DNA of 64,000 bases. Origin: Octopus vulgaris. Its lineage: Eukaryota. Below the pieces are notes generated by a model. That model did not search any database. It was not told the DNA's origin and was given only the letters and a program-made list of their open reading frames with translations. The stretch is from NCBI GenBank assembly GCA_951406725.2, contig OX597821.1, positions 106,454,001 to 106,518,000 of the forward strand. Reading direction: 5' to 3'. Shown piece after piece: positions 1 through 64,000 of this stretch (the stretch's first letter is position 1; every line of letters begins with the position of its first letter). The translations under genes were made by a program, and so were the position numbers.

Positions 1-70
1 TGAAAAAGTTTGACTCATCTTCTTGGCACATCCCCAAATTCATCCTCGAGCACTCGACGCGTTCTTCCTT
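1..70 (-). mobile_element. Fragment of the same mariner family as 5475-6767, truncated by an inverted-repeat element
   Basis: 1-70 is nearly identical to ~6147-6217 inside the mariner transposase. Confidence 0.8.
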
Positions 71-600
71 CGCAAATTATTTGAGCATCAATGCGAGTTA
101 CAAACGTTCAGATTTATTCAACAAGTATGCATTCTGTGCATTGTTTTTTTATCCCATCAAACGTGCAAAAAATGCATGCGAGGGCACAAATTCCCGGCAA
201 GTGTGAACACTAACCCAAGGTAACATCAATAATGATGCACCCAAAGACATCGATTACAAGCTATCATTTATCCTTTATATTCTGCTTCTTGCAGTCATTT
301 GACAGAAATTTCCTTTATGGCATTACGCTGCGCCTGGTTATTTATCTTAATTTTTAATATACACCTAATGCATTTCGCTAAATCAGCCATAATTTTTTTA
401 AGGTCAATTTAAATATACTGGCAGAAGAAATTAGCCAAACCATCGGCCATTTGAGGAGTCGCTGCTGCTGATGCCTGTTTTATAAGCAAAAAACATGCAT
501 TGTTTGCACGTTTGATGGGATAAAAAACAATGCACAGAATGCATACTTGTTGAATAAATCTGAACGTTTGTAACTCGCATTGATGCTCAAATAATTTGCG
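71..600. mobile_element. MITE-like element with ~105 bp terminal inverted repeats
   Basis: 71-178 (cgcaaattatttgagcatcaatgcgag...) is the reverse complement of ~494-600; no coding interior. Confidence 0.65.
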
Positions 601-858
601 AATATCAGTACATGGACACATTTATCGCACAAACGCGGGAATATGGATTAAGCGCCAGTTTTTATTCAGTCGACTATCCTATCAATAACTCCCAAATCCC
701 GAGTCAATGTTTTGTTTCGTGAAGCAATAGATATGGCTTTACGTCTATTAACTTCTGTATTACCCAGCCATCATGGGCTTTAAAGTTGCATAAGCTCATA
801 GGCCTACTCAGCTGATTCTAGAGACGGTCATGGGGCAGTTAACCGCTCTTACACTGTC

Positions 859-903
<45 letters not shown>

Positions 904-1171
904 CTCCACTTTGTTATATATATATATATATGTATATGTATATTTTGCTGCCGCACGGAATTTTGTCAGTGAACAAGTTGTGGCCTCAAAGAGACGAACA
1001 TATTTTGGTAAATTCAATTTAAATGTAGAGGTGAATCTAACGGTTTTCGTGTGTTCCTTAAATGACTTATAAACACCTTCCATGCTGCAATTATTTTCCT
1101 TCCAGCACACGATATGAGTTCAGGTTATTTGCTTTGCAAGTACATCTCCGTAACTATATATATATATATAT

Positions 1172-2134
1172 ATTTATAAATGATTGTGAAAAATTGATAT
1201 TAATTTAATAATACCATTAATTTAACACCGAGTGGCTTAGCACAAAAAACTACGGAGAAAATACAAATTTATACATAAATTATTAGAGAGTTAACCACTA
1301 TGTGGTTAACTCTAGTGCTAAAAATAGCCCCGATAGTATAGCCACAGAAAAAGATGTTTCCAACTAGAAGTAACATACATTTAACGGAACGAAAGTGAAA
1401 TATAACGAATAAATAGATTGACCCTGAACAAATTGTTTCATTATTAATGTAATATGTAATTTTACTTACATACACATCTATAAATCATAAGCAGAGGTTT
1501 GTCTTAAATACCATTAATTAGACCGACACGAGCGTCAAAAACACGAGCGGTTTAACGAATTGCATTTTTAATTATGCCTCAAATTCCACGCCAAAAGCAT
1601 GCCAAGACTCTTTGGAAACGTGGTTAACTCTCTAATAATTTATGTATAAAGTTGTATTTTCTCCGTAGTTTTTTGTGCTAAGCCACTCGGTGTTAAATTA
1701 ATGGTATTATTAAATTAATATCAATTTTTCACCCTCATTTATAAATTTATAAATTTAATTATGCGGCAGTAAATATTTTATTTGATGCAGCATACACTTC
1801 CAAAGAGTCTTGGCATACTTTTGGCGTGGAATTTGAGGCATAACTAAAAATGCAATTCGTTAAACCGCTCGTGTTTTTGACGCTCGTGTCGGTCTAATTA
1901 ATTGTATTTAAAACAAACCTCTGCTTATGATTTATAGATGTGTATGTAAGTAAAATTACATATTACATTAGTAATGAAACAATTTGTTCAGGGTCAATCT
2001 ATTTATTCGTTATATTTCACTTTCGTTCCGTTAAATGTATGTTACTTCTAGTTGGAAACATCTTTTTCTGTGGTTATACTATCGGGGCCATTTTTAGCAC
2101 TAGAGTTATCCACATAGTGGTTAACTCTCTAATA

Positions 2135-2140
<6 letters not shown>
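1172..2140. repeat. Rearranged inverted duplication (A-B / A'-B') flanked by (TA)n, possibly a Penelope-type inverted terminal repeat
   Basis: 1172-1300 is the reverse complement of 1620-1746, and ~1280-1615 of ~1797-2140; mirrored ORFs 1269..1475(-) and 1940..2200(+). Confidence 0.7.
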
Positions 2141-2202
<62 letters not shown>

Positions 2203-2762
2203 CCCCTCTGACAGCATAAAGAGTTTTTTTTTTTTAATTCTCAATTCTAGCAAAGTAGGCGTCTCGACAAATTTAGTCACACGTAGTGATGACTGAATTA
2301 TCCTTTATGAAATTATATTGTGCCTAGTTGTTCATATTAATATATATATATATATTACGGAGATGTACTTGATTATCAAGTAACCTCATCTGCGATCGTG
2401 TGCTAAAACAAAAACAGCGTGGAAGGTGTTTATAACCCATTTAAAATACACACAAAAACCGTTAGATACATTTCAGCATCTAAATTTAATTTGTCAAAAT
2501 ATATACATGCTTTGAAACCGCGACCTGTTAACTGACAGAATTCCGGGATGCGTGTGTGTGTTCGACGGGGTCTGCATCAACCGAGTTGACTCAGAATGCT
2601 TTTGTTGGTTCGAGCCTATATTAGAAGACTGCCACGCCATAGGTGCCAACCGAAAACCATATGGTTGGGAAGTATGTTTTCTTATCATGCAGCCACAGAA
2701 AGGTTAAATGCTTCTTTTTACACAATCCCCATTCATGTTGTCCCTCTTCTTATGTATTACAG

Positions 2763-2852
2763 ATATTAGTTTTCCTAAATCGACTAACGAATGAATCTCA
2801 TGGAATCGATGTTGGTGGCTGTTTCGTAATAACGCCCTCGTCAACACTTACG
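2763..2852 (+). CDS. Penultimate coding exon of a gustatory-receptor-like gene (ILVFLNRLTNESHGIDVGGCFVITPSSTLT)
   Basis: Pyrimidine-rich tract plus tacAG acceptor ending 2762; GTAATT donor at 2853; 90 nt, phase 0/0; peptide fits the GR/GRL pre-TM7 pattern (F..RL....G..G.F.I). Confidence 0.8.
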
Positions 2853-3655
2853 GTAATTTATCACAGCGTTTAATATTTACAAAACTTCATTTTATATATG
2901 AAGCGCTTTTTTTCTTTATAATGTCTAAAAGAAACTCAACTCCATTTCTATATACGAAGTTGAGGACTTTATATGATTTGGTGGTAAAGAGTTTTCTGGT
3001 TTTGTAATAAAAAAAAAGTAGATGATTACAGTTCATTAAACGTATTCTACCATTGTTTTTTTTTTTTTTTTTTTGCTGTAATTGTGTAGGACGTTTTCAC
3101 CCTCGTAATTTAATGTTTTATGTTCAATTTATATTGTAACTTATATTTAATATACAGCAATGCTTTCTGCTATACCTAACACACTTTTCTAAGTATTTGT
3201 AATATACTATTATTCTGCTGTAAATCTTATATGCGTTAAAGAACTAAAAGCATTTTAACTCTGAATATCTCTTCCTGAAATTGGTACCTGCGTCATTTAT
3301 GCCATCAAATACCGTAGTTTATATATATATATATTTTATCTATTTTAATTTTTATTTTATCTAGTTTCAGCTCACGAACTGTGGCCATGCTGGGGCACCG
3401 CCATTTGGTGTTGCTACATAAGTTTACTTTACGAATGCTTATTAGCAATTGACATTTGGTGCATGAGAGTGTTTGGTGCAGCTGCCTTCATCTGCACCTC
3501 CTGCTACGAAGTTGGTTCATCTGGAACACCTGACAGGATGAGGTCCAGCTTTATTTTGAAGACACCTACATCCACCCCATGCAGGTCTCTCAGATCCTTC
3601 GGGAGGTTATTGAAAACTGTGGACCTCTGAAGCCCAGGCTATTGCAGTATCTTGT

Positions 3656-3700
<45 letters not shown>

Positions 3701-4479
3701 TCATACAATTTTTTTGAAATATATAGGAGGTAATGTGATATGACATCCGTACTTGGACATATGTACGAATATATGCAATCTGCTTCAAATAAACTCTGTT
3801 GCCACTGCATCTATCTATTACTGATACAGCTCCTCATACTTCAATTTTCCGAAAACTCCGAAACAAGATGGTGACCTACCAGAATCGTTAGGATGTCAGA
3901 GAAAATGCTTAGCTGCATGTTTGGAAGTTCTTTACGACTAAGTTAGAATCGCGTTGATAAATGAAAATACCAGTAATGTACTAGTTTCGACGTAATCGAC
4001 TTACATCTGTGCTTCACTCTGCTGACCTTAAATCTTACAATGTGCCGCCAGCTTGGCAAGGGGAATGTTATGGTTTCAGTAACTTATACGTATTGGAAAC
4101 CTAGTAACCGTATTAATGAATGCGCAAGCAAAATTATAAGTAAGTGCTAAATATTAACATTTACTTATTTCGTTAATAGATTATATTGGAGGATATTATA
4201 ACAAAACAATATTCCTAACAAACCTCCAATTAAAACTGCAACACAACTGCTATAATCACAACAGGGCTATAGATGCTATGATGTGATTGAAGTGGAAACC
4301 AGCTTTAAAGGAGATAGGAGATTTGAAAACATAGTTTTGAGCTGGGAGCGAAGATACTGGATTGTTTAGTGTTATCGAGCTCGTTCTCTTATTCCCAACC
4401 TCCTTTTGTAACTACATATCGCAGGACTCCTCTCATTTTAATCAGACATCAATCAATTATTGCTATTACAATTAGTAAT

Positions 4480-4635
4480 AAGACAGTGAGCTGGCAGAAA
4501 CGATAACACACCGGGCGAATTGCTTAGCGATATTTCGATAGTTCTAATTCCGCCGAGGTCGACTTTGCCTTTCATCTTTCGGAGTCGATAAATTAAGTAC
4601 CAGTTGCCTACTGAGGTCGATCTAATCGACTGGAT
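4480..4635 (+). mobile_element. SINE (tRNA-like head, Deu/Nin-like core) in the last GRL intron
   Basis: gagctggcagaaacg...gtcgactttgcctttcatc...gtcgataaattaagtacc; same family as 22445-22677 and 42455-42686. Confidence 0.75.
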
Positions 4636-4868
4636 TGCCTAGAATACAAAAGGATATATATTCTACCGATGCCTAATTGAAACGAACTGACGACAAGACT
4701 GGCAGATTTTTAACTGAATGCCTAAATTACTCGTATTGGCTGAATCATTCACGTTACTGCCAAGTTTCTGTCCTTATTTTATTAAAATATAATAAACTTC
4801 TTTCTAAATCATTCTATGAATTCATTGAAAATAACAGCTAATTTATTTTTCTCTTTTCTTCTTTTCAG

Positions 4869-4925
4869 ATGATAGGAAGTTTTATTACTTACATACTGGT
4901 TGTGATCCAGACAAAATCTTTATAA
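4869..4925 (+). CDS. Terminal coding exon of a gustatory-receptor-like gene (MIGSFITYILVVIQTKSL*)
   Basis: Strong polypyrimidine tract plus ttttcAG ending 4868; carries the TYhhhhhQ TM7 signature; TAA 4923-4925; AATAAA at 5373-5378. Confidence 0.85.
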   Translation: MIGSFITYILVVIQTKSL

Positions 4926-5474
4926 CTGCCCTCTTCCTTATTATACCTTTCCAATGGTAAATTAAATACGAAGTTCAGTTAAACAACATTACTTCACCTA
5001 TACATGTGTTCGGACAACGTCCCTGCAAACCTTTCCGAAGCAAGATGCTTGAACAGATAAAAAATAGCGTGATACTGTAGCGGGTTCCAGCCTCTCGTAC
5101 CGGTGAAACATTAGGTTGACTATGTAATCTTTGTTATCATGCGGCTATTGATTTTCAACTAGTCTTTCTTACAACTGAGCATCATCTTTTTATTAAACCT
5201 TATCAAAAAGAATATTTTTCACTTTGATTTTTCTCCATATATATTGTATTTTTCTTACCCCTCATCTGCACAACATATGTTTTTCTTTGGCCGATACATC
5301 ACTGTATAAATGTTCAATTATAAATATTCAACCTTGCATTATGTAATTTCCTTTTTGGCTATATTTTCTTGAAATAAAATATCATGATGAATCCATTTAC
5401 TGAATTCATTTATTCATTTTACTGAATTAAATGCATGTCATCAGGGTAGAAAAAATTATGTCAATATAAAGCTA

Positions 5475-6767
5475 CGAGAGGCGTTCAATAAGTAATGCCT
5501 CTGACCCACTTCCCATAGCAGCAGAGCAACGAAACTTGGCACAGTTATTAGTCTTTTTCTACATAGGAACTACCCAGAGTTACGCATTTCTCCCATCGTT
5601 TGATGCAGCTCTGGAGACCGTTTTTGTAGAAGACCCCAGCTTGGTCCTCCAGCCACGACGTGACTTCAGAAATCAAGGCTGCATCATCTGGGAAACGCTT
5701 TCCTTTCAAAAACAACTTCATGGCTGGGAAGAGGTGAAAATCAGAGGGTGCAAGGTCAGGAGAGTAGGGGGGATGGGGGAGGAGTTCTTAGCCGCACGCA
5801 TGTGCTTCTGATCTGGCGACACGCGAGTTGTGGACCGGAGCGTTGTCCTGCAAGAGGAGGATGCCTTTGCTGATCTTGCCCCGCTTCTTGATTTTGATAG
5901 CTTCTCTTAATTTCCTCAAAAGTGAAGCATAATAGGCTCCTGTAATTGTGGTACCCTTTGCCAGGAAATCTGTCATCACTACTCCGTCCTGGTCCCAGAA
6001 GACTGTGAGCATGACCTTGCCAGCGGAGGGTTGCACCCTTGCCTTCTTTGGAGGAGGTGAGTCACGGTGCTTCCACTGCATTGACTGGGCTTTGGTGTCT
6101 GGATCATAGTGATGGACCCAGGTTTCATCCTGTGTAATCAGTCTTTTGAAAAAGTTTGACTCATCTTCTTGGCACATCCCCAAATTCATCCTCGAACACT
6201 CGACGCGTTCTTCCTTCTGGAAAGGTGTGAGCAACCTGGGAATCCATCTGGCAGACACCTTTTGCATATGCAAATGGTCATGAATGATAGTTTCCACAGA
6301 CCCGGTACTAATCTTAACCTCATGGGCTATTTGGCGAATAGTTATGCGTCGATCTTCCAAAATGGCAGCCTCAACTTGACGGACAGGTGCCTCATCAATG
6401 GCAGAAGGGGGACGACCAGATCTGGGAGCTGTTTCCACAGAGTTCCGACCATGTTTGAATTCACGATGCCAGCGTTTTACAAGGTCATATGATGGGGTAT
6501 CATCACCATAAGTTACTTTCATTTCATCAAAAGTCTCCCGTGGTGTGCGTCCTTTCAAATACAAAAACCGGATCACTGCTCGACACTCAACAGGCTCCAT
6601 TTCACACTTGACTCAGTTCAAACACCTGTAAATCAGAAACCACAATTAGTTCAGAGCTGTAACTCTCCACTCAATCTATAGAGATATGAATAATTGCACA
6701 TGCAAACTTTCAGCTAGATCAAATAACTGCAAGTGGGTCAAAGGCATTACTTATTGAACGCCCCTCG
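5475..6767 (-). mobile_element. Full-length mariner (DD34D) transposon
   Basis: TIRs cgagaggcgttcaataagtaatgcc / ggcattacttattgaacgcccctcg; TA on both flanks (5473-74, 6768-69); 1293 bp. Confidence 0.95.
5548..6600 (-). pseudogene. Mariner transposase (350 codons) with one in-frame TAA at 5788-5790
   Basis: WIPRLL, DETW and DNAP motifs; the same frame continues past the stop as ELLPHPPYSPDLAPSDF...YVEKD*. Confidence 0.9.
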
Positions 6768-7227
6768 TATTTTATGTCAAAATTTACTCGCGTGTCGTCT
6801 TTGGATGGATGTGCAAGATATTGGCAATCGGAGTATGTTGAAGCAATTATTTTTTAACGCACAAGCAATCAACTTTACATGAATCTTTCCTAACACCAAA
6901 CCCTATACAAACATTTCAAATACATTTTCGACAACCTCGCTTGAATGTTTTAAAAGAAATAAAGAGCCTACAGTAAATCCAACATTTAAAAAATTATATC
7001 TTATTTTAAAAGTGTGTAAAAACACCAAACCGTTCAGTGTCGCCATCTGTCCGGATTCCAATTCAGATGGCGACGCTGAACAGATATGGTGCTTTTATAA
7101 CTTTTTACCCTACGAGATCATTTTCTTAACGGTCACTTCGGTAACTGCCGTGAATTTGCCTTTTCGCAGTTGAAATGTTAGAAACATATTTTAACTAAAC
7201 TAAACTTTCCTTTTATATATATTAATC

Positions 7228-7900
7228 AGGTCATCCCATAAGTTCTGTCCGATTTTACCTATTTAAAAATTAAATGAAATTTGATAGTACTTTAGAATGT
7301 CTAATGGAATTAAAAATTATTTTCATGCATTTGCGTACATTCAAAAATAAATTAAATATTATTTCACAGAATAATAGAATTAAAATTTCTTTGATTAAAA
7401 CCCTTTCTAACATGGAAATATCCAAAGAGAATTTCAGGCACATAATGCTTTATGAGTGAAAAAAGGAAACTCTGCAGCCAAAGCGACTCGAAACAGACAC
7501 TCGGTTTAAGGGAAAGAATGCTTGAATGAAAGAATTTGCTTAAGATGGATTGCAAAATTCAGAAGTGGAGATTTCAGCGTTGAAGATGAAGATCGAACAG
7601 GACGTCCAGTTGAATTTGATGATAAGCTTCTGGAGGCATTACTTGAAGAAAATCCTCCTGCATTACCAGTTGAAGAATTGGCAATAAAGCTTAGTTCAAA
7701 CCATACAACTGTTCAGCGTCTTCTTCAACAACTTGGAAAGGTTTCTAGACTTGGAAAATGGGTGCCTCATAAATTGCCCGAAAGCAACCGCAAATCCCGA
7801 GTTGACATCTGCTCTTCTCTCCATTCTCGCGAACTCATTTCACTTGTTTTGGACTGGTGACGAAAAATTGATCTTCTATCGAAATGTTACACTTCTTAAA
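7228..7900 (+). mobile_element. Degenerate, 3'-truncated mariner of a second family
   Basis: MEISKENFRHIMLYE*KKGNSAAKA, RTGRP and WVPHKL motifs with stops and frameshifts. Confidence 0.8.
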
Positions 7901-8319
7901 CAGTAAACATCATCTATCAAAGTATCAAGGTAATTATAGATTACCGCAATTGGCAACCTAACAATTGACACCCAGTCTTTGATACTGAACTTTGATTAGA
8001 GACTGTGAACAACAGAATGCAGCTCCTCCACTCCTATTACATGAAACCCATAGCTTCAACGTACGTTGTTTACAAGAACTCAGCTTTGACACACAACATG
8101 AAAGCCAATATACTCATAGCAGACTTAGGATAATGAACAACGTCCCGACTATGCAAACCCTATGAAACGAAGAGACACGTACAGAAATTCCTGTACCGCA
8201 TACAATTCTCTAGATATGATCAGAAAGACACACACACACACACACACACACACTCACTTTTACACTTTTACTTGTTGTTTCAGCCATGCGGTTGTGGTCA
8301 TACTGGAGCATCACCATGG

Positions 8320-9000
8320 ATTTCTGATTTCCTCAGCCTGAAGTGTTTCACATCACCACTTCTGTATCTATCTTTGTCCCTGCTGTTGGTCCATTTGGTG
8401 TATGAAGGCGTTTGATTCCGCTGCCCACGACTGCACCTCATGTCGGGCTGTTGGTTGATCCTGTATTATGGAGAAGATGTCAAGTTCCTCTTTGAAGACA
8501 TCTACTTCCACCTTATGCCGATTTCTTAATGTTTGTGGCAGGTCATTGAAGAGATGTGGGCCTTCGAACTCTTGACTAATGCAACACCTGGTCCTGAATA
8601 TAGGTGGAGTGGATTGCACATTTGGTACAATGCAATGACGGCCAATTCTGGTATTTGTATAACACTCAATGCCGAAGTTGGGTACCAAACCTTCTACGAT
8701 TTTCCATATGTATATTATTGCATATATCTCATTCCTTCGCCCCGGGGAGTAAAATTGTAGCTTTCTCAGCCTGTTTCTGTAGCTCATCCATTGCACTGTT
8801 TCAATCTTTTTAGTGTAGTGGCGTTGGACTGCCTCAAGCTCCGCTGTTAGTTTGGTACTACGTGGTGACTATAACTGGGGGCAGAACTCCAGGCGGCTGA
8901 GAACAAAGGTTCTCCACAGGGTAAACATAGTTTTAGTCTCTTGTCTTGAAGGGCCTCAGTATCCATCCTGCCAGCAGTTTGCACTTTGCTGTCATCTTGC
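8320..9000 (-). mobile_element. 3' fragment of a CR1/L2-type LINE
   Basis: ORF 8368..8796 (IIYIWKIVEGLVPNFGI, GPHLFN) is homologous to the C-terminus of the LINE at 32646-34664. Confidence 0.75.
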
Positions 9001-9490
9001 TAATGTGCTTATAAAATGATGCGTCAATGCACATATTGATCTCCAATATATACATTTTTGTGCACAAAAAAAGTTGTTGAGAGTGACCTCATAGTTTCGG
9101 CCAGATAAGCCATTGTAGGACTGCAGACAACATTGAACTGATAACAATACGCTTGCATGTGAATAATAATTTGTATTCTGAAACAGAAATGGAGAGCAAC
9201 CCATGAGATTAATGCAACATCGCTATTGACATTTTATACATAGCATGTTATGTAAGTTAAGTGATTCCACTTAAGTAGAAGAAATGATAGTAACCTCAGT
9301 TTCGAAGAAACAATTGGGTATTGATTAGGTTATTTTCTGCAATTTTCACATCAAAGGAAACTGATCGATCATGTAAACATAAATCTTTACATTTGTATAG
9401 GTAGACTTATATACTTCTGTCTAAGTGGAATCAATTAACATGCAAATCGTAGGTTATATACAATACGTCAGTAGCTGAATAGCTCTAGCA

Positions 9491-9729
<239 letters not shown>

Positions 9730-9971
9730 TGACGGATGTAATGTCAGTTCAGCTCCGAAGGTAATTGTTTATTTTGACTATTTATAGGCCAATTTTTGTG
9801 TAGATTTTTGCAAATAAGGTGTGTAAGGCAACCAACTTTCGTTTGAGTGCTTTTCCAAGGGAGGAATTCGCCCCTAGGGGCAGTTTCGACCCCATTTCAT
9901 TTCTGTGATTTTCTTCTCGACATTAGAAAATGTCTTGAAATTTTATTGTTGAACGCTGGTCGCGTTCTTTT

Positions 9972-11822
9972 ATGGAACAACATTTTCCTAGTCTGGAAAC
10001 GACAGAGAAAAAAAAGAACGTTCGCACGGAAAATGCCAACGTAAAATTCGGTGAAATGAACGCTGCGACCACGTGCGTTAACAGCCCTGTAACCACCGCC
10101 ACCACCACCACTAACAACAGCAACCACGAGACAACAACTGCTACTACCACCACCTCCACCACCACCACCACCACCACTACCACGACCAACATAAATGATA
10201 AAAATAAAACTGAAACGAAAACTATTGACAAAAACAACAGCAACAACAAGAACAACAATAAAAATGAACTATCTAATAATGAAGATGTTAATACAAAAAA
10301 ATCAACAACATCAGTAAATTTCGCAGACATTCTTCGCCAAAAGAAGGAAATTGTTACATTCACAAATGAAGAGCTCATAGAGACAAGAGCTCTCTTTACA
10401 ACCCGTGGACAAGATTTAGTGCTGCATACACCTCAACATATAAAACAAGAAATTGAAAATAAGACAATTGTATATAAAATTATTAGAAAAAACAAAAAAC
10501 CAAATGAACAGATTACAAAAACTGATGTGGAGAAATGTTTAAAAAACATAATGAAAGAAAAAGAGTATATAAACTGGGGTCCCCAGTTTAACACAGTAGT
10601 GGTCCGCTTCCCTTACCAGGAAGTGGCAAAAGCTCACTCTACTGAGTCTCTGGGAAATGATGAAATCATCATGGTCCCTTATTATAAAAACCAGAGGGTG
10701 AGTAGAATTACTATCAGAAATGTACCCCCCGATATGCCGAACAAATGGATAACAGGGGCAATCTGTTACCACTTGAAAAAGATCAATATTTTGGAAACAG
10801 CCGTGTACCTAAACGACAATTGGGGTGGAAAAACAGTAGTGGTGACCATCCAGATTGAGGGGGCCTCTATCGAGAGCCTACCCGACAAGATATTCTTGGA
10901 GAATGGGCAATGCCTATATGTTATGGCAGAAGGCAAAAAGCCTAGATGCTACAAATGTGGCAGCCCCGAACATTTGATTGCCAAGTGCGATCTGGTACAG
11001 AAAAAACAAGAAAGAACAAATCAGAAAACAAATAAAATCCCTTTGTTGCCAACACCAACACCAACACACTCAATTATGGAACAATGCCAAGAAAAACAAC
11101 AAACCAGCAAACAAACCCCAACAACATCACCAAGAAAAACAGTACCAACACAATCACAGTTGACTTCACAACCAATTAAACCTGTTGAATTAACAAAAAA
11201 TAGACCCACGCCCACACCCAGGACGACAATTAAAAAGACAGAAAACACTGACGAGAAGACAAATGCTACCCCTAACACCACAACAACACAAACACCGCAC
11301 AAAACATCAACAATTTATACAAGCATACATAGTAATGCAAATGTTTTGCCTCTACCCCATACTGATACGTCGGACGACGAAAGTTCGACGGAATGGCAAA
11401 TAGCCACAGGGGGTAAAAGAAAAAGATCCAAAAAATCCACCAAACAAGGAATTAAAGCAGGGAGATATCTAACTCAGGACAACATCCCCCTAGACAATCA
11501 AAAAAGTAATGAACCCGTAAAACCACACACACAACTAACTGCAATAGACACAGACAATAAAGAATTAATGGACTACATCAAATCTAACATGGTCGTCTGT
11601 GAAGATGATTTTAAGACAAACAATCATCCGCACACCACACCACCGAAACACATCAGAATTTTACACATAACACAAGCACAACACCACATACTGAAAACAT
11701 TATTTCCGAATGCGGTAGGCGGGTATCAACGATACCTGTCGAAAAAACTATACAAACACCTCATCAAAAACGATACAAAAGAAGAAGAAGAAAAAAATGA
11801 AACTTTTAAAATGAGTAAGTGA
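9972..11822 (+). CDS. LINE ORF1 protein, 616 aa, with CCHC zinc knuckle
   Basis: CYKCGSPEHLIAKC (CX2CX4HX4C); lies directly upstream of ORF2. Confidence 0.85.
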   Translation: MEQHFPSLETTEKKKNVRTENANVKFGEMNAATTCVNSPVTTATTTTNNSNHETTTATTTTSTTTTTTTTTTNINDKNKTETKTIDKNNSNNKNNNKNELSNNEDVNTKKSTTSVNFADILRQKKEIVTFTNEELIETRALFTTRGQDLVLHTPQHIKQEIENKTIVYKIIRKNKKPNEQITKTDVEKCLKNIMKEKEYINWGPQFNTVVVRFPYQEVAKAHSTESLGNDEIIMVPYYKNQRVSRITIRNVPPDMPNKWITGAICYHLKKINILETAVYLNDNWGGKTVVVTIQIEGASIESLPDKIFLENGQCLYVMAEGKKPRCYKCGSPEHLIAKCDLVQKKQERTNQKTNKIPLLPTPTPTHSIMEQCQEKQQTSKQTPTTSPRKTVPTQSQLTSQPIKPVELTKNRPTPTPRTTIKKTENTDEKTNATPNTTTTQTPHKTSTIYTSIHSNANVLPLPHTDTSDDESSTEWQIATGGKRKRSKKSTKQGIKAGRYLTQDNIPLDNQKSNEPVKPHTQLTAIDTDNKELMDYIKSNMVVCEDDFKTNNHPHTTPPKHIRILHITQAQHHILKTLFPNAVGGYQRYLSKKLYKHLIKNDTKEEEEKNETFKMSK

Positions 11823-11879
11823 CCTCACTTCTTGCCTCTTGTCTCTTCTAATATAGTGTGTAAAACACAATTTTCGTAA

Positions 11880-14800
11880 ATGTCAAGTATGCTTAAATTA
11901 GGTTGTGTGAATGTGCGTGGCTTGGCGTCGGCTTGGAAGCAAGGTTACCTTCTAAACGACATCAAGTCACTGGACGTGGATATAGTAGCTATCAGTGAAA
12001 CCAGACTCAGTAAGCCGCGGGCCCTCGAGTCCATGTTTGGCAATCAATTTGACATTTATTTTTCTCCCTGTCTGCCGAACATGGGTGGTGGAGGTACTGC
12101 GGTGCTTTTTCGAAAGAGTCTAAAGGTAAAAGTAAGAGCAATATTCCTAGACCCGGAGGGTAGGCTGGTTTTCTTGGACGTGGATTGCAGAAATGGGTGT
12201 GCATTCCGTCTGATGGCAGTTTATGCACCGTCCTTAACGGGTCGGGCGGATTTCTTCAGACGTCTAGAGGTTTCCCTGGGTACGTCTAGACCTTTACTGT
12301 TAGTAGGGGATTGGAACGCTACCTTGGACACGCATCTAGATTATGTGGGAAGGGATAGGAATAGAAGGGGGTGTAAGAGCCTCAAAGACCTGCTCAGACA
12401 TTTCCATTTGTCTGACAGGTTCCGACTCGACCATCCGAACGTTCCAACGTGGACTTGGACAAACCGCGTCGGATCGTCGAGATCTTATCTAGATAGAATT
12501 CTATGCAGGACAGCGGATAGGGATAGTGTAGGATGTCCACAATTTAAAATAGTCAGCTACACAGATCACAAATTTGTTACGTGTACGCTCGACTTAGATA
12601 AAACACATAGGCAGGGTCCCGGTTACTGGAAACTGAACACGTCGCTGTTAGCGCGACAGGTTTACAGGAACCGGATTAGCGAGTTAATTAAGAGGGCGCT
12701 GACGGGAGCGGTCGTTAACAACCGCTGGTGGTACGCCCTGAAAATGGCAATAAAATCGGAATCAATTAGGTTTAGCAAGGAATTAGCGATAGAACGAAAT
12801 AGAGTAGAGGGAGACTTAGTTAAGAAACTAGAAGAGGCTCTTACCACTGGCAGCGCAACCAACGTGCTGGCTACGAGGATGGCCCTCGACCAACACCTCA
12901 ACGCCAAGCACGAAGGTTGCGTCGTCAGAGCTAAAATGCGTACTTTAAGGAACGAAGGGATTGAAGCTGCGCGAGAGGCCCGGGTAGCGGAGGCGCAGCG
13001 TGGCAACAGATCAACCATTCGGTCTCTAATAGATCAACAGGGATGCAGTTTACTCGAACCCGAAAGGATGTGTGAGGCCTTTCAACAGCACTTTGCTCGA
13101 CTGTTTGGTGCGAGTGGTGGGTCGGAACGAGGGATGGATTTCAGTGCCTACCTGACCGACCTGCCGCGGCTCTCGGCAAGAGAAGCGGAGTGTTGTGAAA
13201 GTCCCATCACAGCCGCTGACGTGTGGGATGCGATGGCGGGCTGCGCGAGGGATAAGTCGCCTGGATTGGATGGTTTACCATACGAGCTGTATTGTCGAAT
13301 GCCAGACTTGTTTGGCGACCTCTTGGCATCAGTCTACTGCAACTGGCAACAAAACGGGAGAATCCCCGGTTTCGTGAGCCGAGGTGCAGTGACGTTGCTG
13401 AAGAAAGACTCAAACAAGGGGAATTTTATAGATAATTTCAGGCCCATCACTCTGCTCAACGCAGATTTGAAAATTTTGGCCAAAGTAATAGCCGAGAGGT
13501 TGGCGCTTGTCATTGGTAAACTGGTCGACAGGGCGCAAACATGCGCCGTGCCGGGCAGAACCATACATGACAACCTCCATCTGATGCGCTACATTGTGGA
13601 CAGGGTAGTTAAGGATCCTGGCATGGGTGGGGCGCTGATAAATTTGGATCAGTCTAAAGCCTTCGATAGGGTCGACCATCGGTACTTGGCGGCCGTCCTC
13701 GGGGCGGCTGGCTTCGGTCCCGTCTTCCGCGGTTGGATCGCTGCCTTGTATAGCGGCATCCGATCGGTGATTCGGGTGAACGGTCACCTGTCTAAACTGT
13801 TTGACATCACGCGTTCGGTCCGTCAGGGGTGTCCCCTGTCGGCGCTTCTGTATGTATTGACTCTCGAGCCGCTACTGCGGAAGCTGGCGACACTGAGGGG
13901 CATCCCACGGGAACTGGGTTGCGGGACGAGCGTGTCAGCATATGCGGACGATGTCACCGTCATAGTGTCGAGCGACAAACACATCAAGATGATAGGCGAG
14001 ACACTAAGAAAATACGAAACGGTGACGGGAGCAAAGATTAACCCGGAAAAGTCAGTGGGTTTGCTACTCGGCACCTGGAGAAGCAAGCCCATGCCGTCCG
14101 ACTGCGGCTCAGTAGTGGGACGCTGGACGGACGGACCGGTTAAATTGCTCGGGGTCTGGTTCAGTCCGGACCTCCAAATGGATAAGAACTGGAACGAGAT
14201 CACGAGTAGAGTGGTCGCTCTCAGCCAAACATGGGCCGAGAGAAATCTGTCTCTAAAAGGCCGGGCGGAGGTGGCGAACGCGTACATCGCATCCGTCATC
14301 GATTACCGCCTGACCGTCGTACCCTGTCCCGACGCCACTATCACTAAACTGGAACGCATACTCTTCCGCTTCCTGTGGAAGGGTGGCGTTCCGATGGTGA
14401 GGAAGTCCATTTGCTGTCAACATCCGTTGAATGGAGGACTGGGCATGCCGTGGTTGATGATGCGCAGGAATGCGCTGAGACTGCGACATCTCTGGAAATT
14501 CATCGACGACGGTGAACAGGTGTGGGCGCCGTTTGTGAGGCGCGACTTCCCGCAGCTCGTCTCACTGACCGAACTGCAAACGTGGATAAAAAAAGACCGA
14601 AACTGGGCGATTGGCACCGAGAGTGTCGCCAAGCTCTACAGCAGCTCTGCCGCCCGGGGTCAAACTTGTGCAACTTCCAAACGACTAAAGCGTTCTATAG
14701 AGGACTAGTGGAGGGGAGGTCCGACGACACACTCGGGGCAAACCTGGGCGTCGACGAGGAATTCCTAACCCGCCTGTTCAGAACGACGTTCGGGCCGGGG

Positions 14801-15265
14801 CCTATGGATAACTTCCAGAAATCCCTGGCTTGGCAGTGCTATCGAGACACACTACCTGTTCGAGAGAAGAGCTACAGACACGGTTCGAAAACCATCACCG
14901 GACCGACCTGCCCGAGATGCGGTCAGAGCGACGAAACCGTTCTGCACGCACTCGTGCAGTGTCCAGATATTTCAGAGCTGTGGTCCTTCGTCGAACAGCT
15001 GTTGTCACGTGTAGGTCAGGCTCGCCTATCGGCCGAGTCTATTGTGAATATTGTTCCACCACCTTCCTTTAAACGGGAAGGGAAAACGGTTTTCGTTACG
15101 CTGATGGCTATGGCGAAAGAATGTGTGTGGTGGACGCGTTTGAAAGGACTGCAAACAAACACCTTCCTCTCTGGTCAGTCTCTCGTCAACTTTTTCAAGT
15201 ACCACTTGAAAAGGAGGATGAGAATAGAGAGGAAGGCTTTGTCGAACGAATGTTTTAATAAATAG
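11880..15265 (+). pseudogene. LINE ORF2: AP endonuclease, reverse transcriptase and C-terminal CCHC finger; frameshift near 14590
   Basis: NVRG, SETR, GDWN, YLDR and TDH (APE); FRPITLLN, QGCPLS and YADD (RT); CPRC...HALVQC in the shifted frame; the shift falls in an A-run, as shown by comparison with the copy at 37317-38850. Confidence 0.9.
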
Positions 15266-15444
15266 TGGGTAAAAGTGGCAAAAATGGTCAGTATGAAAGA
15301 CGACACTATTTTAAGCATAAATCTGTAACCAAAAGAGACAACGAAAAGTAAGGCGACTTACTCATGTGTTCTTTTTCGAATTGCCTGAGGTGACCTTGGT
15401 CTTTTTTGTAGGTTTTTCTTTCCAAGGCTACACCTAAACTGTGA

Positions 15445-15479
<35 letters not shown>

Positions 15480-15647
15480 CTTTTTTATACACCACACAAC
15501 CCGCAGATCCCTATTGATCAAAAAGGTTTTTTTTTTTTGCCCCACCCATCCCACCTCGAAAAGAAAAAATTCTACATTGTATTTCGTCCATTTTTATTCT
15601 GTGTTTAGCCCTGTGTGGTTACAATAAAAAGTTATCTATCTATCTAC

Positions 15648-15685
<38 letters not shown>

Positions 15686-15890
15686 GTCTGTCTGTCTGTC
15701 TGTCTCTGGGTTTTTCTTCTCTAGCTATCACTCTATCTATCTGTTTGCCTGATTGACTTTCTGTCTGTCTATCTATATATCGATCGATCTGTCTATCTGT
15801 TTGTCTGTCTATCTATCAGTTTTTCCCTAACTATCAATCTGTCTATCTGTTAGTCTAACTTACTGTCTGTCTGTCTGTCTGTCTATCTAT

Positions 15891-15944
<54 letters not shown>

Positions 15945-16127
15945 CTCTATCTACCTATCTATATGTCTGTCTATCTGTTTTACCCTCCTTCTAACTATCA
16001 AGCTATCTGTTTCCTGCCTGTCTCTCTGTCTATCTGTCAGTCTGTGTGTTTATCTGTTTGTCTCTCACTAACTATCAATCAACCTATCTCTCTCCCCCCT
16101 CTCTCTCTCTCTATCTATCGATCTATC

Positions 16128-16195
<68 letters not shown>

Positions 16196-16975
16196 TTATC
16201 TACCGATCTCTATGCATGCATGTTTAAGAACATGTGTGTGTGAGAGACAGCATGTGTGTATGTATGTATGTATCTATGTATGTATATATAATCTAATTCA
16301 ATAGGTGTATACACACATATACGTATATACATAACACGTAAATACACACATACATATGTCTATACAAACACACAGCCACAGCTCTGCCTTTCTTTCTTTC
16401 ATGGCCGATGAACTAAATTCTCCTTCAGAACATGAATCTACGTAATAGACTAGCCCCAACCGCAAAATAGTAGAAATTGTTATGTATGTATACATGATAT
16501 GAACGTCAGCAGGTATGTATGTTTGTATGGATATATGTATGTGTGTATTTACGTGTTATAAATATACGTATATGTGTGTATGCACCTACTGGATTAGATT
16601 GTATATACATACATACACACATGATGTATCACATACATATAAATAGTAATACAAAATAGGACAAGAACGCAAAACATCCAGACAGTTAGGTGATACAAAA
16701 AAGGGACAACAAAACATCCAGATAGACGATACAAAGAAACAAGGGAGGGGGGTTCATTCGGAAATTTTTTCTTCAGTCGTGTTCCAGATTATCTTTGCAA
16801 TTTCGGCTGGTTATACTCGAGATTGCTCTAATCTGGCCAGCGCAAGGAAAAACTAATCTAAGGGCATTAAATTTCTTTGAAGAAAGCAACAAATGCATCC
16901 GAAAGCAAGTACGAAAAAGAACGGCGAACGTTACACAAATACAAATAACAGAACAGAACATACACACACACACAC

Positions 16976-17042
<67 letters not shown>

Positions 17043-17044
17043 CT

Positions 17045-17420
17045 CGCTTTTTCTTTTTTCTATCTTTTATGTGTTTCAATCATTTGACTGCGGCCATGCT
17101 GAAGTACCACCTTTATTCGAACAAATCGACCCCAGGACTTATTCTTCGAAAGCCTAGTACTTATTCCATCGTTCTCTTTTGTCGAACCGTTAAGTCACGT
17201 GACGTAAACACACCTGCATCGGTTGTCAAGCGATGGCGGGAAACAAACGCAGACATACACACAAATACATATCTATACACGACAGGCTTCTTTCAGTTTC
17301 CGTCTACCAAATCCACTCACAATGCTTTGGTCGAGCCGAGGCTATAGTAGACGACACTTGCCCAACGTGCCACACAGGACTGACCCATGTGGTTGGTAAG
17401 CAAGCTACCTACCACATAGT
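17045..17420 (-). mobile_element. tRNA-derived SINE
   Basis: Shares gactgcggccatgctg...ttcagtttccgtctaccaaatccactcac...taccacac with 45360-45740, and in reverse with 25525-25790. Confidence 0.75.
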
Positions 17421-17976
17421 CATGTATATATGTATGTTTGTATGTATATATGTACGTATGTGTATAGTTTGTGGCTCCACTAGGTTACGATCAACAAAAA
17501 CAGTATCCTATGCTGTGTGTGATAAGTTTCGTTACATCTAACACGTCCTTGCGTTGTTGATTTTTCTTTTGGATTTCCTCTCTATATAAATATATATGTG
17601 TGTATGTGTGTGTCAGTATTTGTGTGTGTTTCTGTGTATATGTGAGTGTGTGCGTAAATGCCTGCGTGTATACATACATATATATATAAAGTTGATCCAA
17701 ACAAGAAAACACAAAAAACACAACAACGCGAGGACGTGGAACAAATATAGTATTTTTGGACGCTCAGGAAAGAACATATGTATATACTGATATACAATTA
17801 TATGCCCAAAAATGGAAATTTCACCTCGATAATTATATAGATAGGATTACCTAATCCAGACATACAGATGTCGGATAATTAACAAAAATGATAAATATTG
17901 ATTGGTGTTTATGTATTCCTGGTATTGTGTATGAAAAACTTGATTAGACATGATTGATACCTAGGGGAATCTAATC

Positions 17977-18013
<37 letters not shown>

Positions 18014-18021
18014 TATATTTA

Positions 18022-19304
18022 CAGGGTGGGGAAGCAAAATTTACAATATTTTGAGGCAGGGATTGAAAGACAGTGTATGACCAATTTGTTTATTGAAAGT
18101 CATAAGAATTTATTTGCTACAAGACAATTTACAAAATAGAAAATAGTTTTATTCTATGTGTCCCTCCTTCTTTCCCAATAACTGCCTTCACACGCTTCCT
18201 GAAACTTGCACAAACGTTCCTCAAATATTCGGGAGACGACTTTTCCCATTCTTCTTTAATAGTATCTTTAAGTCGACATTGCTTTGTGATGTTCTATTGG
18301 TAGCATGTTCTAAAACACCACAAATAGCATAATCCAGAGAGTTTATATCTGGGCTAGAAGGTGGCCAGAAAAACGATTCCAAAAAATTGCTAAAGTTGGA
18401 TTTGCAGAAATCTTGTATTTTTCTAGCTGTGTGGGCTGGAGCACCATCCTGTGTCCATACATAATTACCATCTGGGTAGTTTGCTTGAAGCCATGGCAAT
18501 GCCTGGTATCTCAAAGTCTTGTAGTAAGTATTAACATTGATCTTTTCATCAGCTTTGTAGAATATTATAGGCATTTTCTTTCCATCGGAAGCCACAATAC
18601 CAAAAGCAATAACTTGAGCAGGATATTTTGTTTTGAATGTCACCTTAACCTCAGCTGTTGATTTTGCGATAAATCTGTCATTTCTGCTGTTCAGAACACC
18701 ATCAACACTGAAGATCTTTTCATTTGAAAAGATCGTTATAATGGAGGACATTTTCTTGAACCATGTAATAATTTTCTTGCACCTCTCCAATCTCTTTTCC
18801 TTCAGAGCTGTTGTCAACAAGTGTTTTGGTGTTCTTGTTAAGATTTTAACATCAAATCATATTTTACAGCATTTCTAATGGTCTTGTTGTCTACCTCAAG
18901 TTCAATTGCCATTTTTATCATGGATTTGGTTGGATCCTTTAGGATTTTGGATTTCAGAGCTTTAATAAAAGTTTTGTTACGTTTTTTGTTGATTCCTCAA
19001 CTTCCAGACTTCCTCGTAATAGTTTTGCCCATAGTCATTCTATTCTTTACATTATAAATAGTTTTTATGGACACTCCAACTATTTTTGAAATCTCCTATG
19101 GTGGGACGAGTGCATTCAGAAAGTCACACACTTTTTGACTTTTGCTTTCCTGATTACTCATATGGACAAAAGTTTCTGAAAAAGTAAGGATAATAGTGTT
19201 AGGTATGAGTATGACATCAATATATGCTAGGTTTCATAACAATTGACTTAGTGTCTCCTGAGAAAAAACAACTTAACCTTCATTGTAAATTTTGCTTCCC
19301 CACC

Positions 19305-19307
<3 letters not shown>
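18022..19307 (-). mobile_element. Full-length but decayed DD37D (maT-type) transposon
   Basis: 26-bp TIR cagggtggggaagcaaaatttacaat at both ends with TA flanks; QDGAPAH...WPPSSPDINSLDY has 37 residues between the last two Asp; stops and frameshifts present. Confidence 0.9.
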
Positions 19308-19368
<61 letters not shown>

Positions 19369-19398
19369 GTATATATAGATATACAGATAGATATAGAT

Positions 19399-19486
<88 letters not shown>

Positions 19487-19514
19487 AATATATAAATAGA
19501 TAGATATACATACA

Positions 19515-19560
<46 letters not shown>

Positions 19561-19972
19561 TTGGTTGGCATTCTTTTTTGTCTCGGGAGACAATGGAGTT
19601 GCGCATAAAGTAGTCTAGTCCGGCTTTTACATTTCATGTCCTGATACATTTCCTGCTGTGGCTGTGTAGTCCTATCCTGGACAAACATATATACACACAC
19701 ATATATATATACACATACCCACACACACGCACACACACACAATCATATATATCTATTTATCTCTATATATATATGTATATATATACATATTCTTTCATGC
19801 ACTCATTTCACATCTGTATTATGAAGAAAAATCATTTCCCGTGTTTTGTATAAGCTGCTATTTGTCAATATTAATGTCATATTGAATTATTTGTTTATAT
19901 TTTCTGAGATATTTTCCAAGTGTCCCTTAAGACAAATAATGTTTTACGACAAGCATTTACGCATCACACAAG

Positions 19973-19980
19973 TATAAATA
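19973..19980 (+). promoter_or_regulatory. Possible TATA box of GRL exon V1
   Basis: TATAAATA about 115 bp upstream of ATG 20090; weak evidence in AT-rich DNA. Confidence 0.3.
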
Positions 19981-20089
19981 GCCAGAGAGATGTACTTGGG
20001 CTCACTCTGAAAGTGAGAGAAATCTCGTATGACCTGAGTATATGTTAAGAGCGAGTTGGTCAGTCAACACGTCGTGAAAAGGAGTAAAT

Positions 20090-21046
20090 ATGGAGACTGT
20101 GAACACAAATGAAACACCTTTCTTGAAAACTCTCGAATTTTATGCAAATATTAATAGTTTTCTCAAATCAATAACCGACATATCATTGCTGAAATCAAAC
20201 AAAGTTAAAGGTTTTTCTTTTCAAGTTCTCTCATTACTGCTCTATATGTATTTATTTCTAAATCCTATACGGCACATAGTTTCCTTAGTACAAATTGGAA
20301 CTATAGAAAGCCATCAAATGTTTCTATGTATTTACATAATAATTTTCCGCATATTTCAATCTTTATCTGTATTGATAAAACTGTTCAGAAACTCTAGACA
20401 CAAGGAACTAATTGAAAAGTTTGCCGAACTTAAAACTGAACATGAAGAAAACATCTGGTATAACAGACCTATAGTATATAAGTCAGTGTATATATTAATA
20501 TGTCCGGTTATTATTGGGAGCATAACTATAGATCTTATAATACCGCTGTTCAGTAATGATTTGTTCACGTATTTGACATACCCTGTACCAGCTGATTATA
20601 AATATATCATCCCATTTTTAGCAATGCATGTTGTATTTAATTCAATGGCAACGGTATCCATATTTGCTGATGTGTACATAAATCTTCTAATCGCAGTTTC
20701 TCTTATGCATCACTTTAACAAAGTGGCGAATGAAGCACAGATTTATGTAACTGAAAAGCAATCAGCGAAGTCCGATATTATTAAAAATCATAGAGATATT
20801 ACAGACATATGTAACACTCATGATACTCTTAGTTCAATACTGAGTTTAGTAAATGATTCCTTGCAGTTTATTTCAGGGTGTACCGTGTTCAGTAGTATTA
20901 TCAGCTGCTGTATTGCTACTTACGGAATAATAAACGATGCTCTCAAAGGTAACATGTATACAAACATTTATGCCATTGTGGTAGTTTTGGTTTCTGTGAT
21001 TCCTTGGATTGTAATATTTTGGTGCGGAATTCATTTAAACAAATCG
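20090..21046 (+). CDS. Gustatory-receptor-like large first exon V1 (319 codons, ~6 TM segments)
   Basis: Intact hydrophobic ORF paralogous to V2, V3 and V5 (NPIRHIV, LTYPVP, FNK.A.EA, DITDICNTHDTLSSIL.LVNDSL); similarity ends at GIHLNKS|GTAAGT (21047). Confidence 0.8.
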
Positions 21047-21549
21047 GTAAGTTGTACAAATTTTATTAACTCTAAGTTTTCTTATCTACATCACATCCGT
21101 ATTGCTATAATAGTTATAACATATAAGTGTATAGATGAAGTAAAGCGACCTTTTGTCGTGTATTTCGTTTCTTTACTCTCTGTCTTCATATTATGAAGAG
21201 GTTAAGTTTGTCTCTCATCCAAAGAGATTGAATAAATTACCATCTCTCGCTTTCTTTCTGCCTCTTTCTCTCTGACTCTGTTTCTTTGTCTCTCTGTCTT
21301 TCTCTGTATCTGTCTCTGTCCGTCTGTCTCTCTATATCTCTCCCTGAATTGGCCACATTTGCTGGTCATATGTCTGGTGGGGAGAAATCAATGCGCACGG
21401 AAATGGAGGCAGCGAGAACGATTTGATGTTAAATTCTCTTAGCAAATCCGGTCTATTAATTGTAGCGCGTATGACAGATGAAATAGAACAAAATTATAAG
21501 AAATAATATATACTGCTGTCGGTACCGTCTAAAATTTAGATTTGTGTCA

Positions 21550-22750
21550 TACAAGCGGCAGTCAAAAGTTATACACACTTTCGCTAAAATTGGTTTTCAT
21601 TGGCTGAACTACATTCAGCGCTCTCGTGTCACGTTTTTGGTAACGTAATCGTGATTTGACCCTGTTCCCTCTAGTTTTCATCCTCTACTGGAAAGTGCGC
21701 ACCAAGGAAGTGTAGTGATCAGAGAACTGGGTTTTCCGGTCTACAGGGGTGTCAGAGGTTAAAACTTATTATAGGTTTTCAGTAGAAGTGTGTGGGTGGA
21801 TCGAGAAGTCTCAAATTGGCCGGAAAGCCCGAAGCACCAAGAGGGAGAGGACAGCCACATCCTCTGCTACTGATGAGAAAACTCAACAAGCTCGAAAGAT
21901 GGTTCAAGTGAACCGTCGAGTGACCATCCCTGAGGGGCATTTTCTCTGCAAATTAATTATGCTTCTGCTTCCAAAATCTTCCACAATAGGCTTCGCTTCG
22001 TAAAATCTATGGATGTCAAAAGAGCTTACTGAAGCGTATATGTACAATCGGGCGGCGGTGTGACGTTGTTTACTCGACCGCTACAGCGATGAAGGCGAAG
22101 CATTTTTGGAGACAATAGTTAAAGGTGTTGAGACATGAGTCCATCACTTTAAACCAGAATGCAAAAGGCAGAGTATGGAATAGAAATACCTGGAACCTCC
22201 GAGCAAGAAGAAATTCAAGCCTCAACCCTCCGCAAAAACGTGACACTAACTGTTTTTCGAAATATAGAAAGGCTTATTACTGCAATATAACCTGGAAAAG
22301 GGGTCTATAGTCCCCAGTGTAAGCTACAGTAAAATGCTGACCAACAAACTAAAACCAACTATTCGTACGAAACACCAAGTTTTACTGTCAAATCAAGTGC
22401 TATTGTTGTACAACAATATACGCCCACATATGGCTGTCCACACCTATTTCTTTACTACCTACAAGGGGCTAAACACAGAGAGGACAAACAAGGACAGACA
22501 AATGAATTAAGTCGATTATAGCGACCCCAGTGCGTCACTGGTACTTAATTTATCGACCCCGAAAGGATGAAAGGCAAAGTCGACATCGGCGGGATTTGAA
22601 CCCAGAACGCAACAGCAGACGAAGTACAGCTACGCATTTCGCCCGGCGTGCTAACGTTTCTCCCAGTTCGCCGCTTTATGGCTGTCCATACCATAGAAAA
22701 CTGGAGCTTTGAGTTACCAGAACAACCTGAACCCAGAAACACTGGACTGA
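21550..22750 (+). mobile_element. Degenerate mariner interrupted by a SINE
   Basis: Remnant motifs NRRVTI, ET*VHHFKPE.K.QSME* and LL.NN.RPH. Confidence 0.7.
22445..22677 (-). mobile_element. SINE with target-site duplication
   Basis: Flanked by atggctgtcca(c/t)acc at 22430 and 22678; near-identical to 42455-42686. Confidence 0.85.
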
Positions 22751-23090
22751 CGCCCGAGATTTTTTCAACACAACAACGCATGATAAAAAATAATAAACCT
22801 ATCTCTTACGTAACTGAATCAATTCTGATTAAGCAAATTATACGACTAGATAAATATGGAGTCATTGTTAGCGTTATGGTAAACTAATTGACGTCTCAGC
22901 ATCAGTGATATTTTTATTGTTGACGACGTCGAAAAAAGTGATGGGTTTTAATGTAAGAGAAAGCATTAGCAACCATCCAAACATGCAAACATGTAAGCAT
23001 AATATTTATTATGTTTACATGTGTGTATATGAGTGTGTACGTGTGTGTATGTGTGTATGTATATATAAATATATATTTAACTACATATAT

Positions 23091-23135
<45 letters not shown>

Positions 23136-23211
23136 TGAGAAATATTTAACTACATATGTATATATACATATATATTCAACTACGCTATAATCGACTTAAT
23201 AATACACACAG

Positions 23212-23276
<65 letters not shown>

Positions 23277-23905
23277 TACGCAAATATTTAACTACATATG
23301 TATATATACATATATCTTTAACTACATATGTGTGTATACCTATATGTATTCGTGCACATGTATTTAACTAGATATGCATATATGTGTGTGTGTGTGTGTT
23401 GAGGAATACATACATGCGCATGTATATATCGCTAAATTATGTAAAGGCTTTTAGCGAAACGTGTTTCGCAATATCTTTTATTGTTGCTGCATAGAAACTG
23501 ACAATTAGTCTCACATAAAAAACGAGTGAATAACCAGTGTTAACGCATCTAATAATTTGTAATAATACAATGTCTGTAAGAAAGCCATTACACGAAATTA
23601 ATTGTTAAACATTTAGTTTAAAAGTTTTAACGGCTTCACAACTTTATAATATTGCAACTCTCTGAGCATATCATTGCTGCTTATTCTATATTAGTAATAC
23701 GTTTGTTTCCTGAAATAGCATATTATTTTGATAAAATAAAATCTAAAATCATACCAATCGTTCTCTAATATTGAGCATCTCCTCTATCTTATGGTCTAGC
23801 TTTCCTTCGACATAAAGACAAATAGAACTTTAACCGAAAGTCGAATAGTAAATTCATTAAAAAGTAAAACTTGACTCTTTCTTGTCTCTGATTCCATTTC
23901 CCGAT

Positions 23906-24898
23906 ATGGAAACTCATTCTGAAGATATCGCTCATATAGAAAATATGAAACGGAAGCGAACACAGTTCCTCAAAATTTTTGAATCATACAGAAAATTTAA
24001 TATCATTAGGAAATCAGTTACGGATATTTCATCGCTAAAATCTCTTCAGCTTGGAAGGATATTTTTCCACACTTTATATATACTGTATTATCTATGTGTG
24101 ATTACAAACCCCATTCGTTGCATTGCACATTTTATACTATTGAAAAATTATAAAACTGATGAAATGTCTGTGTATATTCTTATCATATATTACCGAATTA
24201 ACCTTGCTCTTTTATGTCTGCTACAATTATTTTGGGATTCTAAAAAGAAACAGCTAATTGAAACACTTGCTCAACGTGAAATCGAAGAAGAAGATAGAAA
24301 ATTCTATAATTCCAACGTAAGCTTCTCATACATATCTCTCTCTATAAGTATACTGGTACCGCTAACTATTTACATATTTATAGAGCAAGTTTTGCCGCTT
24401 TTTAGCCCTGCTATACTGGCTTTCTTAACATATCCTGTACCAATCAACAATACTTTAAACATTCCATTTTTAACAATACAAGTTGTAATTAATGGTATGT
24501 CACTGACGTCTGGTTTATTTGATGTGTATATACATTTCATGACTGGACTTATTCTTAAATATGAATTTAACAAGCTGGCGGGTCAGGCTCAACGTTACCT
24601 AAAGGAACAGCAACCATACATTTCAATTTTGGCGAAAAAACCTAGAGAGATTACAGATTTGTGCAATGCACACGATAATCTGAGTACAATACTGGGATTA
24701 GTAAATGAATCATTACAGTTTCCTACAGCAGTTATCGTACTTGGTAGCATCATTAATTGCTGTATTGCAACGTACGCAACTATAAATGTCCCATATAAAA
24801 ACGACTTGCCTTTGTACATTTATATAATAATCGTTACATTCAAAAGTCTGATGTTTTGGATCATAACACTTTGGCATGGTGTTCGTTTACATGCTGCG
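23906..24898 (+). CDS. Gustatory-receptor-like large first exon V2 (alternative start at ATG 23945)
   Basis: Intact paralogous ORF ending GVRLHAA|GTAAGT (24899), same codon and phase as V1. Confidence 0.8.
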
Positions 24899-25524
24899 GT
24901 AAGTTATAAAAAAAACTACTTACATAATACTATGTCAGTGTAATATCCTTATTTTCGATACGAACCAAAAATGGCATTGCAGTTAAAAGCAAGTGACTAC
25001 GAATGGTGGAATACGCTATGCATTCGACAACTAATCTCGATCTTTAAGTTTTGCAGGCATCCAGAACAATTGTTTCAGCTCTCGGCTCCATGACTTACTG
25101 CAATTCTTGAACGTTTCGCTTAATGGAATCAAGAGCTGCTCGGCATATCAAATGCTATCCACATCTGCCCTCATATCCATAAATCGAACAACGACCTTAT
25201 GGCCTTGTACCAAGTATCGTAACCCCCAGACCATATATTTCATATATCGTACTTTGACTTTATTATACTAAAATGTATTATATAACATGACGCTTTCTAA
25301 TACATCAGATTCTTGGATGAGAAGTTATATACCTTTAAATGGTGGGAGTAACAGACATATCACATTTTTTGCAGATCTCAGTACTTAGATATTGCTTTTG
25401 ATAATTATCAAATTATGGTGTAGAATCTCCTTTCGCTTTCTCTCAATATCTCTCTGTCTCTTCCCCTCGGAAGTGGTTACGCTGTTTAATGAAATCTTTC
25501 GTGAGAGGACTTCTTAAAATGTAA

Positions 25525-25684
25525 GAGTGGCTGTGTGGTAAGTAGCTTGCTTACCAACCACATGGTTCCGGATGCAGTCCCACTGCGTGGCAGCTTGGGC
25601 AAGTGTCTTCTACTATAGCCTCGGGCTGACGAAAGCCTTGTGAGTGGACTTGGTAGACGGAAACTGAAGGAAGCCCGTTGTATG

Positions 25685-25737
<53 letters not shown>

Positions 25738-25790
25738 GTGTGTGTTTGGGTGTCTGTGTTTCTCCCCCAACATCGCTTGACAACCGAGGC
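25525..25790 (+). mobile_element. tRNA-derived SINE
   Basis: gtggctgtgtggtaagtagcttgcttaccaaccacatggttccg head; related copies at 41605 and 44402. Confidence 0.75.
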
Positions 25791-27509
25791 AAGTGCGCAC
25801 ACATGTTTGTGCTTAGGCTTAAGGTCTTAACCTGGAGCCACAACGTGGCTGACATGCGCGCACTGCATCATCCCGGATTCTTTAAGGGATGACAAGAAGG
25901 GTTTGCCGGAAATCTCCTGAAAGCGATAGAGTCACACCACCCACAAATGCTGTAGAATCCCTGATACCTTTCAGTGGTCGGTCCGGTGCCTCAAGGGCCC
26001 TCTTATTAGTCATTGTGCATTCGTCCCATACAATGAGATGGCACTGTCAACGAACTTCAGCTTCCTCTGAATTTTTGCCAATGTTGCAAGTAGGAACCTC
26101 GGCCCTCACCAAATGTAAAGGCAGCTTTAATATCGAGTGCGCCGTCATACCTTCCGGCAATAACGTAGCAGCGATTCCCGAGAAAGCAACGGCTAGCACA
26201 ATTTGTTTCTCGTGACGAATCTTAGCAACTATTAATCGTGTTACAAATGATTTGCCGGTACCTCTAGCGGCATCGAGGGAAAAGATACCGCTCGCCTATT
26301 TTTCAACGGCACTGACGACAGTTTCGGGCATCAGCCTCTGATAAGGGAGAAATTTCGGTTCATTTAGTATCAGGTACTCCGGAAGGACAGAGGTGTCATA
26401 CGACGACTACTGAAGTAACTTTGGTCGGAGTGTGTTAACATCCTGTCGCAATGAGAATGGCAAACCGAATGTGTTCAACGCCGCCCCACCCATTTTGAGC
26501 AGGGCATCCTCGATTTCAATCGGCGCATTATTGTAGATCAGGTTATTGTATCCAATGTCAGCATTAGCGTACTGTTGCGTTGCCAGTCAACATTTGCCTT
26601 GATCACCGAGAAAGCAAAATTACATACAGTGAATTTCATAAACAGAAATGAATGGAAAAAAGGTTGGTAAATTTTTAGATTAACACTTGCACGATTTTCA
26701 TTAAGAAAAAAAATCGGATTTTTTTGCGTGGACAAAACCCTTTTGTGGTCCGAAAAATGGGGTGTAGTGTGGTGGAAGCCTCGGAAATTTCATTCCCCGT
26801 ACCCATTGATCGTTTCGCCATCAATTGTTCAATATACGTGGAAAAATACGGAGATTAAGAATATGGAAAACATTTATCTTTAATCTCAAAATTACCATGA
26901 AAAACTTCAGGCAAACGTTTAGATAACACTCGCACGATTTTCTCTAACAACAAAAATCGAATTTTTTGCGTGGAATCAACTACCCTGACCTGCTAATATG
27001 CTACAAAACCCTTTATGTGGTCCGAAAAATGGGGTGTAGTGGGGTGGAGCCTCGGAAATTTTACCCATTTATATTGTATAATTCACTGACGAATTGTTAC
27101 CTACCTTTTTGTTTCTATGTTGTTAAATAAATTGATTCTAAACAAAACACTTGTTTCCTCGGCGTAAAATAAAAACAAAACTCTTTCGCATCCGAAGTAT
27201 TGTGTGTGTGAGGGGGGTGGGGTGGAATATGAACGATTTAAAATAAATAAATGATTTAAAATAAGTATATTTTAATTGTTGTGTGAGAAAGTATACATAA
27301 TCTTATTATAAAATATGGTGTCTTTCAAAAACGTCCTAATTTGAATACTATATCTCTTGTTTAAGAAAAAAATATCATTTTACATTTTTATTTTTGGTGA
27401 GCGCTGTCACTTATTTTATCACCCTCACACACGCACACATGCATCAACACAACTTCTCTCTCTCTCTCTCCCTCCCTCTCTCTCACTCTCTCTCCCTCCC
27501 TCTCCCTCA

Positions 27510-27550
<41 letters not shown>

Positions 27551-27803
27551 GTTTTCACTTCGCTATGGCAAGAAGGGACTTATCTCATGTTGGCAAACTT
27601 CAAAATTTGTAAAAATTAAGGTTGAAAATCGATTTTTACCGCTATCCACGGGTACCTCGGGAAAAATAATTTGACGAAAATACAACTAGGGTTGTGAAGA
27701 ATGTCCTAAAATCGAAGCGACATGCGTGCTAATTTGTGCACGTACCTAAATTACATTCACGTACGCACACACACACACACATATCCTGCCTTTTATATAT
27801 ATA
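25790..27803 (-). mobile_element. Helitron remnant with a PIF1-like helicase fragment
   Basis: Minus strand ~26290-26100 reads SLDAARGTGKSF...LAVAFSGIAATLLPEGMTAHSILKLPL (Walker A and motif Ia); internal direct repeat ~26660-26790 / ~26920-27060; boundaries approximate. Confidence 0.7.
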
Positions 27804-28138
27804 CAGATTTCTATAATTCTCACATTTGATTATATCTGCATTTTCATAATAATTATTACATCATAAAAGCTAATAAATTGACAGACACCTGAAATGAATG
27901 ATAGAATTTAATGCTTCATCTCTCTGACCTGTTATTTTATTCCACCAACGCCCACCTTACAAATTATATCTCTAATTAATAAAATACGCTTGAAATATTT
28001 GACAAAAATTCATCTCCCTCATTGTTTTTTTTTTTTTTTGTACTTCTGTTCTTTTCTCCACCAGTCTCACAGTTTCTCCACTCTTTCATTGAGACATTGC
28101 AGCAATCTGGCATAAGATGTGTTGTGTCTAAGCTACGG

Positions 28139-28500
28139 TGGAGGCGCAATGGCCCAGTGGTTTGGGCAGCGGACTCGCGGTCATGGGATCGCGGTTTCGA
28201 TTCCCAGACCGGGCGTTGTGAGTGTTTATTGAGCGAAAACACCTAAAAGCTCCACAAGGCTCCGGCAGGGGATGGTTGTGATCCCTGCTGTACTCTTTCA
28301 CCACAACTTTCTCTCACTCTTACTTCCTGTTTCTGTTGTGCCTGTATTTCAAGGGGCTGGCCTTGTCACTCTCTGTGTTACGCTGAATATCCCCGAGAAC
28401 TACGTTAAGGGTACACGTGTCTGTGGAGTGCTCAGCCACTTACACGTTAATTTCCCGAGCAGGCTGTTCCGTTGATTCGGATCAACCGGAACCCTCGAAG
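28139..28500 (+). mobile_element. tRNA-derived SINE of a third family
   Basis: ggaggcgcaatggcccagtgg (A box) ... ggtttcgattccc (B box) followed by a ~290 bp body. Confidence 0.75.
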
Positions 28501-28759
28501 TCTTTTTAATAAGCCACGCGAAATTTCGGTTCTGCCAGGAATGCAGACAGATTTAGGTGAGGCATTAGAATTCTATTCTTATGGATATGCTGTCACACGC
28601 TCTCAGTGATTATTTCATATTTAGGGCATGGAAAGAAAAGCAGAAGTACCTCATACTTGTTCGTCATTTCAGGTGTATTAAATACATACCAATATGGTGT
28701 ATTATCTATTTATGAATACTTTCCTGATCATTCTGAATTTTTTAATTTCGCACATGTTC

Positions 28760-29103
28760 CTCCTCCTCCATCTTCTCCTTCTTTTTCTTAATCTTCTTAA
28801 TCTTCTTCTCTTCTCCTTTTTTCTTCTTTTCTTCTTCTTCTTCTTCTTTTTCTTCTTCTTCTTTTTCTTCTTTTCTTCTTCTTTCTTCTTCTTCTTCAAT
28901 TTCTTCAACTTCTTCAATTTCTTTTTCTTCTCCTTCTCCTTCTTCTTCTTCTCCTTCTTCTTCTTCTTCTTCTTCTTCTTCTTCAACGTCTTCAACTTCT
29001 TCAATTTCTTCAACTTCTTTTTCTTTTTCTTCAACGTCTTCAACTTCTTCAATTGCTTTTTCTTCTTCTTCTTCTTCTTCTTCTTCTTCTTCTTCTTCTT
29101 CTT

Positions 29104-29170
<67 letters not shown>
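28760..29170. repeat. Compound (TTC)n/(ATT)n microsatellite
   Basis: Direct reading; explains the poly-F and poly-K ORFs. Confidence 0.9.
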
Positions 29171-29172
<2 letters not shown>

Positions 29173-29299
29173 TCCATTACCATCTTTCATTTCTGTTTTC
29201 ATTTCTTGACGAGTGTCTTCTTGACACCTAGGACAGAGAGAAATATACTCTATATATTGGTTGACCAAAAAAAAAAATAAAAAAACACACCAGATTGTT

Positions 29300-30270
29300 C
29301 ATTTACAAAGTCGTATGATAGAGAAAAAGGAGAAGTTACAAAGAAAATTTTTTTTAAATCGAATACAAAAGTAAACAAATAAATGAGAAAAAGGGAAAGA
29401 AAATTCACAGCGACAATCTTCTTCTCACTATGTGTAACGTAGCAGTTGAGGCAATCTTTTGCACTTCCTGCATGGATGGTAAGACAGGGATCATTCTTAA
29501 ATAATTTTCAGTTTCTGTTTTGATTTTTCCAATTGTTCCTAAATCACTGGACATCTGGAGATGCAACATTATTTCGATTTCGGTTAACAAATCTTTATAT
29601 TTTCTGAGCTAATCAAATTCTTTTGCCGAGATATTATGGTCATAGAAATGAAGGCGCATGGCTCAGTGGTTAGAGCGTCGAGCTGCGTGTTGTGTTCTTG
29701 ATCAAGACACTTTATTTCACGTTGCTCCAGTTCACTCAGCTGTAGAAATGAGTTGCGACGTCACAGGTGCCAAGCTGTTTCGGCCCCTTTGCTTTTCCCT
29801 TGGATAACACTGGTGGCGTTGCATGGAGAGGGGAGGCTGGTATGCATGGGAAACTGCTGGTCTTCCATAAACAACCTTGCCCGGATTTGTGCCTGGGAGC
29901 GTAACGTTCTAGGTGCAATCCCACGGTCAGTCATGACCGAAGGGGGTCTCAGTATGGTCATAGAGTATGCACATGTCAATCAGTTAACAGACTTTATTGT
30001 TTTGGTCTTTCACAACAATATCTGATTTATTTACTTTGATACACACTAGAAAATCCCAAAGAATTGTTAAGTTTTTTTCACTTAGTTACAGCCTCACTGG
30101 GGTTTTTGTACCATTTGTCCGCAGTTTTGAGTTTATACCGCCCACACATTGTCCAGTGTAGATATTGGCTAAGTCTGTCATGTCTTGATTTTTATTCTAC
30201 AGTTGCTAAAACCTTACATCCAGAGATTAGGTGGTCCACTTTTTATAACACATCGTTATCCCGTTTCATC
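29300..30270 (-). mobile_element. Degenerate 3' end of an R4/Dong-like (RLE) retrotransposon, interrupted by a SINE
   Basis: Minus-strand remnant KYKDLLTEI...EVQKIASTATLHIVRRRLSL resembles 60682-61441; (TAA)n on both sides. Confidence 0.65.
29647..29952 (+). mobile_element. SINE with 12-bp TSD
   Basis: ggcgcatggctcagtggttagagcg head; TSD tatggtcataga at 29635 and 29953. Confidence 0.85.
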
Positions 30271-30277
30271 CTATATT

Positions 30278-30288
30278 CTTATTATTAA

Positions 30289-30336
<48 letters not shown>

Positions 30337-30346
30337 CATTATTACA

Positions 30347-30418
<72 letters not shown>

Positions 30419-30471
30419 CATCATTATTATTATTACATTTTTATTATTATTATTACTATTATTATTATTAC

Positions 30472-30531
<60 letters not shown>

Positions 30532-30556
30532 CATTATTATTATTAAATTTCATTAC

Positions 30557-30595
<39 letters not shown>

Positions 30596-30668
30596 CATTA
30601 TTATTATTAAATTTTATTATTATTATTACTATTATTATTAATATTATTATTATCATTATTATTATTGA

Positions 30669-30720
<52 letters not shown>

Positions 30721-30725
30721 CATCA

Positions 30726-30764
<39 letters not shown>
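30278..30764. repeat. Long (ATT)n microsatellite
   Basis: Direct reading of the sequence. Confidence 0.95.
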
Positions 30765-30767
<3 letters not shown>

Positions 30768-30995
30768 CGTATCAGTACACATAAGTGACACTATACCACT
30801 ATGTAATACATCTTCATTAAATTAGTATTCACGTCATTGTATTCACCGAAGAAATATAAATGTTCATTTATGGGGCAGATATAACAAACGCGTTGACTCA
30901 ACCAACCCACCTCAGTTGTGAATCAATGCTTGAGACAATGCAAAATATCTGTTATCAATGTGCCATCAGTATCTTACTTATTGTGCGTGGACACA

Positions 30996-31037
<42 letters not shown>

Positions 31038-31168
31038 ACCCCAGAGAACACACTCATATATACATACACATATATATATATATTACACGCATACATACAC
31101 ACACAGACACACACACACACACACATATATATATGTATATACATATATACATACATACATACACACAC

Positions 31169-31200
<32 letters not shown>

Positions 31201-31272
31201 GCAGATAGACACGCATAGACAGACAGATAGATATATAGATAGGTAAATAGATAGAGCTGATATATATATGTA

Positions 31273-31369
<97 letters not shown>

Positions 31370-31614
31370 TCAAAATAAATAACTATTATATCCAAGGTAG
31401 AGTAGTACAATTGTTTCATACTACTTCATTTTATTAAACACTGTAAGTATTACATCAGTTTTAAAATGTCGAGCAATCTTCAGCCACATATAGAATTTTC
31501 CAATTAAACGGACAATGCACATTCTTATCCCTATTTCATTTGCCAAAATTATAAAAAAAGGTAGATATATAGACAGAGATGTTGATTTGATCTGAATCTA
31601 AATTTTGCTGAACT

Positions 31615-31657
<43 letters not shown>

Positions 31658-32005
31658 TCCAATAAGTTGTTCTTAAATAGGATTCAGTGAAGATTAACTT
31701 GTTCCAATACTTGTTCAGCAACTTGTTCCAATACTTGTTCTGATAGTTTTCTAGATCATCACTTTATCAGAGATTCATACATTCAGTGCGATCTCACCTT
31801 AGAAAGTTATTGAAATCATAATATTGCCAATCAAATATTACAACATGCTGGTCGATACAGAAAACTGTCGTGAGCTGGTTAATTGGTTACTGAATCTTAC
31901 TAGGACACATGAGAAACAATAAGATCTACAATAAAATATCTTACGTTCTCTATAGCACATTTTAGCATACAATAAACCAAAACACTGTATATGCATACAC
32001 ACACA

Positions 32006-32048
<43 letters not shown>

Positions 32049-32558
32049 GCACACACACACGCAACATATCTGAAGATAGCCAGATTAACAGCTTTAGTAT
32101 TTAAAGATTCTAAGCTTCTTGTAATGTAAGTATTGGAATAAAAATCCACGTTTACAATGAGGTACCTAATGGCAGAGCCAGTACCTGAGAGAGCTCTTGC
32201 TCTCTCTTCAACACCACTCCCATTTTTTGTTTTGTTTCTCTGGGTGTTTATGATTCTGCATGCTCTACAGAAGAGATAAATATATGTAGGTTGCATATAG
32301 GTGAGCATGTTAGTATTAATACACCTGTGTGTGCATTTTTATGTATGCATACATACATGTATAGAAAGATATAAAGATATACGATTTGTATTATGTATGG
32401 GTTGGATTTCCCGCCGAACAGGTGTTGATGTGAACAATAAAAATTGTAGGAATATTAGTAAGCAACATACATGTGTGTATGTATGTATGTATGTATGTAT
32501 GTATGTATGTGTGTATGTATGTATGTATGTATGTATGTATATGTGTATGTATGTAGGT

Positions 32559-32645
<87 letters not shown>

Positions 32646-32646
<1 letters not shown>

Positions 32647-34703
32647 TGACATCAAAACATGAATTACAGAAAGTCCTTGACCAAATATACAGATTAGAAG
32701 ACAATCTAAAACAACACTATGATGAAGAACGTAACAATGCAGAAAAGAAAGCCATAGAAAACATCAAGAAAAATCCAAAATATTTCTACAGTTTTGCAAA
32801 GAAATACTCGAACACCAAGTCAACAATAGGACCTCTCCAGAGACAAAATGGGGATGTAGTGAATAACCCTATTGAAATGGCAGAAATGTTGGGTCAACAG
32901 TATGAAAGTGTCTTCAGTGAGCCATCTAAAACCATGAAGATCCATGACCCAGGAAAATTCTTCAAGGATATCGACCATACTAAACCTACCCTATCCGACA
33001 TTGATTTCAACCCAGAAGACATAGCAAGAGCAATAGACAAGCTCTCCATGCACTCGGCTGCGGGGCCTGACGGTTTCAATGCCATGATACTTAAAAACTG
33101 CAAGGCACAATTGTCGAAACCCCTTTACATGATATGGAGGGAATCTATGGAGAATGGCAAAATACCAAATACATATAAAGAAGCACACATAACTCCAATA
33201 CATAAAGGGGATAGCAAATCAAAACCAAAGAACTACCGACCAATCTCACTGACATCACACATTATCAAGGTCTTCGAAAGAATAGTTCGTGGAAAACTGG
33301 TTGAGTTCCTGGAATCCAACAATCTGATGAATTGCAACCAGCATGGATTCAGGTTAGGTAGATCATGCCTTTCCCAACTACTGGCACACCATGACCAAAT
33401 CCTAGAAAATCTAGAGAATGGATACAACACAGATGTTATCTACCTCGACTTTGCCAAGGCATTTGACAAGGTAGATCATGGCATCCTGGGTCACAAACTT
33501 CGAAAGCTAGGAGTAGGAGGAAAAGTTGGTACATGGATACACGAGTTCCTTACAAATAGAACTCAAACAGTCACTGTGAATGGAACCCATTCAACACCAT
33601 CACCTGTGACCAGCAGTGTTCCTCAGGGTACAGTACTCGGCCCAATCCTGTTTCTCATCCTCATCTCTGACATAGATGAAGATACAACCAGCAACGTCTC
33701 ATCCTTTGCTGATGACACCAGGGTCATGAGACAAATCAAAGACGAGGTGGATACAGAGGCCTTACAAAAGGACCTGACCACCATATATAAATGGCAGGAA
33801 ACAAACAACATGTTGTTCAATGATAAGAAGTTTGAACTAATTCGCTACGGAACATATCAAGATCTGAAAAATACAACAAACAACAGAAACCCATCAGGAC
33901 AACAAATAATGGAAAAACAGTATGTGAAAGATTTAGGCATCCACATGGGAACCAACCTAAAATTCAGAGAACACCTTGACTCAGTCTGTCTTACTGCAAG
34001 AAAGTACAGCGGGTGGATCTTGCGCACCTTCAAATCAAGAGATACCTCAACAATGAAAACCCTCTGGAACAGTATGATACTTCCGAGGATTGACTACTGT
34101 TCTCAGTTGTGGTCACCAACAACAAAGGGCCAACTATCTAAGATAGAATCGCTCCAAAGAAATTTTACCTCATACTTCTCAGAAACGAGGGACCTGGACT
34201 ATTGGCAAAGACTCAAAACCTTGAGGATGTACTCAATAGAAAGAAGATTTGAGCGATACCGAATTATATACATTTGGAAAATGATAGAGCAGAAGGTGCC
34301 AAACTTTGGTATCAAAACCTACCACTCACTGCGCCACGGAAGACGCTGCCAGCTGCCACCAATCAACAAAAAGGCTGGCCAGGCAGCAAAAACCCTGCGA
34401 GAATCAAGTCTGTTGGTTCGAGGAGCACAACTGTTCAACTCCATTCCGGTACATGTCAGAAATCTATCAGGATGCAGTGTGGAATCATTCAAATTGCAAC
34501 TGGATAGATACTTAAGCACCATTAGGGATGAACCCCATCTCCCAGGATATACACAACGAGCACAAACTGACTCAAACTCGCTCCTACACATGTCAAATTT
34601 AAGCAGAGAATACAACCTGGCAACCACACCAGACTCTGAGGGTGGAGTCTTCGACTTGGCCTGAGCATGGACTCAAACCCAAATGAAATGAAATGAAATG
34701 AAA
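32646..34703 (+). mobile_element. 5'-truncated CR1/L2-type LINE with an open RT frame (to 34664) and (GAAAT)n tail, inserted in (TA)n
   Basis: NYRPISLTS, QHGFR, YLDFAKAFDKVDH, VPQGTVLGP and FADD; the N-terminus of ORF 32301 is microsatellite. Confidence 0.9.
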
Positions 34704-34723
34704 TATACATATATATATATATA

Positions 34724-34843
34724 TCACCGTGATCACCGTGACCGACCAGACTATCAGATGTTGCTACACATCGCTGGTCACAATGCTCTTTGCATTGCTT
34801 TAGCCTTCAAGCGACGCCACTCCGCTGGCTAAGCGAGCAGGCC
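34724..34843. repeat. Short interspersed repeat in (TA)n; inverted copy at ~41797-41914
   Basis: tcaccgtgaccgaccaga...gctggtcacaatgc...ggctaagcgagcaggcc is shared by both. Confidence 0.7.
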
Positions 34844-35179
34844 ATATATATATATATATATATATAGTTCAGTAAGATTTAGTCGAATATGGTACTTAAG
34901 TTAAAGGCACCAGAGTTTGGTATGGTAGTATCCATATAGTTCAAAATGGGGTGATTATAATCAAAATAAGCAACAAGAATATCCAAAGTTAATGCAATAC
35001 GATCGTTTCATGCGACTTCATTTAATTAAACAATGCAAGTTTAAAACTGATGCAATACTTGCATTGTTTAATTAAATGAAGTCGCATGAAACGATCGTAC
35101 TGCATTACCTTTGGATATCCTTGTTGCTTATTTTGATTACATATATATATAACACATCAAATGCTATGCACAAGCGATC

Positions 35180-35210
<31 letters not shown>

Positions 35211-36344
35211 TACACACACACTACTCTCACACACACGTTATCCTCACACATATACACACCTTCACATGCACACACACATACATACTAGTACATGTAACGC
35301 CTATTCCTCCACATAATGTACATATTGCGTCTGTTATACACACACACACACTGGTCTACAATTTCTTCAGCTTGACCACACATGATTATCACACACTCAC
35401 CTGCATTCATAGATACGCACTCACATACACCATTCTCACAGACACACGGGTACGCGTCAGTAAATTCCTTCGACCGGGTCACCGTCATTACCTCCCTTTC
35501 ATTTCAACCTCTTTCTTCTGGCTGTTTTCCTCATGTTGAAAATTTAATCCCGACACATTTTTTTTTCTCGCTCTCCGATCTTTCTTTTTCATTTTCTCCC
35601 TTTTCCTACCTCTTAATATTTTCTGTCTAAGAGCATAGGATTGAAATGTAAAAGACCATTCTTCCAGAGCAACCTTGAGAGTGGTCGTGAGAGGCAAAGT
35701 ATATGACTCTACTAGATTCTCTTCGCACCACAGCGGTCGGAGGACAAAAAGCTTCTTTCACAGACGAGTGCAATATTTGTATGCTTTATGCGAGACGACA
35801 TCACATCCTGAAGCACTCTTTGTTCTAGCTTTTCTCACGAAATCATTCACCATTTTCTCCCTGATGTCCTCAATTTGAAGTTCGATACCAGGTTCTAAGA
35901 GATGCTTTAGCCCATTTTCTTTTTTTCTGTTTATTTTTTCTTTTGTGTATTAGCTCTATTTTTCTATTTGTATATTTTGTATTTTGATTGTAACTGTATT
36001 TTGTATTTTGATTATAATTATATTTTGTCGGTCACTATATCTATGGTTTTCGTTTAAACTGTAAACAGATGAGAATGACTCTTCTCCTTGGGTATGCGCT
36101 ATCACGTTGAGTAAAATGGCCAAAAGATCTAACGAATTTTTTTTTAAATACTAATCTGAGGATGCGCATCGTAGAACTGGGATAGAAAATAATCATTGCT
36201 TAACATCTCACTTATGTTCTAAAGGTGTGAGAATATGTCGAAACAATTTCAATGATTTCAAATAAAGAATGCCATCACCTGTTAATTCCATAATATATTT
36301 ATCTATATATCAATATATCTATCGATTGATCGATCGAACTACCG

Positions 36345-36378
<34 letters not shown>

Positions 36379-36387
36379 ATCTATATA

Positions 36388-36462
<75 letters not shown>

Positions 36463-36847
36463 ACACACACACACACACACACACAGAGGCATATATATAA
36501 ATATATCGTACCAGTGCACATAAAGGAGACAATACCACTATGAAATACACCATCAGTAAATTAGTGTTCACGCTACTGTATTCACCAAAGAAATATAAGT
36601 GTTCATTTATGGGGTAGATATAACAAAAGCATTGACTCACCCAACACACCTCGGTTGTGAATCACTGCTTGATACAATACATGCTAATTAATATCAATGT
36701 AACATCAATATCCTACTTATTGCATTTGTGAGAAATGAACTGGCAGCAATATAAAGCACTGCACAATATATAGATAGATTCAGATAGATAGATGAATGGA
36801 TGGATGGATGGATGGATGGATGGATGGATGCGTGGATGGATAAATAG

Positions 36848-36906
<59 letters not shown>

Positions 36907-36909
36907 ATA

Positions 36910-37092
36910 TATTTGTCTTTATTAGCCACACAGGGCTGCACACAGATAGAACAAATTACAAGGTAGAGCTTTTCTTTTGAATGTTTAAAAAAAAAGAAAA
37001 AAAAAAAAAGTAAGGGGGAGTTTCGATCAAAAGGGATCGTAAAAGGAGAGAAGGAGGACAAAAAAAGGGGGTTAAAAAAAGGGGAGAGGAAG

Positions 37093-37125
<33 letters not shown>

Positions 37126-38850
37126 CAATAGGGATCGTTATCACAGAAATGTCAATATGAAGTGTAAAGGGGAGGACAGGTGAGGTTTACCCGTGGAAAG
37201 AAAAGCCTACGGAAAAGACCACGGTAACCTCGGTCAATGAAGTCACATTTTATATTTCTTTTTTTTTTTTTTTTTTTTTTTGCAAATAAGCAACTCTCTG
37301 TTTTCGATTTCTGGGTTCATAGGACTATGCTCAAGGTGGCTTCGTCATTCATACGTGCCATTCTTGCTACATTCACCCATCTTTTTTTGAAACATTCGCT
37401 AGACAAAACTTGCCTCTCTACTCTCACTTTCCTTTTCAAGTGGTACTTGAAGAAGTTGATGAGAGATTGACCAGAGAGGAAAGTGTTTGTCTCCAATCCT
37501 TTCAGACGCGTCCACCAGATACATTCTTTCGCCATAGCCACAAGGATGATGAAAATAGCTCTTCCTTCCCGTTTGAAGGAAGGAGGCGTGACAATATTGA
37601 CGATAGACTCAGCTGATAAACCGACTCGTCCCACACGTGACAGCAGTTGTTCGACATAAGCCCACAGGTCGGAAATTGTTGGACACTGAACGAGTGCGTG
37701 CAGAACGGTTTCGTCGCTCTGACCGCATCTCGGGCAGGTCGGCCCCGTGTTTCTCGAGCCGTGTCTGTAGAGCTTATCCCGAACGGGTAGCGCTTCTCGG
37801 TAGCACTGCCAGGCCAGGGATCTCTGGAAGTTGTCCATGGGCCCTGGCCCGAAAGTCGTCCTGAACAGGCGGGTCAGGTACTCCTCGTCGACGTCCAGGT
37901 TCGCCCCGAGCTCGTCGTCGTACCTCCCCTCCACTAAACCCCTATAGAATGCTTTGGTTGTGTTGAAGTCACTTAAGGTCGACCCAGGACGGCAGAGTTG
38001 CTTGAGAGCAACGCGACACTCGCGGTGCCATTCGCCCTTCCTCGGCCTCTTTTTGATCCACGACTGCAGTTCGGTCATGGAGACGAGCTGCGGGAAAGCG
38101 TGCCTCACAAACGGCGACCACACCTGTTCACCGTCGTCTACATAGAGCCAGAGATGTCGCAGTCTCAGCGCGTGTCTGCGCATCATCAACCACGGCATGC
38201 CCAGCCCTCCTTTTAACGGGTGTTGACAGCAAATGGATCGCCTGACCATCGGGACGCATCCTTTCCACAAGAAGCGAAAGAGGATGCGTTGTAGTTTGGT
38301 GATGGTAGGGTCGGGACAAGGTACGACGGTCAGGCGGTAGTAGATGACGGACGCGATGTACGTGTTCGCCACCTCCGCTCGACCTTTTAGGGACAGTTTC
38401 CTCTCGGCCCATTGCCGGGCGAGAGTGACCACCCTACTCGTTATCTCGTTCCAGTTCTTCTCCACTTGGAGGTCCGGGCCAAACCAGACCCCGAGCAACT
38501 CAACCGGGCCGTCGGTCCAGCGTCCCACGACGGAGGCGCTGGTGGACGGCATGGGCTTGCTTCTCCAGGTGCCTAGTCGCAAGCCCACTGACTTTTCCCG
38601 GTTGATTTTCGCTCCTGTCACCGCTTCGTAGTTTTTCAGTGTCTCACCGACCAGCTCGATGTGCTCGTGGCTTGACACTATGACGGTGACGTCGTCCGCG
38701 TATGCAGACACGCTCGTCCCGCATCCCAATTCTCGCGGGATGCCCCTTAGAGTCGCCAGCTTCCGCAGTAGTGGCTCAAGAGTCAATACGTATAGAAGCG
38801 CCGATAGGGGGCATCCCTGACGGACCGAACGTGCAATGTCGAAAGGTCTC
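36910..38850 (-). mobile_element. 5'-truncated Tx1-like LINE related to 9730-15631
   Basis: ORF from WIAALY through YADD to the C-terminus is open and very similar; 3' end agccctgtgtgg...aataaag. Confidence 0.9.
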
Positions 38851-39306
38851 GATAGATGTCCATTTACGCGAATTACCGAACGGATGCCTCTGTACAAGGC
38901 AGCTATCCAATAGCTAGATAAGTAGATAGATAAGAAAACAGATAGATAGACAAATAGACAGGTAGATAGATAGATAGATGAATAGTTAGACAAATAGACA
39001 GATAGACAGACATCAGACAGGCAGACAGATAGATAGGTAGATAAATAGATACATAGGTAGGTAGGTTAGTAGGTACGTTGGTAGGTAGGTAGGTAGGCAG
39101 GCAGGCAGGTATGTAGCTAGGTAGGTAGGCAGGTAGGTAGGTTGGTAGGTAGGTAGGTGGGTATGTAGTTAGGTAGGTAGGCAGGTAGGTAGTTAGGTAG
39201 GTAGGTAGGTAGGTAGGTAGGTAGGTAGGTAGGTAGGTAGGTAGGTAGGTAGGTAGGTAGGTAGGTAGATAGATAGGTAGGCAGGTAGGTATATAGATAG
39301 ATAGAT
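38851..39306. repeat. (GATA)n/(GGTA)n microsatellite complex
   Basis: Direct reading of the sequence. Confidence 0.9.
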
Positions 39307-39637
39307 ATTTATATTGATATAAGCATTAAGAAGTGTTTGTTTAAGAAATAGATTTTGACTCTGACATGTCTTAAGATGCTTTGTGGATGATATTGTAATT
39401 TTACATCCATAGCAACAGATTTGAAACAATATCTGATTTCAAAGACTCCGGACAGCATATATCTGCTTTATCACGTTTCTTGTTTAATGTTAGTACTTCC
39501 GTGAGAAGGAAAGCAGTGCAGCATAGTAAAACAGAAAAAATAATGAGTAACTAGGTATCTAACAAAGAAATATAACTTGTGCGATTGCTGCTTTTCATAT
39601 AGAAGTAACGTGTAAAGAAGTCGTAATTACAACAAAT

Positions 39638-40591
39638 ATGAAACTAAATGAAACTCGTTTCTTTAAAATGCTGGAATTTTATCGAAAATTTAACACTATA
39701 AGGACTGCAAGTTTGAAAATGTCATCGGTGAAATCTTTTAAGTTTAAAACTATTTGTTTGCAAATTTTTTATATACTCCTCTCCATGCATATTACTTTAG
39801 ATCCTGTTCGCCACATTGTTGCCTTATTGGAACTGGAATCTTCTCACCCTCATGTAATATTCTTATATATATATATAGTATTGTACCGGAGTTTTACCTC
39901 CTTGTTTTGTTTGGTGAAGCACTTCAGAGGATCTAATGTCAAGCAGCTAATTGAAATATACACCAAACTGGAAATTAAAGATGAAGATGAAAAATATTAC
40001 AATTCCTTTTTAATATATTCATATAGAAGATTATCAATATTAATAGCTTTGAGTGTCATTTGTAGCCTAATTATGCATCTTATTTTGCCACTACTCAGTC
40101 TTGATTTGTTGATGTTCTTTACATATCCTGTACCAAACCATATCACATACATCATACCTGTTTTAATAGTGCAGGTTGTATTTAATTGCATATCCTTTAT
40201 GTCCGTGGTAATTGACCTCTATGTAAATCTTACAATTGTTTTCACGCTTGTTCATGAATTTAATAAGGTGTCGCACGAGGCACAGCATTACATAAAGGAA
40301 AATCAATCGTCGAATGCATTTCTTATCAAGCATCATAGAGACATTACCGAAATATGTAACACCCATGATACTCTTTCTTCAATCCTGACATTGGTAAATG
40401 AATCATTGCAGATTATTTCAGGATATATTGTGTTCAGTAGTATTACGAGCTGCACTATTCTTACTTATGGAATTATAAATGGTTTATTGGGAAGTAACAA
40501 GTATTTATATGTATATGTATCTGTGATAGCATCCGGTTATTTCTTGTATTGGATTGCAGTTTTTTGGTGTGGAATTCGTATACACCGAGCG
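39638..40591 (+). CDS. Gustatory-receptor-like large first exon V3 (318 codons)
   Basis: Intact paralogous ORF ending GIRIHRA|GTAAGT (40592), phase 0. Confidence 0.8.
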
Positions 40592-40974
40592 GTAAGTTTG
40601 ACACTATTTCTTTAAGGCTCATATTTATAACATTAATTCTGTCTATGAAACTAAATAACATCAGAGAGATTTTTGAATCTATGGAATGAATATTTGTCCT
40701 GACTCCCTAATCTCTCAATTCAAATACTACCTAAATATACATTGCCTTTAATACTTTTAAGTTTGGCTGGTGCGCTGCCAAATATTCTCACTCTCCCAGT
40801 GTCCCTCTTGCTATATAATTTTCTCTCTCTTTCTTTCTTTCTTTTTTCTTCTTTTCTTATAGTTTTTCTCTCTTTCTTTCTCTATGTTTTCTACTGATAC
40901 CGCAATAGTGTGTACTAAGGTGATCAGAAGGATCTTAGCTCCAGGTATGAAGAATTCTAATCGAGGATCTCACA

Positions 40975-41005
<31 letters not shown>

Positions 41006-41034
41006 CTTCTTCTTCTTCTTCTTCTTCTTCTTCT

Positions 41035-41069
<35 letters not shown>

Positions 41070-41757
41070 TACTTCCACTTCCCTCTCCTCCTTCTTCCTT
41101 TCCTCTTCGCTTTATTCCTTGGTCTTATTACTAGCTGGGGCCCTTGAATATTCTAAGATGTAAGAAACCTTCACAGACCTACCATTATATTTTATATTTT
41201 AAAAAATAATTTCCGCTACTGCGAAATATATCGCTCTGAAAGCATTAATTTCATGCAGAGCAACACGTGAAATGCACCACTTGTTTCTTGTGTGTACATT
41301 ACTGTGAGATAAATTCTTGTAGTAGTGTGTTTCTAGTGGGTGTAGTTGCTGATGAAGCTTCACTGAAGCTACGTCAGTTCCTTTTCAAAATTCCTCTCTT
41401 CATTAACGCTTGTTTATGACCGGAGTGGATCAAATGAAAAGCAATAATTGACATGGTTTATTAAATCTGAATGTAATCTAACATCAATACATATGCGCGT
41501 GTGTGTGTATCTCTTTTCCTCCCTCTCTCTCTCCCTCTCTGCATGTGTGTAATTCTATTTAAATAAATATATACAATCATTTAAACACACACCTTCTATA
41601 ATTGTAGAAGTGGCTGTGTGGTGAGAAGCTTACTTCCCAACCACACGATTCCAGGTTCAGTCCCACTACATTGCACCTTGGAAAAGTGTTTTCTAGTATA
41701 GCCTCGGGTTAATGAAAGCCTTCTAAGTGGATTTGATAGATGTAAAGAAATCCGTCG

Positions 41758-41794
<37 letters not shown>

Positions 41795-41907
41795 GTTGGC
41801 CTGCTCGCTTAGCCAACGGGGTGGCGTCATTCGAAGGCTAAAACAATGCGAACGCATTGTGACCAGCGATGTGTAACAATATCTGATGGTCTGGTCGGTC
41901 ACGTGAT

Positions 41908-41949
<42 letters not shown>

Positions 41950-42454
41950 TTAATCATATCGAATGGAAAAAATAGAAATTAATAGAAATTTTCACTTCCA
42001 GTGGCCTAGCGTGTAAACATTTAGTCCAAAGACTATGTATTACTCATAAAATACAGTGTACATTTAAACACATAAAAGGAATCCACTCATGGAATTCTGT
42101 CCAATTATAGTTTACAGCAAAACCGCTGCTAAATCGTTTATGTTATTCTCATTCAAACATTAGCGTTTTACAATATTTCTATACACGGTAATATAATCTC
42201 AAACCATTTGTATCTGAACTCTTATAAACGTACGCCAAAACTCAGAAAAGTGTGTTTTTTTTTTCTTTAGAAATTTGACAATTTTACAAAGTTAGGATGT
42301 ATGGTTTGTAGAAGAGCCTGTGAGGGGTGATTTGATTTTCAGAATTGCGTTTCAAATAATTAGGCATTTTCCTCGTTCCATCGATTGTTTTCAAACAAAC
42401 GTTCGCACACACTATGCGTGTACATATTCACATATATGTATGTATGTATGTATA

Positions 42455-42686
42455 TATTTCTTTACTACCCACAAGGGGCTAAACACAGAGGGGACAAACA
42501 AGGACAGACAAACAAGGGATTAAGTCGATTACATCGACCCCAGCACGTAACTGGCACTTAATTCATCGACCCCGAAAGGATGAAAGGCAAAGTCAACCTC
42601 GGCGGAATTTGAACTCGGAACGTATCGACAGACGAAAAACGGTTACGCACTTCGCCCGGCGTACTACCGGTTCTGCCAGCTCGCCG
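42455..42686 (-). mobile_element. SINE
   Basis: Near-identical to 22445-22677. Confidence 0.8.
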
Positions 42687-43233
42687 GTATGTATATTGTA
42701 TATACATATGTGCGTGTATGTATGCATACACGCATGCGTATATATATATGCAGAAAGAGAGAGAGAAAAAGAAAGGTAGAGAGAGAGAAAGGGAGAGAGA
42801 TGTCCGCGTGTACGCGCGTGCGTTTGTAGAATAGTGTGAATATATGTCTATACATTCGAACAAATGAATTCTCTGCTTCGAAATTAATTACTATATTTAA
42901 CCCTCATTTCTATTTCTACGACAATATGTAACAGATAAACATTTATTTGTATATTAGAAGAAAAGTAGACGTTTGCTGCTATTTCTCAGAAAATGCTTTT
43001 GCTGAAGCAAAACTCTCAGATGTATTTCATATCAGCACTTGTGAATTTCTTAGAGAGAAGTCTCTCTAAGATTTATAGTATACATATATAAAGAAGTTCA
43101 AACGATTGTCATGCAAAGAAAACCAGCCTCTGTGTGTATATGTGTGTGTGTGTGTGCGTGCGAGAGTTTGTGGGCTTGTTTGTTTTTTAACTAGATGTCT
43201 GTGTGTGTATGTATGCATACACACAAATATATG

Positions 43234-43286
<53 letters not shown>

Positions 43287-43598
43287 CAGGGATGGCCACT
43301 AATTAGACATTCATTATGCTAGAAGTAGACCCCCCCCATATTCTTACCACAAAGAAAAGATTGTTCCCAAGAAAATTTACCAAACGCCAGAACGTAAACG
43401 AGCAAGACAAATGAAATGATACGTCCTGGCGTTTGCTAAATTTTCTTGAGAACAATCCTTTCTTAGTGTTAAGACCATAGGGGATCTACTTCTAGCATAA
43501 TGGATAAATCTTCAGATTTTCTGAATCTTCAGATTTTTCGATATGCTAGGCCACTGGTTTAAAACTGACACTAATGAAATTAATATTTAATTTTTCAC

Positions 43599-43753
<155 letters not shown>

Positions 43754-43768
43754 TATATTATATGTATA

Positions 43769-43811
<43 letters not shown>

Positions 43812-43962
43812 AAGTGGAGTTGTAACGTACCGCACGAGTGAACTTATATATGAAAGAAGGTTTGGAAATGCAATTTTAAAAGATGTTTATTTACTTTACC
43901 GGTTTCACTTCTTAGAAAAAATTGTCAAAAGTAACATGTAAAAGCTTGGTTGTGTTAGTTAT

Positions 43963-44232
43963 TAGTTGTCACAAAATACTACAATACATATATACATTCC
44001 GTGATAATAAGAACATGTTAAGAACAGCTTACAAGGGAAAATCTTGGGAAACTATAAAAAAGTTTAATAAGTTCATCAAAATATTGGGCACAAAACTTAC
44101 TGGTTGTCACAAAATATTACAACATACATATACATTCCGTGATAATAAGAACATGTTAAGAACAGCTTACAAGGGAAAATCTTGGGAAAATATAAAAAAG
44201 TTTAACAAGTTCATTAAAATATTGGGCACAAC
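43963..44232. repeat. Two-copy tandem repeat, 138-bp period
   Basis: gttgtcacaaaat...aatattgggcacaa starts at 43965 and again at 44103. Confidence 0.85.
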
Positions 44233-45214
44233 AGATTACAACTTATAAATACATTCTCAAGAAAATGTTAAAATTAGTTTCCAGAGGGAATTATTTAAAA
44301 GTTCAGTGGAATATTGGTATTGTATCTGTATGTATATACACACACAGAATATTATAAGTTCAAAAAAGTTTACATTTTCTTAAACTGACCTGGTTCACGA
44401 TAACATGGTTCTGTGGTAAGCAGCTTGCTTACCATTCACATGGTACCGGGCTCAGTCCCACTGCGTGGTACTTTGGGCAGGTGTCTTCTACTGTAGCCTC
44501 GGGCCGATCAAAATCTTGTCAGTGGAATTGGTAGACAGAAACTGGAAGGAGCCTGCCGTATACATATATACATATATATATACGTGTATGTGTGTGTGTG
44601 AGTGTGTGTGTGAATGTGTGCGTGTGTTTGAGCGTGTGTGTGTGTGTGCATGTAAATGTTTGCGTGGGCGTGTGTGTGAACGTGGGTTTTAACGATTTTC
44701 TACAAACGTATAGACCTCCTTCACACATATACATATACTGAAGATTTACATTTATTAACTCTAGTGATAAAAGTTGTTGATCTTAGATATAAACACCGAT
44801 AATGATCAAATCATAGCGCACACAGTACTTTATTGCATCCTATGATGAGCATTTTCTTAATATATAAGCCCTGATTACATAGAACCATTTGATGTCATTG
44901 TTATTTATATACTTCCTAGTACTTTATACACATTAGATATTGTGTATTGTCTGTCTCATGTAACCATATAAAATTGTTTTAAATAATTTACGACGTATCA
45001 TCTAATTACATTTGAACAATAATCCCTTCGTTCGGATTACATGTGGCTTATCTGAATGTTTTAGAGATATGCACAGAAATATGTTACATAAACCTATAAT
45101 TGATCATTAGAAAAACTAGTAAATTGGAAGATAATTACAGTTAACGTGGTTTACATGTTTTGTTTTAATGATGGATACACGAATAAGTTGTAAAGAAGCT
45201 GATAGTATAAAAGC

Positions 45215-45901
45215 ATGACAGTAAAAGAAAAGAAGTTTTTTGAAATGCTGAAATTTTATCAAAGATGCAATAATATTAGAGAATCAAATTTCACCGTCTC
45301 TTGACTCAAATCGCTAACTTTTAACAGAATTTGTTCAAAAATACTTTATTTACTGCTCTCTTTTAGTTGTTTTCAGTCATTTTGACTGCGGCCATGCTGG
45401 AGCACCGCTTTTTAGTCGAGCAAATCGACCCCGGACTTATTCTTTGTAAGCCTATCGTTCTCTTTAGCCAAACCGCTAAGTTACGGGGACGTAAACACAC
45501 CAGCATCGGTTCTCAAGCGATGGTGGGGAGGGAGGGATAAACATAGATACATAAATACACACATATATATAAATATATTTACGACGGGCTTCTTTCAGTT
45601 TCCGTCTATCAAATTCACTCACAAGGCTTTGGTCGGCCCGCGGCTATAGTAGAAGACTCTTGCCCAAGGTGCCACACAGTGGGACTGAACCCGGAACCAT
45701 ATAGTTGGTAAGCAAACTACTTACCACACAGCCACACTTGTGCTCTGTAAATATTTCATTATGAACCCTATTTGCCACATTGCATATTTTATGGACAGGC
45801 ACACTTTAAAATTTGATCAAATATTTGTGTATATTCAAGTAAGTTTTTTTTACCAGTGCTTCCTTTACTGTTTTTGTTTGTTGAAACTTTTACGGAAATC
45901 T
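45215..45901 (+). pseudogene. Disrupted GRL first exon V4
   Basis: MTVKEKKFFEMLKFYQRCNNIRESNFTVS*LKSLTFNRICSKILYLLL [SINE] CKYFIMNPICHIAYF...LLKLLRKS; TGA at 45302; aligns with the V5 N-terminus; absent from the ORF track. Confidence 0.8.
45360..45740 (-). mobile_element. SINE inserted in GRL pseudo-exon V4
   Basis: tgctct duplicated at 45354 and 45741; same family as 17045-17420. Confidence 0.85.
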
Positions 45902-47120
45902 TTATATATATAAAACTGAGAATGTGTGTGTGTCTGTCTGTCTGTGTGTTTCCCTAAAACTTGAGAACTACACAACCAATTTCCTTCGAATTTTACACAT
46001 GCCTTTCTTAGGGTCCGGGGAGTGTCATGGGCAAAAAATGTTCAACTTCTTGCCTATAGCAAGCCCATAGCAACATCATATCTTCTTGAACTTTTTGAAC
46101 TTCTTGCCTAGGGCGAGCCCACAACAATATCATATCTTCTCCACTACGATTCCCTAAAGCTTGAGAACTACACAACCAATTCCATTCAAATTTTACACAT
46201 GCCTTAATTAGGGTCCATATAGTTTCAGGGGCAAAAAATGTTCAACTTCTTGCCTATAGCAAGCCCATAGCAACATCATATCTTCTCCACTATTTCAGTA
46301 TTACGTGTTAAAAGTGAAACAAAAACGTTTCTCTATTTTATGTCAGATACTTTCATTTTAACAATAAAAATAATAACAATTGAATTATATGTAGGAAGTA
46401 ATAATTAAAATTAAACTAAAGTGTAATATAATCGTAACATAAAAAAAGTAAAAATAGCAATTGGTATAAAATTGCATCAATGACTTGAACTTGAATAAGT
46501 GGTTTCACATGAATGAGAATAAATTAAAACTAAAATTCGCGTGCAGAAATGGAATAGTCCAGATGGATAATAAAAAAATTAATTAAAGAAAAGACTATTT
46601 TCTAAAAAGTATACAATGTAGAAAAAAAAGAAGATTTGAACACATGGAGGAAAGCACCTTCGAAAAGTGTCTTGGTGCGACTATGAAAGATATCTAATCA
46701 GAGGCGGTAAATTCGACACAATAGAAGCAAGGTTCGAGTCAACGGAGCATGGAAGGGAATACTCGACTCGAAATTACAAAGTGGAAATATTATATCTGGG
46801 ACGTAGGACGTCCCGGGAAAAAAATTTAAATGCCCCCCCCCCCCCAGCAGTAGAAGTAGGCTGGATTGGAGCCACACTTCTATACAAGAGGGAGGACAAG
46901 ATACAATTGATCGAAATTACAAGAGACGGGCTAACAATTCCAGTCTGTGATATATTTTGAATATTGTTATCACTAGCGATATCAAGATATAACTTTGTAT
47001 TTTGTATTTTATGTGTAGATGTATATATATATAGATGTACATGTAATATGTACACATATGTATACACATATATACATGCACTAGCACTATGACCCGGCAA
47101 CGACGGGTCTTTAATGCTAA
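45902..47120 (+). mobile_element. Non-autonomous Helitron-like element truncating V4
   Basis: 5' tatatataaaactgagaa plus (TG/TCTG)n; internal ~200-bp tandem duplication; 3' hairpin gacccg-gcaacga-cgggtc (47091-47109) followed by ctaa. Confidence 0.6.
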
Positions 47121-48724
47121 TATATATATAAAAAAACATTCAAAATATTGAAATCAGGTCCTGGTTTCGTTCCTTGTCCCCTGATACGATGCTCATGGTG
47201 GAAGCATACACGGCACACTTTTTCCCAAAGCATGTGATTAGCATGTGATTAGCATGAATCCTCTTCCTACCGAAAATCTGACATGCTAACGAAGTAAAGA
47301 AAAGCACTTGTTAGAGGGGCCATGTGCCAACAGGTTTCGGGTTCTGAAAATAAGTGGTAAAGCTAATCGCTTTATGGACTTGAAACCCAGGGTAATCTCA
47401 TAGAACGGCTTATCTAGTTTTATACTATACCGCTCTGCAACTTCTTTTTCGGATTTATGATTTACCGACGATGTATATATATATGTGTGTGTATATATAT
47501 AGCGAGATGTTGATGTTATAAGTTATAATGGTGTCATTGAGACCGAAATGTGTCAGGTAATGCTGAATAGGTGCTATAGACAGACCATAGTTAAGTTCCA
47601 GATTTGGTAATATTGCGAATAAAGGGTTCAACGCTGGTTCTATCTCAACGTGTGTATATATAATTTTTTTGCGTAATGAGATAAAAAAAACCAAGGCTGT
47701 ATAGATATTAGAGCATTTATAGATAGAAGGTCTTACAGCTGTTTCTAGTATATTAATTAATAATAATATCCCTTCATCGGAGACGGTGTGAGAGGAAAAT
47801 TAAGTCATAGTTAGTTTCGATGTGATACAAATAGAGAGTGAGGTGGAAGAAAGAAAATAGATGTAAGATATGTATGGTTATTGAGTTCGTAAATCCGTTT
47901 TATAGGCATAATGGTATATAGGTGTAATATTCCAATATCCTTAGAGTAAAATCCAAAAGTCCAACAGAGTTTAATATGGGTCTATCCAGATGTAGAGTTT
48001 ATAAGCAATGTAAGATTCTCTTAAAGTTGGTCATTCACAGTAGGGAATTTATATAGAGTGTAGCAGATTCAAGGTTTGTGTTTAAACTGACCTAGAAATA
48101 GGGAGTATATGGTCAAGTTGAAAACCGGAAGACAGAATTAGCAAAAAAAGGGAGAGAGAGAAGAAGGAGTAGAAAAAGAAAGGATTAAAGAGAAAAGAAG
48201 AAAGATTAGTAAAGACAAAAAATAAAATAAAAAATAAAACCCCTGAAGGTATGAATAAAGGGAATAAGGAAAAGAAAAGAATAATTAAGATATAGGTTGG
48301 TCAGTGACAGCGGAAATAGTTTGAAAGTAGGCGCGGGGATGGAGAGAGAATGGTATTATAGTATCAATAATAGAGGATTGGTGGGATTAAGAGGTAGAGG
48401 AAGTACTAAGTATAGTAGTAGTTCTTAATTGTGAGGCAAATATATGAAGAATTAAGAATTAAGAAAATAGGAGTGTTAATTATTCTGAGAAAATATTTAT
48501 GTGAAGATGTATATACATTTATATATCAGATAAGTTACAGAAATAAGTTACAAATACAATCCTCGTGAATCATTGTTCCTATATATGCAGTTATCTATAT
48601 TTTGCATGTGTACAAATGTTTACACATACCCACGTGCATGCATACAGTCACTCGCACATATATATATAAATGCTCTATCTATACAGCCTTGGTTTTTTTA
48701 TCTCATTACGCAAAATATTCATAT

Positions 48725-48755
<31 letters not shown>

Positions 48756-48874
48756 CAAGATAAGGGCAGAAGAAAAATTCTAATGCCAGATACGCCGAAA
48801 CAAAAAATTGTCCATAACCATTAAATTTATGCGTCTCGAAACAAGCCGATAGAAATCTCTAAAAAAATTCGTTA

Positions 48875-48935
48875 TTACCGTATTGGTCCAATTTCGGGGT
48901 TAATTCACAAGAGATTTTCCCCTCTTCAGCGGCAA
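48875..48935 (-). ncRNA. Type I minimal hammerhead ribozyme (Penelope-type)
   Basis: Minus strand reads UUGCCG-CUGAAGA-GGGG(19 nt)CCCC-GAA-AUUGG-A-CCAAU-A-CGGUAA: complete core and three stems. Confidence 0.7.
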
Positions 48936-49554
48936 ACACGCGAGATATAAATGAAATACTTATTCATACCCACGGAAGAAGCAAGCACCAAGTCCCGAGC
49001 AGACTTAAGTACCCCAAATATATCTAAATAGAAAAATCTTCGGCGCACCTCGAGACACGTGTGATTCGAACTAGAAACTTTCAGAGAGTGATAGAATCCG
49101 GAAAATTTCTTGTGAATTAACCCCGAAATTGGACCAATACGGTAATAACGAATTTTTTAGAGATTTCTATCTGTTTGTGTCGAGACGCATAAATTAAATG
49201 GTTATCAACACTTTTTTGTTTCGGTGTATCTGGCATTGGAATTTTTCTTCTGCCCTTATCTTGTAAATTATGTATAAATTTAATCTTTAAAGGCATTTTT
49301 TGATATGCTGGCCATTGATGAAATTTTTTTTCCCGAAAAAAATTTTATCCTATATCAATTATAAATTTAATGGTTATGGACAACTTTTTGTTTCGGCGTA
49401 TCTGGCATTAGAATTTTTCTTCTGCCCTTATCTTGTAAATTATGTATAAATTTTACCTTTAAAGGGATTTTTTGATATGCAGGCCATTGATAAATTTTTT
49501 ATTCCCGAAAAAACTTTATCCTATATCATTTATATATATATATATAAATATATG

Positions 49555-49620
<66 letters not shown>

Positions 49621-49931
49621 AATATAATATGTAACAAATATTCGGTTCCCATGATAAAACTCCGAGTTTCGGATGTCGGGGCGGAAACCCATGCCGGCAT
49701 ATCTTTAGTTATCAGGCTACTGCAAAAAAATGCGATGAAAATGACCGTTAAAATAAAGGGATATTACTGTGTTGTTGACCGTTATTAAGACAAAAGAGCT
49801 ATTAGAATTACCACTAAGTAAGGGGACGGAGTAAAGTTAAGGGAGTAAAAATGTTCATAGTAATCGCGTAGGCGCGCATGTCCATACATAGATGCCGACG
49901 TAGGTTTCCTCCCCGTCATCCGAAACTCGGA

Positions 49932-49980
<49 letters not shown>

Positions 49981-50385
49981 ATATTTCGGAATGGTCATTT
50001 TGCCAGTTTAGCCAATAAAAACACACGCACTATATATTTGGTGTTACTTTGCTTCAGTGTTATTTATTTTTTACATTAATCTTAATCTTATTTCGGCCAG
50101 AGTTCTTTCGTCACACTCCTGTGACCGCATCAGTGGTCCTTTGTTTTCTTCTCACTTATTTGTGTCTCTCCTTACTAACCGTCAGCCATTTTGTATTTCT
50201 ATTGTATGTCTTCATTTGCGCATGCTTATATCTCTATGTGCGTTTATGTTTATTTAGTGTGTGTATGTGGGGGATGCCTGTAATATTTATTGGCTAAACT
50301 GGCAAAATGACCATTCCGAAATATAACAATATATGTTTCAACACACGACTTCACATAAAAAATCTTGCACAACAAATATTTAAAC

Positions 50386-50428
<43 letters not shown>

Positions 50429-50849
50429 TATATATATATATATATAATATTAGAAAATACCACCGTTTATCAATTCAAAATGAATAATTAAATTACACCA
50501 TCTAGAAAATTACATATAATAGAAAAGTTAAAATTAAAATAACAATTAAAAAGTAAAGATTAAGTAAATTACAAAAATAATATAATGTATATAATAGGTA
50601 TTACCTATTTCAATTTTAATTTTAACTTTTCTATTATATGTAATTTTCTAGATGGTGTAATGTAATTATTCATTTTGAATTGATAAAAGGTGCTTTTTCT
50701 AATATCTTATATACATATTATATTGTGTGGAATTTGATTTAGTATTTCTAAATTGAATTCTTTTTCCTTGTAAGTTTGGATTTTATTCCCTCAAATAATA
50801 ATTTAAAAAAATATATATATATATGTAAACAATCTTTAACTAATAGATC

Positions 50850-52740
50850 TGTTATGTTTGTTGTTCTGCTTATATCTGTGACTATGACGAGGCACTCATT
50901 ACTCATTTTTAAATCTCACGCTAATCAATGAATCTATATCCTTATTTGGAGCAAACGATACTCTTTACATGAGATATCTCATAATAGTCTGTAAGGTCAA
51001 CATTCTTCAAACTGTCATATATATCTAAGCAAAGGTTTAAATCAAAATAGCCGTTGCATACCGTTTTCTTTAAATAGAGGTGGGTACTTTTGTTTTAGTA
51101 GCAATTCTTTGAGCTATGTTAGGTGTTTGTCTCTTGTATTCACATTTTCCACAAAGTTACAATTTTTTCTGGTTAGGCAGTATGAGATATCGCTTTTTTT
51201 ATGTGTTGGGTGGCACAATTTAAAGTCCAGATATTGATGCGCGTTTGTGTGTTTATGATGTATATCAGTGGTGATGGTAGTGTCATAATTGCTATTATGT
51301 CTAGAAATGATAATCTCCTACTACTTGTCGCCTTCGTAAATTGGAGAATAGGGGTAGAATGTTGAGGAGGATATTGTATTATTCCAGGGTATCTAGATAT
51401 TTTGTCCAGATTATGAAGCAATCGTCAAAGTATCTCGTCCATGCATCTTCAATACACCTTCTAAATTCAGTGCCATAGTTTTCTTCTACTCTTTGGTAGA
51501 ATTGGTTTTCTAACTCCATTACGGAGTTCGCGTAAACGGGGGCAAATTTCGTTTCCATGGCTGTGCATGTAATTCTTTCCATCGAAAAAGAATGTATTTT
51601 TACAAGGATAAATTTGACTGCATCTACTGTAAATGACACGGTGAATTTATTGGGAATCGCCTTTATTCTTAAATCATGTGGGATGTTGATGTAAAGACTT
51701 ACTACGTCAAAAGTAAATAAAAGTGAATTCAATTCAGTTGCTGTGGGAAGTTAGGTCAAGAAGTCGATGTCATCAAGGACGAAACTAAATTTGTGAGTAC
51801 ATAATGGTTTCAAAATAATATCAATAAAATGGCTTAGACAATGGGTAGGACATGATGGACAGCTGTAATAGGTATAAGTGTTAGATCTTTCGGGTGTATT
51901 AAGTTTATTTATGTACTCACTTCATTTCTTTACTGCATGTAGGATTTCTTTTGAGCTGTGTATTTTTGGTAAGACGCAACAGATGCGGCAATAGGTGATG
52001 TAGCCTCTTTCATTATTTGCAAGGGAGTTTTAGTGATTTGGTACCAAGTTATTGGTATTCTTCATGAGGTGGGGTTCTATATTTGAAGGTATATCACAGC
52101 AGAATGTTGTGTCCTTCAATTGGTCCTAACTAAACCCTGTAGTATTCGACAGCACCTCGTTTATCTGCTTGTTTAATGATTATTATGCTATAGCTTAGAC
52201 GCGTAAGTGCAGACATTTCTGGTTTGTTAGAATTTAGCCTAACATGAGAAATTGCGTCTAACGGAAGAAATTTAGTCAGGATATCAATGAATCAGTTGAC
52301 GTAGTTATTTCTTCTTTCTGTTGGGTGAATTTTCATTTATTCCTTATTAGGGATTCATCAATCTCACTACTGTTATTAGCGAAGGATTCAACAAGTCGGA
52401 ATTTCCGACAGAATTTTTGGATATCCTTCTCTAATTCTTGGTGGTTAAATGTTGGTGTAAGCGTGAATTTCGATCCTTTCGCCAAAAGATGGAGTTCATT
52501 ATTGTCTAAATATCTTTTACATAAATTAATTATTGTAAGGTCAGTACGTTCAGTTGTTTTGGTTCTTTACTTTTTTTCCGGTATTTGTTGCCCTGGCGTT
52601 GAAAATCAGATTTTTTTCTGTTTATAATTTCTCTTACTGTGGATGTTCGTTTCATGAACCTTGCCAAGAGGATTTACTCTGCGTGCTTCAGCTTCGTTAC
52701 TATGGCAACAGTCCGGATACTCGTTTACCAGATCTCGCGC
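50850..52740 (-). mobile_element. Degenerate Penelope-like retroelement (RT region)
   Basis: FDVVSLYINIPH, TAMETKFAPVYAN, RYFDDCF and LSFLDI motifs with many stops. Confidence 0.75.
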
Positions 52741-52905
52741 ATACATACATACATACATACATACATACATACATACATACATACATGAATGCATACATAC
52801 ATACATACATACATACACACATACATACATACATACATACATACATGCATACATACATACATACATACATACATACATACACACATACATACATACATAC
52901 ATACA

Positions 52906-52935
<30 letters not shown>
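52740..52935. repeat. (CATA)n microsatellite
   Basis: Direct reading of the sequence. Confidence 0.95.
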
Positions 52936-52937
<2 letters not shown>

Positions 52938-53248
52938 CACAATCAAGAAGAATAGAGAATTCTTCATTATTAAATTTAATGACAATAATATTTTGATAAC
53001 TAAATTTTGAACATCTTTAATTCTCTGTCCTTTTCCATTATTCCTTGCTTATATACACTGTATGCTGTACGAAATCCAAGGCAAGGAACTCAGGATTCAC
53101 CTATCGAGAGAACTACCATATCATTATTCATCGTAAACTATTCTGTATGTTCCTTATCATTGGATGAGTTTATCAGATCTGGATTATATCAGAGTGCTAA
53201 TAATTTATATGCCCAGATTCCAAATCGCTATCTCTTGATGTTATATCT

Positions 53249-53285
<37 letters not shown>

Positions 53286-53814
53286 TTTGTATGTGTATAT
53301 ATTTACATACAAATTTATACATTTGTATGCACTAGTGACATATATACGAGCACTTACGCACACACCAGTAATACGCATGTATATGTATATAAATATATAC
53401 ATCCACACATACATTCGTGTACACATAAAAATGCATACGCCGACTCACAATAAGCTATATATTCATATACATACTCACATATACACTTATGCATGTACGC
53501 TTATTAGAAAGGTTTAATAAATTTTAAAACTAATCAACCAATTGAGTGTCATACTAACAGACTAAACTATAATACGTAGGTATGAATCTGTGAATGAATA
53601 TGAGAGACTCAGTTCTGAAGTGGATTGTAATATATTCATTAGAGTAAAACATATTGTCCATCACATAAAGGAGCTACAGGAAGAACTTATTCTTTGTAAA
53701 CCTAGTTCTTATTCTATCGGTCTATTTTGCCGAACCGCTAGTGTACGGGGACGTAAACACACCAGCATCAGTTGTCAAGCAATGTTAGGGAGACAAACAC
53801 AGACGCACAAACAT

Positions 53815-53845
<31 letters not shown>

Positions 53846-54078
53846 CACACACACACAAACACGCACACACACACAAAGAAAAATTTTTTTTGGCTGCTAT
53901 TTCTACTAAGTTCAGTATGTGGCAAAGTAATTTATTTTACTAAGCCCTAATTATATAATGTAAAATTTTGAATTCGCCTTAAATGGTCCTTTTACATACT
54001 GAACACTTGGTGAAATTGATTAATTAATTAATTTTACCCTCAATTGTTGATATATATATGTATATATATGTATGTATG

Positions 54079-54110
<32 letters not shown>

Positions 54111-54192
54111 CGTATGTATTTATGTATGTATATATATATATATTTATATAATGATTGAACGCCGCGCATCCATTTCCAAGTAATTTTACATA

Positions 54193-55830
54193 GAGTGGCG
54201 GCCAAAATGTTCAGAACGGCATTGTTTTTGTCAGATAAGTAGATATATTTTTTTTATCAAAGTTGTTTTATATTCTATAATTTTCACAGACAATAAATAC
54301 GATATTATTTGTTATTGTCTGAGATTTTGGTGTAGTTTGAGAGGATAATAAAAATTTACGGATGATTTAGTGATTTACTGCAAAACCCATGGCGGCCAAA
54401 ATGGTCAAAACGGTTGCTTTTACTCCGTGTTTTAGTATATTTAACCGGCGAACTCTAATGTGTTGAATTTGTTTACGTGACGGTTCGTTTACTAAACATT
54501 AGTAAGAATATTTGCAGTGTACTTTGTTAATATAATGCCACTTACTCCGTTACCAATTCGTCAGCAGATTATTAAGCTTCGAAGGAAGGATAATTTAAGT
54601 ATTGGATATATTGCAAAGATTGTTAACAAGTCAAAAAGTGTTGTACACGGTATTCTTAAGGTCTACGATGATTGTGGTTCGTGTGAAGCAAGAAAGTTTA
54701 CAGGTAGGCCAAGAAAAACGACCAAGAGAGAAGATCGTGCTATGGTAAAGTTGGTTAAAAAGGACAGATTTAAAACTGCTGCTGCTGTTTCTCGGAAAAT
54801 GAGCATTGTATTGAAGAAAACTTTATCTCGAAAAACTGTGTCTCGTCGTTTAGTTGAACATGACCTACAAGCAAGAGCACCTGCAGTGAAGCCACTGATC
54901 AGCTCCAAGAATAAAAAGTGTCGTCATACCTTTGCAACCGAACATGTGTTGTGGTCTCAAGAAAAATGGCGAACGGTGCATTTCAGTGATGAATCTAACT
55001 TTATGTTATTTGGCTGAGATGGGAAAAGGTACGTTCGTCGAAAAGTAGGTGAAAAATTGTCGCCTGAATGCCTTAAGACTAGTGTTAAATTCGGTGGAGG
55101 AAGTGTCATGGTTTGGGGGATGATATCTGGAGATGGTGTGGGCCCTTTGGCGCGATTACATGGAAAGGTAAATGCAGGAGTTTATAAACAACTTGTAAAA
55201 GATCATGTCTTGCCTGTGCTGAGAAATTCAACTAAGCGACCACCCATATTCATGCAGGACAATGCCCCATGTCACAAGGCTAAGGAGGTCATGAACTACC
55301 TCAAGGCTGAAAAAGTTTTTGTTATGGATTGGCCTGCTCAAAGCCCAAATCTCAATCCTATTGAAAATGTATGGAATATTCTAGGAGAATGTTCGAAAGC
55401 CAGAAATCCTAAAACAACTGAGCAATTATGGAAGCATTCAGGAGCATTCAGGAAGAATGGAATAAGATCACCCAGCAAGTAATTGAAAATTTAATTTCCT
55501 CATGCAGTCGAAGATGTCAGAGTGTGATTGAAGCTAAAGGGCTTCACACTAAATATTAGATAATTCCAGTATTCTCTATCATTTTTGATTATTTTGTTAT
55601 TTTTTCAACCGTTCTGATCATCTTGGCCGTCATGGGTTTTGCAGTAAATCACTAAATCATTCATAACTTTTGTATTATCCTCTCAAATTTATACCAAAAT
55701 CTTGGACAATAACAATTAATATTGTATTTATTTTCTGTGAAAATTATAGAATATAAAACTACTTTGATAAAACCTTATACTTACTTTTCTGACGAAAACA
55801 ATGCCGTTCTGAACATTTTGGCCGCAACTG
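54193..55830 (+). mobile_element. Full-length Tc1 (DD34E) transposon with long IR/DR ends; transposase ~54535-55559 broken by TGA 55015 and a frameshift near 55440
   Basis: ~225-bp TIRs with gcggccaaaatg.tca.aacgg repeated internally; TA flanks; GRPRK, FSDES, QDNAPCH and SPNLNPIEN. Confidence 0.92.
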
Positions 55831-55840
55831 TATATACATA

Positions 55841-55882
<42 letters not shown>

Positions 55883-55920
55883 TAGAGAGAGAGAGAGAAA
55901 GATAGATAGATGGATAGATG

Positions 55921-55960
<40 letters not shown>

Positions 55961-56599
55961 CATTCATACATACATACATACAAACATACATACACACATA
56001 TATATATATATTTGTTCGTGTGTGCGTGTGTTTGTATATATATATATATACAGAGAGAGAGAGAGAGAGAGAGAGAGCAAGAGAGAGAGAGAGAGAGGGA
56101 GAGAGAGAGATACATATATATATATATAAACATATACATACATTGTTTATTGAACTGTGTTGTGTAAATCATGTTGAATATGAATTTAATAATAACAGTC
56201 TTTCATTTGTACACCTTTCGCATTAATACAAATTGAAGGTTTGAAAGATTCATAAAGCCTGATCGCAACTCATGTCTCAACAAGTCATTTCCTATAGAAA
56301 CCACTTAACTTCGAATAAACAGACAGACACACACAATAACTTTATATTTTCTATGCGTAGAATAAATTAATAAATCGGATTATACAAACACGTACATATA
56401 CAGGCATACACACATACACGTACAAACATACACGCGTATTTATTTAAGGAGATATATACAAATACTTATGTGACTTCCTTTAGCTAAGATTACCGGCCAA
56501 CAAACTCACATTAATTCCAAATTAATGCTTCATATCACTAATTCATATCAATGCATTATTGATATTTTACTTATCTCCTCTAAAAAATTATGTATGTAT

Positions 56600-56940
<341 letters not shown>

Positions 56941-57544
56941 TCTGCTTGTTTATGTATATATGCATGCGTGTATGAATATATGAATGTATGTACGTAGTCT
57001 TACGATATGCATTTAAATGTATCGCATATGTAAAAGATATTGGCTTAATATAATACATACAGTTACAATCAGTCGTTAAGTAAGCACAGAAATGATTCGT
57101 TATCCCATATAATATATGGCTTTTAGTTGAAAAGCGAGCGAACACATATTGAGAGAAAATCAAAGTATTATTGGGACCTTACAAAAGAATACAATGCATA
57201 GACGCCATTATATTAGTTGATTTGAACTCAAAATTTAATAATTTCTCGTGTTGTTTGTGACAGTTTTTTTTTTATGTGGAGTTCTTAGACGACCTTCGAT
57301 ATTAATCACAGTTAACCATCATAAAATTTTTAAAGTTAATATCATGTAAGTACTTACGTAACATAATTAAAAGTCTGTATTTGATTTCCTTGCTTTCTGT
57401 TATATTAAGTTATACCGTCCAAGCTTTGATACGAGTAGATTGACAAGTAAACTCACAGAGAAATCTAAAACTCTGCAGCCTATATCAACTGCTTAACAGT
57501 CTCCTACGTAAACAAACTCTGAAGGAGACAAAATCTGAAGAATC

Positions 57545-58498
57545 ATGAAAGTGAAAGAAACTCAGTTCTTTAAACTACTGGAATTCTATCAGAAATGTGA
57601 TAATTTTATCCAATCGTGCATGACTATTTCATCATTGAAGTCACCAATATTTACAACAATTTGTTCTCAAGCACTTTATATTCTGTTCTGTTTGTATTTG
57701 ATTATAAACCCTATTCGTCACATTGTTACTTTAATACTATATAGGGAAATTAAAATCCATCTCTTACTTTTGTATGGTTTCACGGTGTTTTTCAGAGGCA
57801 GTCTTTCTGTGTTTGCATTGTTAAAACTCTTCAGAAAATCACAAACTAAACAACTGGCTGAAGCTGTCGCCGAAATTAAACTTGAAGATGATGATGAAAA
57901 ATATTCCATCATGAATATCATGTATTCATTTAAGACATTTTATGCAATTATTTGCTTCACCATCCTTTCTAACATATTTGTAGATTTTAGCGTACCGTAT
58001 TTGAATAACGATTTGATGAGGTTCCTAACGTTTCCAATATCAACCAGTGATATATCTAAAATATCAGTTTTAGGAATACAAACTGCACTTAATTCCATTT
58101 CACTTATACTTTTGGTAATTGATTTGCACTTAGGTCTGATAATCGGATTTACACTCAGCTATGAGTTCAACAAGTTGGCAACTGAAGCCGAACGTTATGT
58201 AACGGAGAAGCAACCTGACCATTCAAATTTCATTAAGAAGCAGAAAGATATCACAGAAATATGTAGCGCTCATGAAACTCTGATAAGGACACTGAAATTT
58301 CTAAATGAATCTTTACGACTAACATCAGGATTTATTGTTGTTGCTAGCAATTTTAGTTGTTGTATTGCAACTTACGGGGTTATAAACCGTTTACTGAAAA
58401 GTAACCTCTACTCATACCTATATATGTCAATGTTGGCAACTGGCTGTTTCTTTTATTTAATATTATTAATTTTGTGTGGAATTCATTTAAATAAATCG
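57545..58498 (+). CDS. Gustatory-receptor-like large first exon V5 (318 codons)
   Basis: Intact paralogous ORF ending GIHLNKS|GTGAGT (58499), phase 0. Confidence 0.8.
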
Positions 58499-58559
58499 GT
58501 GAGTGTTTTTACAATATCTTCATAATACCCAATCTTAATTGCATCTTTTGTCTTTTACC

Positions 58560-60060
58560 AAATCGTAAAATATTCCAATGCTGTTGCACCGACATATATG
58601 TTGCCACACGTTTACTGATCCATCTTCTTTAGTATACATTTGGTGAATGATGGAATTCTAAGCTGCTGCCCTCAGTTGCGTTCCTTGCCGCAAAGTAGGC
58701 ACTTCAAAAATTTTAGATAGCAGACAGTCCGCTTTCTTTATGATGACATCTTCATCCACAACATTTCAGAAAGAAAAATGGAAAGCTATTGTCCTTTGAA
58801 CGCAAAGCTATTTCAACATCTGGTTTTACAGCTGATCTTTCATGCAATACACTGGACCTTAAAGTGCTACAACAATGCTCTTTGTTTCGTTTTTCAATGG
58901 CCCTGTTTTTTAAGGGTCCCAAGATTTTGCACCTTGGCGTTCCAAACCTGACCATGCAAAGGTTTTTCTTAAGTGTGCTTAACATGCTCTCTTTCAATTT
59001 CGTTTTCATCCCTTTTCTCAAGTCTTGATCAACCTGTACTTTATTCACTACCTTTAATCACTTCCTTATGCTGGCATGAAAATGATACACTTAACTGTCT
59101 CATCCCTTCTGCGCACATTATTCCACAACAATTAAACATCATTTACTCTGGTTTCTTTTTAAGTAACTCCGGTTAATTTCAGATTTTTGATTGTGGACAC
59201 TGTATATTGTCGACTACTTTCTATTTTTCTGCCCAGTTTCTGCATCTTACCTTTTGTCCAATCCACAATTCCAACTCTAAACCTGACAATTGGCACTGCT
59301 CTTGAATAAGTATTTTCGATAACGTTTCTTTAATTCATTATTAAAATATCGTATTTTCTAAGCATAAATTCCATTTCTACATCATTCGGGAACAAAAGGG
59401 CAGTATGTACAAGTCTTTCCAGTTACTTTTCATTTTTCGCACAAAGTTTTATATCATCAATTATTTGGAGATGATTTATCGGACCATACCCTTTCCCCAA
59501 ATCATAAAATATTTTCAGTTTCAGTAATATGAAACTGAGCAATACCATGGCCACTACAAATAGTAATGAAGATAAAATTTCACCATGGCATATAAACGTC
59601 TGATTTTCACCTTCGGAATTTTCCTTTTGTTCCTATCAAAACACTATGGTGTTTCATACTTTCATTCATCATTTTCTCCAGATTTTCTGCCATTCCGAAC
59701 ATGCCCATTGTTTGACTCATTCAACTCTGCGGTATCATGTAATATGCTTTCTTATAATCGGATCATACTACATTCAATCTTATCAACCAGCGTCTGCAAT
59801 ACCGAAATGTATTTTATCAAATAACAGCTGGTATTTTGTTGCCCTACTCTGCCTTCCAGTTTCTTCCTCCACTTTGGTCCATTCTTTTCTTTCCTATTCT
59901 TCAGCTGTCATCCGCTTCTATCCTTTTATGACAGCCGCAAAATTAGCACTGGCTATGATTAAGTAGGTTGTTTCATTGATGTTCTCTCTTTCAACCAGGC
60001 TAAGAATACCGTTTTGTTTGCCTCAGGCTCTCCTTACTTTTTCACTCCCCATATATCTTA
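58560..60060 (-). mobile_element. Highly decayed R4-like retrotransposon (RT region)
   Basis: Scattered minus-strand remnants (INHL...DDIKL, I.RRLY.M.HG); many stops, so boundaries are uncertain. Confidence 0.45.
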
Positions 60061-60574
60061 CATTTGGCGCTTTCATTCTCTGCCCCCAAATTTGCAGTCG
60101 CATCATTTCTAGAGTCTCCAACCCGCCCTTAAGACTTGTTCAAAAGCCAAGACTCGCTCCACATTTGATATCACTTGTTCTACTGCATCTCTTTCCCTAT
60201 GCACTTAATTTTCTTCATTTACCATTCGTTCGTTTCTTACTCCTTCTTCACCACTTTTTACTACTGTTGGATCACACACTTCGTGTTCATTTTCAATTCT
60301 TCTCTGATATTCTTCTAGTACATTCTCTTCATTCACATCCAACATCCAAGCACAATCTTTTTTCCCTATTCTCCCATTTTATTTTTATCCGTCTACACTT
60401 TAGACTCTGATCGTTATCATGATCAATGTGTTCGTGACACCTTGCTTGAACTTGATCAGATATTCCATGCCTACTGTGCGCGACTCATCATTGTTGACTA
60501 TTCCAACCCTTCTAACAGTTATTATGATTATCTAAATATTATATTTTCAATCTCTTTGAGTTAACACTTACGGC

Positions 60575-61646
<1,072 letters not shown>

Positions 61647-61658
61647 AATAATAATAAT

Positions 61659-61722
<64 letters not shown>

Positions 61723-62065
61723 GTAATAATAATGATAATGATGATGATGATGATGATGATAAAGGAGTCAAAAATGCTTCTAATCGATGTATCTGGAAAT
61801 AGAGTTAACTTCAATGTGGAGTCTAAAAATCGAAACAATTCCTATCATAGTAAGTGCAATAGATATAAAAAATATTCAGATAAATCCATAAGTAAAACAC
61901 CAGGACTAACAAGTATATATAACATACAGAAAATAGCACTGCTAGGCACCGCACATACCCTACGTAAAGCATTCGATACAGAAAAAATAAGTGCATCACA
62001 ACAAGTCACAGCACATATGCAAGGTATCATTATTATTATTAATATTATTATTGTTGTTGTTGTTG

Positions 62066-62135
<70 letters not shown>

Positions 62136-62289
62136 ATTCTATTTCACATCCAGGTACACAGCATTACACAAAGTATCCAATTTATGCAATTCCAGGACGT
62201 AAAGCAGGAAGTTGTTGCTAAGGTAAGCAATATATATTGCTCACCGTCTCTGTATCTATTTATACCCTTCTTTCTCCCTCCCCTCTCTT

Positions 62290-62368
<79 letters not shown>

Positions 62369-62619
62369 ATTTATGTGTATATACACATATTTATATAGCT
62401 ACATATGCATCCAAGCCGACACACACACACATATATATATATAATGTACATATGTACATATTATTCTTTATCAAGATGCTATTGCCTCTAGCTTTGAAGT
62501 TTCGACCAGCTCAGAAATCATTGGGCTCTGGTAGATTCGTGTTCATCTTGGTTTTATATTGTCCATGTGTAAGTTAAAAGTTTCGAGAGCAAGCTGAGAT
62601 CTGAATAATGAAAATTAAG

Positions 62620-63350
62620 TTGTATCGTATCATTATTAAAACCCTATGAAAAAAACATATCTATTAGACTTTCGGCTTTATCTTTCATTGAAATAGTGCT
62701 CTGCGAAATTACAACACCTTATGCATAGCCTTTAATAATAGTGGTTACAAGGAAAGAATAAAATATATAAACAGCACCACACCCACAGAACCGTAAGAAG
62801 AATAAAATGATAATTATCTATCTTGTTCAGCATACCTCCATTCCACAGGCAAGTCTTCACACAAACAGCCTTATCATTTTTCAGAATACTCCCAAACAAC
62901 TTTTCCACCTAACTACAACTATCGTAAACGAATAGAGAAATACAATATAAATTGTCTGCAGCAAACAACTTCGAGAAAACTAGCCAGTTACCACTAGCAA
63001 GAACTCTCTTGAGGCGCGAACGAAAACCAAAGCCATAATAAGGATTACGACTGTAGAAACTCTGCACTTAAGGAGGAAACTGTCTCTGTATTAATACTAC
63101 TTGTGACGCAGCCGTAAGGCCTAGCATTTCACCAACTACTACATCCGCACATGTAAGATCTACAGCAAGTAAATTCAAAGCTCGATTAAACCCAACAACA
63201 TACTCTTTTTCACATCCCAAACAGAAAAAAATGGTATGTCACTATACAAACATATATGGACATTAAATTCGTGAAATAATCCCCTTGCTATTGAATAGAA
63301 AATATTGTCACACGCATGACTACGCGAAGATAACAAAAACCTTACCAATG
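62620..63350 (+). mobile_element. Very degenerate Penelope-like fragment
   Basis: Remnant ...PPF...FF.IL..NF..NYN and GIY-YIG-like pieces, judged by eye only. Confidence 0.35.
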
Positions 63351-64000
63351 AATCGCACTACGTTAAATTAAATTAAATTACATTCGAGCACCAAATTCTG
63401 AACTGAAGCGTCTCTTCTTGCATACATATGTTATTCAAAACACTAAAACATTTCTAATAGATATTTTTAACACACTTGCAGCATGTAAAAATTAGAAATT
63501 TAATTTTTTTTAAAGTGAAATTAACACTAAATGATAGCATTAACTTGACTATTGGTTTGCATGGAAATATCTTCCCTGAGTATATTCTGAGCAGCTTGAA
63601 GTGTTTCGGACTTACGGTTCGAACATGGTCAGCTCTCTTTAATATAAACCAGTGGCATTAGCATTTCAGTCCCTTTTTTCCACATCCAGGATAGCTGTGT
63701 ACTACAGAGGCATGTAGATGCATAATATTTACTACGTTAATAAATGAGATTGCTTCAAGGAAGTTATTTATGAAACAGATGTGAGCTATTGATAAATTAG
63801 TGCTCACTGATTGAAAGCTGGCGCTTTGTCACTACCCACAGGTATGTGGGTTAGAGTTTCAATGAGCAGAAATTTGCTTATTATGCGCGCATCTATGCAA
63901 CTGAACATCGCTTAAAATTTGTCCGTAAAAATGAAAATTTTATTTTGAAATTTATGCTTGTACGCATTTTTAAGCTTTCCCATTTGTAAAAGTCCCTGCG

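What the first reader, a model, noticed from the sequence alone, without database searches (positions are those of the whole stretch)
2763..4925. Hidden small exons carrying the GR TM7 signature end an upstream GRL locus
Seen: two phase-0 exons with good splice signals that join to give ...GIDVGGCFVITPSSTLT|MIGSFITYILVVIQTKSL*. Known: the TYhhhhhQ motif and phase-0 introns at these C-terminal positions are the most conserved features of GR/GRL genes. These exons support the family assignment of the large exons. They lie upstream of V1-V5, so they cannot serve them by linear cis-splicing. Inference: at least two tandem GRL loci, and the upstream one may have its own variable array. The short linker exon expected before 2763 was not found in the window.
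Basis: partly seen in the sequence, partly recalled or inferred. Interest (0 to 1): 0.7.

Follow-up and report, generated by a model that had tools for sequence, protein, structure and literature searches.

The report
Octopus taste-receptor genes share pore exons
These two small exons are the shared end of an octopus gene of the insect taste-receptor type in which eight alternative large exons lie upstream, at least one of them seen spliced on from 61 kb away, so one predicted channel pore would be paired with several predicted chemical-sensing halves, a design known from insects that points to a large, likely overlooked set of candidate chemoreceptors in octopus.

Summary
Confirmed and extended. 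2763-2852 and 4869-4925 are the second and third of three phase-0 constant exons (C1-C3) of a GR-like (7TMIC) gene. C1 lies 2 kb before the window; eight ~320-codon variable (V) exons (7 intact, 1 broken) lie 6-75 kb upstream. One contig from a presumed RNA run reads V2-C1-C2-C3, skipping six V exons; two more runs fit C2-C3. O. sinensis RefSeq isoforms join V1 and V2 to the same C exons. The locus sits in a 1.05-Mb cluster: 62 intact and 33 broken V exons, 18 C1 exons, the largest array 19 intact V. The fold matches insect OR/GR (Z 22-27); the motif is TYhhhhhQ-T, not QF. The design is known from insects (cockroach Gr60a-m, beetle Gr214). Eight literature searches found no description in cephalopods. 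This scan noted the cluster twice before in neighbouring windows. Added here: a direct long-range junction, the unit map, a second octopus locus, and oyster isoforms with the same boundary. Chemosensory function is inferred, not shown.

The parts
2763..2852 (+). Constant exon C2 of unit A, 90 nt, phase 0/0; predicted S7a helix, beta-hairpin and start of S7b (anchor domain). The rest of unit A lies upstream of the window: constant exon C1 (69 nt) at G000:C8:106452000-106452068, and eight variable first exons of about 318 codons with donors at C8:106379735 (V1), 106391052 (V2, two in-frame stops), 106393925, 106410093, 106418771, 106427736, 106433259 and 106447794 (V8).
2853..4868 (+). Intron C2-C3, 2,016 nt, GT..AG, phase 0
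4869..4925 (+). Coding part of constant exon C3 of unit A with TYILVVIQ and the stop codon; predicted pore-lining helix S7b
4926..5294 (+). 3' UTR as far as contigs of runs X1, X2, X3, X5 cover it; candidate poly(A) signals at 5192 and 5373 (end not mapped)
20090..21046 (+). Unit B variable exon 1 (66% identical to V1 of unit A), donor GTAAGT
23945..24898 (+). Unit B variable exon 2 (66% identical to V2 of unit A; an earlier in-frame ATG at 23906), donor GTAAGT
39638..40591 (+). Unit B variable exon 3, donor GTAAGT
45215..45901 (+). Unit B broken variable exon (5' fragments only, interrupted)
57545..58498 (+). Unit B last variable exon, donor GTGAGT
62154..62222 (+). Constant exon C1 of unit B (69 nt); its C2 starts 141 bp past the window end (C8:106518141) and its C3 at C8:106521697

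Best explanation
The two exons are the last two of three shared constant exons of an octopus gustatory-receptor-like gene: eight large variable exons lie upstream, one is seen spliced to the shared exons across 61 kb, and each transcript likely starts at one variable exon and yields a predicted seven-helix, ligand-gated channel subunit with its own likely ligand pocket and a common pore helix. Shown: exon structure, phase-0 donors on every intact V exon, no private C exons inside the array, the V2-C1-C2-C3 junction in one contig. Predicted: V encodes S0-S6 (pocket), C1-C2 the cytosolic anchor part (end of S6, S7a, hairpin), C3 the pore helix S7b. Inferred: choice of V by alternative promoters, tetramer formation, cation conductance, chemosensory role. 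Arrays likely grew by tandem copying of the V exon alone; whole units (V array plus C set) were likely also copied, which gave units A and B.
For: Contig of run X2 (479 nt): 17 loose letters unique to V2's 3' end in 1.264 Mb, then C1 with no other letter, then the first 30 nt of this unit's C2, and the same record lies on C3 and UTR. X3 and X5 records fit C2-C3 by length and depth. RefSeq O. sinensis LOC118764607 X1/X2 = V1 (99%) and X3/X4 = V2 (97-98%) on one C set; LOC118764608 X1-X3 = three V exons (99-100%) of the largest array on one C set. 62 of 62 intact V exons have a phase-0 GT/GC donor at the same place, 50 of them GTAAGT, against 1 of 1,736 control windows. Model of P0011: pLDDT 90.6, pTM 0.87, S7a-hairpin-S7b; 20 insect OR/GR entries at Z 21.7-27.5, next Z 7.7. 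C exons dN/dS about 0.10, age-matched V pairs 0.49 and 0.56. V columns are least conserved in S3, EC2, S4, EC3 and S6 (0.26-0.32) and most in the cytosolic S4-S6 parts (0.58-0.62).
Against: Direct read support is one contig at depth 4.3 with only 17 letters on the V side; 3 of 4 runs had nothing on C1; the runs are only guessed to be RNA and their tissue is unknown. The V exon seen spliced (V2) carries two stop codons in this genome. Six of the eight V exons of unit A (V3-V8) have no junction evidence. RefSeq isoforms are automated models whose read support I could not see. Pfam 7tm_7 was missed by 3 of 6 spliced proteins and by all 4 V exons alone. The gate phenylalanine of insect GRs is absent. 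pN/pS by region was mixed. A cnidarian GRL acts in development, not chemosensation (PMC5850775, passage).
Confidence: 0.85

Rival explanations
1. The gene structure is as described, but the proteins are not external chemoreceptors; they act in development, internal sensing, or light or temperature sensing, as some GRs and GRLs do.
For: NvecGrl1 acts in body patterning (PMC5850775); Drosophila Gr28b senses light and heat (PMC6175461); very low contig depth and no tissue data.
Against: Birth-and-death expansion to 62 intact and 33 broken V exons with most divergence in the outward-facing helices is the pattern of ligand-diversifying receptors.
Confidence: 0.2
2. Only one or two V exons per unit are used; most are decaying or silent duplicates, so the real repertoire is close to the number of C sets.
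For: 33 of 95 V loci are broken; junctions are documented for few V exons; the one seen directly is the broken V2.
Against: Intact 318-codon frames and donors kept at 40% protein identity; public models join distal V exons to C exons in three units of the cluster; dN/dS below 1 in old V pairs.
Confidence: 0.1
3. V exons are internal, mutually exclusive cassettes downstream of one shared leader exon and promoter (Dscam-like), not alternative first exons.
For: No transcription start was mapped here.
Against: Each intact V has its own ATG at the aligned start; by eye the 130 nt upstream are purine-rich without a common acceptor (not tested formally); insect loci of this design are described as alternative long first exons (PMC6175461).
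Confidence: 0.07
4. The exons are an orphan remnant or belong to an unrelated gene, and V exons are separate intronless six-helix genes.
For: V frames run on to a stop shortly after the donor.
Against: Spliced contig and RefSeq models; donors in 62 of 62; purifying selection on C exons.
Confidence: 0.01

Closest known systems
Blattella germanica Gr51-94/418-430 set, e.g. BgerGr60a-m (PMC6175461, passages)
   Same: Multiple long first exons spliced into three shared short final exons separated by phase-0 introns; some isoforms pseudogenic.
   Different: Insect; largest locus 13 isoforms against 19 intact V exons here; canonical QF motif in insect GRs; octopus arrays span up to about 265 kb.
Tribolium TcasGr214 (30 variants), Anoplophora AglaGr99 (17) (PMC6720082, passages); Drosophila Gr23a, Gr28b, Gr39a (recalled)
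   Same: Unique N-terminal exon, shared C-terminal exons, tandem growth of the array.
   Different: No orthology shown; the octopus V exons group only with each other and with three unnamed sequences, deep nodes unresolved.
GRLs of non-arthropod animals (Lottia, Aplysia, Nematostella, Trichoplax; Robertson 2015 and Saina 2015, known to me only through citing passages)
   Same: 7tm_7 domain, TYhhhhhQ motif, three C-terminal phase-0 introns; the C-terminal profile finds Lottia, Patella, Haliotis, scallop and oyster proteins.
   Different: Described as few genes in the passages I saw; I found no report of variable-exon arrays or of a cephalopod expansion in the library searched.
Insect OR/Orco and GR structures (8z9a, 8v02, 6c70, 7lic, 8jme, 8vc1, 8jm9)
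   Same: Whole-chain fold match, Z 21.7-27.5, rmsd 3.4-4.5 A over 315-370 residues.
   Different: 8-12% identity; T in place of the gate F (MhOR5 has V there, PMC12635824 section 12); ligands unknown.
Vertebrate clustered protocadherin and UGT1 loci (recalled)
   Same: Variable first exons on shared constant exons.
   Different: Unrelated proteins; stochastic promoter choice not tested here.

Membership tests
GR/GRL (7TMIC) superfamily | Seven-helix fold with S7 split into S7a, beta-hairpin and S7b | tested here: met
   Model of the O. sinensis orthologue P0011 (V 99% identical to V1), pLDDT 90.6; 20 OR/GR entries at Z 21.7-27.5, next 7.7
GR/GRL (7TMIC) superfamily | Pfam 7tm_7 (PF08395) above gathering score | tested here: inconclusive
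   Over cut-off for P0012 (31.6) and P0006 (27.4), under for P0003 (22.5), no hit for P0011, P0009, P0008 or 4 V exons alone
GR/GRL (7TMIC) superfamily | TM7 motif core TYhhhhhQ | tested here: met
   TYILVVIQ in the finding; TY..Q in 14 of 17 C3 exons, variants TF, TI, SY in 3
Insect GR canonical motif | Final F of TYhhhhhQF (hydrophobic gate) | tested here: not met
   T in 15, R and N in one each, of 17 C3 exons. The family tolerates variants (PMC9998090; MhOR5 Val, PMC12635824), so I file it as GR-like, not as a canonical insect GR
GR/GRL (7TMIC) superfamily | [quoted passage not shown] | tested here: met
   V|C1, C1|C2, C2|C3 all phase 0. Exact positional homology with insect introns was not aligned here
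GR/GRL (7TMIC) superfamily | Tetrameric ligand-gated cation channel | not testable with these tools
   No functional data; inferred from the fold
Alternatively spliced insect Gr loci (Gr60a-m, Gr214 type) | Tandem long first exons without their own C-terminal exons | tested here: met
   No C1, C2 or C3 between C8:106367747 and 106452000 in an exhaustive AG..GT scan or by HMM
Alternatively spliced insect Gr loci (Gr60a-m, Gr214 type) | More than one long exon spliced to the same shared exons | tested here: met
   V2 by contig, V1 and V2 by RefSeq isoforms of O. sinensis
Alternatively spliced insect Gr loci (Gr60a-m, Gr214 type) | Own promoter before each long exon | not testable with these tools
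   Only contigs, no raw 5' reads
Alternatively spliced insect Gr loci (Gr60a-m, Gr214 type) | Common descent of the array (orthology) | not tested
   No named insect sequences in the tree; arrays look lineage-specific

The most novel reading that the evidence does not exclude
Octopuses have a second, larger ionotropic chemoreceptor system beside the chemotactile receptors: 60-70 GR-like isoforms made from variable/constant exon arrays, expressed by promoter choice in sensory neurons, whose shared anchor and pore exons let isoforms of one locus co-assemble into mixed tetramers with a threonine gate; and this modular design has arisen repeatedly across molluscs (octopus, oysters) from the ancestral long-first-exon gene.
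Probability: 0.3. Interest if true: 0.85.

Novelty: new member of a known kind. Interest (0 to 1): 0.6.

Why it matters
Octopus chemosensation is described mainly through chemotactile receptors (up to 26 in O. bimaculoides, PMC11526382 passage). This cluster alone holds 62 intact GR-like variable exons. Because they are long single exons without a C-terminus, Pfam misses them and public models catch only a few (unnamed LOC isoforms), so the repertoire is easy to overlook. The map gives a ready list for expression and ligand screens, and a natural experiment: constant pore, variable pocket. Oyster isoforms with the same boundary suggest that the design known from insects is open to any GRL gene that keeps the ancestral introns.

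Tried and rejected
Pfam on four V exons alone: no relevant hit. PF08395 over the genome: no hit in the cluster; one weak hit at C8:24.54 Mb proved to be the second locus, the other 25 were not followed. No run on record as RNA was listed. Laying contigs on the 10-kb C1-C3 stretch was swamped by repeats: the C2-C3 joint is not among the 15 of 99 joints shown and is deduced from record lengths and depths. X3, X4, X6 had no contig on C1. My first join of C2 and C3 was off by one base and was corrected. First model with a shallow alignment had pLDDT 36-63 over most of the C exons; replaced. The careful V tree did not finish; quick trees were used. Regional pN/pS gave no clear answer: 0.68/0.35/1.1, 1.0/0.44/0.57 and 0.78/0.81/0.91 for pocket/anchor/rest in three recent groups, the third poorly mapped. 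The wide structural search was busy; the second-look search was used. Rejected: that unit A's C exons serve window V exons (wrong order; the contig letter matches V2 of unit A, not its one-letter-different paralogue at 24881-24898); that units A and B are an assembly duplicate (dS about 0.4, C regions 68-89% alike and only in patches).

Full report
OBSERVATION. The window is G000:C8:106454001-106518000 of a 2.8-Gb genome. It is an octopus, most likely O. vulgaris: a protein named from that species matches the genome at 100% over 376 residues and O. sinensis proteins match at 97-100%. I call them C2 and C3.

THE UNIT. I fetched C8:106054001-107318000 and mapped it. Comparing the gaps between last V exon and C2 across 11 units gave a 69-nt phase-0 linker exon C1; for this unit it is at C8:106452000-068, 2 kb before the window. 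Upstream lie eight large exons of about 318 codons, 4.2 to 72 kb from C1: seven intact, and V2 with a TAA and a TAG. They are 40-46% identical to each other except V3-V6 (90-93%). An exhaustive scan of AG..GT candidates of 69 and 90 nt and of terminal exons, and an HMM scan, found no C exon among them. The four intact and one broken V exons inside the window belong to the next unit (B), whose C1 is at 62154-62222 and whose C2 begins 141 bp past the window. A and B look like one old segmental duplication: V1/Va and V2/Vb are 66% identical and in the same order, with dS 0.40 and 0.37, close to dS 0.445 between the C sets.

THE CLUSTER. From 106.23 to 107.28 Mb there are 95 V loci, 62 intact by HMM coverage and 33 broken or partial, and 18 C1 exons, 17 C2 and 17 C3. 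The largest arrays have 19 intact plus 15 broken, and 12 plus 6, V exons per C set. All 62 intact V exons have a phase-0 donor at the aligned place, 50 of them GTAAGT; the same nine-codon search elsewhere in the exons gave GTAAGT in 1 of 1,736 windows. Two genome-wide searches with V proteins found matches only in this cluster. V exons group in trees by C-set family (quick trees, deep nodes weak), as expected from local copying of the V exon.

SPLICING EVIDENCE. No run on record as RNA was listed; eight guessed-RNA runs held a small share. I laid X1, X2, X3, X5 on C1-C3 and X2, X3, X4, X6 on C1 alone. One 479-nt contig of X2 (depth 4.3) lies on C1 with no other letter; its 17 loose letters before C1 occur once in the 1.264 Mb, at the 3' end of V2; its letters behind C1 are the first 30 nt of this unit's C2, including the codon that marks it off from the paralogues; record positions 1-303 lie on C3 and the UTR, leaving exactly the length of C2 between. 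So V2-C1-C2-C3 exists as one sequence, across 60.9 kb, 4.7 kb and 2.0 kb, skipping six intact V exons. X3 (91 loose letters before C3, same depth 5.4 on C2) and X5 (52 letters; depth 3.2 on the two C2 positions within reach and none on the third) fit the 2852/4869 junction; the joint itself is not among the rows shown. X1 held a paralogous C2. Three of four runs had nothing on C1. Independent of my mapping, a search with the C2 peptide returned 8 proteins, all Octopus RefSeq isoforms: O. sinensis LOC118764607 joins V1 (99%) and V2 (97-98%) to one C set; LOC118764608 joins three V exons of the largest array to another; O. bimaculoides LOC106880719 has two V types on one C set. These are automated models; that alternative isoforms rest on reads is my recollection of the pipeline, not something I saw.

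FAMILY AND MECHANISM. Pfam 7tm_7 passes its cut-off for 2 of 6 spliced proteins. A model of P0011 from 115 aligned sequences has pLDDT 90.6 and pTM 0.87; 19 PDB chains match at E <= 0.001 and all those listed are insect ORs or GRs; Z is 21.7-27.5 for 20 entries and 7.7 for the next. V covers residues 1-318 (S0-S6), C1 319-341, C2 342-371 (S7a, hairpin), C3 372-389 (S7b). In insect GRs S7b lines the pore, S7a with cytosolic S4-S6 forms the anchor, and the pocket lies in S1-S6 (PMC12635824, section 12 read). So isoforms of a unit are predicted to share pore and part of the anchor and to differ in the pocket. Among 27 V exons the outward-facing segments are the least conserved, and C exons are about five times more constrained than age-matched V exons; a regional pN/pS count was mixed. 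The gate F after Q is replaced by T, R or N in 17 of 17 C3 exons. Promoter choice, tetramers, conductance and a sensory role are inferred.

WHAT IS KNOWN. The design is described for insects: multiple long first exons spliced into three shared short final exons, with three phase-0 introns held to be ancestral and present in GRLs of other animals (PMC6175461, passages; PMC9998090, passages); up to 30 variants from TcasGr214 (PMC6720082, passages). GRLs are known from non-arthropod animals (PMC5850775, PMC6150509, passages). Eight searches pairing octopus, cephalopod, squid or mollusc with GR terms listed no paper on a cephalopod GRL expansion or on such arrays, judged from the listings; passages of PMC11526382, PMC6408891 and PMC11682238 did not mention one. 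The library lacks most subscription papers; I did not read Robertson 2015, Saina 2015 or Himmel 2023 or their supplements, which may list octopus sequences. UniRef names one O. bimaculoides fragment 'Gustatory receptor'. This scan noted the same cluster twice in neighbouring windows (e1-8666736, e1-8672359), seen after I had formed my reading; they are not independent support.

BEYOND THE CLUSTER. A C-terminal profile found 32 proteins, all from molluscs. A second octopus locus at C8:24.5 Mb has six V-like exons and one C set. Ostrea edulis LOC125676693 X1 and X2 share 87 C-terminal residues with the boundary at the same position, and a Saccostrea model reads V+V+C. The oyster V regions group with other bivalve and gastropod sequences, not octopus (support 82-85 at those nodes), so the arrays likely arose more than once on the same ancestral exon plan; the oyster DNA was not examined.

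VERDICT. Real, correctly read, and a new member of a known kind. Structure confidence about 0.95, full mechanism 0.85, chemosensory role about 0.75. Interest 0.6: the architecture is not new and the scan has met the cluster before, but a GR-like repertoire larger than the known octopus chemotactile receptors, with a mapped long-range junction, is directly testable and would interest specialists.

Noticed in passing
G000:C8:24490369-24550493 (-): A second, distant GR-like locus with six V-like exons and one set of C exons; O. bimaculoides LOC106874590 X1-X3 share the last 95 residues and differ (54-61% identity) before them.
   Followed up: partly
P0158, P0159 (Ostrea edulis LOC125676693 X2, X1); P0043, P0150 (Saccostrea): Oyster isoforms share their last 87 residues and are 54% identical before, with the boundary at the octopus V/C position; a Saccostrea model reads V+V+C. 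Suggests the same design in bivalves; genomic DNA not seen.
   Followed up: partly
G000:C8:106452042 (inside C1): Internal acceptor used in RefSeq isoforms of O. sinensis (X2, X4) and O. bimaculoides (X2), removing 14 residues at the cytosolic end of S6; the AG is kept in all four C1 types checked.
   Followed up: partly
G000:C8:106800000-106990000 (-): About eight tandem 20-30 kb units, 91-98% alike, each with a C set and 1-2 V exons, most V broken; one unit lacks C2, one has a one-base insertion in C1.
   Followed up: partly
G000:C8:106755485-106756495 (+): A V exon with no C set close behind it on its strand; its closest relatives form the array at 107.25-107.28 Mb, which hints at an inversion of the block between.
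   Followed up: no
G000:C8:106546299: V exon with a GC donor; an O. bimaculoides protein (P0033) shows its apparent counterpart joined to C1.
   Followed up: partly
G000:C8:106416233-106416614 and 106424908-106425345 (-): Two inverted V fragments inside unit A's array.
   Followed up: no
P0039: A public O. vulgaris model carries the C exons of the unit at 106.26 Mb in a 170-residue protein without an intact V part, showing how automated annotation misses the V exons.
   Followed up: no
window 9939-15265 (+), 37317-39065 (-), 32301-34664 (+): Non-LTR retrotransposon-like ORFs (zinc-knuckle ORF1, endonuclease and reverse transcriptase ORF2); labels from recalled motifs, not tested.
   Followed up: no
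window 5788-6612 (-), 18221-18856 (-), 54496-55482 (+): Mariner/Tc1-like transposase fragments; labels from recalled motifs, not tested.
   Followed up: no
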